From: Flammeovirgaceae bacterium
GTDB taxonomy: Bacteria; Bacteroidota; Bacteroidia; Cytophagales; Cyclobacteriaceae
Assembly (NCBI GenBank): GCA_027487845.1
Contig: JAIYCV010000006.1
Coordinates: 36,940 to 100,939, forward strand
Length of the DNA stretch: 64,000 nucleotides
Reading direction: 5' to 3'
The translations under genes were made by a program, and so were the position numbers. Numbering within the stretch: position 1 is the stretch's first letter; every line of letters begins with the position of its first letter. The notes beneath the pieces are model-generated. The model was not told where the DNA came from, made no database searches, and saw nothing but the letters and a program-made list of their open reading frames with translations. This document shows positions 1 to 64,000 of the stretch, piece after piece.

Positions 1-1082
1 ACAATCATAGAGCTACGCATGCTGTGCAGAAAAACCAACATCACCAGCGCCACTAAACCGATCGCCAACAACAAATCTACTTTTACTGCCGTAGCGGAAG
101 CAGTAGTAAATACCGAACCGTCTTGCGCAATGGCAAACGTTAGCTTCTTATCGGCATAGGTTTGCTCCAACTCTTTTAACTTATCCTGAATTTGCGCACT
201 CATCTCCACCGCGTTGGCATTGTTTTGTTTAAATAAAATAAGTCCGACAATGCTTTCACCATCTAACCGACTGATTGTTTCCTTTTTCTTGGCATAGCGC
301 ACAATTTCTGCAACATCCGCTAACCTAATATCACTTTTCTCCCCGCTAGCGATAAGTGTATTTCTCAATTCTTCAATGTTGGTTACTTTACCCGTAACAC
401 GAATACCTTGCTGATAGCCATTGGAGGTGACGTTGCCGGCAGGCACGTTGATTTCTGCTTGTTCTAATGATTCAACAATCTGAGATACAGAAATCCGATA
501 ATGCTTTATTTTTTCAGGACTAATCTGCACAATGTATTCCTTCTCTTCCAATCCTATAAAATCAATTTTTCCCATCCCCTTCAACCGGGCGAGTTGTGGT
601 TTGATTTGGTTCTTTAGCAATGCGGACAATTCATCGTTGCCCATGTCGGCCGAAGCGGCTGCCTTGATCACTGGAACTTCGTTGATATTGAATTTACTCA
701 CCACCGGCTTCTTTGCTTGCGCGGGAAGCTTGTCCACTACTTCGTTCACTTTGCGTTGTACCTCCTGAAATGACTGCTCAACTTCAGCTCCATAAATAAA
801 CTCGATGTTGATCAGTGAAAAATCAGGGTTGCTGCTGCTGGTGATTCGCTTTACCTTTTCTACACTGGCAACAGCTTCCTCTAGCGGTTTGGTAATGGAC
901 TGCTCAATTTCTGCCGGAGATGCCCCAGGGTACAATGTGCCAATGCTGACATAAGCGATGTTAAACTTTGGCAAAAGTTCGTAGTTCAATTTTTGGTAGG
1001 CGAATATTCCACCTAACCCTAAAATGATAAAGATGACCACTACAATAAGTGGGCGCTTAATTGATATTTCTACTATTGACAT
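1..1082 (-). CDS. RND efflux transporter permease subunit (AcrB/AcrD/AcrF family), N-terminal part; runs off the window edge
   Basis: Hand translation from ATG at 1082 gives MSIVEISIKRPLIVVVIFIILGLGGIFAYQKLNYELLPKF...YPGASPAEIEQSITKPLEEAV, a typical AcrB-family N-terminus. It lies directly downstream of the MFP gene and is open to position 1. Confidence 0.93.
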   Translation of the reverse strand, partial: MSIVEISIKRPLIVVVIFIILGLGGIFAYQKLNYELLPKFNIAYVSIGTLYPGASPAEIEQSITKPLEEAVASVEKVKRITSSSNPDFSLINIEFIYGAEVEQSFQEVQRKVNEVVDKLPAQAKKPVVSKFNINEVPVIKAAASADMGNDELSALLKNQIKPQLARLKGMGKIDFIGLEEKEYIVQISPEKIKHYRISVSQIVESLEQAEINVPAGNVTSNGYQQGIRVTGKVTNIEELRNTLIASGEKSDIRLADVAEIVRYAKKKETISRLDGESIVGLILFKQNNANAVEMSAQIQDKLKELEQTYADKKLTFAIAQDGSVFTTASATAVKVDLLLAIGLVALVMLVFLHSMRSSMI

Positions 1083-1090
1083 AAACGGGA

Positions 1091-2191
1091 TTATTTATTT
1101 GAATTGGTTGTGTTGGCAATTGTTAGAATCATTCCCTCCATCACATTCTCAACACCTCTAGCTACTATTGTCGTGTTTGCTGCAATACCTTGCGTTACTT
1201 CCACTTGATTTTCGCGAGAGTTACCCAGGGACACAGGTTGAAGACGTGCTTTGTTTCCTTCCAAAACAAAAACGGCAGGAGTTACACTATTCAGTACCAG
1301 CGCGCTTTTAGGAATCAATAACACATCGGTTGTACTCTCTTCTTGAAAGAAAGCGCGTAGGGTCATTCCCGCCTTGGCGTTCATGGTGTTGTTAAACTCA
1401 ACCTGCACTTGAAACTTTCCCGACTCATTGGCTTTTGGGCTCACAAAAACTACTTTCCCTAAAATCAAAACATCGTGCATGGCATCAAGCCGTATTCTTA
1501 CCTGATTGCCAATCTGAATGGAAGCAATCGCTTTTTCATCCAGCCATAGCAGCGCCTTTAACTTTTCAATATCAATGAGATTAACTACCGGTGTGCCAAC
1601 TTGAAGATAACCACCAACGTCCGCCAGTTTTTCAACAATCATGCCTGTGAAAGGCGCGTGAACTGAACTTTCTTTTATTTGTTGCTCAAGTGATTTTATA
1701 TTGTATCCCCACTGCATCATTTGCAAATGGGCATTCTCCACTTCTGCCGCAGAGGTATTATTGGCAGCCTGCAGCCTCACATATTTCTCATAATCATTTT
1801 TTGCTTTGTCATATTGTACATTGGCCGATTTCAATTCTATTTCTTTCAGCGTGGCGTCTACCTTACAAAGTAGAGCGCCCGCCTTCACCACATCACCTTG
1901 CTTGACATATAATTGAGAAATCTTGCCAGTGGCCTCGCTGGCTACCACCACTTCTTGAAAGGGCTGGGTGATACCCTGAACAGAAAACCCGCTCGATATT
2001 GTTTGAGGCAGTAGTTGAAGTGATTCTACCGTAGTAGGTATGGGTGCCTGTGCCTCCTGTGCCTCACGAAGCTTAGTGTTTTGACTATTCCTTAACTGCC
2101 AGGCTAAAACACCCGCTGCTAAACCGATAACAACAACTACAATAATGATTTTGACGGACTGTTTCATAGATTTTTCTCTTTTGTTGCTCAA
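1091..2191 (-). CDS. RND efflux periplasmic adaptor (membrane fusion protein); likely start at ATG 2167
   Basis: N-terminal TM anchor, lipoyl/biotinyl-like motif (ASEATGKISQLYVKQGDVVKAG), coiled-coil, and HAPFTGMI and LLIPKSAL motifs. Adjacent to the AcrB-family gene. Confidence 0.93.
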   Translation of the reverse strand: MSNKREKSMKQSVKIIIVVVVIGLAAGVLAWQLRNSQNTKLREAQEAQAPIPTTVESLQLLPQTISSGFSVQGITQPFQEVVVASEATGKISQLYVKQGDVVKAGALLCKVDATLKEIELKSANVQYDKAKNDYEKYVRLQAANNTSAAEVENAHLQMMQWGYNIKSLEQQIKESSVHAPFTGMIVEKLADVGGYLQVGTPVVNLIDIEKLKALLWLDEKAIASIQIGNQVRIRLDAMHDVLILGKVVFVSPKANESGKFQVQVEFNNTMNAKAGMTLRAFFQEESTTDVLLIPKSALVLNSVTPAVFVLEGNKARLQPVSLGNSRENQVEVTQGIAANTTIVARGVENVMEGMILTIANTTNSNK

Positions 2192-2213
2192 AAGTGAAAA
2201 GCTTTAGACAGCC

Positions 2214-2241
2214 GCGTAGGCGAAAAACAACCGAAGCGTAG
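2214..2241. promoter_or_regulatory. Possible LytTR-type direct repeat (GCGTAG x2, 22-bp period) upstream of the RND operon
   Basis: GCGTAG occurs at 2214-2219 and 2236-2241. The repeat is short, so support is weak. Confidence 0.25.
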
Positions 2242-2375
2242 AAATGGGGTACTGAAGTGACGTGAGCTACCTAGCTAGGCGCACCATTTATAATCTCGTG
2301 CAACAAAGAGGATCAAAAGGGGCAGTTTTAGCATTCAATTTGATTGCATATATTCAAGCTTTCAAATAAAGATAA

Positions 2376-3773
2376 ATGACAGAAACCACCTTCAAACCTC
2401 GCCTTGGACTTTGGGATGCCACTATGATTGTATCGGGCTCTATGATCGGCTCGGGCATTTTTATTGTGAGTGCCGATATGACGCGTACCCTGGGAAGCCC
2501 CGGCTGGCTTATATTGGCGTGGGTAGTAACCGCTTTGATGACCATCTCGGCTGCAGTAAGTTATGGCGAGTTGAGTGCTATGTTTCCCAAGGCGGGCGGG
2601 CAATACATTTATCTTAAAGAGGCGTTCAATCCATTGCTTGCCTTCTTATATGGTTGGAGTTTGTTTGCCGTCATTCAAACGGGCACAATTGCCGCAGTAG
2701 GTGTTGCCTTTTCAAAATTCACCGCTTATTTAGTGCCGGGAGTAAGCGAAGATATTGTTCTTTTTGATCTCGGATTTATGGTTATCTCTCCGGCACAACT
2801 GCTGTCGATCGTGATCATCTTACTTCTTACCTTTTTTAACACGCGCGGAGTTCAAGGAGGTAAAATGCTTCAAACAGTCTTTACTTTAATAAAACTGATT
2901 AGTCTTTTTGGATTAATTGCCTTCGGTTTTTTGATGATGGACTCGAATGTATTTTCTGCCAATTGGAGTGATGCATGGAACTTGCATAAAATCAATGGAG
3001 ACGGCTCTTTCGAGAAATATGGAGTAATTGCCGCAATGGGCGCATTTGCCACCGCCATGGTGGGCTCCATCTTTAGCAGCGATGCGTGGAATAACGTCAC
3101 TTTTATTGCAGGCGAGATCAAAGACCCGAAGCGCAATATTGGCTTAAGCCTTTTCTTAGGAACACTCATAGTCGGGGTAATCTATGTCTCTGCTAATATT
3201 ATGTATACGGCAGTCTTGCCGATGAATGAAATTGCTTTTGCTGCGAAAGATAGAGTGGCGGTAACTACAGCGAACGTAATCTTCGGTTCTATTGGCACGG
3301 TGCTGATTGCGGTTATGATTATGATCTCCACTTTCAGTTGCATAAATGGGCTGGTGCTGGCAGGCGCTCGTGTGTATTACGCCATGGCGAAAGATGGTCT
3401 TTTCTTTAAGAAAGCGGGAGAACTGAACGCCTATTCTGTACCTCAATTAGCGTTGTGGGTGCAAGGAATACTGGCGAGTATTTGGTGCTTAAGCGGAAAG
3501 TATGGCGACCTGCTGGATATGGTATCTTTTGTTGTGATTCTGTTTTGTATCCTTACCATTTTTGGAATTTTCGTATTGCGCAAGAAAAGACCCGAAGCCG
3601 ATCGGCCTTACAAAGCGTTTGGCTATCCGTGGTTGGCAGGTTTATATTTATTTACCGGATCCGCTTTTTGCAGCTTTTTGATTATCAATAAACCCATTTA
3701 CGCGGGCGGTGGCTTGATCATTACACTGGTCGGAATACCCCTGTATTATTGGGCAGTCGGAAACAAAAAATAA
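2376..3773 (+). CDS. APC-family amino acid permease
   Basis: LGLWDATMIVSGSMIGSGIF TM1 motif, GEIKDPKRNI, about 12 TM helices and a C-terminal RPYKAFGYP. Confidence 0.92.
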   Translation: MTETTFKPRLGLWDATMIVSGSMIGSGIFIVSADMTRTLGSPGWLILAWVVTALMTISAAVSYGELSAMFPKAGGQYIYLKEAFNPLLAFLYGWSLFAVIQTGTIAAVGVAFSKFTAYLVPGVSEDIVLFDLGFMVISPAQLLSIVIILLLTFFNTRGVQGGKMLQTVFTLIKLISLFGLIAFGFLMMDSNVFSANWSDAWNLHKINGDGSFEKYGVIAAMGAFATAMVGSIFSSDAWNNVTFIAGEIKDPKRNIGLSLFLGTLIVGVIYVSANIMYTAVLPMNEIAFAAKDRVAVTTANVIFGSIGTVLIAVMIMISTFSCINGLVLAGARVYYAMAKDGLFFKKAGELNAYSVPQLALWVQGILASIWCLSGKYGDLLDMVSFVVILFCILTIFGIFVLRKKRPEADRPYKAFGYPWLAGLYLFTGSAFCSFLIINKPIYAGGGLIITLVGIPLYYWAVGNKK

Positions 3774-3792
3774 CTAACCGATCTTACTCAGC

Positions 3793-4149
3793 CTAGGCGA
3801 TTCGCTTTTGCTCCTTTACTTCGATGCCTAATTTTCCGTCATAATTCACTACCCGAAACTCAAGGTTGGGTGCTTCGAGAAGCAAACTTTTCCCCGCTTC
3901 GTAGATAACACAGCCATCAATGGATGCGCTATTGTGCGTTATGTTAGCACTTTCGGCTGTACGAATATTTACCCTATTGCCTTTTAAAAAAAAGATGCCC
4001 GCATAACCGCTGACATATTCGGGAAAGATAAAATCATTACGATCGCTTGATCCAAATGTATTGGGGCCTTCCTTAAGCCAGAAAATAGTGTGGTCTGGGT
4101 GATTTATTTTTGTGGCGATTTTGTCTTTTTCTTCCATGATTGTAAACAA
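3793..4149 (-). CDS. Hypothetical protein resembling the N-terminal region of long DUF1684-family proteins
   Basis: FWLKEGPNTFGSSDRNDFIFP resembles the LFWLKEGENxFGS...NDxxFP segment I recall from Bacteroidota DUF1684 proteins. The DUF1684 core is absent. Confidence 0.5.
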   Translation of the reverse strand: MFTIMEEKDKIATKINHPDHTIFWLKEGPNTFGSSDRNDFIFPEYVSGYAGIFFLKGNRVNIRTAESANITHNSASIDGCVIYEAGKSLLLEAPNLEFRVVNYDGKLGIEVKEQKRIA

Positions 4150-4157
4150 CGAAATTT

Positions 4158-5633
4158 TTAGCTTGAAGATTTCGCAGAATTTAATTTACTGTGTTTTTTC
4201 CCAAATCTAAAGTAAATAATTAAGCCAATTCCTAACCAAACTAATAAACGAATCCAGGTATCTAGCGGCAATGACACCATCATGAGTAAACACGTGGCGA
4301 TCCCCATCAAGGGTACGAAAGGTACCCAAGGTGTTTTGAATGCGCGTGGCGCGTCTGGTTGTTGTTTTCGCAAGATGATGACACCAAGACAGACCATTAC
4401 AAACGCCAATAGCGTTCCAATGCTGGTCATTTCACCTACTACACGAATTGGGACAAGCCCGGCAAACAAACTGATAAAAACACACAAAATAATGTTGCCT
4501 TTGTAAGGCGTTTTGAACTTTGAATGAACTTCCGAAAACAGGCGCGGCAACAAGCCATCCTTGCTCATGGCAAAAAACACCCTCGACTGCCCTAGTAAAT
4601 CAACTAAAATTACGGATACGTATCCAATTATAATTGCTAAGATAATCGCCTGACCAAGCCAAGTGTAGGGTGTTTTGGCGATGGCAACTGCAACTGGTGC
4701 TGCGCTGTCTTTAAATTCGGTGTAATTGGCCATACCTGTCAGCACGTAGCTAAAAAGACCGAAAAGAAAGGTACAAATAATGAGTGACCCGAGAATGCCG
4801 ATGGGCATATTCCGTTTGGGGTTCTTTGTTTCTTGCGCCATGGCAGCAATGATGTCAAACCCAATAAAGACAAAGAACACTACGCCCGCACCGCGAAAGA
4901 TACCGCTCCAGCCATATTCACCAAACGTGCCTGTATTCTCAGGAATGTAGGGCACATAGTTATCAGGATTAATATAGCTCCAGCCAATGCCAATAAACAC
5001 CAGTACAACAGAAATTTTAATGGCAACAATGATACTGGTAAAAACAGCCGATCCCTTAATGCCTCTGATAATAACGAGTGTGATGAACACGATAATTAGC
5101 ACCGCGGGTAAGTTAAAAATACCGTTTACCAAAGTGCCATCATGCAGGGTTATTTTTTCGAACGGTGAAGCAACAAGTTGAGGAGGAAGATAGATACCAT
5201 AGTTAGCCAGAAAGCGTACTAAGTACTGCGACCAACTAATAGCTACCGTGGCAGCGCCTACGGAGTATTCCAGAACCAAATCCCAACCGATAATCCACGC
5301 AAAAAATTCGCCAAGCGTAGCATACGAATAAGTGTAGGCACTTCCGGCTACTGGAACGAGCGAGGCAAATTCAGCATAACACAACGCACTGAAGGCGCAT
5401 CCTACAGCAGCCACAAGAAACGATAAGGTTACCGCAGGCCCCGCGTTGTTGGCAGCGGCAATTCCCGTTAGCGAAAAAAGGCCAGCACCAATAATAACAC
5501 CGATGCCCATGGTAATAAGACTAAAACCATTAAGGCTGCGTTTTAGTGTATGCCCTCCTGTTTCTTCTGCTTCTATTTTTAAAAGAGCTAATGATTTTTT
5601 TAGCATAGATTGCCGGGTAAAAAAGTCCTGCAA
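4158..5633 (-). CDS. APC-family (cationic amino acid transporter-like) permease
   Basis: LKRSL...GIGVIIGAGLF, AGPAVTLSF, ALCYAEFASLVPVAGSAYTYSY, FIGFD and ETKNPKRNMPIGI motifs. Confidence 0.93.
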   Translation of the reverse strand: MQDFFTRQSMLKKSLALLKIEAEETGGHTLKRSLNGFSLITMGIGVIIGAGLFSLTGIAAANNAGPAVTLSFLVAAVGCAFSALCYAEFASLVPVAGSAYTYSYATLGEFFAWIIGWDLVLEYSVGAATVAISWSQYLVRFLANYGIYLPPQLVASPFEKITLHDGTLVNGIFNLPAVLIIVFITLVIIRGIKGSAVFTSIIVAIKISVVLVFIGIGWSYINPDNYVPYIPENTGTFGEYGWSGIFRGAGVVFFVFIGFDIIAAMAQETKNPKRNMPIGILGSLIICTFLFGLFSYVLTGMANYTEFKDSAAPVAVAIAKTPYTWLGQAIILAIIIGYVSVILVDLLGQSRVFFAMSKDGLLPRLFSEVHSKFKTPYKGNIILCVFISLFAGLVPIRVVGEMTSIGTLLAFVMVCLGVIILRKQQPDAPRAFKTPWVPFVPLMGIATCLLMMVSLPLDTWIRLLVWLGIGLIIYFRFGKKHSKLNSAKSSS

Positions 5634-5731
5634 AGAAAAGGTAATTTCCCATTAATCTATTCACACAATAGACTATTTAAACTATTATTTATCTTTCATA
5701 AAAAGCACTATATTTCTTTCTTAAGAAACAC

Positions 5732-6508
5732 TTGAAATATATGGATTACAAAAATGCGTTTGATCTGAGTAATAAAGTAGCCTTGATAACAGGGGCAAGC
5801 AAAGGAATAGGCGAGGCCATTGCTCGTTTTTATGCTGCTTTTGGGGCCACGGTAATTATCAATTCGCGGAAGCAAGATGAACTTAATGTAGTGGCTGAAA
5901 GTATAAAAAGCGCGGGCGGCAACTGCGTGGGCATGGCCGCTAATGCAGGAGACCTTGATGCGTGCAAACAACTGGTGGATAAGATAGTTCAGGTCTATGG
6001 AGGCATTGACATTCTCGTAAATAATGCCGCTTCTAATCCGGTGTTTGGCCCCATTACAAACTCCGAGGAGTGGGCATTTGATAAGATCATGAGTGTAAAT
6101 GTAAAAGCGCCTTTTGCGCTTTCAAACCTAGTGTATCCAAGCATGAAAGAGCGAGGGCGAGGTTCAATTATAAACGTTAGTTCCATTGCTGGGCTTACGC
6201 CCGATCACGGCTTGGGGTTGTATTCCGTTTCTAAAGCTGCATTGAATATGCTTACAAAAGTGCAAGCGAAAGAATGGGGAAAAGAGGGCATCCGTGTAAA
6301 TGCTATTTGCCCCGGACTAATAAAGACTAAATTTTCTGAAGCACTTTGGAGCAATGAGGAGTTGTTAAAGCGGTTGGTGAAGCAACTGCCTATTGCCAGA
6401 ATGGGCACCGTAGAAGAAATAGCTGGGCTAGCGTTGTATTTGGCTTCCGATGTTTCGGGCTATTGCACGGGAGCGGTCTTTACAGCTGATGGTGGAACAA
6501 CTCTGTAA
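5732..6508 (+). CDS. SDR family oxidoreductase (DHRS4-like)
   Basis: TGASKGIG nucleotide-binding motif, NNAA, catalytic YSVSK and GIRVNAICPG. Confidence 0.93.
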   Translation: MKYMDYKNAFDLSNKVALITGASKGIGEAIARFYAAFGATVIINSRKQDELNVVAESIKSAGGNCVGMAANAGDLDACKQLVDKIVQVYGGIDILVNNAASNPVFGPITNSEEWAFDKIMSVNVKAPFALSNLVYPSMKERGRGSIINVSSIAGLTPDHGLGLYSVSKAALNMLTKVQAKEWGKEGIRVNAICPGLIKTKFSEALWSNEELLKRLVKQLPIARMGTVEEIAGLALYLASDVSGYCTGAVFTADGGTTL

Positions 6509-6598
6509 TTATCGGGGAGCAAAGTAAATCGTTAAGTCACGGTAATTCTTGTAATTTTAAACGATGCTACGACCAACATCCCGATATACTGACGGGGA

Positions 6599-6685
6599 GT
6601 TCTAAAAATTCAATTATTTCCTTTTACCACCTCATTCCTGTTTCCCCGGAGGGGAAATGATAAGCGGAAATTGAATTTTTAGAAC
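6599..6685. repeat. Nested inverted repeat: 17-bp perfect outer arms enclosing an inner hairpin (MITE/REP-like)
   Basis: GTTCTAAAAATTCAATT (6599-6615) is the reverse complement of AATTGAATTTTTAGAAC (6669-6685). The inner hairpin is TTTCCCC-GGA-GGGGAAA (6641-6657). Confidence 0.7.
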
Positions 6686-6742
6686 CCCTCTGAACTTGCG
6701 GACTCGTTCGTGATTTTTTAATATTTTGAATTATTATTTCTT

Positions 6743-7801
6743 ATGTTGTTTCGGTTTTTCCTTGTTCTCTTGCTGCTCACTTGTTATAATTTTTTGTTAG
6801 CGCAGCCGCGGTCCTTTCAAAGGGAGCCACTGATCGAAAAAATAACACTTTATTATGACGGTGCTGCTGAACTTACCTCTCCCGATAAAGCCAGCGTAAA
6901 GCGCATTGTTGAAATGAATCTAGACGCAATGGTCTTCCACGGAGTATATCAGGATTTTGATCTCAACGACAACTTAATTACGGAAGGTTATTTTCATGAA
7001 GGACATAAGCAGGGATTGAGAAACGAATATTTTAAGGATCGATCCTTAAAATCAACCATTGATTTTTCTGGAGATGATTTCGTTATCTGGCAACTAAAAA
7101 GTGAATTAAAACAAGATTTAGTAGTAAACGGGACTGGCAAGTTCACGCTTCCTTTCTTTTATGGCACGGGAACTACGTTGCAACCACGATGGAAGCAAGG
7201 AAAAGTGGAGGGAGAATTTCAATTTGGTAAGCGGATTGGCAAATGGCATTATTATGACTTAGGCAATGCCAAGTTGGACGAGGAAGAGTATGACAAAGGA
7301 AAATTCACAAACAGATGGCACTATGAAAATGGAGATTCTGTCCAGTTGAATTACCCTAAAACGATTTATTTTTCGCTTAGCAGTCTCATTGAAGAAGTTT
7401 TCAAATTCGATTCACAAACCTACTTTAACCTAACTAAGTGTTTTTCAGAGCGTGTAAGTTATCCATCAACGTTTAACCGGGCTGCTACTTTTGCTGGCGG
7501 TTTAAAACGACTGCTCCTTTTAATAGCCCAGCGCGTGCCAGTTCCTGAAAATTCACAATTGGTGATTCGCATTTCAATTAACGAGAATGGGATTGTTACG
7601 AGCACTTCCGTTGAGCAAGGGGTATCTAGGCAAATGGCTGCTGCTGTGGAAGTAATAAAAAGTGTTGAACTCAAGTTTTTCCCTGCCATTAGAAAAGGTA
7701 AGCCCTATTCCTCTGAGCTCTACTTGCCAATCTACGGGGGGGTAGAAGGAATAAAACTTATTGAAGCGTTGCCTTATGACTTTATTCAGCCTGACAACTA
7801 A
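6743..7801 (+). CDS. Exported protein with MORN-variant-like repeats and a C-terminal TonB_C-like domain
   Basis: Signal peptide; EGYFHEGHKQG and GEFQFGKRIGKWHYY repeats; C-terminal ATFAGG...ISINENGIV...FFPAIRKGKP...LYLPI resembles TonB_C. Confidence 0.65.
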   Translation: MLFRFFLVLLLLTCYNFLLAQPRSFQREPLIEKITLYYDGAAELTSPDKASVKRIVEMNLDAMVFHGVYQDFDLNDNLITEGYFHEGHKQGLRNEYFKDRSLKSTIDFSGDDFVIWQLKSELKQDLVVNGTGKFTLPFFYGTGTTLQPRWKQGKVEGEFQFGKRIGKWHYYDLGNAKLDEEEYDKGKFTNRWHYENGDSVQLNYPKTIYFSLSSLIEEVFKFDSQTYFNLTKCFSERVSYPSTFNRAATFAGGLKRLLLLIAQRVPVPENSQLVIRISINENGIVTSTSVEQGVSRQMAAAVEVIKSVELKFFPAIRKGKPYSSELYLPIYGGVEGIKLIEALPYDFIQPDN

Positions 7802-8448
7802 CTAAATTTCACCAGGCCTTGGCGAATTGCTTCTATGGCCATGCCCGTTCTGCTTTGCACCCTAAACTTGGTGAAAAGAATTTGCCGATATCCATCGGTG
7901 GTACGTTCAGAAATTCCCATTCGTATTGCGATTTCTTTGTAAGGCATATCGCTACAGGCGAATTGTAAGAATTCCATTTCTTTTTCGGTAAGAGTTATCG
8001 TGTTACCTTTTACAACAAGGGGGGTGATAAGTTTTTTAAAACTGAGCCGCTCGGCTTCCGAGTTGTAATAGCCCGTTTCATAAACCTGACGCAAGGCTAT
8101 TTCAAGTTCATCGGGGTTGGTGTCTTTAAATAGATAGCAACAGCAACCTGCCCGCAGCATGTTAATGATTGTTCGCTCTTCATTACTTACCGAGAGAGCG
8201 ACTAATTTTATGGTGGGATGATTTTTTGAGAGCCATTTGGTAGTTTGAATCCCATCCATTACGGGCATGGCAACATCAACCAACAAAATATCGGGCAATG
8301 CCTCACCAGAACTAATTTTTTCTTGCAAGTCCACACCATTGCTGGCTTCAAGTGTAACCTTAAAATCTGCAAAACTGTTTAAAAGTAGACTTAGCGACTT
8401 GCTAAATAGTTTATGGTCATCCACAATACCAATGGAAATGATCTGCAT
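7798..8448 (-). CDS. NarL/LuxR-family response regulator
   Basis: Receiver domain (IVDDH, DILLVDVAMPVMDG) plus LuxR HTH (LTEKEMEFLQ...YKEIA..MGISERT). Confidence 0.95.
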   Translation of the reverse strand: MQIISIGIVDDHKLFSKSLSLLLNSFADFKVTLEASNGVDLQEKISSGEALPDILLVDVAMPVMDGIQTTKWLSKNHPTIKLVALSVSNEERTIINMLRAGCCCYLFKDTNPDELEIALRQVYETGYYNSEAERLSFKKLITPLVVKGNTITLTEKEMEFLQFACSDMPYKEIAIRMGISERTTDGYRQILFTKFRVQSRTGMAIEAIRQGLVKFS

Positions 8449-8542
8449 ACCAGAGCTGAATTTTTATTTTAGATCACACAAGATACTAGAAACTCACGTC
8501 CAGAAAAATTTTTTCACGCTAGTCTGTTAACTAATTAGTAGT

Positions 8543-9319
8543 TCAAACAGGAATTTTTATATACACGGTAGTTCCACCTTGTTGGGAACGCCACTCTACC
8601 ACACCCGATAATATGGACACTCGGTGCTTAATATTGGTAATGCCAATTCCATGCTTTGATGAAAGTTCGGGGTCGAACCCAATTCCATTGTCATTTATAA
8701 AGATCGCCAACGATGTTTGCAAATCGTCAATGACAATATCAAAATGAGTGGCTACTGCGTGCTTAATGGCATTTTGAAGGCACTCCTGTATAATGCGAAA
8801 TAGGATTAGTTGTTTATCAACAGAAAGGTATAATTCTTCCGGATGCTTCAAAGAAGCCACAAACTCTTTGGAGGCATTTATTCGGTTTATTTCATTTTGA
8901 AGGTTTTCGATCAAGCTAAACTGAGCGAGCCATTCTTTGTTAAAAGATTTGCTCAAGGCCCTTAATTCGTTTATAGCAATGCCAAGCGTATGGTCGGCTT
9001 CTTCCAATGTTTCTTTAGAATTTGGGAGTGTTCTTTTGCTTAGCCCAACTAGAAATTTGGAACTGCTTAAAAGCTGGCCGATGTTATCGTGCAACTCTTT
9101 GCTGATGTGATCCATTGTTTTCTCTTGCTCCTCTATTCTGGCTTTTAATATTTCTGCTTGAAATCTACTTTCCATTTCCTGTTTTTCCAGCCGCATCTTT
9201 AATTGCCGCTTTGCGTAGACTTGGAACAAAACGACCACCCCAATGGCCATCAACAAAAAGAAGGCTGAAGCTGCCACCACAATAAATACCTCTTCTAGTG
9301 ATTGTTCCATCATAAGCAA
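8543..9319 (-). CDS. Sensor histidine kinase (HisKA_3), single N-terminal TM, no evident sensor domain
   Basis: ISKELHDNIGQLLS H-box, ECLQNAIKHA N-box, DNGIGFD and GIGITNI G-boxes. One hydrophobic segment at about aa 11-35. Confidence 0.93.
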   Translation of the reverse strand: MLMMEQSLEEVFIVVAASAFFLLMAIGVVVLFQVYAKRQLKMRLEKQEMESRFQAEILKARIEEQEKTMDHISKELHDNIGQLLSSSKFLVGLSKRTLPNSKETLEEADHTLGIAINELRALSKSFNKEWLAQFSLIENLQNEINRINASKEFVASLKHPEELYLSVDKQLILFRIIQECLQNAIKHAVATHFDIVIDDLQTSLAIFINDNGIGFDPELSSKHGIGITNIKHRVSILSGVVEWRSQQGGTTVYIKIPV

Positions 9320-9389
9320 AAAATTGCACCAAGGTAATGACCAAACTGGGAAAAGACCAACCTCACCGAGACCTCTTGGCTTTCTATGG

Positions 9390-10085
9390 TTAAAATATTC
9401 TCGGGTGTTTTTTACGCCAGGTGATCCAAAGTATAGCGGAACAAATCATAAGCGAACTAATTAAGAGCAGAATATTGTGGCCATTCCACAAATTCATAAG
9501 AAGGTAGCGGTTAGAATCTGTGTAGTGGTCGGCTTCTTGAATTTTTTTTGTAAGATATCCATACGTTAAGAAGACAATGAAGGAACCACTATGGTAAAGC
9601 AGTTGGGCGGCTACAAACCAAAAATCAAAATTATGTGATAGTGGTTCATCTGTAACATTTTTTAGTGTTTGATACATGAAAAAAAATACCATTACCACAA
9701 TACAAAAAGAAGTAAGTACATACCCCAAGCTATCAAAAGCATTGGGGTTGTAATCAAGAAAGTAATAACCTATGTAGTAACAGACATTCAGGGCTACAAA
9801 AAATACTACCGTTAACCGATGCCATTTACCTTTCAGCCTGGTGTAAAAATAGAAACTCATTACAAGCGAAGTTAGGAGGCTCATTAATCGGTAATCGTCA
9901 ATATTGTTTTCTCCTCGATGTAGCAAATTCGCCTTTATCATGAGCAGACAGCCCAAAAAATAGTACCCTATTAATATTTTTACGCGGACACTTTTTTCTG
10001 ACCGAGCATGGTAAATCAAGAAAAGGACGAGCAAAAGAAAACTGGATGGCTCAATATTGAAAAAGACATATTTAATGAAATTCAT
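9390..10085 (-). CDS. Uncharacterised seven-TM membrane protein
   Basis: 231 aa with seven hydrophobic segments by inspection, co-oriented with the kinase and regulator. Confidence 0.75.
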   Translation of the reverse strand: MNFIKYVFFNIEPSSFLLLVLFLIYHARSEKSVRVKILIGYYFLGCLLMIKANLLHRGENNIDDYRLMSLLTSLVMSFYFYTRLKGKWHRLTVVFFVALNVCYYIGYYFLDYNPNAFDSLGYVLTSFCIVVMVFFFMYQTLKNVTDEPLSHNFDFWFVAAQLLYHSGSFIVFLTYGYLTKKIQEADHYTDSNRYLLMNLWNGHNILLLISSLMICSAILWITWRKKHPRIF

Positions 10086-10137
10086 TAGGAGTTTTTTAGT
10101 ATGAGTTAATTCATCATTGAGCCGTTCAAAACCCTCT

Positions 10138-10395
10138 TTATTTACCGATACAAGGAGGGCATGGTCCTCCCTTTACCGACTTGATGCCACTACGCAAACC
10201 GCCCTTTGCAATTTTACCTGTAGCTGTGGCAATAATTCGCATAATACCTACTTCTTCACCACTGCTGGTAGTGCCTGTTTCTATGTAGGCGGTAAAGGAA
10301 ATAATCGATCCTTTATCAATGATTTTTTTTAAGTCCTCTGACTTGAAATCAAATTCAAGAGCAGTTTTCTTCTTTGGTGTAGGTTTTTTTGCCAT
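10138..10395 (-). CDS. Small basic protein (85 aa) with C-terminal GG-PCPPC-IGK motif
   Basis: Clean ORF with an A-rich leader, first gene of the co-oriented cassette. C-terminus verified by hand: TCG GTA AAG GGA GGA CCA TGC CCT CCT TGT ATC GGT AAA TAA. Confidence 0.7.
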   Translation of the reverse strand: MAKKPTPKKKTALEFDFKSEDLKKIIDKGSIISFTAYIETGTTSSGEEVGIMRIIATATGKIAKGGLRSGIKSVKGGPCPPCIGK

Positions 10396-10465
10396 AATTT
10401 TTAACGATTAAAGGTTTGTGTTTTTTTAGACGGTTACAAATCTCCGAAATATTCTAATACCATCG

Positions 10466-10556
10466 TACCGTGATTTTCCACGGGTGTATACCGTGGTTTT
10501 CCACGGGTAACCATACCGTGGAAAATACGGGGTCGATACCGTGGAAAAACACGGTT
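10466..10556. promoter_or_regulatory. Four-copy palindromic array (CCGTGG-N4-CCACGG-like), candidate response-regulator binding sites
   Basis: Copies start at 10466 (TACCGTGATTTTCCACGGGT), 10489 (TACCGTGGTTTTCCACGGGT), 10514 (TACCGTGGAAAATACGGGGT) and 10537 (TACCGTGGAAAAACACGGTT). The period is 23/25/23 bp, and the array lies between divergent genes. Confidence 0.75.
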
Positions 10557-10654
10557 GACAAGCTCGTGCCACTTTGCTCACCTTTGACTCATTAATTTTT
10601 TCACACCCAGCCGATGGGCTGGATTGAAAAAAATAACCCCAAAAATTACCCCTT

Positions 10655-11464
10655 ATGGCACATAAATTAACACGTTTTGGCTGGCAACCTGATCTGCCCG
10701 ACTACCGAGATTTAGTATTTGCAGCCTCCCGCACCATGTTGCGTAAGCTTCCCACGAAAGTGGACTTAACTAATTTATGCCCGCCTGTATATAATCAAGA
10801 TTGGTTGGGGAGCTGCACCGCCAACGCCATTGGAGCAGCATTTCAATTTGGGCAAATGAAACAGAACGCCTCGAAAGCGTTTATGCCCTCCCGCTTATTC
10901 ATCTATTATAACGAGCGCGTAATCGAAAATACGGTAAGCATAGACAATGGTGCCCAATTGCGCACCGGCATTAAAACAGTGAACAAGCTGGGGGTTTGCC
11001 CGGAGGCCATGCATCCATACAAACCTTTTGAATTTAAAAAGAAGCCAGCTAAGAAATGTTTCGAGGAAGCGCTCAACCATCAGGTACTGAGCTATCACCG
11101 TGTGAAGCGCAACCTGAGCCAACTAAAAAGTTGCCTGGCCGAAGGCTATCCCTTTGTCTTTGGGTTTACCACCTACGAATCGTTTGAGAGCGATGAGGTA
11201 AAGGCCTCAGGCAAGCTGAATATGCCTGAACGAGGTGAGGACAGAGGAGACGGCCATGCGGTAATGGCAGTAGGCTATAATGAAACCAGCAAGCGATTTA
11301 TTGTGCGCAACAGCTATGGCGAAGAGTGGGGCAAGAGGGGATATTTTACCATGCCCTATGAGTATCTGTTAAACGAAAACCTGAGTGATGACTTCTGGAC
11401 AATTAGGGTGGTAGAGTTAGGAGAAGAAAAAGGAAAAGCTCGAAGTAAAACGAATAAGAAATAG
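10655..11464 (+). CDS. Papain-like cysteine peptidase (C1 family, xylellain-like)
   Basis: FGWQPDLPDYRD prosegment, NQDWLGSC (oxyanion Gln and catalytic Cys), GHAV (His) and RNSYG (Asn). No signal peptide. Confidence 0.92.
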   Translation: MAHKLTRFGWQPDLPDYRDLVFAASRTMLRKLPTKVDLTNLCPPVYNQDWLGSCTANAIGAAFQFGQMKQNASKAFMPSRLFIYYNERVIENTVSIDNGAQLRTGIKTVNKLGVCPEAMHPYKPFEFKKKPAKKCFEEALNHQVLSYHRVKRNLSQLKSCLAEGYPFVFGFTTYESFESDEVKASGKLNMPERGEDRGDGHAVMAVGYNETSKRFIVRNSYGEEWGKRGYFTMPYEYLLNENLSDDFWTIRVVELGEEKGKARSKTNKK

Positions 11465-11531
11465 CCTTCGGCAAGGCACAGTTAAATATACGGTGAATTG
11501 CTCAGGTCAATAAAGATAGGGTTTAGGTTAA

Positions 11532-11579
11532 GCTGCTGCTTCGCGGGGCCGCCCCACATACGGCCCTGCAAGTGGTGGC
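11532..11579 (+). other. Long GC-rich hairpin with several G-U pairs (possible structured RNA or terminator)
   Basis: GCTGCTGCTT pairs with AAGTGGTGGC using 4 G-U pairs, and GGGGCCG pairs with CGGCCCT around a 9-nt loop. Confidence 0.45.
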
Positions 11580-11587
11580 GAATAGAG

Positions 11588-11650
11588 GTGAGACGGGAGA
11601 CGTAAGATAATAGACATAAGACGCGAGATTTGAGACATGAGACTTGAGAT
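11588..11650. repeat. Nine degenerate heptamer repeats (consensus NNGAGAY)
   Basis: GTGAGAC GGGAGAC GTAAGAT AATAGAC ATAAGAC GCGAGAT TTGAGAC ATGAGAC TTGAGAT. Confidence 0.8.
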
Positions 11651-11659
11651 ACGTCTCAA

Positions 11660-11744
11660 AGGCGTCTGACACCTCAAAGGTGTCTTGACGCCTGAACAGG
11701 ATGAGACTCTAATCACGTCATCGCGAGGAACGAAGCGATCTGCA
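11660..11744. repeat. REP-like composite palindrome module, copy 1
   Basis: AGGCGTCTGACACCTCAAAGGTGTCTTGACGCCT hairpin (11660-11693), followed by GTCATCGCGAGGAACGAAGCGATCTGCA (11717-11744). Confidence 0.7.
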
Positions 11745-11778
11745 TTAGAACTAGTTAGTAAGAACCAAATAAAGGAAA

Positions 11779-11886
11779 ATGAATATGGACAAAACAAAAC
11801 CACAGGATAAGTACACGCGGTTTGTAGCGATTGCCCTGGGGGTCTTTATAGCGTTGCTGGTGCTATTAACAGTGTTGCAAAATTAG
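11779..11886 (+). CDS. Putative 35-aa single-TM small protein (below the ORF-track cutoff)
   Basis: MNMDKTKPQDKYTRFVAIALGVFIALLVLLTVLQN: a charged N-terminus plus a 19-aa hydrophobic stretch, preceded by an A-rich leader (AAAGGAAA). Confidence 0.5.
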   Translation: MNMDKTKPQDKYTRFVAIALGVFIALLVLLTVLQN

Positions 11887-11900
11887 TGTAAGAGTATCTG

Positions 11901-11994
11901 GGCGTCTGACAACTTCAAGGTGTCCTCACGCCTAAAAATGATTTGAGAACCGAAGTACTTCATCGCGTGGGAGGAACGACCGAAGCGATCTGCA
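11901..11994. repeat. REP-like composite palindrome module, copy 2 (diverged)
   Basis: GGCGTCTGACAACTTCAAGGTGTCCTCACGCCT (11901-11933), followed by TTCATCGCGTGGGAGGAACGACCGAAGCGATCTGCA (11959-11994). Confidence 0.65.
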
Positions 11995-12039
11995 GTTGAA
12001 AAGTACTTAATATGAATAGATAACTAAAATGATATAAAT

Positions 12040-12975
12040 ATGCCACGACAAACCATTATCGACACAGCCGCTTCGCAAAACGGAACAAAAGAAAACCCGC
12101 CCAACACCAACAAAACCAAGTACGGAGAATGGTATGGCATGAACGGAGTGCATTGGTGCGCCATCTTTGTAAGCTGGGTGTACAATGAAGCAGGGCATCC
12201 GCTCGGCACCATCGATTCCCCGAAAGGCTATCACTATTGCCCGTCTGCCTATAACTTCTGGAAGAGGAACAACCGACTAACCAAAGACCCCCAACCGGGC
12301 GACATTGTACTATACGATTGGGAAGGCGATGGCCTCAGCAACCATACTGGTATATTTGTGGCATGGGTAAAACCGGGGGAAACCTTCAAAGCATGGGAAG
12401 GCAACACCTCCCTTACCAACGATAGCGATGGCGGCCAGGTAATGCTGCGCACACGCTTTGTCAAGTTAGTGCAGGCGTTTGTAAACCCTGGCGTTTTTGA
12501 AGGTGCCCTACAACCCATTACAGGCATACTTAAAAGAGGCGACAAAGGCGCAGGCGTGGCCGCCATTCAAAAACAACTCTTCGATTTAAAATACGAGGGC
12601 GTTACCGTAGATGGCGATTTTGGTGCTACTACAGAGAAACTCATCAAGCAATTTCAGCAAGAGCATGGCCTTGCGGTAACAGGCATAGTAGATGCCATTG
12701 TAGAAGGCGCCTTGCAGGCAGAACTCAATAAACCAAAAGTTGCCGACACAAAACTTACCACAGGCGTTTACTTGAAGAAAGGCAACTCGGGTGTTGCGGT
12801 GGTGGCATTGCAAAAAGCATTGAATAGAAATGGCGCACGCCCTTCCCTTACAGAAGACGGAGTGTTTGGCACCGACACCGTGGTGGCACTGAAAGCCTAC
12901 CAAACAAGCAAGGGTATAACTGCTGATGGCATTGCAGGACCAGAAAGTTTTAAGGCGTTAGGACTGAAAATATAA
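12040..12975 (+). CDS. CHAP-domain peptidoglycan hydrolase with two C-terminal PG_binding_1 domains
   Basis: N-terminal WCAIFVSW (Cys) and NHTGI (His), EGNT; two repeats LKRGDKG..V..IQ..L...VDGDFG..T and LKKGNSG..V..LQ..L...DGVFG..T. No signal peptide seen. Confidence 0.88.
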   Translation: MPRQTIIDTAASQNGTKENPPNTNKTKYGEWYGMNGVHWCAIFVSWVYNEAGHPLGTIDSPKGYHYCPSAYNFWKRNNRLTKDPQPGDIVLYDWEGDGLSNHTGIFVAWVKPGETFKAWEGNTSLTNDSDGGQVMLRTRFVKLVQAFVNPGVFEGALQPITGILKRGDKGAGVAAIQKQLFDLKYEGVTVDGDFGATTEKLIKQFQQEHGLAVTGIVDAIVEGALQAELNKPKVADTKLTTGVYLKKGNSGVAVVALQKALNRNGARPSLTEDGVFGTDTVVALKAYQTSKGITADGIAGPESFKALGLKI

Positions 12976-12985
12976 CTTTAACAAG

Positions 12986-14020
12986 TTGCCGATGAAACTA
13001 TCTATTAATAAGGTTTTTCTACCACCAAAGCAACAAAAGAATTTATGCTCCGCGTACCTCCGCGAACTCTGCGGTTTAATCTTGCTAATTTTCTGCTGCT
13101 CAATAACAGGACACGCTAGCTGCTCAGTAAAAGCAGACTCTGCAGCGGCTGCTCCCAATGCCTACACCATTCTGGAGGTGAAAGAAATGCACTTGCAAAA
13201 AGATACGATACGTTTGGGCGAGTTTATGGCTATAAAATTTAAACCGGGAGATAGCATTGAAAAGATCACCACATTATTGTTAGATGGCATTGAAGTCAAA
13301 ACCAAACCCTGGAAAACCAGCCCCAGCACCAACACCATTTTTTACAAAGTAGATGATGAAATGCAAAAACTTGCCGCTCAGTTTTTGGTAAGCGAAGCAC
13401 TCAACAACAATTACATCAAAGTTTCTATTTCTGTAAGCGATGGCAAGCAGTTCTCCAACTCCACTGTAGCGATGTATTTCGCCATTAAGCAAAAAATAAA
13501 AAATGCTTGGATATGGATTGTGCTGCTGTTAATACCCTTGCTGTTTTTCATCTACCTAAGTTTAAAACACAATATATTAAAAGACGATGGTAATGTTTAC
13601 TATAGCCTGGGCAGAACGCAACTCTTTTTCTGGACTGTTCTATTCTGTTTCTGCTACCTCTACCTTTGGCTTAAGACGGGCGCCTTGCCGGACATTACCC
13701 ATACAGTACTCATTCTTTTAGGCGTAAGCGTAGGCACTACCGCTGCTGCCAAAGTTATTGAGAACAACCCAGCAGTGCCGCCACCAGCAGTTGCCGACCA
13801 GCCCGTAAGTGAAGGCTGGCTCATAGACATACTAAGCGACAGCAAAAGTATAAGCGTGCATCGGTTTCAGAATGTAGCGTTCACCCTTGTGTATGGAGTT
13901 ATTTTTATACAGCAAGTGGGCTACGCCTTGGTGTTCCCCGAATTTGATACCAACGCTCTGCTACTAATGGGCATAAGCTCTGGCACCTATGCAGGGTTAA
14001 AAATTACGGAAGCAAAATGA
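12986..14020 (+). CDS. Membrane protein: exported N-terminal domain plus internally duplicated C-terminal TM module
   Basis: Signal-like segment and a TM at about aa 172-192, then SLGRTQLFFWTV...LPDITHTVLILLGVSVGT repeated as SVHRFQNVAFTL...FPEFDTNALLLMGISSGT. Confidence 0.7.
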   Translation: MPMKLSINKVFLPPKQQKNLCSAYLRELCGLILLIFCCSITGHASCSVKADSAAAAPNAYTILEVKEMHLQKDTIRLGEFMAIKFKPGDSIEKITTLLLDGIEVKTKPWKTSPSTNTIFYKVDDEMQKLAAQFLVSEALNNNYIKVSISVSDGKQFSNSTVAMYFAIKQKIKNAWIWIVLLLIPLLFFIYLSLKHNILKDDGNVYYSLGRTQLFFWTVLFCFCYLYLWLKTGALPDITHTVLILLGVSVGTTAAAKVIENNPAVPPPAVADQPVSEGWLIDILSDSKSISVHRFQNVAFTLVYGVIFIQQVGYALVFPEFDTNALLLMGISSGTYAGLKITEAK

Positions 14021-14091
14021 AGTAACTAAAATTAAAAAAACGGAGTAAGCCGAAAATCCGGAGAAGAGTAGGCAAAGAAATAAAAATCTTT

Positions 14092-16080
14092 ATGAAAAAG
14101 GCTTTAATCATTTTATTGGTTTTACCAGCACTTTCTTTCGCGCAAGTAGCTTCACCACCTACTTTGATAGCTGGTTTATCCGGATTGTCTGTTGACAAAG
14201 GAAATTTAGATGTTGCTTTGATCTCTGAAATTGTAACTGAGAAACAGGCAGAGTTGAAAAAAGAACTGATTAAACGAGTTTTCTTTGATAAACTAAAATC
14301 AGAAAACTACGTGACTTGGGAGTTTGCATACAATTCACTCGAAATTCTTCTAAACTCACAAAGTAAGCCAAACATTCAAAAAGAGCTTTTGGAGTATGCT
14401 TCCAATGCCACGCTGGTATACAGTTTTACCGAGGCATATCTTCAGGTTTCAAAGAAGTTTGGAAACTCTGCATTGGACGGCCTAATCGAGCTTTGGGATA
14501 AAAATTCAAAATTAAAAGACTGCTTTGATTATCCGCCAAAGGATTGCTCGGAACTCAAAGATTTGAGTTTGATTCTTCCACACCTTATTCTTTCCTGCGA
14601 TGATTGCGGTTCAGCTAAAAAGACTTCAACGAATTTGAATAATGTTCTTATTGATATGACTTATGACATTTTAAGAAACGATAAGACACTTAAAAGTCTT
14701 GGTTTTTTTAAAGGACAATTTCCTTTGGGGGAAACCTACTACCAGCTGAATAGCCAATATTGGAAAAATCGAGATAATGTCAAGGTGGACGCATTGTATA
14801 CAAGAATGAAAAAAGAACTAAGCACATTGATTGAATACTATTACGTTGCAAAAGCAGCAGTCAATAACGGTGTTAATGAACTGGAAAGATTAATAACCTT
14901 TGATTCTGCAAATACTGCAAATCAGTTACTTGTCATTAATGGAAATCTCAAAGATCTAGAGACAGATTTAGTGGGCATCTCCAAAAGCATTTCTTCAAGC
15001 CCTACCAAGGAAAGTAATCTTTCCGAAAGGATCTCGGAGACTTACCTAGCTTTTAAGGATTTTCAGAAAAGGGGAAATGAACGGTACCGAGTTGAAGACT
15101 TGTACTATGCTGATCAGGTCACACTTCCATTGATTATCAAATTAACAAGCGAATATGGATTGCCAAAAAAATATCTAGATGCAGCGCTGGGGTTGAGAGA
15201 GATTATACTCTCAAATCTATTGAAACAAGCTTACAGTGACTTTAGTAAAAAATTAAAAGAGGGAAATACCAACCAGGACACTTCGATAAAAAATGTTTTT
15301 AGTATTTACAGACTACAAAACTACAAGTCATTTATTGAATTGCTGGATAAATTTAGCAAACTCGACAAGGCAGAAACCTATCAATTTATTTTAGGAGAAC
15401 TAAAAGACCTAAGCAAAATTTTCGAAAAATCTGACCCAACACTTTATGTCATGGTGTCAAGTCTATCTGATTTTTTGAAAAAATTTACCGTTTTTGATAA
15501 AGAGAAAAACGCTATTACGATGGATGTGGAGGAGGTGATTTCCCAGCTTTACACGCAATATGAAGCACAAACTAATAGATGGCTACAAGTATATTTTTCA
15601 GTTGGGCTCAATCAAACGTTCAACAGTTCAAATTTAACAGATGCTGCCGGAGGCAATGTTGGTTTTGCGGCTGAAAAGTTGGGTTTTAAAATTATCCCAA
15701 ATGCCTGGAATGTCAAGAAGATTAGGGCACAACAATACGAAAAGTTTTTTGGACCAAAAGGTAAGGATCAAGGTTTTATCAATAAGACGCCATTCATATC
15801 AGACTTTCATTTCATCGCCTATGGGAGTGGCCTGCTCTATAATATTGTAAATGTGAAAACGGAAGAGAAATTTAATCGACCGCTTTTTGGCGTAGGATTT
15901 GGCCCTTCTTTTTTTAATAGTCTTGATTTACATGTTTTTGCGAATTGGACTTTCCCCACCGCTCAGCAAACACTCGCTTGGGATAAACCAATAACTGGTT
16001 TTTCTTTTGATATAAAAATCACTGAGTACTTATCACGGCTCAAGCAAAAGAAAAGTGCTAATAACTCTGCAAGCAAATAG
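14092..16080 (+). CDS. Exported hypothetical protein (662 aa), helical body and possible beta-rich C-terminus
   Basis: Signal peptide MKKALIILLVLPALSFAQ in a long AT-rich ORF. No family recognised. Confidence 0.75.
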   Translation: MKKALIILLVLPALSFAQVASPPTLIAGLSGLSVDKGNLDVALISEIVTEKQAELKKELIKRVFFDKLKSENYVTWEFAYNSLEILLNSQSKPNIQKELLEYASNATLVYSFTEAYLQVSKKFGNSALDGLIELWDKNSKLKDCFDYPPKDCSELKDLSLILPHLILSCDDCGSAKKTSTNLNNVLIDMTYDILRNDKTLKSLGFFKGQFPLGETYYQLNSQYWKNRDNVKVDALYTRMKKELSTLIEYYYVAKAAVNNGVNELERLITFDSANTANQLLVINGNLKDLETDLVGISKSISSSPTKESNLSERISETYLAFKDFQKRGNERYRVEDLYYADQVTLPLIIKLTSEYGLPKKYLDAALGLREIILSNLLKQAYSDFSKKLKEGNTNQDTSIKNVFSIYRLQNYKSFIELLDKFSKLDKAETYQFILGELKDLSKIFEKSDPTLYVMVSSLSDFLKKFTVFDKEKNAITMDVEEVISQLYTQYEAQTNRWLQVYFSVGLNQTFNSSNLTDAAGGNVGFAAEKLGFKIIPNAWNVKKIRAQQYEKFFGPKGKDQGFINKTPFISDFHFIAYGSGLLYNIVNVKTEEKFNRPLFGVGFGPSFFNSLDLHVFANWTFPTAQQTLAWDKPITGFSFDIKITEYLSRLKQKKSANNSASK

Positions 16081-16107
16081 CAACCAATAAGTCTTAATCG
16101 ATATCAG

Positions 16108-18414
16108 ATGACCCCCACACAACACATTCGTTACACCTTACTATCACTTTGGTTTTATGTTCCCAGCGTGATCACCATTTTGATTGGGTATTTTCTTCTC
16201 ACTAAACTTACGCAAGGTCAAGATGTGGTCATGCTGGTGGGGGAATGCAAGCTACCCGTACTTTTTACATCTGTTGGTGTGTTGCTATGGGCATTCTTCG
16301 TGTGGTATTGCAATCGGCTGATCGGCTATGAAAAGAATTTCAATGATCCCAAGTGGCCTGTTGATTATCTTTCATTGTTTCCACGCTTACTTGCTTACAA
16401 CACCTTTGTTACTGTGCAGGCAGCAATTGTGGCCTTGCCTTCGATAGGTTGCGACAATGCTTACTTTTTATGGGCATTTGTGATTCTGCACAACGGATAC
16501 TATTTCTTCTTAAACTTTGCATTCAAGGGCACTTCTATAACTAAAACAAAAATTGTTACTCTTCTGATCGCCATTGCGTACATGGCCTACCTTATTTCTC
16601 TTTGCTATATCCACAAAAATGGAGTTTTACATCAGAAACAATTGCCATTGGTGGCACTTTTATTATTTGCTCTGCAAATTTCAGTACTCTACTTTTTTAT
16701 AACGCGCAGAGCCAAACTCGACCATAAGGCACAAAAGTTAAAATATAAGCCAAACGCCATCGGTTATGTGAGGTTACTTTCTTGTAAAATTATAAAAGTA
16801 CCGAGGTGGTTCAGGGCAAATGAGCAGTTCACCTTCCTGATTTTTAATGTTATGGCAATCATAGCCATTGCTTTGTATTTCGTCATAACCAATAGCATTT
16901 GGGTGGCCAATGGGCTAGGGCCTCTACCAGTAGTCTTGTTGGCTTTTGGCATACTGACCGGGTTGGCCACTATTATTACCTATTTCTCGATGCGTGTAAA
17001 ATTCAATCTCTTTTTTGTGCTATACGTAGTCGCACTTCTTGCAGGGAATTTCTTTGAACCCTACTCAGTAAAACTTACTAAATCAAAAATACCCGAGTAT
17101 CAAAATCGTCCAGATTTAAAAATGTATTTAAAAAAATGGGTGGAAGATAAAAGCAGGAAAGCAAAAATTCAAAAACTTAATTCACCAAAATCATACCCAG
17201 TGTATTTAGTTTTAGCCGATGGTGGTGCTTCGCGTTCAGGTTACTGGGCTGCCAGCGTATTGGCCGCTTGGCAAAAAGAATCGCTTGCTGATTCAGCAAC
17301 AACAGGTACGCTGAACGATCACTTGCTGGTACTTTCAGGTGCCTCGGGTGGCAGTGTAGGCAATGCTGCTTTTTACGGACTTCTTAAATCAAATGAAAAT
17401 GATCCAAAAATTCTTGATCACGCGCGGGATTTCTTAGGCCAAGATTTTCTTACCTACACGATTGCGCATTATTTAGGTTCTGATTTAGCTGGCCATTTTA
17501 TTCCTGGCCTACGCGACCGTGCTACCGCTCTTAGTAACAATATGGATTATTGGTCAGCAGACACCAAAAATTTATTTCATAAAGATTTGAATGAAGTGTT
17601 TGACACGACAGGTCGGCTGCCCATTCTTTTCATCAACACCACGCGGTTAGAAGAAGGCACCCCAGCCGTGGTGAGTTCAATAAAATTAAAAGGCTCTGGC
17701 GAATTAAAAGGCTTTAGCGAACGGCTGGATGTATTGGGCTTGGTGGACTCTACGGCAGAAAGTGGAAAGGGCAACATCCAGCTAAGCACCGCGGCTGTGT
17801 TGGGTGCGCGTTTTCCCTATGTTTCGCCTGCAGGAAGCATTTCTTATAAAGTAACGAAAAAAGTGAAAGGTGAAAAAAAGACGGAAGAACGTCACCACTA
17901 CTTTGTGGATGGAGGATATTTTGATAACAGTGGCGCAGGAATAGTACACGAGATGATGCAGGAAATAGAAATCATTAGTAATACGGCTACCGATTCATGC
18001 TATAAAAAATTATTGAAAAAACTCTCCTTTCGCTTAATACACATTACAAACAGTCCCTATGGCGAAACTACCTTAAACCCAATCCATCCGCTCACTAACG
18101 ATTTGGCCGCGCCCTTGCTCACCGTGTTCAATACTTACGGCTCACAGACTACTGTAAATGACCAACGGTTGGAATCTTTTCTATATCGGATGAACCCACA
18201 CGACAACACTATCACAAATGTTAATCTATACCGAAAGGAGCGAAGGGACGAAAGCTATCCCATGAATTGGGTGATCAGCAAATACCGAAAGGACTTAATG
18301 GATGCGCGGGTGTCAGAGGTATTGAAATATGACTTGGGGAAATTTTTAATTAAAAAAAAAGCAATAAGACCAAGCCGAAAATCATTTAACCGAGTAAGCA
18401 CACAAATAAATTAA
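16108..18414 (+). CDS. Membrane-anchored patatin-like phospholipase
   Basis: About 8 N-terminal TMs, ADGGASRSG (oxyanion hole), SGASGGS (G-x-S-x-G nucleophile) and VDGGYFDNSG (DGG). Confidence 0.88.
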   Translation: MTPTQHIRYTLLSLWFYVPSVITILIGYFLLTKLTQGQDVVMLVGECKLPVLFTSVGVLLWAFFVWYCNRLIGYEKNFNDPKWPVDYLSLFPRLLAYNTFVTVQAAIVALPSIGCDNAYFLWAFVILHNGYYFFLNFAFKGTSITKTKIVTLLIAIAYMAYLISLCYIHKNGVLHQKQLPLVALLLFALQISVLYFFITRRAKLDHKAQKLKYKPNAIGYVRLLSCKIIKVPRWFRANEQFTFLIFNVMAIIAIALYFVITNSIWVANGLGPLPVVLLAFGILTGLATIITYFSMRVKFNLFFVLYVVALLAGNFFEPYSVKLTKSKIPEYQNRPDLKMYLKKWVEDKSRKAKIQKLNSPKSYPVYLVLADGGASRSGYWAASVLAAWQKESLADSATTGTLNDHLLVLSGASGGSVGNAAFYGLLKSNENDPKILDHARDFLGQDFLTYTIAHYLGSDLAGHFIPGLRDRATALSNNMDYWSADTKNLFHKDLNEVFDTTGRLPILFINTTRLEEGTPAVVSSIKLKGSGELKGFSERLDVLGLVDSTAESGKGNIQLSTAAVLGARFPYVSPAGSISYKVTKKVKGEKKTEERHHYFVDGGYFDNSGAGIVHEMMQEIEIISNTATDSCYKKLLKKLSFRLIHITNSPYGETTLNPIHPLTNDLAAPLLTVFNTYGSQTTVNDQRLESFLYRMNPHDNTITNVNLYRKERRDESYPMNWVISKYRKDLMDARVSEVLKYDLGKFLIKKKAIRPSRKSFNRVSTQIN

Positions 18415-18427
18415 TAAACCCAAAAAA

Positions 18428-18541
18428 ATGAGCTATCAAAACATCTCCTACAACTTGGTGCAAGCTGCGATCGATGCCGTGAAGGCCGCGCTTGGTACCA
18501 TATCAAGCCTTGCTTCTCGTCTTCATGAATCAACAGAATAA
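18428..18541 (+). pseudogene. Truncated remnant of a Bacteroidota hypothetical gene (MSYQNIS... family)
   Basis: MSYQNISYNLVQAAIDAVKAALGTI resembles N-termini of the form MPYQNIxAxLxxADIxAVKAAIxTI that I recall. The frame is lost after about 25 codons. Confidence 0.35.
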
Positions 18542-18754
18542 AAACAAACAACAATTAACCAATAACTGCCTGACACTTCAAAGTTTTCTGCCTCGTTTGC
18601 TTTTTTTATACCCATGGGAAAACATTGACAACCTCATCAAGAGTGATTTATCCCAGTGAGATTACTATTAAGACAGGAATGAAATAGCGATCATGTGATC
18701 TGATAAATTTTTTAATGATAAATCTATAAAAGCAAACTAAAAAACTCAATTATT

Positions 18755-19330
18755 ATGTACTACATAACTCTCGCCTTAGGAATATTTCTTGTTTTGTCTG
18801 GAATCATCGCATTGAAATTTGGTTGGCCATCTGTTAATGATATTCAACGGTTTGAAGGCTTGGGTATCAGATTGGAAATTTCGGTAGCTACCTTATTAAT
18901 TCTGTTAGGCTCGATTTGTATCCTCTCAAACTTAATCATTAACATATTCAATCAACAAAATAAAGATCAAGAAATCAGTAGAAAAAAAACAGAATATGAA
19001 ACAAAAAAAGATGAATACGAGATATTAATCTCTAATCTCAAGAATCAAAAGGTAACAGTTTTCATTGAACTTCCTATTGCCGATCAACCCTTGTATTATA
19101 ATTTTGATCTCAAAAAGCTCAATTTAACCTATGTGAAAGACTTAGATCCCAAACAGTTGCGAGCGGACACAATAAAGGGTTATGATGGCACCCAACTTTC
19201 ATTTGAGGTACAGGGGGTCAACCCTTATTCAACGATTAGAGACGTAATTTTATTTGATCCGATTAGCAATAAAAAATGGAGAAGCAATGAAGAGGTTCGG
19301 TTATTGATACCTAAAGTTAAGTTAAAATGA
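18755..19330 (+). CDS. Hypothetical membrane protein (2 N-terminal TMs, coiled-coil, soluble C-terminal domain)
   Basis: ORF track. AT-rich, and overlaps the next gene by ATGA. Confidence 0.7.
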   Translation: MYYITLALGIFLVLSGIIALKFGWPSVNDIQRFEGLGIRLEISVATLLILLGSICILSNLIINIFNQQNKDQEISRKKTEYETKKDEYEILISNLKNQKVTVFIELPIADQPLYYNFDLKKLNLTYVKDLDPKQLRADTIKGYDGTQLSFEVQGVNPYSTIRDVILFDPISNKKWRSNEEVRLLIPKVKLK

Positions 19331-19998
19331 AACCAAGATTTGTTATAACCCTAATCCTCTTACTTCTTTTTCTTATGGGGGAAGCGTTTTGCCAAGATAT
19401 CCAAACAGTGAACACGTCATCTGAATCTCGAAATGGTCGTTACAATTGGGAAGTTCATTTGCTGGCTAACCAAGAAACATTAAATTCAATTAAGTATGTT
19501 GAATATAAGCTTCATCCTACATTTGAAGTTCCTATTGTAAAAGTCTCTGATAAGGCGAGTAATTTTGAGCTTAAATCGAGCGGATGGGGTGAATTTAAAA
19601 TAGTTTTGAAAGTTGTTTTCAATGATGGCTCAGTCAAAGAATTAAATCATCAGCTTTCACTTGGTCAAGAAGGTCCGAATCTTCAAAACGGTAAACCTTC
19701 ATTAGAGGCAGATAAAATCATAATCAGAAACTTGTCTCAGCGAGTTGGAAGTAAATGGTGGAGTTGGACAGTTTACTTGTCTGGAAATGAAACTAAAATA
19801 AACTCGATTCGTTGTGTACGGTATATCCTACACCCTACTTTTTCAAAACCTATTCGGGAAATTTGTACAAAAGGAAATATTCATGATCAATATTTCCCTT
19901 TCAGCACTAGTGGCTGGGGTACTTTTAGAATCAAAATAAAAATCTTTTTTAAAAACGGAGAGACTCAAGATCTTTATCATGATTTGGTTTTTAATTGA
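19327..19998 (+). CDS. Secreted protein with two tandem prokaryotic YEATS-like domains
   Basis: Signal peptide; two repeats, W.VHL...VEYKLHPTF...SSGWGEF and W.VYL...VRYILHPTF...TSGWGTF. HPTF and GWGEF are YEATS signature motifs. Confidence 0.85.
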   Translation: MKPRFVITLILLLLFLMGEAFCQDIQTVNTSSESRNGRYNWEVHLLANQETLNSIKYVEYKLHPTFEVPIVKVSDKASNFELKSSGWGEFKIVLKVVFNDGSVKELNHQLSLGQEGPNLQNGKPSLEADKIIIRNLSQRVGSKWWSWTVYLSGNETKINSIRCVRYILHPTFSKPIREICTKGNIHDQYFPFSTSGWGTFRIKIKIFFKNGETQDLYHDLVFN

Positions 19999-20010
19999 TT
20001 ACTAAGCCTT

Positions 20011-20811
20011 TTTGCCCGTGGTCGGTGTTGTCAGGCTGACCGAGAAGTAAAAAGGAAAGTTATTTTTATAGATATTTGAGTATGCAGAGCAAATTTTGCC
20101 TGTGGTCGGTGTTGTCACCGACCACCAATACTCTCGCCTAAACTGGTAACTTAGCTTTGTAAATGACCAACGGCATCAAATTCTTTACTGCTACTTGCCT
20201 GCACTGGCAAATGCTGCTTCAACCTGATGAGCGCAAGCAGATATTGATAGATAGCCTGAAGTTTATGGCGAGCGATAAGCGCGTGTGGGTCCATGGGTTT
20301 GTAATCATGCCAAATCATATTCACCTGATGTGGTGCAAACAAGATGCATGGGTGGATAAGAGCACGGAACAAATGTTTCTTAAGTTCACCGCACAGCAGA
20401 TAAAGTTTAAGATAGTAGACTCAAACCCTGAAGAGTTAGAGAATTATAAAAGCACCCAGCGCGATAGGATGTATCACTTTTGGGAGCGCAGGCCTTACAA
20501 TGCCACCATGTATAACAGAAAAGTGGCAGCTCAAAAAATTGATTACATGCATTATAACCCTGTCAAGGCTGGCCTTTGTGAGAAGCCAGAAGACTACTGG
20601 TTTTCCTCGGCAAGGTTCTACGAGCAAAACAAAGATGACTGGGGTTTTCTAACTCACTACGCGGAGCATTTGTAAAATAGGGTGGTCGGTGACAACACCG
20701 ACCACGGGCAAAATAGGAGAGAAATAAATCGTTGTTGGAGAAGAACTCCAACAACGGCTTAGCATTTGTAAAATAGAGTGGTCGGTGACAACACCGACCA
20801 CGGGCAAATAG
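20011..20811. mobile_element. REPtron: RAYT transposase gene flanked by inverted REP palindromes
   Basis: The REP hairpin GTGGTCGGTG-ACAA-CACCGACCAC occurs at 20102-20125 (reverse), 20682-20705 and 20778-20801, with a degenerate copy at 20011-20042. A second palindrome, CGTTGTTGGAG-AAGAA-CTCCAACAACG, is at 20730-20756. Confidence 0.85.
20163..20675 (+). CDS. REP-associated tyrosine transposase (RAYT, IS200/Y1 HUH family)
   Basis: GFVIMPNHIHL (HUH), FWER, and KIDYMHYNPVKAGL...EDY.FSSA (catalytic Tyr region). A TAGCTTTG promoter element lies at 20152-20159. Confidence 0.9.
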   Translation: MTNGIKFFTATCLHWQMLLQPDERKQILIDSLKFMASDKRVWVHGFVIMPNHIHLMWCKQDAWVDKSTEQMFLKFTAQQIKFKIVDSNPEELENYKSTQRDRMYHFWERRPYNATMYNRKVAAQKIDYMHYNPVKAGLCEKPEDYWFSSARFYEQNKDDWGFLTHYAEHL

Positions 20812-20831
20812 AATCATTTAATAGCCAGTTT

Positions 20832-22061
20832 ATGAAGCACGCTGTATTTAGTCTGTCTATTTCTTTGTTCCTTTTTTTCTCTTCTGCGGGTTTTTCGCAA
20901 TCGACAAAGAGCTATGCTTTTGTCAATGCAAGTCTTTTCAACGGCAAAGAAAATAAAATTTATAGCGGTTCAGTCATTTTTACCAAAGGAGGAAAAATTG
21001 AACGGGTGGGGAAGAGTGGAGAACCAACAGGCGGCTATGAAGTGATTGATTGCGAAGGTTATTTTCTCATGCCCGGTTTAATTGATGCCCACTCACACTT
21101 AGATAATCTGGCTGCTGCAAAACGGGCTTTAGAAACTGGCGTAACCACCGTACGCACTGCGGGCGTCTCTGCCTTTCAAGATGTTGCACTTATGGAACTA
21201 AGCAGAACGGGAAAAATTGCGGGACCTGATGTAGTGCCCGCGGGGGTGTATGTTTCGCCCCAGCTTGAAGAAACAGTTTTAGCAGATACACGGCTTGGCG
21301 TTCTTCTCAATGGAGTTCGTACTGATGACGAGCTGAAGTTGCTTGTAAATGTAAATATTGATAGAGGCGCGAAGGTGATAAAAACACGAGGTACCGAGCG
21401 AGCTGGCCGTGCTGACACAGATCCACGCGAGCAAGTGTACACAGAGCACCAGATTAGTGTGATCGTACAAGAGGCCAGAAAACGAAATGTGCCCGTGATG
21501 ATTCATGCCCATGGCGATGAGGGTGCACGCGCAGCGGTGTTGGCAGGAGCTAAGAGTATTGAGCATGGCACTTTCCTGTCTGATGAAACCTTAAGGCTTA
21601 TGAAAGAACGTGGTACTTTTTTAGTCCCTACTTTTATCACGCTGGAAGATCTTACCCAACCCGGTGGCGACTATACAGGCCCGGTATTAGAATTGCGAGG
21701 GAAATTTATGATGCCTCAAGCCGAAAAAGTTTTTAAAAAGGCTTTAGCGTTGGGAGTCAAAATTGCTACGGGGGCCGATAACAGCTACACTGCTACTACT
21801 ACCAGTCGCATTTCGTTAGAGTGTACCCATTTTGTGCGCATGGGAATGTCTCCCTTTGAAGCTATTCAAGCCGCAACAATGACCAGTGCCGAGCTGCTTG
21901 GCGTAGAGAAAAACACTGGAAAAATTGAAAAAGACTTTGAGGCAGATATGATTTTGGTTCCCGGCAATCCATTAGAAGAAATTCGCTTTCTTCAAGATGC
22001 ACTAATGGTGATCAGCAACGGAAACATAGCGCTGAAAAGAATTCCCTTTGGAAAAAAATAA
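20832..22061 (+). CDS. Exported amidohydrolase family protein (metal-dependent, prolidase-like)
   Basis: MPGLIDAHSH, HAHG, IEHG, GAD and GKIEKDFEAD motifs. The signal peptide starts at ATG 20832; the track's GTG at 20778 lies inside a REP. Confidence 0.9.
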   Translation: MKHAVFSLSISLFLFFSSAGFSQSTKSYAFVNASLFNGKENKIYSGSVIFTKGGKIERVGKSGEPTGGYEVIDCEGYFLMPGLIDAHSHLDNLAAAKRALETGVTTVRTAGVSAFQDVALMELSRTGKIAGPDVVPAGVYVSPQLEETVLADTRLGVLLNGVRTDDELKLLVNVNIDRGAKVIKTRGTERAGRADTDPREQVYTEHQISVIVQEARKRNVPVMIHAHGDEGARAAVLAGAKSIEHGTFLSDETLRLMKERGTFLVPTFITLEDLTQPGGDYTGPVLELRGKFMMPQAEKVFKKALALGVKIATGADNSYTATTTSRISLECTHFVRMGMSPFEAIQAATMTSAELLGVEKNTGKIEKDFEADMILVPGNPLEEIRFLQDALMVISNGNIALKRIPFGKK

Positions 22062-22118
22062 CTAACTATTGCCTTGGTTTTTTCAACTGACACCAAACTG
22101 CTACAATTCACTACTAAC

Positions 22119-22201
22119 CCAGCTGTTCGACAAGTTAACGAAGTGATTGTCGAACCCAGCTGTTCCAGCTGTTCGCCAAGTTAACGGAGTGATTATCGAA
22201 C
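22119..22201. repeat. Two 37-bp palindromic REP-like units (3 mismatches, 46-bp period)
   Basis: CCAGCTGTTCGACAAGTTAACGAAGTGATTGTCGAAC (22119-22155) and CCAGCTGTTCGCCAAGTTAACGGAGTGATTATCGAAC (22165-22201). The arms are GTTCGACAA/TTGTCGAAC. Confidence 0.75.
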
Positions 22202-22254
22202 TAGAGATAAAGAGTGATTTTAATCCCTATGCCTTCTGAGTTTCGAAAACTTGG

Positions 22255-22262
22255 TATCTTTG
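22255..22262 (+). promoter_or_regulatory. Bacteroidota -7 promoter element (TAnnTTTG)
   Basis: TATCTTTG lies 4 nt upstream of the ATG at 22267. Confidence 0.55.
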
Positions 22263-22266
22263 CTTT

Positions 22267-23151
22267 ATGTTCTACCGGAGAAAGATAATCCTAGCCCTAT
22301 TGCAGGAGTTTGATAATCAACTTGAGAAGATTGCATTGCAAAAGCTACTCTTTCTTTTTACCGTTCGGCAACAAAAACCTGAATATGATTTTGTTCCTTA
22401 TTTATATGGATGTTATTCTTTTTCTGCCATTGCCGACTTGGCGGCAATGGTTAGAAACGAAAACATAGCAGAGGCAAAGAACCATTATGCTGCATTGGAA
22501 AAGCCAACCTATAGATCTTCACTTACCATTCAGGATCAGAAGATTTTAAAAGAGATAAAGCAGGCCTACGGAAAGTTAAGTGCAAATGCGCTGATGAAAT
22601 TAACCTACGTCAATTATTCATACTATGCAATCAATAGCGTAAAAGCAAAGGGCATACTAACTGATGAGCAATATAATAAAGTTTTGGCCAGCCGAACTGT
22701 AACCGATGCAACACAACTTTTTACCATTGGTTATGAAGGTATTTCACTGGAAGCGTATTTTAATAAATTAATAAAAAATGATGTTAAGGTTTTAGTGGAT
22801 GTGAGAAGCAATCCCCTAAGCATGAAGTTCGGTTTTTCTAAAACGCTATTGAGAAAATTCTGTGAAAATTTAAACATACAGTACCTGCATATCCCTGAAG
22901 TAGGTATTAAATCTGAACAACGGCAACAGCTGAATTCTCAGGTAGATTATGATCAGCTATTTGGTGTTTATAGAGAAAAGAATTTAACTGAAACAGTTAC
23001 GCAGCAGCAGCAAATATTAGATCTGCTCAAGGAAAAGAAAAGAATAGCGCTTACTTGTTTTGAAGCCAACATTTGCCAATGCCATCGGAAACACCTGGCG
23101 GAAGCAATCACCGGTTTGCCAGGATGGAAGTATGAACTTAAACATATTTAA
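22267..23151 (+). CDS. DUF488 family protein with an extra N-terminal (Panacea/DarG-C-like wHTH) domain
   Basis: C-terminal LFTIGYEG...LVDVRSNPLS...YLHIPEVG...CFEANICQCHR matches DUF488. The N-terminal part is LQKLLFL...YDFVPYLYGCYS. Confidence 0.8.
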   Translation: MFYRRKIILALLQEFDNQLEKIALQKLLFLFTVRQQKPEYDFVPYLYGCYSFSAIADLAAMVRNENIAEAKNHYAALEKPTYRSSLTIQDQKILKEIKQAYGKLSANALMKLTYVNYSYYAINSVKAKGILTDEQYNKVLASRTVTDATQLFTIGYEGISLEAYFNKLIKNDVKVLVDVRSNPLSMKFGFSKTLLRKFCENLNIQYLHIPEVGIKSEQRQQLNSQVDYDQLFGVYREKNLTETVTQQQQILDLLKEKKRIALTCFEANICQCHRKHLAEAITGLPGWKYELKHI

Positions 23152-23969
23152 TGGCGGTAACAAAAGTTCTTATCACGGTTAAAACCTATCCGGCCATTTC
23201 AACAAAGTATGATGAACTGGTTTGCACAGCTGGTTTTAGAGAAGACGGAACTATGATAAGAATTTACCCCGTTCAATTCCGTAAAAAATCATTTGGCGAG
23301 CAATATGCGAAATATCAATGGGTAGAGATTGATCTGGTTAAGAACACATCCGATTTTCGCCCTGAAAGTTTTCGGCCACATAGTCATGATACAGAAATAA
23401 AAATCATTGGTGAAATAAAACCAGATGGCGAAGCTTGGCATGAAAGAAGAAAAATTGTACTCAAAAAAGTGTACAATAACCTTACCGAATTAATTGCGGA
23501 GGCAAAAGACAAAGATGTCTGTACCTCATTGGCCGTTTTTAAACCTACAAAAATTATTGACTTTATTATTGAAGAGGAAAAAGAAAAAGAATGGGATCAA
23601 AAGAAAATTGAACACCTTAAACAGATGAACATTTTTGAATCGGCTACAACAGCTAAGCAAGAAGTTGTAAAAAAACTTCCCTACAAATTTTCCTACACAT
23701 TTGTAGATAATGAAGGGCGTGAAGCTACCCTAATGAATGAAGATTGGGAGATTGGCGAGTTGTATTGGAATTGTTTAAGAAGACATGAGGGCAATCAAGC
23801 GAAGGCATGTGCTGATGTGAGAAAAAAATATATGGACGATTTTGCGTTAACAAAAGATCTGTATTTTTATTTAGGCACTGGTCAGCGTTTTCATTTTGTT
23901 GGTCCCAATCCCTTTATGATTATCGGCACATTTCATCCTAAACATATCAGCCAGACGAAACTGTTTTGA
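23151..23969 (+). CDS. Conserved hypothetical protein translationally coupled to the DUF488 gene
   Basis: TAATG overlap at 23149-23153. Motifs are TVKTYP...ELVCTAG...IRIYPVQFR and EDWEIG. Confidence 0.8.
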   Translation: MAVTKVLITVKTYPAISTKYDELVCTAGFREDGTMIRIYPVQFRKKSFGEQYAKYQWVEIDLVKNTSDFRPESFRPHSHDTEIKIIGEIKPDGEAWHERRKIVLKKVYNNLTELIAEAKDKDVCTSLAVFKPTKIIDFIIEEEKEKEWDQKKIEHLKQMNIFESATTAKQEVVKKLPYKFSYTFVDNEGREATLMNEDWEIGELYWNCLRRHEGNQAKACADVRKKYMDDFALTKDLYFYLGTGQRFHFVGPNPFMIIGTFHPKHISQTKLF

Positions 23970-24011
23970 TTGCCCCCCCTTAAAGTAACTAGTGAGATCT
24001 AAATTCTTGAA

Positions 24012-24329
24012 GTGAACTTACTTTTTGTTTGCAGCCGCAACCGATGGAGAAGCTTAACCGCGGAGACCATTTTTAAAGATGACCAGCAGCATGTCGTCAG
24101 GTCGGCAGGCACAGCAGAAGATGCCCGCATAAAAGTAACAGAGAAGGTAATAACATGGGCAGAGCTAATTTTTGTGATGGAGAAAAAGCATAAGCAAAAA
24201 CTAGAGCAAAAGTTTCCATCTGCGCTGGAAGGTAAAAAGGTAGTAGTGCTGGATATTGAAGACAATTACAAGTACATGGATGAAGAACTGGTGGAGATGT
24301 TAAGTGTTGGGGTTGCGCCTTATTTATAA
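24012..24329 (+). CDS. Small low-molecular-weight protein tyrosine phosphatase-like protein
   Basis: LFVCSRNRWRSLTAE (CX5R P-loop), RSAGT, WAELIFVME and LDIEDNYKYM. Confidence 0.85.
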   Translation: MNLLFVCSRNRWRSLTAETIFKDDQQHVVRSAGTAEDARIKVTEKVITWAELIFVMEKKHKQKLEQKFPSALEGKKVVVLDIEDNYKYMDEELVEMLSVGVAPYL

Positions 24330-24741
24330 ATCAAGGGAGTCAATTACCGCTTGCGATTAAATTCCCTGTTATCCTGTTAGGTTATATCTGTTAGGGATCA
24401 ACAAACCTTAGAGTGGATAAAAAATTATTTTATCCCCAAGCTCGATCATCTGGTGTTTCTGGAAACAGATTCACACCCTTCGCTCTTTTTAGATAGTCAA
24501 ACCAGTGAAGTCGGCAGCACTTGGCCTGCTGCGCTAGGCAACGCACTGGGTGCATCCAAGTAATAATCTCAGGACAGAGTTAAAATTGAAAAAGAATGCT
24601 CCAGTTAAAAAGCCGAAAAAGAATCCACCGCCTCCGCCTAAACCGCCTACTAAGAGGAAAAAGAAATAGTTAGCTTCACAAGTGCATTAGAAAGCACAAA
24701 CGTTAAAGGGAAGAGAGTCATTTTAATGTTTCATATTAACT

Positions 24742-24820
24742 AGTGCTTTATAATGCACTTATTAATATAAATTCGCACTATTTAAATATATTTGAGTATA
24801 AAAGAGCATTTTAATGCACT
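24742..24820. promoter_or_regulatory. Two 18-bp operator-like palindromes and a -7 element upstream of the hip operon
   Basis: AGTGCTTTATAATGCACT (24742-24759) and AGAGCATTTTAATGCACT (24803-24820) flank TATATTTG (24787-24794). Confidence 0.65.
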
Positions 24821-25018
24821 ATGAGTAACTTAATTCATCAGTTGAAAGAGAGACGGGAAACCTTAAAAATAAGCCAGGAAACGTTGGCTGAGCTATCCGG
24901 CATTGGCCTACGCACCCTCAAACAACTGGAAAGCGGCAAGGGCAACCCTACACTAGCTACACTCCAAAAGCTGGCGGAAACGCTTGGGATGGAAATAATA
25001 GTCGAAGTGAAAAAATAG
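24821..25018 (+). CDS. hipB: XRE-family HTH regulator (HipB-like)
   Basis: LKERRETLKISQETLAELSGIG..TLKQLESGKGNPTLATL, first gene of the hip operon. Confidence 0.85.
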   Translation: MSNLIHQLKERRETLKISQETLAELSGIGLRTLKQLESGKGNPTLATLQKLAETLGMEIIVEVKK

Positions 25019-25023
25019 TATAA

Positions 25024-25353
25024 ATGAGAAACGCGGAAGTTTTCTACAATAAAAAACTGGCGGGCTTCCTCATTGAAGAAAGTCGTAGCAACTATATTTT
25101 CCGCTACGAGGACACTTACTTTTCCAATCATGCGCTTCCTGCCATTAGCCTCACTTTGCCAAAAACTCAGCAAGAATATAAAAGCGAGGTGATGTTTCCA
25201 TTTTTTAGTAACATGATCGCAGAGGGAACCAACCTGGCCGTTCAAAGCCGGTACCTGAAAATCGATGAAAACGATGTGATGAGTTTATTAACTGCCACTG
25301 CCAACGATGATACCGTTGGTGCAGTAACGGTTAAATTAAAGAGGGCGTCATGA
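25024..25353 (+). CDS. HipA N-terminal domain protein (HipS-like antitoxin)
   Basis: YIFRYEDTY...AISLTLP...MFPFFSNMIAEG is the HipA N-terminal/couple_hipA pattern. ATGA overlap with the kinase. Confidence 0.85.
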   Translation: MRNAEVFYNKKLAGFLIEESRSNYIFRYEDTYFSNHALPAISLTLPKTQQEYKSEVMFPFFSNMIAEGTNLAVQSRYLKIDENDVMSLLTATANDDTVGAVTVKLKRAS

Positions 25354-26378
25354 TTTTGGACGAAATAAATATATGCCCCTCTACATTGGCAGTAGGTCAT
25401 ACCACCTATAGTCCTGTTGCTTTGCGCCATTTATTCAATGGCAAAAAAGTAAATCACGTATTGGACTTTGATGCTCCGCAGACGAACGAAATCGTGGCTG
25501 AAAAATTCAGGCTAAACACAACTTCGATCTCCATCAGCGGAGCGCAATTCAAACAATCACTGGTACTCGATAAAAAGAAATTGCGGTTGACTAAACCGGG
25601 TGAGCCCGGTCAATACATTTTAAAACCCATCCCCCTAAGGCCGCCTTTTGGCAATGAAGATCAACTGCCGGCCAACGAGCACCTCACTATGCAAATTGCC
25701 AAACAAGCCTTTGGCATAAATATAGCCGAGTGCGCGCTGGTTTTTTTCAATAACGGAGAGCCGGCCTACCTCACCAAAAGGTTTGACTACGCAAGTAATG
25801 GAAATAAAATTGCACAAGAAGACTTTGCCTCACTTATGATGCGCTCAAAAGAAAGAGAAGCCGATACCTATCGCACCAGCGGCAGCTATGAAGACATTGC
25901 CACGACCATGAAAAAATATCTGCCTGCCTATGCTGTGGAAATTGAGAAATATTTTGAGCGGGTGGTTTTCAACTACCTCTTCAGCAATGGCGATGCCCAC
26001 CTTAAAAATTTTTCAGTACAACAGACTGTGAATGGCGACTACCTGCTTACGCCCGCCTACGACCTCATCAACACCCGTATCCACCTGCCCAACGATTCCT
26101 TCTTCGCGTTGCGCGATGGATTGTTCCGCGATTACGAAACCGAAAGCATGAAGGCACTGGGATTCTATGCCTATGACGATTTTTATGAATTCGGTAGGCG
26201 AATCAATATGATTGAAAGCCGCCTGAAAAAAATTTTTGAAAAGTACCGGACAGAAAATGCAAAGGTTCGCACGTTGATCAGCATTTCCTTTCTTGATGAC
26301 GAGTCGAAATCCAACTATGAAAAATACTATCTTGAACGACTGAAAATGCTGAACAATTCTTATTCAAAGAAAATATGA
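25350..26378 (+). CDS. HipA/HipT-family serine/threonine kinase toxin
   Basis: SISGAQFK, YILKP, PANEHLTMQIA, YLTKRFD, EDFASL, NGDAHLKNFS and LTPAYDL motifs. Confidence 0.93.
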   Translation: MILDEINICPSTLAVGHTTYSPVALRHLFNGKKVNHVLDFDAPQTNEIVAEKFRLNTTSISISGAQFKQSLVLDKKKLRLTKPGEPGQYILKPIPLRPPFGNEDQLPANEHLTMQIAKQAFGINIAECALVFFNNGEPAYLTKRFDYASNGNKIAQEDFASLMMRSKEREADTYRTSGSYEDIATTMKKYLPAYAVEIEKYFERVVFNYLFSNGDAHLKNFSVQQTVNGDYLLTPAYDLINTRIHLPNDSFFALRDGLFRDYETESMKALGFYAYDDFYEFGRRINMIESRLKKIFEKYRTENAKVRTLISISFLDDESKSNYEKYYLERLKMLNNSYSKKI

Positions 26379-26533
26379 GTTACGAATACTCCGAAGACGG
26401 CTTGGTAGAAGGTGCCAACCAGCAGGTGCTGGAGGAGTTGGGCTGGCAGGTAGAGTATGCATGGAAGAATGAAACCTTTGGCGAAAATGGCTTGCTCGGC
26501 CGCGAGAATAAATCGGAAGCCTACTGGTATTAG
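26375..26533 (+). pseudogene. hsdR: Truncated N-terminus of type I restriction endonuclease subunit R
   Basis: MSYEYSEDGLVEGANQQVLEELGW...KNETFGENGLLGRENKSE matches HsdR N-termini as I recall them. It stops after 52 codons and overlaps the kinase stop by ATGA. Confidence 0.75.
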
Positions 26534-26705
26534 CGCCCACTAAGATCGCAAATAATTGAGCGTCCGCTCATTTTCGATCTAGTTAAAAATATGTTTACCC
26601 CTATTCGGTGTTGTTACTCACACCTACCACAGGCAAAAGAGTGCTCAGCAATAGTAAGTCAACCTTTAAACGTTAAATCGCCCATGAATAAACAGGCCTG
26701 GGTAT

Positions 26706-27479
26706 TTATGGTTTTAATTCTGGCTTTAAACTGGCAGCTAGTTTAAACAAATTTTGAACTGGCGCCTCGATAATCTGGGGTGAATTGAACCCTTTTATCA
26801 CCAGCCAGATACCCAACGAAAACTCGAACAAGGCTACTGGTAAGGCAAACAACGATGTTATTGGTGCATGCTGCCCTATCAAACCGAACAGCACCGACCC
26901 ATCGCCAACAATAAGTACAAGGCCACCCGTTAACCCAATCACAGCAAGGCTCCTAGGAACAAGCCGCGACTGATATAATAGGAAGCCTAATAAAATATCG
27001 TTCACTGCTGGCATAAAGCTTTGTCCAATAAGAAACACACGATCGTACATAGTTACTAAAGTTTGGCTAACAATTAGTGCTTCTGTGCCCACGCCTTTTT
27101 GCCGCAAGGTAACTACCGTTAACAAGAAACAAACACCCGCGAAGATGGTGCCGGCTTCCAGAACGCGCGAACAAACCAAGCCCATGGCTAAGCCTTCGTT
27201 TTGATTTTTGAGAACTGGGTACAAAGCAACGGCTGAGCCAATGCATGCAAGCGCAACGATGATCTCAAGAACACAGCCAATAATTACAGGCGTTTCTGTT
27301 CCAGTGCCTAGCATATAATTTGGAAGATGTAATGCACTGTAGAGCGCAAGGGTAGGGATGGAAACAAAGGTTAATAAATAAAGTACACCGACAATCAGTG
27401 AGGTCTTCCGCAAAGCACTCATGGATACTCGTTCGCCTGGTTCGCTTGTACTCATGGCTGTAGTTCTAGTTGATTTCAT
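26706..27479 (-). CDS. DUF4386 family membrane protein
   Basis: LRKTSLIVGVLYLLTF, ALYPVLK...LA.G...SR.LEA and ALFEFSLGIWL.IKGF patterns. Confidence 0.8.
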   Translation of the reverse strand: MKSTRTTAMSTSEPGERVSMSALRKTSLIVGVLYLLTFVSIPTLALYSALHLPNYMLGTGTETPVIIGCVLEIIVALACIGSAVALYPVLKNQNEGLAMGLVCSRVLEAGTIFAGVCFLLTVVTLRQKGVGTEALIVSQTLVTMYDRVFLIGQSFMPAVNDILLGFLLYQSRLVPRSLAVIGLTGGLVLIVGDGSVLFGLIGQHAPITSLFALPVALFEFSLGIWLVIKGFNSPQIIEAPVQNLFKLAASLKPELKP

Positions 27480-27572
27480 TTTGAGTTATAAGAGTTGGGT
27501 ATCGCTTTTTGTTGTACTTGTGACAATAGTACTTGTGGTAGGTTTTGTTATATTCTATTCTGTTCTGTTCTG

Positions 27573-28265
27573 TTAATGTCTTGCAAGTGGATTGATTCTC
27601 CAAGGCTTGGCAAAATGCAGAGCAAGAATAAGGCTTCGGTTATACATTTCACTGCTGTTGGCAATGTTGGTTAAACCATAATTGTACCGAATGTCAAGTC
27701 GAATTGCTTTTTTCTTTGTATGAAAGGTGTAACCACCACCCAGTTGAACACCTGCTTCCCACCGCTTATAGTTGTCAATCGAACTATTAAATAAGAGATC
27801 AGATGTTGAGTTTTCATTTTTCTGCGATCCATACATGTTATAAGCAATGGACGGCCCGGCATTTAAATAGAACTTACCCATATGAACACGCGCCATTACG
27901 GGTAATTCAAGCGTATATAAGCGGATGTTCGTGTTAGCGCCTGTTAGCACATTGCCTGCCTTTAGTTCACCACCCTTCATAAAAAAATACAGTTCCGACA
28001 CAAGCGAAACGCGAGGAGTAATACCAGCTTGAAATGACACGCCTACTTGTGCACCCAATACAGCTTTCTTATGACTGGCTAGTGCGCTATTCGATTTTCC
28101 ATAATTAAAGTTTGTTCCAACCACATTCAGCACAACGTCTAAATAGGTTTCCGTGACACGACTACTTTTTATTTTGGTTTCGGCTACTTCATTAGGTTGG
28201 CTAAATGAAATTTTGGTTAGGATAATCATACCTAGTATGAGTCCTGTGTGTAGATGTTTTTTCAT
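27573..28265 (-). CDS. Outer-membrane beta-barrel protein (PorT-like/OMP_b-brl_2); start at ATG 28265
   Basis: Signal peptide MKKHLHTGLILG...FSQ; LELPVMAR, FYLNAGPSIAY and DIRYNYGLTNI. Confidence 0.8.
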   Translation of the reverse strand: MKKHLHTGLILGMIILTKISFSQPNEVAETKIKSSRVTETYLDVVLNVVGTNFNYGKSNSALASHKKAVLGAQVGVSFQAGITPRVSLVSELYFFMKGGELKAGNVLTGANTNIRLYTLELPVMARVHMGKFYLNAGPSIAYNMYGSQKNENSTSDLLFNSSIDNYKRWEAGVQLGGGYTFHTKKKAIRLDIRYNYGLTNIANSSEMYNRSLILALHFAKPWRINPLARH

Positions 28266-28319
28266 TATTCTTTTTGTTTGGTCAAAAGAACATGAATGCG
28301 TAAGGTATGCCAATTCAAT

Positions 28320-28355
28320 TATGCAAAGTGTGTGAATGTGTCTGCATAACCCGGA
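28320..28355. promoter_or_regulatory. LytTR-type direct repeat (T(A/C)TGCA x2, 21-bp period) upstream of the OMP gene
   Basis: TATGCA at 28320 and TCTGCA at 28341. GAATGTGTCTGCATAACCCG matches the site at 30252. Confidence 0.6.
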
Positions 28356-28381
28356 TTTAGGCTTGCCAAATAAACGAAGGT

Positions 28382-29083
28382 TTACTGCTTATTGTTGATG
28401 AGCTGAAAGAAAGCCTCTTTATACGTGTCTGAAATAGGGATAAAAAGATCAGCAATTTTTATCCTGCTGCGCTCAATAGATTCGATTTTATTTAACGCCA
28501 CCATATACGATTTATGCACCCTGCAAATAATGCTTGGAGGAATTAAGATCTCGAACTCACTGAAATTCTGCAGCGTCATTACCTTGATAGTTTTAGTTGT
28601 GGTATGGATTCTACGATAATCTCTCATGCCTTCTATATACACAATGTCATTGAGCATGATTTTCTCTAATCGATTTTCTGTCTTTACGAAAATAAAATCG
28701 GGCACTGGTTGAGCTGCATGACGAACCATATTTTCTTGGGCTTTATTTACGGCCTGCAAAAAACGGTTAAACGTAAATGGTTTTAGAAGGTAGTCGGTAA
28801 TTCGAAGTTCGTACCCTTTTAACGCATACTCTTGGTAGGCTGTAGTGATTATCACCTGGCTATTTATTTTCGAACTCTCCAATAAGTCTATTCCCGAAAG
28901 CTCATCCATATTGATATCCAGAAATAGCACGTCAACTTTATTATTATTCAAATAAGTGAGGCCTTTGAGTGCATTATCAAATGTTGCACTTAAATGTAAA
29001 AAGGGAACTTTGGCTACAAAATCCTTTGTTTTATCGAGTGCTAATGGTTCATCTTCTATTATGATGCAAGTGTATTTAATCAT
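28382..29083 (-). CDS. LytTR-family response regulator
   Basis: IEDEP, VLFLDINM, TTAY and DYLLKP, plus LytTR domain (IVYIEGMRDY, RVHKSYMV). Confidence 0.95.
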   Translation of the reverse strand: MIKYTCIIIEDEPLALDKTKDFVAKVPFLHLSATFDNALKGLTYLNNNKVDVLFLDINMDELSGIDLLESSKINSQVIITTAYQEYALKGYELRITDYLLKPFTFNRFLQAVNKAQENMVRHAAQPVPDFIFVKTENRLEKIMLNDIVYIEGMRDYRRIHTTTKTIKVMTLQNFSEFEILIPPSIICRVHKSYMVALNKIESIERSRIKIADLFIPISDTYKEAFFQLINNKQ

Positions 29084-30140
29084 TCGGAATTGTTAAGTTC
29101 ACTGTATAAAGGTCATCATTTTTTTGTACGTCTAAGGTGTATTTTTCAGTATAAAGTAGATCTAGTCGTTTTTTAATAAGTTCGTTACCCAAACCGCCAA
29201 CAGGTTGCTTGGTCAACGTTGGTCCGAACTTGTTTTTACAAATTAATTGCACGGTGTCAGCGTTGCCAATTATATTAATGGTAATGGCATTCTCCACCTT
29301 CTTGTTATTGGTGTGCTTAAATGCATTCTCAATGAATGGGATAAACACCATAGGGGCTACACGTTTGCGTCCAATGCTACCTGTTACTTCGAAGTGGACA
29401 TACGTCTTGTTTGCCGTTCGTATCTTTTGGAGGTCGATGTATTTTTCTAAGTATTCAATTTCCTGAGAAAGAAGGATCCGCTCTGCGGTGGTTTCATACA
29501 ACACAAATCGCATAATATCTGACAGTTTATTTAAATAATTAGAGGCAGCAACGGCATCTTTTAAAATCAAAGAATCGATATTGTTAATAGTGTTAAACAG
29601 GAGGTGTGGGTCTATTTGCGATTTAATTAATGCCAACTCCATTGCATGGTTTTTTTCTCTGAGCAGTTCGCGCAGTTTAATTTCATTGAACCAGGTAATA
29701 AATCCTTTGATAACCAATGCCACAGCTCCACAGATGGCGCCAATAATGGTCATAATTAAGATTACTCTTACAGCTGTAGACCGACCGTTTCTGCCGCCTT
29801 GATCCATATCAACAACATAACCTGATTCAATTAGGTATCGATGCAGGGTATAGGCTGCTACTGCCCCTGTGACTGAAATAAGCACGCCAACAATCAGCGA
29901 AAGAAAGAATTTCTTTTGCTGCAGATACCTTGAAAAGAGAAAAAAATAGTACGCATAAAATGAAATGATAGAAGGTGTAATCGCAAACAGAAAAATGTTT
30001 TGCAAGGCAATGTTAATGCGTGATTCCCGACTACTATCGTAGAGGCCACTTCGATAGTAAAGGCTTACCATGATTAATACGAGCAGGAGATAACATGCCC
30101 AAAAACCGATGTGTAACAAAACAACAAGATACTTTTTCAC
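29076..30140 (-). CDS. LytS-type sensor histidine kinase
   Basis: Four TMs, ELALIKSQIDPHLLFNTINNI, LSDIMRFVLYE, EIEYLEKYIDLQ, PFIENAFKH and GLGN. Confidence 0.93.
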   Translation of the reverse strand: MKKYLVVLLHIGFWACYLLLVLIMVSLYYRSGLYDSSRESRINIALQNIFLFAITPSIISFYAYYFFLFSRYLQQKKFFLSLIVGVLISVTGAVAAYTLHRYLIESGYVVDMDQGGRNGRSTAVRVILIMTIIGAICGAVALVIKGFITWFNEIKLRELLREKNHAMELALIKSQIDPHLLFNTINNIDSLILKDAVAASNYLNKLSDIMRFVLYETTAERILLSQEIEYLEKYIDLQKIRTANKTYVHFEVTGSIGRKRVAPMVFIPFIENAFKHTNNKKVENAITINIIGNADTVQLICKNKFGPTLTKQPVGGLGNELIKKRLDLLYTEKYTLDVQKNDDLYTVNLTIPND

Positions 30141-30237
30141 ATGTCAATAGTTAGTTCTGCGTAGCTCTTCCTTTCAAAATTGAAATTACAAACAAGCGAT
30201 GAAAGGTTCACTTTTGTTTTGATTTTATGGAAAACTA

Positions 30238-30272
30238 TCTGCAACTAGGCCGAATGCGTCTGCAAAATCCGA
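30238..30272. promoter_or_regulatory. LytTR-type direct repeat (TCTGCA x2, 21-bp period) upstream of the kinase operon
   Basis: TCTGCA at 30238 and 30259; GAATGCGTCTGCAAAATCCG. Confidence 0.6.
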
Positions 30273-30508
30273 CTGTCAGGAATTATTAAGCAGTAAAACG
30301 GGAAAATGGAGAGTATGAAGTTAGCAAGGGCTTGTTTGCCTTTTATGGAGGTGCGATGGCCTATTAATGGGTCATTGCACCAGTTTGTCTTATACCCTCG
30401 AATATCTTGTGTCCTTGTCTCCCTTGTTTTTTATACCAGTTAATTCACCAAAGAACCTTTGAATAATAATTCTATCTTCTTAGGTTTATCGAATTAAACT
30501 GTGCCTTA

Positions 30509-32596
30509 ATGATTGAAATTCCATACCCCGTAAAACCCGCCTACGTAGACAATAAAGTTACTGAACCCTCGACAGAATTCAAACGTGAGGTCACAAAGGT
30601 GCTAGCGTCAATCCTCCTGTTCATACTGGTTTACTTTTTGCTCATGACCAGTGCCATTGGCTTAGCCCTGCTGTCGGGGTTCGGAGGGATAATGCTTATT
30701 GGGTTTCATCCAAGTTTCATTACGCTGATGCTTGGCCTGGGACTGATCGGCTTAGGAATGATGGTTTTGTTCTTTCTCATCAAGTTTTTGTTTAAGAAAG
30801 TTACCATCGATCGTTCGCACTTGATAGAAATAAAAAGGAAAGATCAACCTTATCTTTTTGCCTTTGTAGATAAACTGACAAACGAAATTGGCGCGCCTTT
30901 TCCAAAACGTATTTACCTGTCGGCAGATGTAAATGCGTGTGTATTTTATGATTCGGGTTTTTGGAGCATGTTTTTGCCTGTTCGTAAAAATCTTCAAATT
31001 GGATTAGGCCTCGTCAACGCAACGAATATGAGTGAGTTTAAAGCGGTTTTAGCACATGAGTTTGGCCACTTTTCTCAACGCAGTATGAAATTAGGAAGTT
31101 ATGTGTATAACGTAAACCAGGTGATCTTCAATATGCTTTATGATAACGCAGGCTATGGCCAAGCACTTGAGACATGGGGTAACCTGAGCAGCTACTTTGC
31201 CATTTTCTCAAATCTTACTGCCGGCATTGTTCAGGGCATTCAATCTATTTTACAACAGATGTATGGTTTCATAAACAAGAACTACATGAGCCTATCACAG
31301 CAAATGGAGTTTCATGCCGATGCGGTAGCTGCATCAGTGGCGGGTGGCAATCATCTCGTTTCTGCTTTGCGAAGATTAAATATGGCAGATAATAGCTATC
31401 AGCGATTACTCCAAGTATACAATACATGGGTACGTGATAATTTGAAAGCTGAAAACATGTATCCGCACCACCAAGAAGTAATGATGCATTTTGCCACCGA
31501 TCTGGCCATTCCCATCGCTCACGGCCTGCCGCAAATAGATGAAACCAGATTCAAACAATTGTCGGCAAGCAGGATAACGATCAAAGACCAATGGGCTTCT
31601 CACCCGAGTACGGAAGATCGGGCGGCACACCTCCAGCAATTAAAAATTGATACAGACGCGATGCATCTTCCCGCTTGGAGTATTTTGGCTGAGTCAGAAA
31701 AGATACAAAAGCAAATGACCGATCTACTATATGCATCAACGATCTTTGCGAAAACTCCTACTTTATTCAGCGAATCTATTTTTAATGAGAGGTATTATGC
31801 CCAAGTAAACCGATATAAATTTAATCCGGTCTATAAAGGATATTATGATTTTCGCCCCATGATGCAAATCAACTTCAACCAACTACTTGTGCCCAATGCC
31901 AATGCCATTACCGATATCCTTACCGAAGAACTACTGTCCATACCTCAAAAATTAGAAGTCTTAACAAGAGATATCCAGACCTTAGAAACGCTGCGCTTGA
32001 ACACCGTGTACATTAATACATTTGAGTTGGATGGAAAACGTTTTTTCAAGGCAGACATTAGCATGGTGTTGGATGGTTTAGAAACGGAGAAGAAGATGTT
32101 CGAAGGCCAGCTCGTTTATGCTGATGGTAGGATAGCCGCTCTTGCTTATGGCAAGGCAGCGGAAAAAGGCATGGGTGGGGAACTACAAAAACGATATAGC
32201 AATTGGGAAACCTGTGAAGAGGAAACAACCCAAGCAGCCGAATTTTACAACAGTAGTATGAACATAATGCGCCCTGCTTACGAAGGGCAAATCACCATCG
32301 AGAGTGCGTATGCAATTGACAACCAACTTAAGTTGAAGGAGAAAACATTGAAAGAGAAAATGCAAAAAATGATTGACTCCCCGGAAAATGAGTGGGAACT
32401 ATCGGATCAAGAAAAGCAAATTGTTGCTACTTATATTAAAGATAAACTTTCTTATTTTACAGAAAAGAACGGGTTTGACAATAATGCGCTTAACTTATTT
32501 ACGAGCGCGCTAACCATTTTTTATCAAGCAACAGCAAACCGCGGTACCAATGCGAAAAGGGAGGTGCTGGATTGGCAAATTCAATTTATTGAATAA
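30509..32596 (+). CDS. M48-family (HtpX/Ste24-like) membrane zinc metallopeptidase
   Basis: Two N-terminal TMs, LAHEFGH (HExxH), EFHADAVA and SHPSTEDR. Confidence 0.9.
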   Translation: MIEIPYPVKPAYVDNKVTEPSTEFKREVTKVLASILLFILVYFLLMTSAIGLALLSGFGGIMLIGFHPSFITLMLGLGLIGLGMMVLFFLIKFLFKKVTIDRSHLIEIKRKDQPYLFAFVDKLTNEIGAPFPKRIYLSADVNACVFYDSGFWSMFLPVRKNLQIGLGLVNATNMSEFKAVLAHEFGHFSQRSMKLGSYVYNVNQVIFNMLYDNAGYGQALETWGNLSSYFAIFSNLTAGIVQGIQSILQQMYGFINKNYMSLSQQMEFHADAVAASVAGGNHLVSALRRLNMADNSYQRLLQVYNTWVRDNLKAENMYPHHQEVMMHFATDLAIPIAHGLPQIDETRFKQLSASRITIKDQWASHPSTEDRAAHLQQLKIDTDAMHLPAWSILAESEKIQKQMTDLLYASTIFAKTPTLFSESIFNERYYAQVNRYKFNPVYKGYYDFRPMMQINFNQLLVPNANAITDILTEELLSIPQKLEVLTRDIQTLETLRLNTVYINTFELDGKRFFKADISMVLDGLETEKKMFEGQLVYADGRIAALAYGKAAEKGMGGELQKRYSNWETCEEETTQAAEFYNSSMNIMRPAYEGQITIESAYAIDNQLKLKEKTLKEKMQKMIDSPENEWELSDQEKQIVATYIKDKLSYFTEKNGFDNNALNLFTSALTIFYQATANRGTNAKREVLDWQIQFIE

Positions 32597-32628
32597 GGAG
32601 CCAGTTTTTTTGCCCGTAGAGAATTTTC

Positions 32629-33402
32629 TCAATTATGTATAAGCAACTCCACCCGCCTGTTTTTTTTCCGTCCTATATCGGTCGTATTTTCTGCAATGGG
32701 TTTTGCGCTACCAAGTCCCGCTGTCTCTACTCGCTTGATATTAATACCGTTGTTTACGAGGTATTCGGCAACAACATCCGCGCGTTGCCTGGAGAGCGTA
32801 AGGTTGTTTGCTTCTTTTCCGATGTTATCAGTATGACCAGAGATGCGCACGGAGCGTTCCGGATGCAACTGCAAGTACTCGACAATTGAATTGAGTGTTA
32901 AGAAATGTTCACTTCGCAACATGGATTTATTTGTTTCAAACAATAGTTCTGCGCCCAGTATTATGAGACTGTCTGCCTTTACTACGGGCACAACAACGGT
33001 AGACTGCGTTCTCACCGTGTCACGTAGAACCGGAATAGGAGTGCGCACTGCTGGCGTTGGCTTTCGCAGGGTATCCGTCCTGAACCTTTTATACAACCCC
33101 TTTTTTGCATTCCTTGCCACTTGCTTTTTAAATTTTTCGAAGCTAATGGCGTGGAGCGATGCAGGATGGCCCGCTTGTATGCGGCATAATTTACGGAAGC
33201 ACAGTATTCTGCCAAAAAACGAATGACGTGCGTTCTTGTTTGCTTGCTTAAGCCTTTCTTTGTTTGGACCGCTTAGGTGTGACACCATCCACGGCATTTT
33301 GGGATTACCATATTAACGGCCCACGTTATTTGGTGCAATAACAGATTGGGCCTGTATGCCTATAAAACCGAAAAAGAAAACGAACACAAAAATTGATTTC
33401 AC
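32629..33402 (-). pseudogene. OmpA-family protein interrupted by an in-frame stop at 33313-33315
   Basis: GTG at 33402 gives MKSIFVFVFFFGFIGIQAQSVIAPNNVGR*YGNPKMPW..., in frame with the track ORF 32629..33297. C-terminal OmpA motifs are ISGHTDNIG, LSRQRA and NRRVE. Confidence 0.75.
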
Positions 33403-33514
33403 GCGCAGGGTCGATATAAGTGACGAGAAACAAGTACGCGGCCTTCCCACCCTTTCAAACGAAAGTGTGGGACGGAATATTGCATGGTGGGAACAACAGT
33501 TGAAAATGCAACTA

Positions 33515-33988
33515 CTAATTCAAGTATTCAATTTTGGTGATGCGCCAAACAAATTGTTGCGTGGGGGTTTTTACGATCACCTCGTCACCTACTTCCTTTT
33601 TCAGCAGTGCTTGCGCCATGGGCGAGTCCATCGAGATGTAATCCTTTGCCCCGATAAGTTCTTCACCACCTACAATCCGAAAGCGGTTTTTAAAGCCTTT
33701 TGCGTTTTCTATTTCCACCCAAGCGCCAAACATCACTTTACCCTGCTGATGTGGGTGGTTGTGTACCACTTTCAGATCGTCAATGCATTTGCGCAAGTAG
33801 AGAATGCGCTTGTCAATTTCGCGCAAGCGTTTTTTATTGTAATGGTAGTCGGCATTTTCAGAGCGGTCGCCCAGGCTAGCTGCCCATGTCACCTTTTGTG
33901 TGGTGTCGGGCCGTTCCACTCGCCACAGATGGTTTAACTCTTCTTTCAATTTCTCTAAACCTTCGGGCGTTATCAGCAGCGTTTTCAT
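33515..33988 (-). CDS. greB: Transcription elongation factor GreB
   Basis: ITPEG..KLKEEL.HLWRVERP...VTWAASLGDRSENADYHYNKKRLREIDKRI and ISMDSPMAQALLKKEVGD. Confidence 0.92.
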   Translation of the reverse strand: MKTLLITPEGLEKLKEELNHLWRVERPDTTQKVTWAASLGDRSENADYHYNKKRLREIDKRILYLRKCIDDLKVVHNHPHQQGKVMFGAWVEIENAKGFKNRFRIVGGEELIGAKDYISMDSPMAQALLKKEVGDEVIVKTPTQQFVWRITKIEYLN

Positions 33989-34318
33989 TCTTTGTAGTTT
34001 AGAACTCCTGGCATTCGTATCTGGCCACTAAATAGAAATGACCATCGCCAATGTAGTCAAGAAATTTTAAATAAGTTGTCACAACTGCTTTCGTTGTCGT
34101 GGAACAGGAGTAGTTGCTAAATTGCTCAAAAGTGAATAGTTAGCTTAGTTCAATAATTTTTCCAAAGGTAGCTATCCAATATTTCTAACGAGCTATTCAT
34201 ATTCTTTCTGCCAAAGCCAATACGAAGGCCTTTCGCTAAAGGTAAGTGAAGGCTCAAGCATGCTTATACGAGAACACCTCTCGCTTTTTCTCGCCATGCG
34301 ACTTTTTTTACCGCCTTC

Positions 34319-34994
34319 CTACCTTTCCTGCATCTCCTTCCATAGTTTTTCAAATTGGTTGGCAAACGCTTTGATCGCGGTAGCTTCTCGTGTCACTAAG
34401 ATATTTTCATAATTGTAGTTGGCCGCGCTGAGGGTCCAGTTGTAGCTGCCTGTAATCAACGTGTCGGAGTCGGCAATCATAAATTTATGGTGCATATGAT
34501 TTGATGTGATATCCATTTTAACAGCAATGCCAGCGTTCGCAAGTTGATGGATGTCGGAGCCTAAGTCAAGACTTTTGTCGTTATCCGTAATTATTTTAAT
34601 ATGAATTTTTCTTCGATGAGCCGCGAGCAAACTTTTAGTAATACGGTCGTCACTGATGGTAAACACACAGATCTGCAGTTGAGTAATTGCGCTGTCAATG
34701 TATTGTATGATGGCGTTGCGACAAGCATCTCCCGGGGCTAAAAAATGCACTGGTAGATTGGGTTGTTGGAAGCACCAATGCGCTGGTCGCAGTTTTTATC
34801 CATTCAATAATGAAGGCGTAGTTTGTAGGGGTGCACTTTTCATTAGCCAGTTCAAATATTTTGCTGCGTAAAAAATTCAATTGATTTGTGTCCAATAGCT
34901 TTTCTTGCATCAGCAATTTGAACGTTCGCTTTTCGTCTTTCGAAAAAACCCCGTCAAGGAGGGTGCGCTGCAAAAAATTGATTAGTTCGTCCAT
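34319..34994 (-). pseudogene. Phospholipase D/Nuc-like protein split by a +1 frameshift at about 34731-34736
   Basis: ORF 34695..34994 ends SAFFSPG and ORF 34319..34750 continues GDACRNAII...HMHHKFMIAD...TGSYNWT (HKD motif). Removing one G from AGC CCC GGG AGA joins the two frames. Confidence 0.85.
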
Positions 34995-35114
34995 TCGTCT
35001 AAGCTAAGGAAATCGATTAGAAAACAGAAACTAAAAAGTTAGTATCTTTGGTTAAGAACAATTTAGTTGATCAATTTATGAATCAGTACCCAACAAACAG
35101 AAACCTAAAATAAT

Positions 35115-36074
35115 ATGAAAATAAGGACATTTTTACGAACCGTACTTTTTGTGTTTTTCGTGCTACCCTTGTTGATCATCGCCTGTAAAACGAAATCAAC
35201 AACCGAGAGCAAATCCACGGAAGATGCCCTCAAACTTAACCTCTCGCTTGCGCAGTGGTCTGTTCACCGCGCATTGGATAGCGGAACTTTACGTGCCGAA
35301 GATTTTGCCTCGATTGCAAAAAATGAATTTGGAATAGACGCCATTGAATATGTTAACTCGTTTTATAAAGACCATGCATCGGATAAATCGTTTTGGCAAA
35401 AAATGCGCGCTACTGCCGATTCGCTGGATGTAAAAAGTCTGCTGATTATGGTCGATGGCGAAGGTGACCTCGGCAACCCTAGTGCAGAGGAACGAAAAAA
35501 ATCCGTGGAAAATCATTATAAATGGGTAGATGCCGCCAGTATTCTTGGCTGCCATTCGATCCGTATCAATGCATTTGGCGAGGGCACGAAAGAGGAAGTC
35601 CAACAGGCAATGATTGCTGCCTTGAAACAGTTGTGCACCTATGCAGCAAAAAGCAATATCAATGTGTTGATTGAAAACCATGGACTTTATAGCTCGGATG
35701 GTAAATGGATTGCAGAAATTATGCGACAAGTGAATATGGCTAATTGTGGCACTCTTCCTGATTTTGGTAATTGGTGCACTACCGCTAAGTGGGGAAGTAC
35801 GCAAGATGGAAAAGATTGCAAGGAAGTATATGATCGATATGTAGGTATTTCTGATATGTTGCCTTTTGCTAGGGGTGTGAGCGCAAAATCGTATGCGTTC
35901 AATGAGCAAGGCGATGAAACAATTATTGACTATGGGAAAATGTTGAAAATGGTAAAGGACGCAAAGTTTAGTGGCTATGTAGGTATTGAATATGAGGGAT
36001 CACAATTAAATGAGTTTGCAGGAATACGGGCAACAAAGAAGTTATTGGAAGAATCTTGGAAAGAAGTAAATTAA
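35115..36074 (+). CDS. Sugar phosphate isomerase/epimerase (xylose isomerase-like TIM barrel), lipoprotein
   Basis: LIIAC lipobox, SLAQWS, LIMVDGEGDLG, ENHG, GTLPDFGN, SAKS and GIEYEG. Confidence 0.88.
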   Translation: MKIRTFLRTVLFVFFVLPLLIIACKTKSTTESKSTEDALKLNLSLAQWSVHRALDSGTLRAEDFASIAKNEFGIDAIEYVNSFYKDHASDKSFWQKMRATADSLDVKSLLIMVDGEGDLGNPSAEERKKSVENHYKWVDAASILGCHSIRINAFGEGTKEEVQQAMIAALKQLCTYAAKSNINVLIENHGLYSSDGKWIAEIMRQVNMANCGTLPDFGNWCTTAKWGSTQDGKDCKEVYDRYVGISDMLPFARGVSAKSYAFNEQGDETIIDYGKMLKMVKDAKFSGYVGIEYEGSQLNEFAGIRATKKLLEESWKEVN

Positions 36075-36098
36075 AATTTTAACGCACACGAACCCACC

Positions 36099-36458
36099 AT
36101 GCTCACTGATATTCATCCAAAACTACCGATGCGTGACAAAGCCGTTACGCGCGATTTTTATTTGAACAAACTTCAATTCCAAGAATTTGGGAGTGCTGAT
36201 TTTGACGGCTACCTCATGGTTCAAAAAGATAACATACAAATTCACTTTTTCGAGTTTAAGCAAATCGATCCGAAAGAAAATTATGGACAGATTTACATTC
36301 GCACCAATAACATTGATGCGTGGTATCAATTGGTACTTGATAAAAAATTGGCTATGCCAAAAGGGGTGCGTCTGGAAATCAAGCCTTGGGGACAGAAGGA
36401 ATTTTCACTTCTTGATCCTGATAATAATTTGCTTACGTTTGGCCAGAGTGAGATGTAA
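36099..36458 (+). CDS. VOC/bleomycin-resistance family protein
   Basis: IHPKLPMRD...FY, IHFF, YIRTNNIDAWY and KPWGQKEFSLLDPDNNLLTFGQ. Confidence 0.88.
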   Translation: MLTDIHPKLPMRDKAVTRDFYLNKLQFQEFGSADFDGYLMVQKDNIQIHFFEFKQIDPKENYGQIYIRTNNIDAWYQLVLDKKLAMPKGVRLEIKPWGQKEFSLLDPDNNLLTFGQSEM

Positions 36459-36569
36459 AAAAAATTATTGGCCTTTGCTTTTACTTTAGGCAGATACTTT
36501 TATTCGGACAAACCCCAACCGGATAGTAGGTTTCGATTATGGCGTTGAGAAAATAACTGATAACATAAT

Positions 36570-37193
36570 CTACTGATCAATTTCCTCGCTGCCTACCTTT
36601 TCGATTTCTTCTAGCTTAAAAACGAAAATACTTCCATCTTTCATTTCAATCTTAACACTTGTTTTAAGGTCAGTCTCGATTATCTTCCCTCTCACTTTGC
36701 CACCGTTCTTCAGATAAACTACATCAATTTTTTCCTTTACCTTATTTTGGCAGCCTTCGTATTTCACGATATACTGATAGCTCTTATAATTCTGTTTTAC
36801 TATGCTAGGGTCGTTAACATCTGGTTTCCACAACGCCCCATCTGCCAAATCGACTATAAGACCGTAGGGAATAAATATAGTGCTAGAAGTAAAAGTAAAG
36901 ATGGTTCCAGCGCAAGCCCACCCCCTGAAAGTTCTTGAATTAAAAGAAAAAGTTTGATCTTCGCACCCTTTTTGTTTTACTACAAAAGAAAATTTATTTG
37001 CATTTTGACGCCTATTATAAATGGTGGCATTTCCCCGGCCAACAAATCGGCTATTGTAAAAAATATCGGCATCAGGCCCACCATTTACTAGCACATTCGC
37101 CCTATAACGAGAACCGCCAACTATGGTAGCACAACTGGAAAAAATGAAAGAGCAAAACAAGGAAAGTAAAAGGTAGGGTAGATTTTTTTTCAT
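36570..37193 (-). CDS. Hypothetical lipoprotein
   Basis: Lipobox FSSC followed by ATIVGG; C-terminal DVVYLKNGGKVRGKIIE module. Confidence 0.75.
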   Translation of the reverse strand: MKKNLPYLLLSLFCSFIFSSCATIVGGSRYRANVLVNGGPDADIFYNSRFVGRGNATIYNRRQNANKFSFVVKQKGCEDQTFSFNSRTFRGWACAGTIFTFTSSTIFIPYGLIVDLADGALWKPDVNDPSIVKQNYKSYQYIVKYEGCQNKVKEKIDVVYLKNGGKVRGKIIETDLKTSVKIEMKDGSIFVFKLEEIEKVGSEEIDQ

Positions 37194-37562
37194 CTGTTAA
37201 TAATTGTTTTTTAGTTGCCACATTGCTTGTCCCGTCTTAGCGGGGGAATCGCTGAGATTGTAATGCCGATGTGTGTAGAGCATCTTATTGGCGATTTTAT
37301 GAGTTGTTGGACGTTAAAATAAGTTACTTAAACTAAAGGTCAATGATTCGTTTATTCTTTTCAAGTATATCATCGTTTTTTTTTTTACTCTCTATGGTTT
37401 ACACGTTAGGTTCTTCAATTTTAGCAGGTGCGTTAGGTGGCAGGTTGTACTAAAAGGCTTAGCAAGCAAACAGCATTGACACCATTTTTCTTTTTTATTT
37501 CCCATCGAAATTGAATACTTTGCTTCCCTTTTCTCAAAAAAAAGCAACAAAGAACAAGAAAG

Positions 37563-38534
37563 ATGGACGTTACGCCTGATCTGATTACTATTAATAAACT
37601 TCAATTTCATTATTGGTTAAGCGATAAAACCCACTCGATGGATGCATTGGTTTATAATAAGTGCGAACGAGAAGTGCTTGAAATTGCTAGGATGGTAGCG
37701 AAGTTATGTGGAGTATCCGTTTCGATGGAGACCGAGCCATCGGGAAAAGGGGGGTTAAAAAGTTGGCTTACGCTTACCGCAAAGTCTCCCAAAAAAACTA
37801 GCCAAGAAAAAATTGCGCTGCTAAATGTACTAGTTGCAGCCTCAATAGTGTCAGGAGGCAATGTGCAATCTGGGCCACCTCTTACTAATGTTATCGATAA
37901 CTTGTTTGCCGATCAAAACGTTGACGCTGGGCAACAGGGTTTGGGGTTCGAACAAATAGAGAGATTAAAGGGTGATGCAGTTAGCATGCTTTCACAGATT
38001 GAGCAAAATGGTGCCATTAAAAAAAGGCGCAGTAACTTCTACCAACTAGTAAGTAAATACCATAGGGTGAAAGGCATATCGGTAGTGATAACGGATACTG
38101 CAAAAAAACCAATAACGAAAGAGCAATTAATAACCAGAGACAGATTCAACGCCTTTAAAGTTAGTTCGGGCTCCACGCTAACGTACATTTTAGAAAGTGC
38201 TGTTGTAGATATTATCTCTCCAGTATTGGTAACGGGCAAGCACAAGTGGAAGGGAATTTATAATAACAAGTCGATTTCATTTACAATGAAATCAGACGAG
38301 TTTCTGTCAATGGTTCAATCGGGTAAGGTGGAGTTTAAGAGTGGCTCCAGCATTAATTGCCGACTGGAAGTAGAAAAGAAAATAAACAGTGCTGGAATTG
38401 AAAAAGTCACTGGCTACAACATTATTGGGGTGGCGAGCTATTCCGAAAACGGAAAAACTACTGAAACGCCTGAAACAAAGCAGAAACAAAAAGAGAATGT
38501 TGTCAACAAAAAGCAACTGGATTTATTTGCTTAG
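37563..38534 (+). CDS. Hypothetical protein (323 aa), possible C-terminal OB-fold-like domain
   Basis: ORF track only. No family recognised with confidence. Confidence 0.7.
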   Translation: MDVTPDLITINKLQFHYWLSDKTHSMDALVYNKCEREVLEIARMVAKLCGVSVSMETEPSGKGGLKSWLTLTAKSPKKTSQEKIALLNVLVAASIVSGGNVQSGPPLTNVIDNLFADQNVDAGQQGLGFEQIERLKGDAVSMLSQIEQNGAIKKRRSNFYQLVSKYHRVKGISVVITDTAKKPITKEQLITRDRFNAFKVSSGSTLTYILESAVVDIISPVLVTGKHKWKGIYNNKSISFTMKSDEFLSMVQSGKVEFKSGSSINCRLEVEKKINSAGIEKVTGYNIIGVASYSENGKTTETPETKQKQKENVVNKKQLDLFA

Positions 38535-38559
38535 GAAGGTGACTTCCACGTTAAAAGTG

Positions 38560-39291
38560 CTATTTCAGACTAGCAGGTTTAAACTCCTCGGCCTTTATTT
38601 CAGCATTTAGTTTGATATCTTTTACCGTAACCTCAAGCACAGTTTGATCTCCCGACTTTGTCAGCATCTTAAAAGGAAATGTAACATTGTCAACCTTTCG
38701 GTAATCGCTAAAATAGGTGTGTAGTAAAGCTCCTTGTAATTCTTCATTTTTTGCAACTGACGTTTTTAGATACAATGAACAATTAGCGGTATCGAAGTAA
38801 TACGTTTCAATTTCCCCAGTTTGTTTTAGTAGCCTTACTTTGTAAAAATCCTTGTCCGCAAATCTTTCTGTGCCTTCGTATTTTAGTTGATGACGCTTGA
38901 CTTTATAGTTAATGAACGGGCTTTCCAGCATTACATCTGCTTCGTTTGCCATTGCCAAAGCAGCTTTACCTGTTAGCAAAGTCGGTTTTGTCTCATTCTT
39001 AAAAGCATCTATTTTCCATCCAATTTCTCCATCAAAGCCCTGTGCATAAAACTTGTTGTTGAAGGGCACGATAAACTTATAAAAGTGAGGTGCTTTTGCA
39101 TACGTGGTAAAAGGAAAAGAAACACCTCCATAATCATATTCCCCAGAACTGATCAGACTCTTTATTTTTATCCAGTTTTTTTCTCTCCCAATAAAACGAA
39201 TATAAGTGTTTATGATTTGTTCTGAGGTTTGCGCGCCCGCACGTAAATTGAGTATTAGGAGAAACAGTAGAATCGATATTTTCATGAGCAA
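38560..39291 (-). CDS. Exported LolA-like/outer-membrane lipoprotein-sorting family protein
   Basis: Signal peptide; QGFDGEIGW, YYFDTANC and YFSDYRKVDNVTFPF patterns. Confidence 0.7.
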   Translation of the reverse strand: MLMKISILLFLLILNLRAGAQTSEQIINTYIRFIGREKNWIKIKSLISSGEYDYGGVSFPFTTYAKAPHFYKFIVPFNNKFYAQGFDGEIGWKIDAFKNETKPTLLTGKAALAMANEADVMLESPFINYKVKRHQLKYEGTERFADKDFYKVRLLKQTGEIETYYFDTANCSLYLKTSVAKNEELQGALLHTYFSDYRKVDNVTFPFKMLTKSGDQTVLEVTVKDIKLNAEIKAEEFKPASLK

Positions 39292-39506
39292 GTAGTTAAT
39301 TTATTAGCGTAACACAATAACCCGGTATAATTTGTTTCAATGAGCTTGGTGCATATTTTCGATACATAAAAGTCATATTGACGGGGTGTATGCATACTTA
39401 CCTTTAGAGGTTCTTCTAAAGATGGCTACCAAATTTAAATTTAGTTTTAAAAAACGGAAATTTCAGTCATTTTAACCACTATCTTCGCTTTGAAAGTACA
39501 TTCATT

Positions 39507-40244
39507 ATGGAAAAGATGTGTTTGGTTTTTATGCCTTTTGGCGACCCAATCGGTTATGCTGCGGGTCATTTCAACAGAATTTTTGATTATATTATCATTC
39601 CCGCTTGTCGAGCGGCAAATGTTAACCCCGTCCGCGTGGATATTAATAGCGAAACAGTTAAAAGCGTTATCTCCGCAAATATGGTGCTATGTGATTTAAG
39701 TTCGGCAAACACCGATGTGCGATACGCCTTCGCACTACGGCAAGCGCTTGACCTTCCGCTCGCTTTGATAAAAGACACAAAGACCGCAGTCGATTACACG
39801 CTTATGGAATTTTCGATAGCTGAATATGATGAGTCGCTTAGAATAGATATGGTTCAGCAAGCCATCGATTCGGTAAGCTATGCGTTGAGGGCTGGCGATA
39901 GGGGAGAGGCATCCTTATTGAAAAAACTCAACATAGGAGGTGATTACCTACCATCGGCATCGGCCAGCTATACAAGTTCTTTTGTCTATACCGAATCTGT
40001 TCAAGAGCCTGTTATAGTTGCGCCACCCATCATCTATCCAGATTTTGTTGGAGACGCGCTTACCGAAAGAGACATAGAGAAGTTGAAAGCGGGCGATCCG
40101 CTCTATCATACTACCCACGGGAAAGGTGTTATTGTGACTATAAAAATTATGGCGCAAGATAAGATGGCCAACGTGCAGTTCGAAAACGGGGTCAAGCTGC
40201 TGGTACTGGGTACCTCTGGCATTTTTAGGAAAATTATCGAATAA
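39507..40244 (+). CDS. Degenerate nucleoside 2-deoxyribosyltransferase-like domain fused to a PcrA/UvrD-type C-terminal Tudor-like domain
   Basis: CLVFMPFG...IIIPAC...PVRVD...VLCDLSSANTDVRYAFALR. C-terminal LKAGDPLYHTTHGKGVIV...ANVQFENGVKLL. Confidence 0.65.
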   Translation: MEKMCLVFMPFGDPIGYAAGHFNRIFDYIIIPACRAANVNPVRVDINSETVKSVISANMVLCDLSSANTDVRYAFALRQALDLPLALIKDTKTAVDYTLMEFSIAEYDESLRIDMVQQAIDSVSYALRAGDRGEASLLKKLNIGGDYLPSASASYTSSFVYTESVQEPVIVAPPIIYPDFVGDALTERDIEKLKAGDPLYHTTHGKGVIVTIKIMAQDKMANVQFENGVKLLVLGTSGIFRKIIE

Positions 40245-40270
40245 CGAATTTCAGACATTATTAAAATAAA

Positions 40271-40297
40271 AAAGGCTGCCGTTAGTTGGCAGCCTTT
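40271..40297. terminator. Bidirectional intrinsic terminator
   Basis: AAAGGCTGCC-GTTAGTT-GGCAGCCTTT between convergent genes, with A- and T-rich flanks. Confidence 0.85.
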
Positions 40298-40303
40298 CTT
40301 ATT

Positions 40304-40927
40304 TTAAACGTATTGTTCGCTGATGTCCTTTAGACACTGTTTTATATTCTTTGCTTTGATAGGCTCACCCACGGAGATGAAATCCCAGCCGGAGTTGGTT
40401 CGTACAAATTTCCCAAGTACCATCGAAACATATCCTTTAAAAGTACTATCCATTGCTACTTTGAACGAAGCAAGTTCTTCCAGATCAGCCGTGTTAGATG
40501 CATCGATAATGCTAATATTTGCATAGGGAATCGTTTCGAAGTCCTGCTGGGCATATGAGTTCAAATAGAATACTACCTGATCAATTGCCGGATTGATCGT
40601 TCGAAAATTGACATGGATGGTTTCATTGTCAGTACCATCATCTCCGTTTCGATCACCTTCTCTATCATCGCCTGAATGTATAACAGCTTTATCATTGCTA
40701 GTAAGTTTATGGTAGTAAACGTTATCTACCAATTGTTTTTTGCTAAAGAGAGCCACTGAACTATCAAGATCGACTGCTTTGGTATTGAATGTGATTCCAA
40801 AAAATTGAATCTTGATAGAGCCCCAATTTATACCTACTCTCACTTGCGAAATCGCCCGACCTTTTTTTTCTAACGAGATACTTGAACCTTTCACTAGGTT
40901 AATACCATTTCTTTTAATCAAATTCAT
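40304..40927 (-). CDS. TerD-family stress protein
   Basis: INLVKGSSISL, VGINWG, DLDSS, HSGDDREGD...DNETI.V and LGKFVR...WDF..VG. Confidence 0.9.
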   Translation of the reverse strand: MNLIKRNGINLVKGSSISLEKKGRAISQVRVGINWGSIKIQFFGITFNTKAVDLDSSVALFSKKQLVDNVYYHKLTSNDKAVIHSGDDREGDRNGDDGTDNETIHVNFRTINPAIDQVVFYLNSYAQQDFETIPYANISIIDASNTADLEELASFKVAMDSTFKGYVSMVLGKFVRTNSGWDFISVGEPIKAKNIKQCLKDISEQYV

Positions 40928-40995
40928 AACTTTTTATAGATTTAAATTTCCTTGTCTAACGCCTAACTTCCACCGCTCAACGCACATGACCTTTA

Positions 40996-41556
40996 TTATA
41001 TATATCGGTCTACTAAGCCTTGTAACCCAACGTTGGTTGCTTCACCTATTGCGATAAACTCCCAGTTAACCGAATCAGCCCTTCTTAGTTTTCCAAATAG
41101 CACTTCGGTAGCGAACGAAGCTTCTGCGTCTAAGTCGTAAATAGCTATTTCTTCTTTCTTATCCACATCCACCACTCTCACATAGGCGTCTTTTAACCTA
41201 CCGAAGTTATGACCGCGCGCAGTGGCCTCGTGTACTGTTACATATACCAATATCTCGTGGGCTTCGGGTTGAATTTGTTTTAAGTTAGCAAGTACTAACT
41301 CATCATCACCTTCGCCAACGCCAGAGCGGTTATCACCTTGATGCGCGATGCTTCCATCGGGGGTTCGTAGGTTATTATAGAAGATAAAATGTTGCTCAGA
41401 TAAAAGCTTGCCATTGGCTCCCAAAACAAACAAACAAGCATCAAGGTCTAGTGATTGGGATAATAATTCCCAACCTAAGCCGATATAGATCTTTGAAAGT
41501 TTCGGGTTGGCTTTGGTTAAATTAATTGAACCGCCTTTTCTTAAATTGATTGACAT
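40996..41556 (-). CDS. terD: TerD-family stress protein
   Basis: MSINLRKGGSINL, GLGW, DLDA, IFYNNL, HQGDNRSGVGEGDDE and WEFIAIGE. Confidence 0.9.
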   Translation of the reverse strand: MSINLRKGGSINLTKANPKLSKIYIGLGWELLSQSLDLDACLFVLGANGKLLSEQHFIFYNNLRTPDGSIAHQGDNRSGVGEGDDELVLANLKQIQPEAHEILVYVTVHEATARGHNFGRLKDAYVRVVDVDKKEEIAIYDLDAEASFATEVLFGKLRRADSVNWEFIAIGEATNVGLQGLVDRYI

Positions 41557-41599
41557 AGTTTTAAGTGTTTAAAATTATTTTTTATCTATTTTTTGTTTT

Positions 41600-42415
41600 T
41601 TACTTATCTCCAAAGAAATTTTTAAGCTTCTCTTCTTTAGGCGCCAGAATCTGTTTCACCTGTTTTAGGGGAACTGTTTGAGACGCCAGTTTTATACTTA
41701 GTGTCTCCATTTTTTTCTCTTCCAGCTTCTCTTTCTTTTTTTGTTCTTCATTTTGCATTTCCATTTTTAAAATATCTAGGTCGTTTGCTACTTGCACGTT
41801 AGATTCAAGTTGATCAAACTCTCTTTCCAATTGCTTTTGAGAAAAGAGCGATTCCTGCATGGCTTCGCTTTGGTCGGCCATTTCATTTATCTTGTCCTCA
41901 TAGCGTTGAAAGTTCGAGAGTGCGCCTGTGCCAATGCCTTGAAGTTGTTTCGCAATTTTGCCTTGAGCTTCCGCGTTTTTTGCTTTCGCCTCCAACACCG
42001 ACTGCTTCGCTTTCATCTCCTTCAGTTTAAATTGAAGTGAATCCAGATTTTGGCGCAGCGTCTTTATGTCCTTCTCCGACTTTTGGAAAATGGCTGTGTA
42101 TTCAGTCATCTTTTTGTCTTCGTTGGATTTCTCGATCAACGCTTTCTTGGCCAACTCTTCGTTGGCTTGACCAATTGCCATTTTTGCTTTTTGCTTCCAA
42201 TTCTCTGAAGCAAGCGTGGCTTGTTGTAACTCGCGGTCCCACTTTTTGTGATTGGCAAGTGCAATAGAGAATGCCTCTGTTGCATCATTGATAGCCTTCT
42301 CCAGTTCGGCTACTGCCAGCTTCGACATCTCGACTGGATTTTCTAACTGATCAACGGCAGTGTGCGCTTTTGCCTTGAAGATATTCGCAAGCCGTTGCAT
42401 GATTGATAACCACAT
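41600..42415 (-). CDS. pspA: PspA/IM30 family protein
   Basis: SIMQRLANIFKA......DQLENP.EM, AKMAIGQANEELAKKALIEK and a long coiled-coil. Confidence 0.88.
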   Translation of the reverse strand: MWLSIMQRLANIFKAKAHTAVDQLENPVEMSKLAVAELEKAINDATEAFSIALANHKKWDRELQQATLASENWKQKAKMAIGQANEELAKKALIEKSNEDKKMTEYTAIFQKSEKDIKTLRQNLDSLQFKLKEMKAKQSVLEAKAKNAEAQGKIAKQLQGIGTGALSNFQRYEDKINEMADQSEAMQESLFSQKQLEREFDQLESNVQVANDLDILKMEMQNEEQKKKEKLEEKKMETLSIKLASQTVPLKQVKQILAPKEEKLKNFFGDK

Positions 42416-42696
42416 AGTTTTTAGTTATTTGTTTTGTGCTATTATGCATCAAAACAGCAACCAAGTGCCAAATCAGGCAAAAAATGGGTTTTTGGCTATC
42501 GCAATTTCATCAAAGTGAGAAAGGAAATGCCTGAAAATGGAATTTCTAACGGAAACAAAAAGTGTTCCGATCTTGTGTGTTGAAACGATAACTAGTTGAT
42601 TATTAGCGAATAAAAATATTTATCTGGTCGATTGGTGACCAATAGGTGTTTGCTTCTTCAAGTAGTAGTATCGTGTGGACGGGCGTGGCAGTGAAA

Positions 42697-43665
42697 TCAA
42701 TTCGTTAAAACTGGTCTATTTATGATCGATTTTACCGCAGCTTCAATAATTTCGAAAGCACACTCTGCAGTTTTGTTTTGGTCGTCCAGAGTAGGGTTAA
42801 TCTCTGCAATTTCCCAACCACAAAGTCGTGGTTCTTTGCAAAGCTCTTCGTTCAACTCTTTGGCTTCCTGTAAGGTAAGGCCGTTGGCGATAGGTTTACC
42901 TACACCTGCGGATACTTTAGGATCTAGCGCATGGATATCAAAAGACACGTAGATTTGATCGCAATGATCTAACAACTTAATAGCTTCTTTTGCAATCTTG
43001 CCAGCACCTTTCTCACGAAGTTCTTCAACGGTAATGAAGCCCATGCCAAATTTGTTAACCAAGTAGTTTTCGGGTTTTTCCAATTCACGTACGGCAATGT
43101 AAACAATATCCTCAGGGTATATTTTAGCTCCGGGCATACCCACGTTCATAATTTGCTCCCAGTACTCGGCTGTGTCCCCGGAAGGGTTATTGACCTTGCA
43201 TTCAAAATTGTCGATATCGCAAGCCATTGCCAGTGCCATGCCATGCATATTTCCAGTAGACGTAGTGTACGGAGTGTTTAAATCAGCATGGGCATCAATC
43301 CAAATTACACCCAACCGTTTATCGGGATCTGCTTTCTTAATACCACAAATAGTACCATAGGAGGTGCTGTGATCACCTGAAATAATCAGCGGAAAGTTAT
43401 CCTCGTAAATTTGCTCGTATACTTCTAGGCATGTTCTTTCTTCCATCATTAAAACGCCATCAATAAATTTGGCGTCTTTATAGTCGGTGCCTCCAAAAAG
43501 AAGCTTGTTCACGTTTTCTACTTCCACCGAACCATGTTGGCGAAAGAAATCTGACTTCGCGTCTAAACTGGCGATTTTAATAGCCTCAACTCCAAGGCTG
43601 CTTCCGCGCGTTCCCGCTCCAATCTCTGATTTTACCTCAATGATTTTTATACTTTTTTCTTTCAT
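42697..43665 (-). CDS. Arginase-family protein (one metal ligand altered)
   Basis: GDHS, IWIDAHADLNT, GNMHGM and EINPTLD. The site SFDIHALDP replaces the usual SFDxDxxDP. Confidence 0.88.
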   Translation of the reverse strand: MKEKSIKIIEVKSEIGAGTRGSSLGVEAIKIASLDAKSDFFRQHGSVEVENVNKLLFGGTDYKDAKFIDGVLMMEERTCLEVYEQIYEDNFPLIISGDHSTSYGTICGIKKADPDKRLGVIWIDAHADLNTPYTTSTGNMHGMALAMACDIDNFECKVNNPSGDTAEYWEQIMNVGMPGAKIYPEDIVYIAVRELEKPENYLVNKFGMGFITVEELREKGAGKIAKEAIKLLDHCDQIYVSFDIHALDPKVSAGVGKPIANGLTLQEAKELNEELCKEPRLCGWEIAEINPTLDDQNKTAECAFEIIEAAVKSIINRPVLTN

Positions 43666-43959
43666 AAAAATTTATGATTAAGTTTTTGTTACTAAGAGTT
43701 GTTACGGTTTGCCGCGTGGGCGAGAAAAAGGACAATAAGTAGATGTCCTTCAGAAATCAGGCAAAGGATGAAATTTCGCGGGCTGTATAGCTAGAAAACG
43801 GCAATTCATATGTGTTGCAAAGATGGCAAATTTATCCCAATATTGCACCTTGTTTTTTAGTTGTTAGGGAGTCATTGCAGCGATTGTTTCTGCTTGCAGT
43901 TCGTAGCTCAGCGATTTCCTGATAACAGATCACAACAATGAAACATAACAAAATTCAGA

Positions 43960-45348
43960 ATGAAGAGTTATCGTGAGCTAATCGAACAGACCTTTGAATT
44001 TCCGCAGGAAGAATTTAAGGTTTGGGAGCACGAACTTCTTTTCAACGATGTTCCGTTGATGGACATCATTAAACAATACGGAACCCCTCTTAAGCTCACC
44101 TATCTGCCTCGCATAAGCGAAAACATACGTTTTGTGCAAGCTACGTTTAACAAGGCAATTGAAAAATTCAAGTACAAAGGCACTTACACGTATTGCTATT
44201 GTTCAAAATCCTCCCATTTTTCGTTTGTGATGGAGGAGGCTCTGAAAAACAACACACATCTTGAAACGTCATCTTCTTTTGATATTCCTATTATAAGAGA
44301 GTTGTATGAACGTGGAAAAATAACGAAAGACCATTACATTCTCTGCAACGGATTTAAAATGCCGTTGTACACACAATATATTTCCGACTTATTGAATGAT
44401 GAATTTAACTGCGTTCCGATTCTAGATACACTGGAAGAGATTGATATATATGAACAAAAGGTAGATAAGCCATTTAGGGTGGGAATACGTGTGGCCTCTG
44501 ATGAAGAACCCAACTTTGATTTTTACACTTCTCGTTTAGGTATACGCTACAGCGATATCACTCCGTTGTATAAAGATAAAATTGAGAAGAGCCAGAAGGC
44601 ATCACTTAAGATGCTGCACTTTTTTATTAATACGGGTATAAAAGATACCGCTTACTATTGGAGCGAGTTGAGCCGATTTATTTTTAAGTATTGCGAATTA
44701 AAGAAGATATGTCCCACGCTAGATTCGATTGATATCGGAGGCGGTTTTCCTATCAAAACGTCACTTACTTTTCAATACGATTATAAATATATGATCGAGC
44801 AGATTGTTGAAAATATTAAGTGGATTTGTGATAAGAACAATGTGGAAGTGCCTCACATCTTTACCGAATTTGGAAGCTACACGGTAGGCGAAAGTGGAGC
44901 TGTTTTATATTCGGTGGTGAACCAAAAATTACAGAACGATAAAGAACTTTGGTACATGGTAAACGGCTCGTTTATTACACACCTGCCCGATGCATGGGGG
45001 CTTAAACAAAAATACGTTTTGTTGGCTGTTAACAAGTGGGACGACCCATACCATAAAGTGAATATTGGTGGACTGACTTGCGACAGTATGGATTACTACA
45101 ATTCAGAGTCGCACACAGGGGAGGTATTCATGCCGATGATAAACGATGAAGAGCCTTTGCATATTGGCTTTTTCCATACCGGTGCCTACCAAGAGTCGCT
45201 GGGTGGTTATGGCGGCATTCAACATTGCTTAATACCGGCACCACAGCACGTGTTGGTAGACAGAAATGAAGATGGTGAAATCACAACCAAATTATTTGCC
45301 GCTGCTCAAACGAGTGAGAGCATGCTAAAACTGTTGGGCTACAAATAG
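43960..45348 (+). CDS. speA: Arginine decarboxylase (Bacteroidota type, PLP-dependent)
   Basis: YCYCSKSSHF (PLP Lys), CNGFK, SRLG, HFFIN, DIGGG, EFG, GGLTCDS and GAYQ. Divergent from the arginase gene. Confidence 0.9.
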   Translation: MKSYRELIEQTFEFPQEEFKVWEHELLFNDVPLMDIIKQYGTPLKLTYLPRISENIRFVQATFNKAIEKFKYKGTYTYCYCSKSSHFSFVMEEALKNNTHLETSSSFDIPIIRELYERGKITKDHYILCNGFKMPLYTQYISDLLNDEFNCVPILDTLEEIDIYEQKVDKPFRVGIRVASDEEPNFDFYTSRLGIRYSDITPLYKDKIEKSQKASLKMLHFFINTGIKDTAYYWSELSRFIFKYCELKKICPTLDSIDIGGGFPIKTSLTFQYDYKYMIEQIVENIKWICDKNNVEVPHIFTEFGSYTVGESGAVLYSVVNQKLQNDKELWYMVNGSFITHLPDAWGLKQKYVLLAVNKWDDPYHKVNIGGLTCDSMDYYNSESHTGEVFMPMINDEEPLHIGFFHTGAYQESLGGYGGIQHCLIPAPQHVLVDRNEDGEITTKLFAAAQTSESMLKLLGYK

Positions 45349-45882
45349 TTACTTTTTCTTGCCGCTTTTTAGAATAAGCTTCGAGGCTTCTAGCAGACTT
45401 TCTGTTTTAAAGTCGCCCATTTCATTCGCTTCGATTTCATTACCTATTTGAATTGTTTTTATACCGAGCTGACGCGCTGGAATGATATCCCTGCCACGGT
45501 CGCCTACCATCCATGATTTTTTTACATCAATTGAAAACTTGGCGATCGCTTTTTCGAACATCAGCGTCCCAGGCTTTCTTAGAAGCGAGTTTGTTACCGA
45601 AGGATGGTATGGGGAAAAATAGATATGATCGATTACATGTTCACACGCTTCTTGAAGAAAGATATGGCATAGCTCCATTTGCCGTTGAGTATATTTCCTT
45701 TGAGCTATGCCCGATTGATTGGTAACTACTACCAGCACGTAACCGGCTTCTTTGAGGTTGTAAAGTGCTTCTAAAACGCCTGGCAGAATTGTGAATTTTG
45801 AAAGCAGGAAGGTATAATTTATGTTGTCTTCGTTGAGAACTCCATCGCGGTCTAGAAAAACGCATTTTTTTGAAATAGCCAT
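45349..45882 (-). CDS. HAD-IIIA phosphatase (GmhB/HisB-N-like); start at ATG 45882
   Basis: FLDRDGVLN, VVTNQSGIA, RKPGTLM and MVGDRGRDI. Confidence 0.9.
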   Translation of the reverse strand: MAISKKCVFLDRDGVLNEDNINYTFLLSKFTILPGVLEALYNLKEAGYVLVVVTNQSGIAQRKYTQRQMELCHIFLQEACEHVIDHIYFSPYHPSVTNSLLRKPGTLMFEKAIAKFSIDVKKSWMVGDRGRDIIPARQLGIKTIQIGNEIEANEMGDFKTESLLEASKLILKSGKKK

Positions 45883-46009
45883 AAGTAACTCAAATTTAAT
45901 AGATTCGATTTGATCCCTGCTCATTCTAAAACAATTAGAGAAAATTTCTTGTGTTGAATTGTATCTTTTAAAAGATCTTGCATTATGGTTTCGACCAAGT
46001 AAATTCTCA

Positions 46010-46576
46010 ATGCCACAGCAGATAGCAAAAGAAAAGGAATTGGATTTCGATGAAGAACGTGTCATCAGGCAAGCCCAAACAGATCCCGCTGCCTTTAAGC
46101 CAGTGTATGAAATGTACTTTCGGAGAATTTTTGTTTTTGTTCATCATCGGATTGGAGAAAAGGAATTGAGCGCAGACGTTACTCATCAAGTATTTTTAAA
46201 GGCCCTTACTAATTTATCAAAATTTCAATTTAGGGGTGTACCCTTTTCCGCTTGGCTATTTCGGATTGCTCTAAACGAATGCAATGATTACTATCGAAAA
46301 ACAAGAAAAGCGAGGTTGGTCTCCTTAGATGAAAAAGCCACAAGTAACTTATTTGATGAACTTACCTATGACATTCGAGTAGATGAGCTTGAGAATAGAT
46401 TGCCAGAAATGCTGGGAAAACTAAATTTCAATGAGTTACAATTAATACAGCTTCGTTTTTTTGAAAGCCGCTCTTTCAAAGAAGTCGGTGACATTGTGGG
46501 CATTTCGGAAGGAAATGCGAAGGTCAAGACCTATCGAGTAGTAGGTAAAATAAGAAAAATGTTTTTAAAAGAATGA
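46010..46576 (+). CDS. ECF sigma-70 family RNA polymerase sigma factor
   Basis: AFKPVYEMY..RIFVFV, DVTHQVFLKA, FSAWLFRIA.N and region 4 SFKEVGDIVGISEGNAKV. The in-frame ATG at 46010 is preferred over the track start. Confidence 0.92.
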   Translation: MPQQIAKEKELDFDEERVIRQAQTDPAAFKPVYEMYFRRIFVFVHHRIGEKELSADVTHQVFLKALTNLSKFQFRGVPFSAWLFRIALNECNDYYRKTRKARLVSLDEKATSNLFDELTYDIRVDELENRLPEMLGKLNFNELQLIQLRFFESRSFKEVGDIVGISEGNAKVKTYRVVGKIRKMFLKE

Positions 46577-47238
46577 ATAACATAATTGTAAAGAAAATGC
46601 AAGAGGTGAGAGAGGAGGAAATCGATAAGTTTAAGAGCTTTGATCGGTTGTTGGTTGATTACAATCACATAAAAGCTAAAAAAGGCATACTGGTAAAAAA
46701 GATAATTGTTGCTGGTATAGTAGTGGTGACTTCTGTTACGGTTACTTACGTTGCGTTGTTCTTTGAGAGGACGCAAGTAGCAACTAAGGCCGTGGTCATT
46801 GAAAGGCCCACAACTAAACAGCTAAATGAAAAAAAGCAAGATAACCAAACACCTATAATTGAACCGAAAAAAGTAACTCAACCTAGCAAAAAAGTTACTG
46901 AATTAAAGCCAATGGAACCTAGCCCAGCTTATGTTGCTGCAGAGCCCGAGTTAGGTTATCCCCATCTATATTCTTATTTTGATCGCGAACTTAACTATCC
47001 AGACATGCACCGCAAAGATTCAATAAATGGGATCGTCACAGCAGTCTTTGTTATTGATGAGAAAGGGATACCAACCCAAATAAAAATACTCAATTCGTTG
47101 GGCGCTGGTTTTGACGAAGAAGTAACACGCCTCATTGCGGGCATGCCTAAATGGCGACCTGCTACCTTAAATGGTAAGCAGGTTGTTAGTAAGATTTCCG
47201 TTCCTTTTACATTTTCAATAACCAAAAAAATAAAATAG
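46573..47238 (+). CDS. Single-TM protein with C-terminal TonB_C domain (energy transducer TonB-like/possible anti-sigma)
   Basis: ATGA overlap with the sigma gene. Short cytoplasmic N-terminus, one TM, a Pro/Lys linker, then LNYP...GIVTAVFVIDEKG...GAGFDEEV.RL...MPKWRPA.LNGK.V. Confidence 0.8.
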   Translation: MNNIIVKKMQEVREEEIDKFKSFDRLLVDYNHIKAKKGILVKKIIVAGIVVVTSVTVTYVALFFERTQVATKAVVIERPTTKQLNEKKQDNQTPIIEPKKVTQPSKKVTELKPMEPSPAYVAAEPELGYPHLYSYFDRELNYPDMHRKDSINGIVTAVFVIDEKGIPTQIKILNSLGAGFDEEVTRLIAGMPKWRPATLNGKQVVSKISVPFTFSITKKIK

Positions 47239-47240
47239 GC

Positions 47241-49664
47241 ATGAAAAAATTGATTTGGTTATGTGTGTTGATTATCGTTTCCAACTCATTGAGTGCTCAA
47301 CAGCTCAAGAAAAAATTTAGTTGGAAAGAAAAAGCCTTCAAAACACTAGATATTACCTGGGTTGATGTTGATAACGATAGTCTTTTGGATGTTGTGCTGA
47401 CAGGGAAAGACAGCCTGCAAAAATTTAAAACAATTTTCCTAAAAAATAAAGTTGATTCGTTTGTGGTAAGATCTGGGCTGATTCTCAGCGGCACGTTAAA
47501 CGCCCAGACATGGAAAGATGTGGACCACGATAACCGAATTGATTTAGTCCAGTTTGGCGCAACAGGTTCGATAGCCACCACCTCCGTTTTATTGAATCAA
47601 GGTAAGTTTACTTTTTTGAAATCCGAAAAGAAATTTCCCATTATTAAAGATATTACATTTGCTACATTACAAGACTTAGACAATGATGGCCATGAAGATT
47701 GGATAGCTGTGGGCATAAATTTTATTAAGATTTTTCAAGCATCAGACACAACTTATCAACTTAGGTTGGATTCCACTAATCTCACCATTGAATCAATTGT
47801 AACAAGGGATTTTAACAAAGATGGGTTAAACGATATTGTTGTTTCAGGCTACGATAAAAAAGGAAACCCACAATTGCAATCATGGATCAACAAAGGAAAT
47901 TTCAAATTCAAAAATCTCCTAATTAAGAATCCGATAGCAGGAAAGGTAGAGACGGGGGATTATGATCATGATGGATGGTTTGATTTAATAGTTGCGGGTC
48001 AAAACCTAAAAAAAATTGATCAGGCTAATTTTTATAAAAATGATAGCCTTTTGTTTAAAGTAAAAGACTCGATTCGCTCTTATGGAAGGTCGCAAATGCT
48101 TTTGGCCGACCTTGACTCAGATGGTTTGGCCGACCTTTCTTTTTTTGGTGTGCAGTCAACAGGCAAAAAGTATAATTTGTTAAAAAAGTCCGACAGTACT
48201 TTTTTAGCAATTGACACAACTGGGCTAGTTGCACAACGGTGGGGAGATTATGATCGAGACGGTGATCTTGACCTAATTGCTGTTAAGGACTCGCTCGGCT
48301 ATACAGTATTATCAGTCAGTAAAGCGGAGACGAAGGCTAATAAACCTCCTGTAAAATCAGGTCTTAGTTTTGCTATGTCTACTTTCAAAAAGACATTTTT
48401 TTATTGGAATCCCGCGGTAGATGATAAAACACCCACCAAGTCACTCACTTATGATCTGTACTTAATTCGTGACGGGAATGCCACAAATATATTAGCTCCA
48501 GAGTTTGACTTTGCAACGAAAAGGAGGCTTTTGGTAACCCATGGCAATCAAACCACCAATAACTTTGCTGTACTCAATAATCTTTCGGATGCTCGCTATA
48601 GGTATACCATTCAGCCCATAGACAATGCTTTCAATGGTGCTTATACTCCTCGTGGAAGTGGGTCTGGCGGTGGAAACTGCTATGGGGGTGGAGTTCAAGA
48701 TTGTTTGGATTTAAAGCACGATTACGTGCAAGCATGTAAAGGTGAGACAGTAGAACTAAGATCGTCCGGTATGGCTTATTGGTTCTCTACCACAAAGGGC
48801 TTTCTGAAAATATCCACCAGCTACAGCTACCAAGCACTAGCAACTGATACGATAGTGAGCGTTGTTCCGCAATCAACAGACTGCAATAAAAACAATATTT
48901 GGGTTGTACGGGTAAACGGTTCATCAAAAGCCGAGACACAAACAAAATTTTTCTGCGAAAATAGTACGGTTAAAATTGGCATCGAGCCCGGTTGGAAAAA
49001 CATTGTTTGGACAGGACTGCCCACAAATCCGGCAACCGACAGTATCAGTATAAAAGTAGTAGCACCCGTTAAGTTGAAGGTAACTGCCACTTCTTCTACC
49101 TGCATTTATTCTAAAGAATTTACTATCGGGATGAGCACACCATTGGTTTCAGTAGCAGCCAGGAGCCTAATCCTTCGGCAGGGTGAAAGTGTGCAATTAA
49201 CAGCCTCTGGGTCAAAAAAATATTTATGGACTCCGTCAATTGGTCTTGATAACAAAACCTCGGCCACACCAATAGCTAACCCAATAAAGCCAACAACGTA
49301 TATTGTGCAGGGATTTGATTCTATTGGTTGTGTTGCCAGCGATACGGTCACTATTGACGTAGTGGAAACGGCATTTGTTCCTGCCATGTTCACGCCAAAC
49401 GGAGATGGCAACAATGATGAATTTAAAATTTTGGGACTCACCTACGGAGACGAATTTCAGTTTACTATTTTTAATAGAGAAGGAGTTACCGTCTACGAAT
49501 CAAACGAGGTAGTGAAGGCAACGTCACAAGGTTGGAACGGAAATAATGACGGAACACCTCAGCCAAGCGGTTTGTATTATTGGAAAATTATTGGTAAACA
49601 GAACGATGGGCAGCCGTTACGGTTAAATGGCAAAACAAAAGGTTCCGTGTTATTAGTTAGGTAA
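47241..49664 (+). CDS. T9SS type B cargo protein with FG-GAP/VCBS repeats
   Basis: Repeated DxDxDG.xD motifs; C-terminal FTPNGDGNND...IFNREG...GLYYW (gliding-motility-associated C-terminal domain). Confidence 0.9.
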   Translation: MKKLIWLCVLIIVSNSLSAQQLKKKFSWKEKAFKTLDITWVDVDNDSLLDVVLTGKDSLQKFKTIFLKNKVDSFVVRSGLILSGTLNAQTWKDVDHDNRIDLVQFGATGSIATTSVLLNQGKFTFLKSEKKFPIIKDITFATLQDLDNDGHEDWIAVGINFIKIFQASDTTYQLRLDSTNLTIESIVTRDFNKDGLNDIVVSGYDKKGNPQLQSWINKGNFKFKNLLIKNPIAGKVETGDYDHDGWFDLIVAGQNLKKIDQANFYKNDSLLFKVKDSIRSYGRSQMLLADLDSDGLADLSFFGVQSTGKKYNLLKKSDSTFLAIDTTGLVAQRWGDYDRDGDLDLIAVKDSLGYTVLSVSKAETKANKPPVKSGLSFAMSTFKKTFFYWNPAVDDKTPTKSLTYDLYLIRDGNATNILAPEFDFATKRRLLVTHGNQTTNNFAVLNNLSDARYRYTIQPIDNAFNGAYTPRGSGSGGGNCYGGGVQDCLDLKHDYVQACKGETVELRSSGMAYWFSTTKGFLKISTSYSYQALATDTIVSVVPQSTDCNKNNIWVVRVNGSSKAETQTKFFCENSTVKIGIEPGWKNIVWTGLPTNPATDSISIKVVAPVKLKVTATSSTCIYSKEFTIGMSTPLVSVAARSLILRQGESVQLTASGSKKYLWTPSIGLDNKTSATPIANPIKPTTYIVQGFDSIGCVASDTVTIDVVETAFVPAMFTPNGDGNNDEFKILGLTYGDEFQFTIFNREGVTVYESNEVVKATSQGWNGNNDGTPQPSGLYYWKIIGKQNDGQPLRLNGKTKGSVLLVR

Positions 49665-49680
49665 TAGATTCTATTTCAAT

Positions 49681-51288
49681 TTGAAAAATATTCTAATTGT
49701 GATTTGTTTGCTGACGGGAAGACATGTTTCAGCGCAGTACTTTCAATTTTCGCAATTCAACTTTGCCAAAGCGCGTGTAAACCCAGCAATGATCGCAACA
49801 ACGAGGTACGCATCCGCTTCGATACTTAGCAGAACTCAGAATACGGCAGGTGATTTTGCTATTTCAAGCAATTTTTTGTCGTTGGTTTATCCATTGGTGA
49901 ACCGAAGTACTGGTAGGCCCGGATCTGGAATAGGAGTTACCATGATGGATGATCGCTCACAAGGTGTTTTTAGTAATCAGGAGGTAACTTTAAACTACGC
50001 CATCAATGCGAGATTATCTAAATATTCAACGTTGTCATTCGGGTTTAAAGGACTTTATCAAACGCGAAGTATTGGATTGGAGGGTTTTACTACGGGATTG
50101 CAATATGTTGAGGATAGAGGTTTTAATGCATCGGCACCTAATGGTGAAAGCTTTTCGCAACTTAGGTCTAACTACACCACCTTTAGTACAGGAGTATACT
50201 GGCAACAGGTTGACAAGAAAGACAATCCGATCGGATACTGGGGCATATCTCTATTCGATCTAAACAGGCCAAAAGATATTTCATTTGCAGGGCGGGGTCA
50301 GATAGAATCAACCTTTGTTATTAGCGGAGGCCTTCGTGCATTTCACAAGGAGGCAATATCAGTCTTTCCCGAGTTGCTGTTTACCACGAGTTACGGCAGC
50401 AATTTGTTAAATGCTGGTTTTCGATTTCAATATGACCTAACCCCCAAATCAGCTAAATCGGCTGGTAAATTGGATGTGCTTGCGAAGTACGTTCCGGGCA
50501 GGTCAGTAATAGCGGGAGCTCAACTTCATCGAGAGAATATTTCACTAGGGTTGAGTTACGATTTTCCAGCTTTCACTTCCAATTCCGGCAATCTTGGAGC
50601 CCTCGAAATTGGGTTGGAGGTGCGAAAGCTGGTAACGCCAGCTAATTCGCCCAAAAAGAAAACCAATAAAAAGAAGAGTTCTAAAAAGAAAAATTCTAAA
50701 AAGAAATCGAAAGCAAAAAAGAAAGTAGCACTGCAAAAGAAACCGTTGCCTAAACCATCGCCTACGCAGCCAACCAAGCCTACGGTGTCAGTAAAGAAGG
50801 AGGTTAAGAAAGATTCTGTGTCCACAATTACGTTGCCTTTGCCGGAACAAAAGCAGATGCTTATTACAGTTGAAGATAATAAAATCGATACTACCTATGT
50901 TACCATGGATGCCAAGGCCGGAGCGATTAGGCAAGAGCCTTATGCGTTTGAAAAGATAACGCTGCGCTTCCATTTTGAATTTAACAGTGTTGACATTGAC
51001 GACGAGTCAGAAGCTTTTTTGAGCGACCTAAGCAAAACTCTTTTAGAGGATAAAAATCTCAAACTTAAGATAGTTGGACATACTGATAACAGAGGCTCCG
51101 TTTCCTACAATGAAAAGCTCTCGTTGCGCAGAGCCGAATCCGTGAAAAAGCATTTGTTAAAAACCGGTGTCGATCCCGCAAGAGTCGAAACCGAGGGCAA
51201 AGGAATGATGGAGCCCATCGTGGAGAATGATTCCGATGAAAATAGAGCAAAAAATAGGCGGGTCCAAATTCTCCTGTTCCGAGAGTGA
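49681..51288 (+). CDS. PorP/SprF-family T9SS membrane protein fused via a Lys-rich linker to an OmpA_C domain
   Basis: QYFQFSQFNF...VNPA, LGLSYDF and GALEIGL (PorP/SprF); C-terminal IVGHTDNRGS..YNEKLS.RRA and NRRVQI (OmpA). Confidence 0.88.
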   Translation: MKNILIVICLLTGRHVSAQYFQFSQFNFAKARVNPAMIATTRYASASILSRTQNTAGDFAISSNFLSLVYPLVNRSTGRPGSGIGVTMMDDRSQGVFSNQEVTLNYAINARLSKYSTLSFGFKGLYQTRSIGLEGFTTGLQYVEDRGFNASAPNGESFSQLRSNYTTFSTGVYWQQVDKKDNPIGYWGISLFDLNRPKDISFAGRGQIESTFVISGGLRAFHKEAISVFPELLFTTSYGSNLLNAGFRFQYDLTPKSAKSAGKLDVLAKYVPGRSVIAGAQLHRENISLGLSYDFPAFTSNSGNLGALEIGLEVRKLVTPANSPKKKTNKKKSSKKKNSKKKSKAKKKVALQKKPLPKPSPTQPTKPTVSVKKEVKKDSVSTITLPLPEQKQMLITVEDNKIDTTYVTMDAKAGAIRQEPYAFEKITLRFHFEFNSVDIDDESEAFLSDLSKTLLEDKNLKLKIVGHTDNRGSVSYNEKLSLRRAESVKKHLLKTGVDPARVETEGKGMMEPIVENDSDENRAKNRRVQILLFRE

Positions 51289-51406
51289 TTTCGTTGCTTA
51301 GTCAGGATGTTTTTTATGAGATTCAGACCAATTACAACCTTGAACTTACATCACGTGTTGCTTAAAGCATTGTTTTTTATAGTTTTGCCCGATAACCGAA
51401 AAAGTT

Positions 51407-52150
51407 TTGTCAAAAGCAATTGTCATTATCCCCACTTATAATGAAAGGGAAAACATCTCCTTGATCATTGAGGCAGTATTTTCGTTACCTAAACAATTTC
51501 ATGTTCTCATCGTAGACGATGGCTCGCCAGATGGAACAGCAGATCTAGTCAAAAGCCTTCAGGGGAAATTCAATTCAGAGTCGATTCAGCTGCATTTGAT
51601 GGAGCGAAAAGGGAAGCAGGGACTAGGGACAGCTTACATTGCCGGATTCAAATACGCTATCGAGAAAGGTTACGAGTTTATCTTGGAAATGGATGCCGAT
51701 TTTTCACACGATCCGAAAGACCTTGTATTGCTTTTACGAGCTTGTGAAGAAGAAGGAAATGATGTTTCTATAGGTTCTCGTTACGTTACGGGGGTAAATG
51801 TGGTAAACTGGCCAATGAGCCGTGTCCTGCTTTCTTACTGCGCCAGTATGTACGTTCGCTATATAACTAACATTCCAGTTCGCGATACCACCGCTGGTTT
51901 TGTCTGCTACCGGAAAGGAGTTCTAGAAGCCATTCAACTGGATAAGATCAAGTTTGTGGGCTATGCTTTTCAGATAGAAATGAAGTTCAAATCATGGAAG
52001 CGTGGGTTTAAGCTCAAGGAAGTTCCCATCATCTTTACGGAGCGAACACGCGGGCAATCAAAAATGTCGGCTGGAATTTTTAAAGAGGCTTTTTTAGGAG
52101 TTATCCAACTTCAGGTGCAGAGCTGGTTTACCAACTACAAAGTGAATTAA
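51407..52150 (+). CDS. Polyprenol monophosphomannose synthase-like GT2 glycosyltransferase
   Basis: IIPTYNE, VDDGSPDGT, GLGTAY, EMDADFSH, IGSRY and GYAFQIEMK. Confidence 0.92.
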   Translation: MSKAIVIIPTYNERENISLIIEAVFSLPKQFHVLIVDDGSPDGTADLVKSLQGKFNSESIQLHLMERKGKQGLGTAYIAGFKYAIEKGYEFILEMDADFSHDPKDLVLLLRACEEEGNDVSIGSRYVTGVNVVNWPMSRVLLSYCASMYVRYITNIPVRDTTAGFVCYRKGVLEAIQLDKIKFVGYAFQIEMKFKSWKRGFKLKEVPIIFTERTRGQSKMSAGIFKEAFLGVIQLQVQSWFTNYKVN

Positions 52151-52314
52151 GTAATTCAGATACCAATTACGGCAAAAGTATCCCAGTAAAAAGCATTGAG
52201 GTATGTTTCTTTAACTTGTTTTTGCCCTTTTTTCATCGGGTCAATGACTCAAATTTTTTTAGAGGTTAGGGAGGATATATTTCTATTCATCCGTTGATCG
52301 TGAACTGATCTATC

Positions 52315-53223
52315 TTAAAACTGGTCGTCTACAGAAGTATGGGAAGTAAAAACGGCAGTTCTAATTCCAATCAATACTTCGTTGGTAACAAACTGAGTGC
52401 CTACTGAAGCACCGGTAGGTACTTCGAAAGAATAGGCTAACTTAAACTTGTCTAAGAACTTCATCTGCGCCAACAGCCCAAACGTGTTGAGGTTGCGAGT
52501 ATATGCTCCAACCAAGTAGTTTCGATTCAAAATTAAATTTAAGTTCACGTCCACCGATAGCGGATTTCCGTTGGTGGCCTTCAGCAGCGTAGCGGGTTTG
52601 AACACTACCTTCTCGCTGACAAAGAAAAGATAAGAAGCAAATAGATAATAGTGCTGCTGGTAAACCTTAAAATCCTGCCCCCCAGCTTGCACGGTAGCGG
52701 CAATTAGGCGCGGTACAGAAACACCCAAAAGGTACCTATCTGTTTTCAGCATCACGCCCACCCCGAGTGTGGGTACCATCTCGCTAACGGTTGGAAAAAA
52801 GGGGTCAGTAGGGTCTTGAAGATTTAACTTTCCGGGCGAAACAGCGTAATTGGTTAAACCAGCAGACATGCCGAAAGAAACTACTTTTCGATCTAAGTTA
52901 AGCTTGTATGCAAACAAACCGCTAACAGCAGTAATCTTGTTTTCGCCAATATTATCCTGAACGATCTGTAGGCCAGCGCCTATTTTATTGTGTAGTAAAG
53001 AGATGGCACCGTTAGCGTTTAGGGCGTTGGGCGCCCCATCAAAACTTGCCCATTGTCTTCGGTAACTAACGTTCACCGCTAAATTATTGCTAAGCCCCGT
53101 ATAAGCGGGATTGATTACCAACGGATTATTAAGATACAGTCCGTACAGGGGATCCTGCTGTGCTTGCGCGGATAAGGTGGCAAGCAATAGTAACAAAGAC
53201 AGGTAAAAAATTGAGCCTTTCAT
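52315..53223 (-). CDS. PorP/SprF-family T9SS membrane protein
   Basis: QQDPLYGLY..NPLVINPAY.G, YRRQW, QHYYL and AYSFE. It follows a type B cargo gene, which is the established pairing. Confidence 0.92.
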   Translation of the reverse strand: MKGSIFYLSLLLLLATLSAQAQQDPLYGLYLNNPLVINPAYTGLSNNLAVNVSYRRQWASFDGAPNALNANGAISLLHNKIGAGLQIVQDNIGENKITAVSGLFAYKLNLDRKVVSFGMSAGLTNYAVSPGKLNLQDPTDPFFPTVSEMVPTLGVGVMLKTDRYLLGVSVPRLIAATVQAGGQDFKVYQQHYYLFASYLFFVSEKVVFKPATLLKATNGNPLSVDVNLNLILNRNYLVGAYTRNLNTFGLLAQMKFLDKFKLAYSFEVPTGASVGTQFVTNEVLIGIRTAVFTSHTSVDDQF

Positions 53224-53276
53224 CTCGTACGTGTTAATGGTTATCTGTAAGCTGAAATTTCTGATTAGAAAATGGA

Positions 53277-56200
53277 TTAACGTTTTAGTGACAAATACCC
53301 CGTCTGTGTTTTCCGGCCTGTGGCATACTCGATCTTATAGAAGTAGGTTCCCACGGGCAGGTCTTCGCCATTGCTGTTTTTTCCGCTGAAAGCGCGCGAG
53401 GCGTTGTCATAATCATCTATTTGGAATACGCGATCGCCCCATCGGTTGTAGATGCTGACGGTGTTTTTTTTGGTGTCTTCTAGCACATCAATGTACTTCA
53501 ATAGCAAGATGGCGTTTTTACTATCACCATTGGCAGAGATGCCGTTATACGCAACCACGATACCAACATCAATTAAAATATCCTGCTGGACACATATCTT
53601 ATTGACATTGCAGACCTCGATCGTTAGTTTTTCCTGCCCTACAAAGTTGATTCCCCCATAGTCAAGCTCTAGCTTGCCATTCGCATCAATGGTTGCTTTT
53701 GCTCCGCTACCGGGTGGTTGAGTTATTTTTAAAGACCTTAGGTCAATGTTGGTAAGATCGTCAATAAGGGAAAGGATATCCAACGAGGATTTGCCTCCGG
53801 CTTCGCAGGCTACCGCAGCGGGTGCAACGTTAGGCGGTGCTACATTGCAAGCCTCTACCACAACCGTGACCCCGTCAGACATTGGGCTGGAGCAACCCTG
53901 CATGTCCTTAACAATAATCGTGTAAGCACCTGCTTTCGATGTAGTAATTTGTTGGGTAGCTTCGCCTGTAGACCACAGATAGTTCGATGCCGTGGTGGTG
54001 GATAAAGTTACCGAACTAGTGCTGCAAATAGTTACCGTTCCATTGGTTGGCGAAGGTGTGCTGGTTACTACTGGCTTAAGCGGCAGAGCATTAATTGTAG
54101 CAATTACTGCCGTTCGTGCACTTTCGCAATTACCAGTGTTTATCGACACATAATAAGTTGTTGTTGCTGTGAGCGAAGGTGTGGTGTAAGTAGCATTGAC
54201 AGCGCCCGCAATGGCTGTGCCCGCTGTGGCAACGTTATACCAAACATATTGGCCAGCCGCACCTCCCGAAGCCGTTAACATTACTGCTCCGTTTCCGCAG
54301 ATGCTTGCGCTTGTGGTGGTGGGTGCTGGCGGTAAGGGATTTATGGTAGCAATTACGGCAGCGCGAGGACTTTCGCATGTTCCATTAAGGATGGAAACAA
54401 AAAAAGTTGTTGATGCGCTAATGGGGGGAGTAGTAAAAGTGCTATTTACTTCACCCGGAATCGCAGTTCCGCCAGAAGCCACATCGTACCAACGATAATT
54501 TCCATTTGTACTTCCAGAAGCGGTGAGTGTTTGAGCGGCAATGGTGCATGAAGTAGAGCCAGTCACTGTTGGAGGTAATGATGGCGTGTTCACTATTAAC
54601 GTAGTGATACTGGAATTTTTGTTGGGAGCGTTGTCACCTCTTACTTTGCACTGGTAACTACCTGCACCAAAGTTTCCATTTGTATTGATATGGAGAGTAG
54701 GGGAGGTTGCACCTGAATAGCCACCTGTATTGGTGATGTCTTCAAAGAGAGAAGTACCGGTGTTCAGTTTCTGCCATTGATAGGTAATATTTGTTGTCCC
54801 TGTAGCAGCTACGCTGAATGTAACTGGAGTTTCAAGGCATACCTCGGCAGTAACAGGCTGTAGGTTGAAGCATAAGGTGGCAATCCCGGGTTTTACTTTT
54901 TGTATGAACGCTCCACCGTCTTCATCAAAAAGTGGGAAGTTGCAATGGCCTGGGTTAAGATCGGAAGAGTGGCTTATGGATCCTGTGGTGTAGATGCTTC
55001 CGTCTGTATCGGTGACGATGGAAAAGCCGTCAGTATTGTTAAAAGATGATCCAGTTGATGCCATATTGTATGCCCATGAAAAATTACCGTTGACATCTAA
55101 TTGCGTTACAAAGATATCCCTGTTTACGTTTGAATTAAGTAAATAGACACCCGTGCCGGGATCGAAATCGGGATTGTAGCTACTTAAACCTTGCCCTGCA
55201 CCTATTGTGAGTATATTTCCAGCAGCATCTACCGTAACATCCGTTGGCTCTGCTCCAAAAGTCCCTCCAAAATTTCTAGCCCAGGTAAAATTACCGGCCG
55301 GTGTGAGCTTCAAAATAAAAATAATGCCCTGATTGGATACAAGGTTTACGATGCCAGCCCCAGGATCAAAATCTACAGTTTGATTAGTTATGATGGTTCC
55401 AAATGTACCCACCAGATGAGGATTACCACTTACATCGAGTGCCAGCGCGTAAGGTAACTCGACACCAGCCCCACCAACAGTATGTGCCCATTGAAATATG
55501 CCTGCGTTGTTTAGCTTGTGGATATAAAGGTCTGTGGCACCTCCACCGATTAAATTTGAGGTTCCGGTTCCAGGATCGAAATCCACAGTACCCGAGAATG
55601 TTCCGGCACTGTATACGTTTCCAGCTGCATCCACTTCAATAGCCCTACCTGCGTCTGTAGCAGAAGTACGACCCAAGCGGTACGCCCAACTAAAATTTCC
55701 GTTTACATCGAGTTTTGAAATAAAGATGTCGGAGAAGGTTGCTGCTCCGGCTGAGGATCTGGATTGAGTGCCTGCGTTAGGATCGAAGTCAACTGTGCCT
55801 GAGAAATTTCCTGTAGTATAAACACCGCTGCCATCACTTGCGATCGAATTTGCAAAGACTGTGTTGGTGCCCGTTCCTCCAAAGCGCTTTGCCCAAACAA
55901 AATTTCCGTTTGTGTCAAGTTTGGTGATGAACATATCGATATTGCCTGTTGAAGTCATGGAGAAAGTGCCAACGCCTGGATCAAAATCAACCGTACCTCT
56001 AAATTCACCAGTAACATAAATGTTCCCGGTGCCATCCAATGATATCTCTGCTGGTTGAGAATAGTTTCTATTATTTAAAGACTTTACCCACACCACGTCT
56101 CGGTTGCCGGTTAGTTTGATAACAAAACTTTCTTGCTCGTTAGCAACAGCGGTTGAAAGAATGTAAGTACCCGTGCCGGAATCAAAATCTACTGTGCCTG

Positions 56201-58322
56201 TAAAATTCCCAACGGCATAAATGTTTCCCGAAGCATCAATATCCATTTTACCGATTTGAACGGTGCCTCCTGATGAAACGCTTGGCTGTGACGTCCAAAC
56301 CAACCCTGGAACTGGCGCACAAGCGTTGGTATTCACCTCAACCGCGACAGGCGCACTTACACAAGCCCCTGTACTCTTTGCGACAGAAAATTTGGTTGGC
56401 GAGGATATCAAAGGTGTGGTAAACGTGCTGTTGGTCTGGCCGTCAATTACAGCACCATTCTCGTCATACCATTGATAATTTCCTTCGACTCCGCCAAAAG
56501 CGGAGATCAGAAATTGGCCTGGGCCGCAACCTGAATTGGCCACCACATACGGTATAGCAATCGATCCGGAGTAAGTCAAGGTTGCGACATTGGAAAAAAT
56601 ATCTGTGACGAGCTCACCCGAGATTTTGCATCGAAAACCACCCGTTCCAGAGCCGTAGGTAATGGTGACAGTAAGGTAGGGGGAATCTGTTCCTTCATAC
56701 CCTTCGTCATCTTCCGAAGGGCCTCCTCCTACTTCTTGATCCACGATATCCACGAAAGTGGATCCATTAAATTTTTGCCACTGATACGCGATGCGGGGAG
56801 CGCCAGCCGCTAAAGCGGTGAGCTGGATACTAGAGTCAAGGCAGGCAACAGTTGAAACAGGTTGTTCGATTACACCAAAGCACGTGGCCGGCACCGATGT
56901 GGAGTTGAGTTTGAGCACGAATGAAGATCCGTCTCCCGATGAATCCGTCAACTTAACGGAAAGACAAACGCCCGTTGCAAAATCTATAGTACCGCTAAAA
57001 TCACCAATTATATAAATGTTTCCCGTATTATCGGTAGTTACAAATGTGCCGTTATTGGTATTTCCTGGTGTGAAAAAACCTTGTGCCCAGAGATAGTTAC
57101 CGTTGTTATCCAACTTCAATACAAATGTTCCTTGCTCTTCGGAATTGGTGGTGAAAATATTGGCAACGCCAACGCCTGGGTCAACGTCCACTTTTTCCGA
57201 GTAATCACCAGTTACAAAAATGTCTCCATTACTGTTGATTGACATGGAATTGGCATAACTATTAAATGCGGAAAGGCCAAGCCCCTTAACCCAAACCAAC
57301 TCCCCGGATGAATTAAGCTTACCAATGAAGCTGTCCGGACCCGTAAGATCGAACCCTTTCCCCAGCGGATCAAAATCAACTGTGCCTCTGAATAGTCCAG
57401 AGAAATAAATACTTCCATCCGCATCTGTGATAATGGAGTTCACTGAATTGCTACCCGAAGCAAGTCCTGTTGTGGATTCCAATAATTCCCACTCCCATAG
57501 TTGATTGCCCCTATTATCCAGTTTGATGATAAAAATCGAATCACCCGATGAGTCAACATCTTCATACTGGCCAGTCAGGTAAATGTTACCCGAGGGATCA
57601 ATAGCAACGGATACCCCTGCATCCCCTTTGCTTCTTCCAAATGACGCTGCCCATTCAAAATTTCCATTAACGTCCAGTTTGCTTACAAAGGCATCGGAAC
57701 CACCATTTGAGGTGAGTTCAAAAGTGGTCACACCATCGGGATCAAAATCCGTAACATCATTGAATGACCCTGTGGTATAAATATTATTTGAGGCATCAGT
57801 TTTAATTGCGCTGATATAATCATTTCCAACTCCTCCGAGTTGTTTAGCAAGAACAAAATTTCCGTTAGGCGTGAGTTTCAAAATCACACCATCCCATCCT
57901 CCCAAAGAGGTGAGCTCAAAATCTGTAACTCCTTGATCAAAGTTAACGGTTTCTGCAAAGTACCCGGCTACCAGAACATTTCCTGCAGCGTCAATTGTAA
58001 TAGAGGTGCCTGCATCGTATTGGGCAGCGCCAAATTGAATAGCCCACACAAAATTCCCGTTGGCATCTACTTTAGAAACAAAGCCATCATAATCGTTGGC
58101 TGTCAGTTCGAAAATTCCTGTGCCCGGGTTGAAGTCTGCCGTCCCAGCAAAACTTCCTGTTGTGTATACATTGCCACTCAAATCGGTAGCTACCGAGCTG
58201 CCATTCAAAATGGCAGGTCCACCAATGTTTTTTGCCCATGCGAGACCAGGCACTTGGGCGGTGCTAACCTTAAATAATGATAGGGTTAGCAATAGAAACA
58301 AAAACAGAAAGTAAGTCTTCAT
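53277..58322 (-). CDS. Large T9SS type B surface protein with two SBBP-like beta-propeller blocks and Ig-like domains
   Basis: Repeated GNVY.TG.F.GT.DFDPG.G...D.FI.KLD.NGNF.WA units, YQWQK and TTTYYV Ig-like modules, and a C-terminal IYNRWG...GTYFY. Confidence 0.9.
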   Translation of the reverse strand: MKTYFLFLFLLLTLSLFKVSTAQVPGLAWAKNIGGPAILNGSSVATDLSGNVYTTGSFAGTADFNPGTGIFELTANDYDGFVSKVDANGNFVWAIQFGAAQYDAGTSITIDAAGNVLVAGYFAETVNFDQGVTDFELTSLGGWDGVILKLTPNGNFVLAKQLGGVGNDYISAIKTDASNNIYTTGSFNDVTDFDPDGVTTFELTSNGGSDAFVSKLDVNGNFEWAASFGRSKGDAGVSVAIDPSGNIYLTGQYEDVDSSGDSIFIIKLDNRGNQLWEWELLESTTGLASGSNSVNSIITDADGSIYFSGLFRGTVDFDPLGKGFDLTGPDSFIGKLNSSGELVWVKGLGLSAFNSYANSMSINSNGDIFVTGDYSEKVDVDPGVGVANIFTTNSEEQGTFVLKLDNNGNYLWAQGFFTPGNTNNGTFVTTDNTGNIYIIGDFSGTIDFATGVCLSVKLTDSSGDGSSFVLKLNSTSVPATCFGVIEQPVSTVACLDSSIQLTALAAGAPRIAYQWQKFNGSTFVDIVDQEVGGGPSEDDEGYEGTDSPYLTVTITYGSGTGGFRCKISGELVTDIFSNVATLTYSGSIAIPYVVANSGCGPGQFLISAFGGVEGNYQWYDENGAVIDGQTNSTFTTPLISSPTKFSVAKSTGACVSAPVAVEVNTNACAPVPGLVWTSQPSVSSGGTVQIGKMDIDASGNIYAVGNFTGTVDFDSGTGTYILSTAVANEQESFVIKLTGNRDVVWVKSLNNRNYSQPAEISLDGTGNIYVTGEFRGTVDFDPGVGTFSMTSTGNIDMFITKLDTNGNFVWAKRFGGTGTNTVFANSIASDGSGVYTTGNFSGTVDFDPNAGTQSRSSAGAATFSDIFISKLDVNGNFSWAYRLGRTSATDAGRAIEVDAAGNVYSAGTFSGTVDFDPGTGTSNLIGGGATDLYIHKLNNAGIFQWAHTVGGAGVELPYALALDVSGNPHLVGTFGTIITNQTVDFDPGAGIVNLVSNQGIIFILKLTPAGNFTWARNFGGTFGAEPTDVTVDAAGNILTIGAGQGLSSYNPDFDPGTGVYLLNSNVNRDIFVTQLDVNGNFSWAYNMASTGSSFNNTDGFSIVTDTDGSIYTTGSISHSSDLNPGHCNFPLFDEDGGAFIQKVKPGIATLCFNLQPVTAEVCLETPVTFSVAATGTTNITYQWQKLNTGTSLFEDITNTGGYSGATSPTLHINTNGNFGAGSYQCKVRGDNAPNKNSSITTLIVNTPSLPPTVTGSTSCTIAAQTLTASGSTNGNYRWYDVASGGTAIPGEVNSTFTTPPISASTTFFVSILNGTCESPRAAVIATINPLPPAPTTTSASICGNGAVMLTASGGAAGQYVWYNVATAGTAIAGAVNATYTTPSLTATTTYYVSINTGNCESARTAVIATINALPLKPVVTSTPSPTNGTVTICSTSSVTLSTTTASNYLWSTGEATQQITTSKAGAYTIIVKDMQGCSSPMSDGVTVVVEACNVAPPNVAPAAVACEAGGKSSLDILSLIDDLTNIDLRSLKITQPPGSGAKATIDANGKLELDYGGINFVGQEKLTIEVCNVNKICVQQDILIDVGIVVAYNGISANGDSKNAILLLKYIDVLEDTKKNTVSIYNRWGDRVFQIDDYDNASRAFSGKNSNGEDLPVGTYFYKIEYATGRKTQTGYLSLKR

Positions 58323-58331
58323 TTTGATAGC

Positions 58332-58703
58332 TTAAGGGAAATAACCAACGCAATTAGTTAGGCACCGAGAATTAATTGGCTCAAATCTCACCAAATTAAA
58401 GGTGCGGGTAAATAGCATGATGATGCTATTCTGTAGAAGACAAAGGCATCGATAAGGGTGATTTGAGCCTGGCAGGGTACACGTAGGGTTTTTTCCCTCT
58501 ACTACCTTGTAGGTTCCTTCGGCTTCATTCCAATGATATGCTAATGCTTTCCATTTTCCGGAGGCTGCCAAAGTCGAATTTGATGGAAGCAGCCAAGGCT
58601 TCCATTGCCCTGCAGTTGGTTCTTTGCCATTGTTAAGCCGATTGGCGATCGCCACAGGACTGAATAATAATCAGCAAGAGCAGGAGTGAGATGCTTTTTT
58701 CAT
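58332..58703 (-). pseudogene. Degraded gene remnant, possibly the N-terminus of a PAP2/haloperoxidase-like lipoprotein
   Basis: The ATG at 58703 stops after 10 codons; a shifted frame reads SISLLLLLIIIQSC (lipobox-like). EPTAGQWKPWLLPS resembles segments I recall from Cytophagales PAP2-like proteins. Weak. Confidence 0.3.
58412..58429. promoter_or_regulatory. 7-4-7 palindrome, candidate LuxR-type regulator site 1
   Basis: ATAGCAT-GATG-ATGCTAT has perfect arms and lies about 90 bp upstream of the 1681-aa surface protein gene. Confidence 0.6.
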
Positions 58704-58737
58704 AAACCAAATCTCATTTGATTAATTGTGACATAAA

Positions 58738-58755
58738 ATCACATGATGATGTGAG
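58738..58755. promoter_or_regulatory. 7-4-7 palindrome, candidate LuxR-type regulator site 2
   Basis: ATCACAT-GATG-ATGTGAG has 6/7 arm matches and lies upstream of the ATG at 58703. Confidence 0.6.
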
Positions 58756-58769
58756 GAGAAACAAAACTT

Positions 58770-59405
58770 CTACACTAATTTCTCGTGAATTGCCTTGCTC
58801 ACCGCTTCCGTTTGAGAATGCACATGAAGCTTTTCATAAATTTTTCGGATGTGTGATCGCACCGTATCTAGGCTAATCTCAAATTCAACCCCGATCATTT
58901 TATAACTGTTGCCCCTGCTCAACGAAGTTAGTACTTCTTTTTCTTTGGGTGTGATTTGATAGGGATTCTCAAGGACAGGCTTTTGTTGCATGGAGCTCAA
59001 CACCATGCGTGCAATGCTGGGCGACATTGGTGCGCCTCCGTCTAGTACTTCTTCAATGGCTGAAAACAGCTTTGCCGAAATGTGCTTCTTCAACAAATAA
59101 CCCGAAGCCCCCGCACAGATGGCATCGAACACATGTTGGTTGTCGTCAAACACGGTGAGCATGAGAATAGGAATAGCTTTATCAACAGCGCGAACCTTTG
59201 CCACTGCTTCAATGCCGGTCATGCCTGGCATATCAATATCCATTAGCAACAAATCAGGATGCTTTTCTTCCAGATGGCTATTTACCTGCATTGGATTTTC
59301 ATAAGCTCCGAGCAATTTCAGGTTGCTATTTAAGCGCAACATTGACTGAATGCTTTCACTCAGCAGCTGATTGTCTTCATAGAGTAAAATGGAGTGTGGT
59401 ATCAT
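58770..59405 (-). CDS. NarL/LuxR-family response regulator
   Basis: LYEDN, DLLLMDIDMPG, LTVFDD, GASGYLLK, and HTH ITPKEKEVL..LSRGNSYKMI..EFEISLDTVRSHIRKIYEKL. Confidence 0.95.
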   Translation of the reverse strand: MIPHSILLYEDNQLLSESIQSMLRLNSNLKLLGAYENPMQVNSHLEEKHPDLLLMDIDMPGMTGIEAVAKVRAVDKAIPILMLTVFDDNQHVFDAICAGASGYLLKKHISAKLFSAIEEVLDGGAPMSPSIARMVLSSMQQKPVLENPYQITPKEKEVLTSLSRGNSYKMIGVEFEISLDTVRSHIRKIYEKLHVHSQTEAVSKAIHEKLV

Positions 59406-59444
59406 ATCAAGCAGTAAATATCATGATTAGAACTATACAGCAGT

Positions 59445-59462
59445 ATCGCATCATCATGCGAT
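59445..59462. promoter_or_regulatory. 7-4-7 palindrome, candidate LuxR-type regulator site 3 (autoregulation)
   Basis: ATCGCAT-CATC-ATGCGAT has perfect arms and lies 40 bp upstream of the regulator start. Confidence 0.6.
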
Positions 59463-61469
59463 GGGTACTTTTAGGTTTACTTCAGTTCCGGCACCCACTT
59501 TACTTTTCAATACCAATGAGGCGTTTATCTCTTTTGCTCGCTCGCGCAAGTTGCGCAGACCATTGCCGGCTTTTACTTTTTGTTCGTCAAAGCCTTGGCC
59601 ATTGTCTTTGATGGACATGACTAATGCATGATCTTGTTGGTGAAGATTGATTTCAATTTTGTTGGCTTGACTATACTTGGCGGCATTGTTGATCGTTTCC
59701 TTAAAAATCAGGAAAAGGTTTTTTCGTTGTTCTGCGTTCAATGTCAAATGCTCAATACCGTTTTCAGTAAACTGATACTCGATGTTTTTCAATTCAAAAA
59801 TTTCCGAGGCAAATTCTCGCATGCGGATGAGCACCTTACTCATAGAATCATTGCGCGGGTTAATGGACCACACCATATCTCCCATATCTTCCATCATGCG
59901 AGCTGATTGATCGCCAATTCGTTGCAGATAACTTTGGGTGTTTCCATTTTTTTCTACAAGCGCCACCTGACTTAAGATGTTAATGCTGGAAAGAGCTGAG
60001 CCCATATCGTCATGCAGGTCGCGGGCAATGTTGTTGCGCACTTTTTCAATTTCGAGTAATCTTTTTGTTCGGTTCATTACCCGATAACGATTCACCAACA
60101 AGACCGCGATTACTAAAATTGAAATCAAGCCGATGCTGCCTAATATTATGATTACCCGTTGTCTGCTAAGCGTGAGCGTTTGTAACTCCTGATCTTTTTT
60201 AAGTAGGGCAATTTCTTTTTCCTTTTTTTCAGCATTGTATTCCTCTTCTAGCTTTTTTAACTGCAAGATCACCTGCTTACCTTTAATCGAGTCGGTGAGT
60301 TGTTGGCCCAGTTTCAGATTCTCAAAGGCTTTTTTAAATTCTTTTCGTGACTCATACCACTTGGCCAGTTCAAAATGACCTTCAGCGCTGTTGTCGAGCG
60401 AACCAACCTCTATCGAGATTTTGATGTTTTTAAGAAGAGTTTGTTCTTCATCTAATTCTTTTTGTTGGTCGTTTCTCAAAGCAATCTGATAGATTTTAAT
60501 TCTTGAAACCAAGGCACTGTCTCCTAGCTGCCGTGCTAGGATTAATGCCTCAGAAAATTTCTTGATTGCCTCCTCAATTTTCCTTGTCTGCTTTAAGAGT
60601 GATCCAATATTGAAAAGTGACCGAGCTTCCTCCATTGATAATTTAAGCTCTTGCGCCCGCACAAGCGCCTTGTTAAAATAAAGCATGGACAGATCTTCTT
60701 TATTGGTTTGTTGATACACAACGCCTAGGCTCATCCACGAAGTGAGTACACCCCTCTTATCACCTAACTCTTCCTTCAGTTTTTCAGATTGCAAAAAATA
60801 CTTTTCTGCAACCCCATATTGCTTGAGGTCGGAATAGTCATTCCCCAAACTGTTCAAACAAAAGGATTGTCCCCGTTTATTTTTCACCTCATCAAACAAG
60901 GCCAGAGCCTTGAGATGATAGTTGGCTGCATTTTTCAGTTCCCCAAGATTATAGTAGGCATTGCCGACATTAAGTGTTTGCCCCGCTCGCGCGGTTTTAT
61001 CTCCATTTTTAAGCAGCCTAAGGGCTTCTTGTAAAAAAGGCAATGCTTCCTTGATTTTTCCTTGATTTTTATAAAATAGCCCGGCTGAATTATTGTAATT
61101 GATCTTTGCTTTTTTATTCGTTGGATTTTGGGCAAGTAATTCGAGTAGGCTAAGATAACATTGCGCGCTGTCAATGTGACCTGCCTGCTGATGCATGGCG
61201 ACTAATCCTGAGTAGCCAGATGCCAAGCCAAAATCGGTTCTCAGTTCTTTTGCCAAAGTAATTTGTTGATAGACATACGATTTTGCTCTGTCCATATCTT
61301 TGCGCATCAATTCAGAAGCAAGGCGGTCAAGTGCTCTTATCTCGTTGGTATCATTGGGATGTATGGCAACTATTTTTAACAGACTATCGATAACAACTGT
61401 TTGTGCGCGGCCAGGTAGCATAGCCATGAACAACAGCAGTAGAACTAGCGTAAATTCCTTTTTCACCAT
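59454..61469 (-). CDS. TPR-repeat sensor histidine kinase (HisKA_3)
   Basis: Signal peptide, multiple TPRs, a TM, IARDLHDDMGS, ETINNAAKYS, DNGQGFD and GNGLRN. Confidence 0.93.
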   Translation of the reverse strand: MVKKEFTLVLLLLFMAMLPGRAQTVVIDSLLKIVAIHPNDTNEIRALDRLASELMRKDMDRAKSYVYQQITLAKELRTDFGLASGYSGLVAMHQQAGHIDSAQCYLSLLELLAQNPTNKKAKINYNNSAGLFYKNQGKIKEALPFLQEALRLLKNGDKTARAGQTLNVGNAYYNLGELKNAANYHLKALALFDEVKNKRGQSFCLNSLGNDYSDLKQYGVAEKYFLQSEKLKEELGDKRGVLTSWMSLGVVYQQTNKEDLSMLYFNKALVRAQELKLSMEEARSLFNIGSLLKQTRKIEEAIKKFSEALILARQLGDSALVSRIKIYQIALRNDQQKELDEEQTLLKNIKISIEVGSLDNSAEGHFELAKWYESRKEFKKAFENLKLGQQLTDSIKGKQVILQLKKLEEEYNAEKKEKEIALLKKDQELQTLTLSRQRVIIILGSIGLISILVIAVLLVNRYRVMNRTKRLLEIEKVRNNIARDLHDDMGSALSSINILSQVALVEKNGNTQSYLQRIGDQSARMMEDMGDMVWSINPRNDSMSKVLIRMREFASEIFELKNIEYQFTENGIEHLTLNAEQRKNLFLIFKETINNAAKYSQANKIEINLHQQDHALVMSIKDNGQGFDEQKVKAGNGLRNLRERAKEINASLVLKSKVGAGTEVNLKVPIA

Positions 61470-61680
61470 TTAAATTTAGACTACTTTTCTCAATTTTTTA
61501 ACGTCAAATAATAAATTAATAGAGACAAAGCGGTGTTTCAATATCGAACGCCCGGTTTCATAACTGAACAAAGCCCCTTTATAAAAAACCAAGAACGACT
61601 TTAATTTAGGGTATTTTAAAGTGGTACACCCTTTGCAAACCCATAAACAGTGAACACAAGAACTACAAATTCAAATCGCC

Positions 61681-62555
61681 ATGCTGAGCTACTATTTGCT
61701 CTTCTTCCTCCGAAACCTCCAACGCCAACGACTTTTCTCATTCATTAATATTCTCGGCCTCTCGGTTGGAATGACAAGCGCCATCCTCATGTATTTATAC
61801 GTGAGCAGCGAGTTGAGCCACGATCGCTTTCACGTAAATGCTGATCAAATCTATCGAATTTACCAGACGTTTATTTGGGGGGAGGACAATGACCATCAAT
61901 TTTCCAGCACTGGGCCTGGGGCCTCCTATGCCATTGCTCAAGAAATTCCAGAAGGAGAGTAGGTAGTTCGCGTTCACACGCACGGTGATTTTTTGATTAG
62001 TTATACTGATACCAAGGCCAAGTAATATCCATCGATCAAGAAAAAGTATTAGCAGCTGATTCAAATTTTTTTCAGGCATTTACTTTTCCCCTCGTGAAAG
62101 GCAATCCAAAAACAGGATTGCAAAGTCCGCAAACATTAGTATTGACTGAATCAGTGGCAAAAAAATATTTTGGAAGTGAAGAGCCGTTGGGAAAAATGGT
62201 GCGGTTGGGCGAAGGTGATGCCCAACAAACTTATGAAGTCACGGGCGTAGCGAAAGACATACCAACAAACTCTTACATACAATTTGATGCTTTCCATGAA
62301 CAGCTTCCCGAAAGTGAGGAAACTGTATTGGAGTTGGATATGGACTCAATTGGAGGCATTTGTTGTTTTGAAACCGGGGAGTTCAATTGAAACGGCTCGA
62401 GCGAGGCTTAATTAAGCAGAAAAAGTAACCATTTCCTAGATGGAAAGCTAGATGTTAAACACCGGTTAGAAGTGCTGCAAAAATCCGGAGACACTTGTCG
62501 ATCACTTTCATATGTCCCGAATCTTGATGAAAATAACATCCACTTACCTGGCAAA
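61681..62555 (+). pseudogene. Decayed ABC transporter permease (MacB/FtsX family)
   Basis: FSFINILGLSVGM...ELSHDRFH.NAD.IYR N-terminus, with TAG at 61960 and TAA about 20 codons later. Frameshifted continuations read ADSNFF..F.FPL.KG, VLTES.AKKYFG and YWSWIWTQLE. The 3' limit is approximate. Confidence 0.85.
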
Positions 62556-62677
62556 ATTAATGAGTTCTAGGCTATGTTGCTGCCATTTTTTTTGCCGATT
62601 CTGTAATAGAAGCAGATTGCGAACCACCAAGGTACGGCTGCGGAGGCAAAATGATCTTGGAGGCTTGACTACTTGCG

Positions 62678-64000
62678 CTATTTCTTGATGAACCTCACTT
62701 GTTCCACTCGGTCGAAAAAAAGAATTCGCAACAAATACCCCCCGGGGCTTAGATGCTCTATCCGTGTCTGGTACACGTCATGGTTCTTCTCAAGTATTAA
62801 TGATGAAGTGGCCCGTCCGGTCATATCAAGCAACTGGGTTGATTTTACCTCCTCAATAATGCCACTTATTTGAAGCACACTCTCAACAGGGTTTGGAGAG
62901 ATGGAGATAACGGAAGTTTCTTGCTCAATATCACCCGTTATAATAGCCAGTTGATCGGCCGAGAATTCACTAAAACAATCATCTATTTGTACTTGTACTT
63001 TGTAAACCCCTGACGCGGCTACCGACAAAGTCTGATTAATTGCTCCGCTTACGGCTTTTTCGTCCAGATACCATTGGTTGCCCGCTGTGGCATCACTGGT
63101 AAGAATAATCGTTCCTGTGCTACTAGCCGATGTTATGTTTGGTTTTTTTGGCTTGACGCAAAAACCTTGTGTAACGTTCGTTGCGGCATTAAAATTATCA
63201 TTCCCCGCTTGGCTGGCCACAATAGACACACGACCCGCCTTTACTAAGGTTACCTGACTACTATTTATAGTAATTTTGTCGGACGAAGGAGCATAGGAAA
63301 CCGATAGATTAGAGGAAGTCGCCCCTGTCAGCGCAAAAGGAGCATCGCCTAATGTTTTATCTGCGAGTGTTGTGAAGGTAATGGATTGGTTTGCTTTGTT
63401 TACGGTAAGTGTTTGCGTAACATTTGCCGCGGCAGCAAATAAATCATTTCCTGCTTGACTAGCCGTAATAGTGGAAGTACCGACACCCACTATCGTTACG
63501 GTACTTCCAGAAACTGTGGCCACAGCCGTGTTACTGGAAGTGAAGGTGATGGGCAACTGGGAGCTTGCCGTTGCCGATAAGGCGAAGTTGGCATCGCCAA
63601 AGGTTTTGGTGGGCAAGGCGGCAAATGTAACAGACTGGCTTGCTTTTAGAAATGTAAACAATTGGCTACTAGTTGCTTTTTGTCCACCTACTGTTATGCT
63701 GATCGGTCCGGTGGTCGCACCTGATGGTACTGTTACTGTAAGTTGTGTGGCTGAGGCCATTGTTACCACCGCCACCGTTCCGTTAAACGATAGAATATTG
63801 TTGGTGGGGTTAATATCGAAGTTGGAGCCAGTGACTATAACTGAAGTTCCAATTGAACCTGATGCCGGGGTAAAGGAAGTAATTGTTGGCAAGGGCGGAG
63901 TAGCTAAGTTCTGTAGTATAGAAATTGAATTGTTGCCCGAATTAGCCGTGGCTATGTCCGGCAAATTATCGCCATTCAAATCACCCAAAGCGACCGACCT
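62678..64000 (-). CDS. T9SS type A cargo protein (FG-GAP repeat, IPT/TIG and Ig-like domains); 5' part outside the window
   Basis: GDLNGDNLPDIATAN, ITSFTPASG.IGTSV (IPT), two KASQS.TF..L..KT.GD repeats, and a C-terminal ISPNPV...LLDMTGR...GGYLL...RFIKK. Confidence 0.9.
   Translation of the reverse strand, partial: RSVALGDLNGDNLPDIATANSGNNSISILQNLATPPLPTITSFTPASGSIGTSVIVTGSNFDINPTNNILSFNGTVAVVTMASATQLTVTVPSGATTGPISITVGGQKATSSQLFTFLKASQSVTFAALPTKTFGDANFALSATASSQLPITFTSSNTAVATVSGSTVTIVGVGTSTITASQAGNDLFAAAANVTQTLTVNKANQSITFTTLADKTLGDAPFALTGATSSNLSVSYAPSSDKITINSSQVTLVKAGRVSIVASQAGNDNFNAATNVTQGFCVKPKKPNITSASSTGTIILTSDATAGNQWYLDEKAVSGAINQTLSVAASGVYKVQVQIDDCFSEFSADQLAIITGDIEQETSVISISPNPVESVLQISGIIEEVKSTQLLDMTGRATSSLILEKNHDVYQTRIEHLSPGGYLLRILFFDRVEQVRFIKK

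Follow-up and report, generated by a model that had tools for sequence, protein, structure and literature searches.

A conserved four-gene Bacteroidota cassette with a sensor-less kinase, a separate hypervariable seven-helix protein and lysis-type gene neighbours

Genes of the cassette

Positions 7798–10395 of the window (the whole 64,000-nucleotide stretch of DNA analysed here) carry four co-oriented genes on the minus strand, and reading of their open reading frames gives intergenic gaps of exactly 52, 70 and 94 bp. The genes encode, in order of transcription, a small leaderless protein, a stand-alone membrane protein with seven helices (7TM protein), a short histidine kinase and a response regulator (Table 1). 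Ordinary conserved housekeeping genes (SDR, TonB_C and amino-acid permeases) make up the left flank, and the right flank of the window holds patatin, pYEATS and DUF488 genes.

Table 1 Features of the cassette and of the divergent genes next to it
Feature	Position	Strand	Basis
NarL/LuxR-type response regulator (REC and GerE HTH), 216 aa	7798..8448	-	Pfam, NCBIfam
Sensor-less histidine kinase, 258 aa from TTG	8543..9319	-	ORF, Pfam
Stand-alone 7TM protein, 231 aa; presumed signal-input subunit	9390..10085	-	AF2, family search
Small leaderless protein, 85 aa	10138..10395	-	ORF; family of 120 homologous clusters
Tail-coding part of small gene; start of hypervariable block	10138..10207	-	Nucleotide identity drop
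Putative Bacteroidota -7 promoter element GAGATTTG of the small-7TM-kinase-regulator operon	10437..10444	-	Read from sequence, inference
Operator array, four 16-bp palindromes CCGTG(G/A)-TTTT-CCACGG; presumed regulator binding site	10466..10560	.	Pattern search
Putative divergent promoter (TTGACA, 18 nt, CACCTTTG) for C1 peptidase gene	10555..10586	+	Read from sequence, inference
Leaderless papain-family (C1) cysteine peptidase; first gene of divergent unit	10655..11464	+	Pfam
35-aa single-TM ORF of holin-like size and position, before wall hydrolase gene	11779..11886	+	ORF; inference
Leaderless CHAP amidase/peptidase with two PG_binding_1 domains, endolysin-like	12040..12975	+	Pfam

The kinase comprises one N-terminal TM helix, a coiled-coil linker, and HisKA_3 (PF07730, 3.5e-7) and HATPase_c (PF02518, 1e-11) domains. 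The sequence shows an H box (ELHDNIGQ) as well as N and G boxes, and the protein is a HisKA_3 histidine kinase of the NarX/LiaS/DesK type. The single hydrophobic helix spans approximately residues 11–33 and is 91–93% conserved among close relatives, which begin at the ATG at 9313 or 9310. Because just 8–10 residues precede this helix, the protein has no room for an input domain. The regulator combines Response_reg (PF00072, 2.4e-20) and GerE (PF00196, 7.6e-10) domains and belongs to the NarL/FixJ (LuxR-type) regulators; its best NCBIfam match, NarL (1.4e-27), lies below the equivalog cut-off. Across the family, its recognition helix has kept the sequence SERT(T/I/V)DGYR.

The AF2 model of the 7TM protein is a confident bundle of seven helices (pLDDT 92, pTM 0.89). 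Its family comprises 546 representative clusters, the best 150 of which are 94–252 aa long (full-length ones about 200–250), and none of these 150 is fused to a kinase. Neither the protein nor any of 59 relatives has a Pfam family above threshold. Assignment to 7TMR-DISM or another described bacterial 7TM family was rejected, as none of the 60 members reaches a cut-off; sub-threshold matches were one to PF07695 (7TMR-DISM_7TM, 0.006) and one to HlyIII (1.4e-4). The window protein also has no NCBIfam, PDB-sequence or PADLOC match. Foldseek ranks GPCRs (Ste2, TAS2R14 and mGlu1) as the top matches to the model, at TM-scores of 0.45–0.57 and non-significant E-values of 0.1–1. The family contains no conserved His or Cys. 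By our reading of the alignment and model, the near-invariant polar residues E12, N61, Y65, S119 and N204 occupy the outer 40% of the helices under a positive-inside topology.

The small protein has a Lys-rich N terminus, a conserved core, a low-complexity linker and the C-terminal tail GGPCPPCIGK. Its AF2 model (pLDDT 62) contains a helix at residues 19–26, strands at 31–42 and 48–59 that form a beta-hairpin, and a disordered tail; the model and the family alignment together delimit a conserved folded core of roughly 60 aa. The protein matches nothing in Pfam, NCBIfam, PADLOC or the PDB. Nevertheless, its 120 homologous clusters, a dN/dS of 0.1–0.2 among close relatives and a position that is fixed in at least 24 loci indicate that the small ORF is a real gene.

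The tail follows the motif G-C-P-x-P-P-C in 98 of 120 close homologues. A further 12 of the 120 carry a Cys-free variant, G-x-P-x-P-P-G, in which both Cys are replaced by Gly or other residues and the P-x-P-P scaffold and the full cassette are kept. Longer relatives occur as well. Specifically, at least 11 of the remote loci that were read encode a protein of 100–170 aa ending in C-P-x(1-5)-C directly upstream of the 7TM gene, which is nearly always preceded by a small protein with such an end. The Cys pair with Pro after the first Cys is invariant in 11 aligned members of the longer family; the spacing of the tail Cys ranges from 2 to 5 residues. The two small-protein groups are linked by hhalign (probability 85%, E 6e-6). 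Five of 18 longer relatives are lipoproteins or have signal peptides.

A preliminary description of this DNA had named the small protein for a CPPC end and taken it for a signal precursor or modulator. The Cys/Pro-rich C terminus stands, but literal CPPC is not a family motif, being present in only 2 of the 120 homologues. A role as a secreted signal precursor is not established: none of the 120 window-type homologues has a signal peptide, the core is conserved and folded, and genes for an exporter or a modifying enzyme are not conserved next to the small gene. The same description had reported the four spaced genes and a kinase with one TM helix and no space for a sensory domain, and both are borne out by the reading given above.

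Conservation, hypervariability and co-variation

The 7TM family is present in 59 of 401 Bacteroidota genomes sampled and in 39 of 179 genera, and the trio of 7TM, kinase and regulator genes recurs in about 15% of the sampled genomes. In 47 of 52 loci a short kinase gene adjoins the 7TM gene. The next gene is usually that of the regulator, although some loci have it at another place or past the end of the short flank. Tandem 7TM duplicates beside one kinase gene are found in several loci. The order small, 7TM, kinase, regulator is seen in 20 of 28 mapped loci, and the small gene in all 28; in most of the remaining mapped loci, the order is obscured by gene calling or cut contigs. Literature searches found no characterised Bacteroidota system with this architecture. 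As judged from these comparisons, the cassette is a conserved, previously undescribed Bacteroidota signalling unit. The preliminary description had named loss of synteny and a non-conserved small ORF as refuting its proposal, and both are clearly contradicted by these loci. The view of the 7TM protein as the obligate partner of a sensor-less kinase is likewise supported, by the adjoining kinase genes and by the lack of fusions among the best 150 representatives.

Among close relatives, dS of the 7TM gene ranges from 1.5 to saturated, compared with 0.1–0.5 for the kinase, the regulator and the flanks, the flanks alone giving 0.1–0.3; dN/dS of the 7TM gene is about 0.1. A block of low identity runs from the tail codons (around position 10207) through TM1–4 of the 7TM gene, and nucleotide identity to close relatives drops from 76–86% to 52–54% at the tail codons. 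The small-protein tail and the N-terminal half of the 7TM protein (TM1–4) are hypervariable, whereas the C-terminal half of the 7TM protein is more conserved. The same trend is seen in other clades.

The tail and the 7TM protein vary together. The window and locus L086 share the tail GGPCPPCIGK and have 100% identical 7TM proteins, whereas their small-protein cores are merely 81% identical; likewise, L087 and L088 have the tail GGPNPPGMN in common and 7TM proteins that are 99% identical. Pairs with different tails have 7TM identities of 55–77%. In partial Mantel tests, which are liberal for related sequences, tail distance tracks 7TM distance when the kinase is controlled (r = 0.43, p = 2e-4) or the small-protein core is controlled (r = 0.46, p = 2e-4), whereas tail and kinase distances are not significantly correlated when the 7TM protein is controlled (r = -0.19). 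Co-variation between small-protein C termini and receptor had been put forward as a check in the preliminary description, and its outcome ties the small protein functionally to the 7TM protein. Part of this co-variation comes from linkage alone because the tail and the 7TM gene are physically adjacent. There are also counter-examples: the tails of L001, L003 and L004 are nearly alike, yet their 7TM proteins are just 59–80% identical, and the small proteins of L044 and L048 are 94% identical with 7TM proteins at 64%.

A predicted operator array and divergent protease and lysis genes

The preliminary description had included neither receptor hypervariability nor the operator array and the divergent protease and lysis genes that are the likely output. 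The palindromes of the array start at 10468, 10491, 10516 and 10539 (about 23-bp spacing), with two units in each orientation, and pattern matches number 3 against 0.04 expected. The array lies between two divergent putative promoters, the second of which abuts the last palindrome. It is near-identical among relatives with 20–40% protein divergence. Arrays precede the small gene in all close loci read and in several remote ones, and their sequence varies with lineage. After the array, other loci have nAnnTTTG elements equivalent to the putative -7 element. Furthermore, the same genome has two further array copies before paralogous genes with the same promoter layout, and the layout of the divergent promoter is repeated there and at L045.

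The first divergent gene encodes a C1 peptidase (Peptidase_C1, 1.1e-12, plus a weak Peptidase_C39_2 match), and such a peptidase is the divergent neighbour in 14 loci. Counterparts of the 35-aa ORF are small genes at that place in L001 and a GTA_holin_3TM gene in L004. The CHAP and PG_binding_1 architecture recurs, by Pfam, directly divergent to the cassette in L046, and L047 has a protein of the CHAP hydrolase's cluster at the matching place. The divergent genes are interchangeable among loci, and their products are proteases (papain-like or caspase-like), wall hydrolases of the holin/endolysin type and patatin; wall hydrolases, of six types, are the commonest neighbours. The cassette probably switches on the neighbouring protease and cell-wall-lysis genes, with co-transcription of the downstream hydrolase being putative.

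A proposed circuit and its alternatives

We favour, with somewhat better than even confidence, a split receptor kinase with a pherotype-like tail/7TM pair and a lytic output, in which action of the signal outside the cell is conjecture. This reading draws on gene conservation, domain content, hypervariability, tail–receptor co-variation and the association of the array with the cassette. The one-TM kinase would take its signal from the separately encoded 7TM protein, presumably by direct contact, and the small protein would be the cognate partner of this receptor. Its constrained tail, G-C-P-x-P-P-C-xxx, may bind the receptor and carry the specificity-determining residues, such that tail and receptor diversify as a pair. 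The kinase would then phosphorylate the regulator, which is predicted to bind the palindrome array. There the regulator would activate its own operon, and therefore create positive feedback, and would also activate the divergent unit. As this unit encodes leaderless cysteine proteases together with wall hydrolases of the holin/endolysin type, and at some loci also patatin, the output would be lytic or cell-dismantling. Further observations count against this model. Several loci, L006, L056 and L062–L065 among them, have no C1 peptidase, the 7TM motif with the strongest conservation, NVTDEPLSxNFDFW, is predicted to lie in the cytoplasm, the resemblance of the 7TM model to GPCR structures is not significant, and the lack of signal peptides leaves access of the tail to an outward-facing pocket without explanation.

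Like the proposed circuit, the agrBDCA locus of staphylococci and comQXPA of Bacillus are self-activating loci with a divergent output promoter. In both, the signal peptide and membrane sensor are hypervariable and the catalytic part of the kinase and the regulator are conserved, with distinct alleles among close relatives. The hypervariable signal-plus-sensor block beside a conserved kinase core and regulator is present here too, as are distinct alleles among close relatives; this is a functional likeness rather than membership. Membership was rejected: no AgrB or ComQ homologue or Pfam match was found, and the 7TM protein lacks conserved His or Cys. Moreover, the sensor is a separate gene here instead of the kinase N terminus, the kinase is HisKA_3 rather than HPK10, the regulator is GerE-type rather than LytTR, and in place of a short propeptide the candidate signal is a folded protein of 80 aa that lacks a leader and has no evident export route. 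On the output side, two-component circuits are known from competence-induced fratricide (ComDE/ComX acting on CbpD and LytA) and from control of lysis by LytSR-cid/lrg. As in those systems, the circuit adjoins, and presumably controls, CHAP/amidase murein hydrolases and holin-like proteins; however, the components are unrelated, and the hydrolases here lack signal peptides and are joined by papain-like/caspase-like proteases and patatin.

An envelope-stress circuit is possible, if on the whole improbable. Here the kinase would sense membrane or wall perturbation within the membrane, the 7TM and small proteins would be auxiliary feedback subunits that set the kinase/phosphatase balance instead of ligand and receptor, and the regulon would remodel peptidoglycan. 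The vraUTSR operon has the same order, being an autoregulated four-gene operon of small protein, membrane protein, HisKA_3 kinase and NarL-type regulator in which the membrane protein controls the kinase (PMC8774646). VraUTSR of Staphylococcus aureus and LiaFSR of Bacillus and other Firmicutes share with the cassette the operon order and a kinase without an extracytoplasmic sensor; the LiaFSR and VraTSR kinases span the membrane with two helices joined by a very short outer loop where ours has one helix, but the logic of a missing input domain is alike. The kinase scores 2.1e-21 against the NCBIfam LiaS model, below its cut-off, and wall hydrolases are the commonest neighbours. SaePQRS of S. 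aureus, a four-gene operon with an autoactivated promoter, pairs a small lipoprotein with a membrane protein that jointly act on an intramembrane-sensing kinase (PMC8774646), and some longer relatives of the small protein are lipoproteins, like SaeP. SaePQRS differs in gene order and in its OmpR-type regulator, SaePQ is dispensable for activation, and the review describes no allelic diversification of SaeQ (PMC8774646). Identity with the known accessory proteins was rejected, neither protein matching the VraT, LiaF or VraU families or showing homology to SaeP or SaeQ. Unlike VraUTSR and LiaFSR, the cassette belongs to Bacteroidota, has a hypervariable sensor gene and adjoins lytic or proteolytic genes instead of genes for wall synthesis. 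A dS 5–20 times that of the flanks, allele-like 7TM replacement and tail co-variation are unexpected for a housekeeping stress module, and leaderless papain-like/caspase-like proteases, patatin and holin/endolysin pairs look destructive, not reparative.

The hypervariability of the 7TM protein would also fit an arms race, in which this protein detects phage or competitor attack at the inner membrane and suicide effectors (proteases, lysis enzymes and phospholipase) are fired, with the small protein as guard, decoy or inhibitor. Variable, swappable effectors (C1 or C14 protease, six wall hydrolase types, patatin) next to a sensor that is conserved, tandem 7TM duplicates that feed one kinase, and right-flank genes typical of conflict islands agree with such an immune or abortive-infection sensor, which we nonetheless consider quite doubtful. 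No PADLOC model matched any locus gene among ten proteins (nine encoded within 7798–18414 and one paralogue of about 160 aa), the left flank is conserved housekeeping, two-component transcriptional control with positive feedback acts slowly by the standards of abortive infection, and the co-variation of tail and 7TM protein suggests that the partner is self-encoded and not a foreign ligand. Least credible, and very unlikely, is a thiol-redox or metal sensor whose two tail Cys switch between reduced, oxidised or metal-bound states that the 7TM/kinase complex reads. The prevalence of the Cys pair in both small-protein families suggests such a role, yet the Cys-free homologues keep scaffold and cassette, a defined metal or redox site would not usually have such variable Cys spacing, and the hypervariable residues around the Cys are left without a reason.

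A bolder version of the split receptor, which we regard as unlikely, is kin-recognition (pherotype) signalling. The leaderless small protein, with its disulfide/proline-constrained hypervariable tail, would be released only by circuit-driven lysis of sister cells through the holin/endolysin and protease genes, and be recognised allele-specifically by the GPCR-like 7TM protein driving the separate kinase. If true, kin lysis would be a self-propagating, strain-specific public signal, and Bacteroidota would have their first kin-recognition signalling system based on a peptide or protein.

Many two-component kinases lack an input domain and, to our knowledge, few of their true sensors have been identified outside Firmicutes. 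The locus defines two unannotated families, the 7TM receptor-like protein and the small protein ending in C-P-x-C, that accompany a kinase/regulator pair across Bacteroidota, and with the predicted operator the regulon can be read from sequence. Allele-like receptor and tail diversification has, as far as we know, been described mainly for Gram-positive peptide pheromone systems, and here it offers a directly testable specificity code. Bacteroidota are important in soil, water and gut communities, and the lytic/proteolytic neighbours would tie signalling to regulated lysis in a phylum in which such control is poorly known.

The four-gene unit and its distribution

The cassette comprises four co-oriented genes separated by gaps of 52, 70 and 94 bp, an arrangement put forward in a preliminary description of this DNA and confirmed exactly by the ORF listing. 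The kinase carries a single hydrophobic helix at approximately residues 11–33 that is preceded by 8–10 residues, which bears out the earlier observation that this one-helix protein has no room for a sensory domain. The seven-helix character ascribed to the membrane protein is reproduced by an AlphaFold2 model computed on a 29-sequence alignment (seven helices, pLDDT 92, pTM 0.89). A scan with Rfam gave no match inside the cassette, and a scan for sigma-70 promoters and terminators, which is uninformative for Bacteroidota promoters, returned fewer matches than shuffled sequences.

Features of the cassette, its flanks and the additional palindrome arrays of the same genome
Feature	Position	Strand	Basis or remark
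TonB_C-domain gene	6743-7801		Convergent with the regulator gene; stop-codon ends overlap by 4 bp (7798-7801)
Regulator, 216 aa, Response_reg + GerE	7798-8448	-	ORF listing; Pfam, NCBIfam
Kinase, 258 aa, HisKA_3 + HATPase_c	8543-9319	-	ORF listing; Pfam, NCBIfam
7TM protein, 231 aa, very hydrophobic	9390-10085	-	ORF listing; no Pfam/NCBIfam match
Small protein, 85 aa, ends GGPCPPCIGK	10138-10395	-	ORF listing; no Pfam/NCBIfam match
Palindrome array	10466-10560		Four palindromes
C1 peptidase gene	10655-11464	+	Divergent from the cassette
Hairpin repeat, about 35 nt, GGCGTCTGACACCTCAAAGGTGTCTTGACGCC	11661-11702, 11901-11942		Either side of the 35-aa TM ORF
DUF805b RNA motif (RF02914)	14040-14074	+	44.7 bits (gathering score 35.6); between 344-aa and 662-aa genes
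Right flank	14092-23969		Includes the 662-aa and patatin-like proteins
Weaker DUF805b copy (RF02914)	18365-18400	+	24.7 bits; within 3′ end of patatin gene
Prokaryotic YEATS protein	19327-19998		Right flank
DUF488 protein	22267-23151		Right flank
Second array copy, own genome	C7:14879-14943 (L011 5880-5944)		Upstream of a paralogous ~160-aa protein
Third array copy, own genome	C41:19154-19218 (L012 6155-6219)		Upstream of a paralogous ~160-aa protein

Only 11 close relatives of the 7TM protein are found in a database clustered at 90%; with a profile, 546 were retrieved at E <= 1e-3 from 1.84 billion representatives. The best 150 of these 546 are 94–252 aa in length, with full-length members of about 200–250 aa, and none of the 150 is fused to a kinase. 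The possibility that the 7TM and kinase genes are the halves of a broken fusion gene was rejected, because the split occurs throughout and those best 150 include no fusion. In a six-frame profile search, the family is present in 59 of 401 Bacteroidota genomes, which span 39 of 179 genera; multiple copies are frequent.

A short kinase adjoins the 7TM gene in all 23 loci of named genomes detected by tblastn with the window proteins as queries (Cytophagales, Cyclobacteriaceae, Ohtaekwangia, Ferruginibacter and Flavisolibacter) and in 24 of 29 loci from other genomes in a phylum sample (L014-L042), giving 47 of 52 loci overall, and the regulator gene usually comes next. In many loci the longest-ORF call for the kinase overlaps the 7TM stop codon, and the gap there is never more than a few bases. 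An iterated search over all ORFs of these loci recovered the small protein in 28, of which 20 carry the order small protein, 7TM protein, kinase, regulator; in most of the other eight, the order is obscured by gene calling or cut contigs. One locus (L006) retains this order despite otherwise unrelated surroundings. Furthermore, at least 11 of the remote loci examined encode, directly upstream of the 7TM gene, a protein of 100–170 aa in which a G-(I/L)-R-x-Y core is conserved and the C-terminus reads C-P-x(1-5)-C. By profile–profile comparison, these proteins are linked to the small proteins of the window type (probability 85%, E 6e-6), and one sequence, the small protein of locus L061, is matched by both profiles. 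Checked across genomes in this way, as the preliminary description had proposed, synteny and conservation of the small ORF both clearly hold, and the cassette is a conserved four-gene unit.

Some loci depart from the basic layout. Tandem 7TM duplicates precede a single kinase/regulator pair in six loci (L058, L059, L063, L080, L068 and L078), which look as if several receptors feed one kinase. A genome of the window's own genus (G311, locus L015 / L055) carries a cassette with the tail C-P-I-P-P-C and again an adjacent C1 peptidase gene, in which the 7TM protein, kinase and regulator are only 40–51% identical to those of the window; very different cassette lineages therefore coexist in one genus. 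In eight Cyclobacteriaceae/Cytophagales loci (L045, L049, L050, L051, L046, L047, L052 and L053), two shared genes follow the regulator on the opposite strand, one for a single-domain receiver protein (about 113 aa) and one for a TerB-like protein (about 140–150 aa); in that clade the circuit may include them as additional components.

Variation of the small-protein tail and the 7TM protein

The C-terminal tail of the small protein has the form G-C-P-x-P-P-C in 98 of 120 clusters and a Cys-free form, G-x-P-x-P-P-G, in 12. The window's G-P-C-P-P-C is shared with one other cluster (P0227), and C-P-C-P-P-C also occurs in two; a literal CPPC (2/120) was rejected as the defining motif. The variable sites are the x position and the residues trailing the last Cys or Gly, of which there are exactly three in 64 of 115 small proteins. 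A precursor of the bacteriocin type, with a GG leader cleaved by a C39-like protease, was rejected as a family trait because the Pro can be preceded by any of G, C, D, E, V, N or S, and the first Cys itself belongs to the motif. None of the 120 window-type proteins has a hydrophobic N-terminus, and 5 of 18 longer distant relatives carry signal or lipoprotein peptides; localisation is mixed across the family. The conserved core is modelled as a helix and a β-hairpin followed by a disordered linker and the tail, with modest confidence (pLDDT 62). The small protein gave nothing usable in Pfam, NCBIfam, PADLOC or PDB sequences, and Foldseek with this low-confidence model returned only noise.

Values of dS between the window and three close relatives are 0.1–0.3 for flanking genes and 0.1–0.5 for the regulator and kinase, rising to 0.6–0.8 for the small gene and from 1.5 to saturation for the 7TM gene. 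dN/dS is approximately 0.1 throughout, which points to long-lived alleles that have been maintained and speaks against relaxed constraint. Identity in windows of 100 nt falls from above 93% to 48–60% between about 10207 and about 9700, a stretch comprising the small-gene codons for the tail and 7TM helices 1–4, and regains more than 92% within the kinase gene, whose TM helix is 91–93% identical at the protein level. Other clades rank alike: for example, loci L062 and L063 share 64% identity in the 7TM protein, 93% in the kinase and 90% in the regulator.

The preliminary description had called for a check of co-variation between small-protein C-termini and the receptor, and tail distance indeed tracks 7TM distance over 26 loci. 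Partial Mantel tests gave r = 0.43 (p = 2e-4) with kinase distance removed and r = 0.46 (p = 2e-4) with small-core distance removed, and the correlation of tail with kinase given the 7TM protein is negative; such tests are liberal, and the tail and 7TM protein are encoded by adjacent genes. A metagenomic locus (L086) has the same tail as the window and a 7TM protein 100% identical to that of the window, together with the most divergent small-protein core of the set (81%). Likewise, L087 and L088 have another tail in common and 7TM proteins that are 99% identical, and loci with different tails have 7TM proteins that are 55–77% identical. Pairs within L001/L003/L004 and L044/L048 break this rule.

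The 7TM protein gave no usable match in Pfam, NCBIfam or PADLOC, nor did its family profile among PDB sequences, and Foldseek with the model returned non-significant matches to G-protein-coupled receptors (GPCRs). An enzymatic role of the CPBP/CAAX-protease or AgrB-like kind was rejected, as the family has no conserved His, Cys or EExxxR and no profile match. Its loops contain 13 Lys/Arg residues on the inner side versus 6 on the outer, which by the positive-inside rule places the N-terminus outside. In the model so oriented, near-invariant polar residues (E12, N61, Y65, S119 and N204) would fall within the bundle's outer 40%, where a pocket opening onto the periplasm would be expected, and a subfamily motif, NVTDEPLSxNFDFW, would be cytoplasmic and is a plausible coupling surface.

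The palindrome array and neighbouring genes

Four 16-bp palindromes, CCGTG(G/A)-TTTT-CCACGG, spaced by 23–25 bp, lie in the 259-bp spacer that separates the small gene from the divergent C1 peptidase gene; the pattern has three matches in the window versus 0.04 expected. This array is almost invariant among relatives with 7TM proteins only 58–73% identical, and every close locus examined has two to five palindromes upstream of the small gene (for example, ACGGGG-TTTT-CCCCGT or GGGGG-AAAA-CCCC). Related palindromes occur in remote loci, with three copies of ATGTGA-AAAA-TCACAT in L075 and two of TTTTCACGGTAT in L073. A Bacteroidota-type nAnnTTTG element appears to follow the array on each side, and a putative TTGAC element abuts the last palindrome on the peptidase side. 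Alone among DNA-binding proteins, the cassette regulator accompanies the array in every case, and its recognition helix is conserved; autoregulation and divergent activation through the array are therefore the natural prediction. Since this helix hardly varies, its comparison with the operator arms was uninformative.

The two additional arrays of this genome each lie about 100 nt upstream of a paralogous protein of about 160 aa to which no function is assigned, with the layout TTGAC-N18-GAGGTTTG found at the cassette, and these paralogs probably belong to the same regulon. Members of their family occur widely in Cytophagales, Ignavibacteria and Calditrichia and are all annotated as hypothetical; an IS3-like transposase follows one of the two copies.

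A leaderless papain-family peptidase gene is divergent from the cassette in 14 loci. A caspase-family C14 peptidase, confirmed by Pfam, occupies this position in L053, and the divergent proteins of L034 (= L082), L054 and L064 belong to the same cluster or are a phmmer match. Next come wall hydrolases, representing at least five catalytic types: CHAP + PG_binding_1 (in the window and L046 by Pfam, and in L047 by cluster), Amidase_2 + SH3 beside a GTA-type holin, Peptidase_M15_3, GH19, and a 260-aa protein with a PG-binding tail that reads as lysozyme-like. Patatin phospholipases and S8 and M6 peptidases are further neighbours. The window has a 35-aa single-TM ORF ahead of its CHAP gene, and the C1 peptidase and CHAP protein, the two proteins examined closely, are both without signal peptides. 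The four closest genomes share one left flank (TonB_C, SDR and permeases), and each has its own right, effector side. As read from these gene contents, this is the signature of a putative lysis or cell-dismantling module with swappable effectors, and we infer that co-regulation would extend past the first divergent gene.

The hairpin repeat of the right side is REP-like, with about 20 copies or fragments in the genome, some near the other two array loci. Farther right, an uncharacterised 662-aa protein and a 768-aa patatin-like phospholipase accompany the YEATS and DUF488 proteins in what looks like a conflict or defence island; PADLOC matched no model to the two proteins of this stretch that the scan covered, the 662-aa protein and the patatin.

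Relation to known systems and a proposed split receptor kinase

The closest systems in gene order and logic are vraUTSR/liaFSR and saePQRS (PMC8774646), and the closest in population genetics are agr and comQXPA. However, the accessory proteins of the cassette are not homologous to those of any of these systems, and tests for membership were negative. The separate sensor gene is a further difference; moreover, agr has another kinase class, and the regulators of agr and sae differ from that of the cassette. A literature search found no description of the cassette system.

The preliminary description had proposed a peptide-sensing system with the 7TM protein as receptor and the small protein as signal precursor or modulator. 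This interpretation is partly supported. Support is good for the conserved unit and for the 7TM protein as receptor and moderate for the tail in a ligand-like role, and signalling between cells through the extracellular space is possible. An envelope-stress circuit is the strongest rival.

A split receptor kinase is the best-supported reading. The 7TM protein would supply the input to the sensor-less kinase, with the constrained tail of the small protein as its cognate partner. The leaderless small protein could reach the outer face through lysis of sister cells or an exporter, or could act from the cytoplasmic side. The regulator would then act on the palindrome array, amplifying its own operon and firing the divergent proteolytic and lytic genes. 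As a variation on two-component systems that employ accessory sensor proteins, the cassette draws on two protein families without annotation.

Follow-up and report, generated by a model that had tools for sequence, protein, structure and literature searches.

Four phased palindromes in a divergent promoter region as the probable operator array of a strain-variable two-component cassette

The window, i.e. the whole stretch of DNA analysed (64,000 nucleotides; C5:36940-100939 of genome G000, which comprises 4.55 Mb in 51 contigs with 40.6% G+C), contains two divergent operons. The minus-strand operon carries a signalling cassette. Its first gene, an open reading frame, encodes an 85-aa small protein (10138-10395) that is 35% identical to its counterpart in genome G302. 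The other genes encode a 231-aa multi-pass (7-TM) membrane protein, presumed to be the sensor partner (9390-10085; 44% identical to the G302 counterpart), a histidine kinase with HisKA_3 and HATPase_c domains and no sensor domain (8543-9319; Pfam and NCBIfam), and a NarL/FixJ-type response regulator with a REC domain and a GerE HTH (7798-8448; Pfam), whose closest solved structures are NarL and VraR. Pfam and NCBIfam searches returned no family for the small protein or the 7-TM protein, and no signal peptide, export signal or exporter was identified for the small protein or in the cassette. On the plus strand, the first gene of the output operon encodes a papain-like (Peptidase_C1) protease (10655-11464; Pfam), which also gave a weak C39-like match. 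The other products encoded on this strand include a CHAP and PG-binding hydrolase, a membrane protein, a 662-aa protein, a patatin-like protein and a pYEATS protein.

Between the two operons, four quasi-palindromes of 20 bp were found at positions 10466-10556, both by direct reading and by an inverted-repeat search. Unit 1, TACCGTGATTTTCCACGGGT (10466-10485; PWM score of 31.0 bits), has a T-tract centre and is the promoter-proximal site of the minus-strand small-protein operon. Unit 2, TACCGTGGTTTTCCACGGGT (10489-10508; 32.9 bits), includes a perfect 6-4-6 palindrome, CCGTGG-TTTT-CCACGG, at 10491-10506. Unit 3, TACCGTGGAAAATACGGGGT (10514-10533; 29.1 bits), has an A-tract centre, and unit 4, TACCGTGGAAAAACACGGTT (10537-10556; 28.6 bits), is the proximal site of the plus-strand peptidase operon. 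The full unit is better described as a ~20-bp palindrome, TACCGTGG-W4-CCACGGTA, in which the GGAAAA-side arm is the better conserved. As the W4 centre reads TTTT in units 1 and 2 and AAAA in units 3 and 4, the array is its own mirror image. Distances of 71 bp and 99 bp separate the array from the first base of the small-protein gene (10395) and the peptidase ATG (10655), respectively.

This sequence confirmed several points of an earlier note on this DNA, namely the four palindromes, the perfect second copy, the mirrored T/A spacers and the distances to the two divergent genes. Two of its descriptions stood in part. The period of 23-25 bp agreed with the measured centre-to-centre distances of 23, 25 and 23 bp, but 23 bp corresponds to 2.2 helical turns and not exactly to two. 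The mirror symmetry holds for the window array but was not kept in its relatives, which are all-direct or mixed; since the orientation of the W-tracts varies among arrays (all-direct, 1+2, 3+1 or 2+2), this symmetry appears to be a local feature.

The sigma-A promoters of Bacteroidetes, as described in the Bacteroides promoter literature, carry a TTG at -33. Their -7 box has the consensus TAnnTTTG (PMC9723704). For the peptidase operon, a predicted -33 element, TTGAC, was located on the plus strand at 10555-10559, immediately after the last unit, and the last bases of unit 4 overlap its TTG. The predicted -7 box of this operon, CACCTTTG, lies at 10579-10586 (plus strand), with a predicted start at ~10591. 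On the minus strand, GAGATTTG (minus-strand reading; 10437-10444) is the predicted -7 box of the small-protein/7-TM/kinase/regulator operon, with a predicted start at ~10432. The position of TTGAC directly after the last unit was conserved in all three arrays of G000 (see below), in the L032, L048 and L051 arrays, as well as in the cassette of G302. The junction itself, CACG(G)TTGAC, was conserved when the three G000 arrays were aligned. A TTG-N24/25-TTTG spacing was common to at least 8 related promoters.

The G of the -7 TTTG lay 36 to 39.5 nt away from the centre of the proximal W4 in the 12 promoter sides for which this distance was computed from predicted boxes; these included both sides of the window array and both sides of the G302 array, and two more sides were read by eye. 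A distance of 37.5 nt was found at the C41, C7 and L051 arrays, on each side of the G302 cassette array and on the small-protein side in G349. It was also found in the second array of G378, where the -7 box reads TTTA. The other values were 36 nt (small-protein side of G378), 37.5-38 nt (peptidase side of G301), 38 nt (small-protein side of the window), 38.5 nt (third G302 promoter) and 39.5 nt (peptidase side of the window, counted by hand). On the output side, the TTG began 7.5-8.5 nt past the centre of the proximal unit. The small-protein side of G146 exhibited, by eye, the same unit-TTG-N25-TTTG layout, and the output sides of G378 and G349 had a degenerate -7-like box at the equivalent position (TTAG and TTCG, respectively). 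In the G301 cassette, we found no -7 box matching the proximal unit on the side of the small protein.

Since the -7 box spans -12 to -5 (PMC9723704), the proximal site would be centred at ~-43 and the others near -66, -91 and -115, relative to the predicted starts. In G000, G302, G378 and G349, the geometry of the predicted promoters was the same on the small-protein side as on the output side. This equal distance from unit to box fits bidirectional drive and hence autoregulation, in line with the earlier proposal that the array drives transcription in both directions: unit 1 would serve the minus-strand operon as unit 4 serves the plus-strand operon. Most of the predicted -7 boxes lack the initial TA of TAnnTTTG, which fits dependence on an activator. 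A promoter and terminator scan with E. coli-type sigma-70 models, which are uninformative for Bacteroidetes, gave 3 promoter-like sites versus 2.9 expected.

Genome-wide, the motif was confined to three near-identical arrays, i.e. the window array on C5 and those at C7:14875-14966 and C41:19127-19222. The exact 12-mer TACCGTGGAAAA occurred 6 times, versus 0.65 expected in 4.55 Mb, with all six copies inside the three arrays. A search with the 16-mer allowing up to 2 mismatches gave 7 matches, again all within the arrays. With a PWM built from the 12 units, these units scored 28.6-32.9 bits and the next best genomic site 19.8 bits, a gap of ~9 bits. The REP-like scatter that the earlier note had named as a refuting outcome was thus absent, and a dispersed REP/MITE repeat was rejected, with each of the three arrays abutting a promoter.

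The three G000 arrays could be aligned over ~95 nt. When L048 and L032 were added to this alignment, the variable columns were the 3-4-nt linkers and the outer half of unit 1; all remaining unit positions were invariant. Invariant units joined by variable linkers are the pattern expected for protein-binding sites, and suggest selection on the units. The C7 and C41 arrays stand upstream of two paralogous genes encoding proteins of ~160 aa (146/163 aa; MQENRISI...), whereas the window array is followed by the C1 peptidase gene. Outside G000, a BLAST search with the array against 300 genomes of the family gave chance-level matches only, and none was found in the four same-genus genomes sampled. 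A GTDB-wide scan for the central palindrome, TTTTCCACGG-N6-13-CCGTGGAAAA, returned 33 loci, 32 of which were unrelated terminator-like hairpins; the single true array was L032, in genome G301.

Using the 7-TM protein as a query, we identified seven further cassettes with this composition (small protein, 7-TM protein, HisKA_3 kinase and GerE-type regulator) in genomes G302, G301 (locus L058), G146, G378, G349, G266 and G213. A C-terminal G-C-P-x-P-P-C/G motif was conserved in the small proteins of seven cassettes, and residues D10, D11, D58 and K108 were invariant across the eight aligned regulators. All seven of the other cassettes carried phased sites with GC-rich arms around a W4-5 centre at the same position, mostly with the same promoter spacing, so that orthologous cassettes do carry similar arrays, as the earlier note had anticipated. 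The arms were cassette-specific. The G302 cassette has four direct ACGTGGTTTTCCCCGTA units (ACGTGG-TTTT-CCCCGT), which abut TTGAC and point toward a 126-aa gene, a C1 peptidase and a patatin, and the G301 cassette has three CAGGGTTTTTCCT units (CAGGG-TTTTT-CCT), 22 bp apart. A mirrored pair, ACGGGTATTTTTCGGGGGT / ACCGGGGGAAAATACCCGT, was found in G146, four units of the CCGGGG-W4-CCCCC type in G378 and three GGGG-AAATT-CCCG-type units in G349; the sites of all three genomes were grouped as CCGGGG-W4-CCCC types. The G266 and G213 cassettes carry GGGTAAAA...TTTTACCC.

In three genomes (G000, G302 and G378), the additional arrays matched the variant of the genome's own cassette. The G302 motif was present at exactly three places: the cassette, the region upstream of a gene for a 161-aa homologue of the ~160-aa proteins (L051), and a promoter with two units, which faces a 207-aa gene. 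In G378, a second four-unit array lies 4 kb away and faces a patatin-like gene. Pattern searches for further arrays gave chance-like matches only in G349 and G146, and the cassette itself only in G301.

The arms also co-varied with the regulator. The recognition-helix motif T-x-D-G-Y-R was invariant in the eight regulators, and the residue that follows it varied: E in genomes with CGGGG arms (G146, G378 and G349), and Q or A in those with CGTGG arms (G000 and G302). S-P-K/R-T variants were found with AGGG(T) arms (G301, G266/G213). Within these eight cassettes, the residue after T-x-D-G-Y-R thus appears to track the operator arms; the co-variation of arms and regulator met one discordant array, L032 in G301.

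A comparison with the L058 locus of G301 by blastn delimited a replaced block at 7830-11519, which covers most of the regulator gene, the kinase, 7-TM and small-protein genes, the array and the peptidase gene. The flanks of L058 were 94.5% and 92.9% identical to window positions 4037-7829 and 88.8% identical to 11520-14073, but for 7830-11519 blastn gave no match, even with the word size lowered to 7. The locus is therefore polymorphic between close genomes, with flanks that are 89-95% identical on either side of an unalignable block. At the protein level, G000 and L058 shared 42% identity for the regulator, 32% for the kinase and 34% for the peptidase, versus 94% for the flanking CHAP hydrolase. 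The left breakpoint falls within ~10 codons of the end of the regulator gene, which places the recognition helix inside the replaced part. The operator and the peptidase thus travel as one allele with the regulator, the kinase, the membrane partner and the small protein. The presence of both the G-C-P-x-P-P-C tail and the peptidase within this block invites the hypothesis that the small protein is processed. That the cassette serves quorum sensing, as the earlier note proposed, is an assumption. A second segment (14074-20708), with cargo genes, was also replaced.

G301 nevertheless retains an intact array of the G000 type, L032, with 94% identity to C41 over the array and the 5'UTR. The cassette of G301, however, uses CAGGGTTTTTCCT, and the regulator that matches best in this genome is only 41% identical. 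The C41 stretch that carries the 163-aa gene has no counterpart at L032, so the gene is missing there. L032 may be an orphan left behind after a change of cassette allele, which the deletion of the ~160-aa gene behind it would make explicable; it would fit a binder encoded elsewhere equally well.

Taken together, these comparisons make it likely that the four units are the upstream operator array of the cassette's own NarL/LuxR-type regulator (7798-8448). The earlier note had assigned the sites to this adjacent LuxR-type regulator, and its assignment is supported at the sequence level by the co-varying arms, the genome-matched extra arrays and the joint replacement of array and regulator. The certainty of this reading is limited mainly by the discordant L032 array in G301. 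We infer binding by the regulator, activation rather than repression, and cooperativity. In the mechanism proposed, the sensor-less HisKA_3 kinase would phosphorylate the regulator, which would then occupy every ~20-bp palindrome as a dimer. At either end of the array, the last dimer, centred ~43 bp upstream of a predicted sigma-A promoter start, would abut the -33 TTG and touch RNA polymerase, and the inner dimers, near -66, -91 and -115, would stabilise the complex and add affinity. This would activate the peptidase/CHAP/patatin operon to the right and, to the left, the small-protein/7-TM/kinase/regulator operon, so that the regulator would control its own operon (autoregulation). The same regulator would also control two further promoters of G000, at which the same array precedes a ~160-aa gene heading variable cargo.

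The regulator could instead bind these sites as a repressor or roadblock, with phosphorylation, or its loss, relieving occupancy. The outer units do overlap the -33 TTG of both promoters, and regulators of the NarL family repress at some promoters (PMC7419079). We nonetheless consider repression unlikely: the TA of TAnnTTTG is absent from most of the -7 boxes, as is typical of activator-dependent promoters, the two to four sites reach upstream to ~-115 and not downstream over the start, and a site near -43 is a known position for activation by NarL (PMC7419079). A transcription factor from outside the cassette, with the adjacent regulator as a bystander, would account for the intact G000-type array that G301 keeps without a matching regulator, and for the location of two of the three G000 arrays far from the cassette. 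A LytTR two-component system, 2.7 kb from the C7 array, could be such a source. This explanation has little probability in our view, since motif variant and cassette allele go together in eight cassettes, the extra arrays match in three genomes, and array and regulator were replaced together inside conserved flanks. LytTR genes were found near neither the C5 nor the C41 array, and the units are palindromes, which led us to reject LytTR sites (9-bp direct repeats, ~21 bp apart).

The ~160-aa protein was also considered as the binder, acting on its own promoter, because its gene lies directly downstream of the array at C7, C41, L048 and L051, and a member of the family is found within the array-controlled operon in L058. 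The window operon contains no member, however, the second G378 array drives a patatin-like gene, and no such arrays were found upstream of the distant homologues L053, L055 and L057. Pfam and NCBIfam gave no family for this protein, and its model, which was all-helical and of high confidence (pLDDT 88.9), had no fold match in the PDB, leaving a DNA-binding role unsupported; we regard this candidate as very improbable. Equally little credit can be given to an array that is not a protein operator at all, i.e. a REP/MITE-like repeat, a recombination or inversion site, or a structured RNA. Such an element would be consistent with the strong dyad symmetry, with the conserved ~25-nt distal flank and 5'UTR that travel with the array in its distant copies, and with an Rfam match to MIR396, which was the only one in 9000-12500 but weak and sub-threshold (24.5 bits versus a gathering score of 80). 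The array is present in three copies only, each abutting a promoter, and it should be untranscribed, as the predicted -7 boxes lie outside it. A known structured RNA was rejected, with no Rfam family reaching the gathering score, as was an invertible (phase-variable) promoter, given the boxes outside the array and the absence of a recombinase among the neighbouring genes. An iteron-type origin was likewise considered and rejected.

Under the preferred reading, an array operated by the cassette's own regulator, strains differ jointly in the regulator and its sites, and each most likely has a regulator-promoter pair of its own. Tentatively, we extend this to a broader proposal, in which the array would form the DNA terminus of a signalling channel private to each strain, exchanged as a block from input to promoter, with portable operator-promoter copies that wire cargo to the channel and are orphaned after a swap. 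If this were true, such portable copies would bring variable attack/defence cargo (TIR, SLATT, patatin, CHAP) into the channel, and would be orphaned and decay once the cassette allele is swapped, as L032 in G301. Specificity would then diversify all the way from input to promoter, beyond the known pherotype systems, in which, to our knowledge, the regulator and its boxes stay constant.

Tandem response-regulator sites at divergent promoters are in themselves ordinary, and an autoregulated regulon of a NarL-family regulator is of a known kind. What is unusual is that the regulator-operator pair would diversify within a replaceable block between very close genomes, yielding a set of naturally occurring two-component/promoter pairs in Bacteroidota that appear to be orthogonal. 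Also unusual are the regulon, which is very small, cleanly delimited to three arrays in the 4.55-Mb genome and made up of lytic enzymes together with cargo of the conflict type, and the strict promoter grammar, in which the site centre lies 36-39.5 nt from the -7 G. These features raise the question of how far down a pathway strain-specific specificity groups reach, and such pairs might be of use as insulated inducible promoters for Bacteroidota genetics.

Among known systems, the ComQXPA locus of B. subtilis is polymorphic between strains (pherotypes); what varies is the signal, the enzyme that modifies it and the receptor portion of the kinase, and ComA and its boxes are constant. In the window cassette, by contrast, the DNA-binding domain of the regulator and the operator vary too, and no ComQ- or ComX-like genes are present. 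The two systems are alike in their GerE-type regulator and HisKA_3-type kinase, and in the 6-4-6 architecture of their sites: the canonical ComA site is an inverted repeat, TTGCGG-N4-CCGCAA, with degenerate elements downstream (PMC4797271), and that of the window is CCGTGG-N4-CCACGG.

In the autoregulated operons of the cell-envelope stress systems LiaFSR and VraTSR, a NarL-type regulator is likewise encoded together with an accessory membrane protein and a HisKA_3 kinase that has no sensor domain. LiaR binds at two sites, one primary and one secondary, and forms oligomers when phosphorylated; such LiaR/VraR sites are a precedent for the mechanism proposed here (PMC7191749). The membrane partner in the window is, however, an unrelated multi-pass protein without a Pfam match, the cassette has an additional small G-C-P-x-P-P-C protein, its outputs are lytic and conflict-type enzymes, and its array differs in operator sequence and site number. 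The lux box of LuxR, centred near -42.5, resembles the window units as a ~20-bp palindrome. It adjoins the -35 element of a promoter that depends on an activator, in a divergent layout and with positive feedback, as proposed for the window. LuxR proper is a one-component acyl-homoserine-lactone receptor with a single box, whereas the window has four boxes and a regulator presumed to be activated by phosphorylation.

NarL, the closest solved homologue of the window regulator, activates ogt from sites at -44.5 and -77.5, one of which abuts the -35 element (PMC7419079). NarL at E. coli ogt and yeaR (NarX/NarL) shares with the window system a NarL/FixJ regulator, a HisKA_3-type kinase and, as proposed for the window, dimers on inverted heptamer or hexamer repeats; the tandem arrangement at ogt, with one site against the -35 element, is comparable to the proximal window site near the predicted -43. 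The NarL sites are of the 7-2-7 type, whereas the window arms are arranged as 6-4-6 or 8-4-8 around W4, in an array of up to four sites at 23-bp spacing that serves two divergent Bacteroidetes -33/-7 promoters. NarL is, moreover, a global regulator, unlike the tiny regulon of 3 loci defined by the window motif. The NarL heptamer has the consensus TACYYMT, which we take the outer arm of the window unit, TACCCGT, to resemble.

Comparison of the window with L058, the counterpart of its cassette in the relative genome G301, revealed that two segments were outright replaced, whereas the flanks were 89-95% identical. The first segment (window 7830-11519) corresponded to the signalling block, including the putative operator and the peptidase, and the second (window 14074-20708) to the cargo block. 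In the window, the cargo block encoded a 662-aa protein, a patatin, a 191-aa protein, a pYEATS protein, and a 170-aa protein; in L058, it encoded proteins of 122, 437, 498, 161, and 278 aa, a DUF5131 protein, and a 158-aa protein.

Among the cassette small proteins, a C-terminal G-C-P-x-P-P-C/G motif, with variable x and tail, was kept in seven cassettes: that of the window (10138-10395) and those of L072, L080, L081, L082, L083, and L084. The small-protein position of the L058 cassette was occupied by an unrelated 201-aa protein.

The peptidase gene's predicted 5'UTR contained a hairpin (window 10595-10634) with 18-nt arms, ATTTTTTCACACCCAGCC and GGCTGGATTGAAAAAAAT, which were 78% complementary; after it came the direct repeat formed by AAAAATAACCCC and AAAAATTACCCC (window 10629-10652). 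Genes of conflict-system type were located 3' of the peptidase operon, encoding a tandem pYEATS protein (window 19327-19998), a DUF488 fusion (22267-23151), and a HipA-like kinase (25350-26378).

An all-helical protein family (MQENRISI...; 146-165 aa; homologue set P0001-P0120) had members in Bacteroidota, Ignavibacteria, and Calditrichia, and comparisons with Pfam, NCBIfam, and PDB folds returned zero matches. Members in the window's own genome were found on contigs C7 (L001 9337-9777), C41 (L002 10125-10616), and C22 (37155-37592); in L058, a member lay within the peptidase operon. The family gene headed variable cargo, namely TIR/ThsB_TIR/TPR-S in L048, a further locus with an array of the window's type, and SLATT (DUF4231) on C41. 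Transposase/integrase fragments were present immediately 3' of the 146-aa gene on C7 (L001 7587-8754), which suggests that an IS element took the place of the cargo at this locus. The same locus carried a LytTR two-component system (L001 5478-7120).

A repeated element of about 240 nt, containing GCTTTTTACTCGGC-like repeats, was observed 3' of the 163-aa gene (C41:19850-20089), with further copies in the same genome (C4:65170-65407 and C51:156-393), in the G301 locus L032 (4884-5114), and in L048 (6587-6722); copies were 81-85% identical to each other.

The G302 locus also carried a two-unit form of that genome's putative operator (L072 8578-8615), with a predicted standard TTG-N25-TTTG promoter; one pair of units thus seems to suffice for a regulon member. 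This operator faced a 207-aa gene, convergent with the regulator gene, whose product was a weak TerB-like match.
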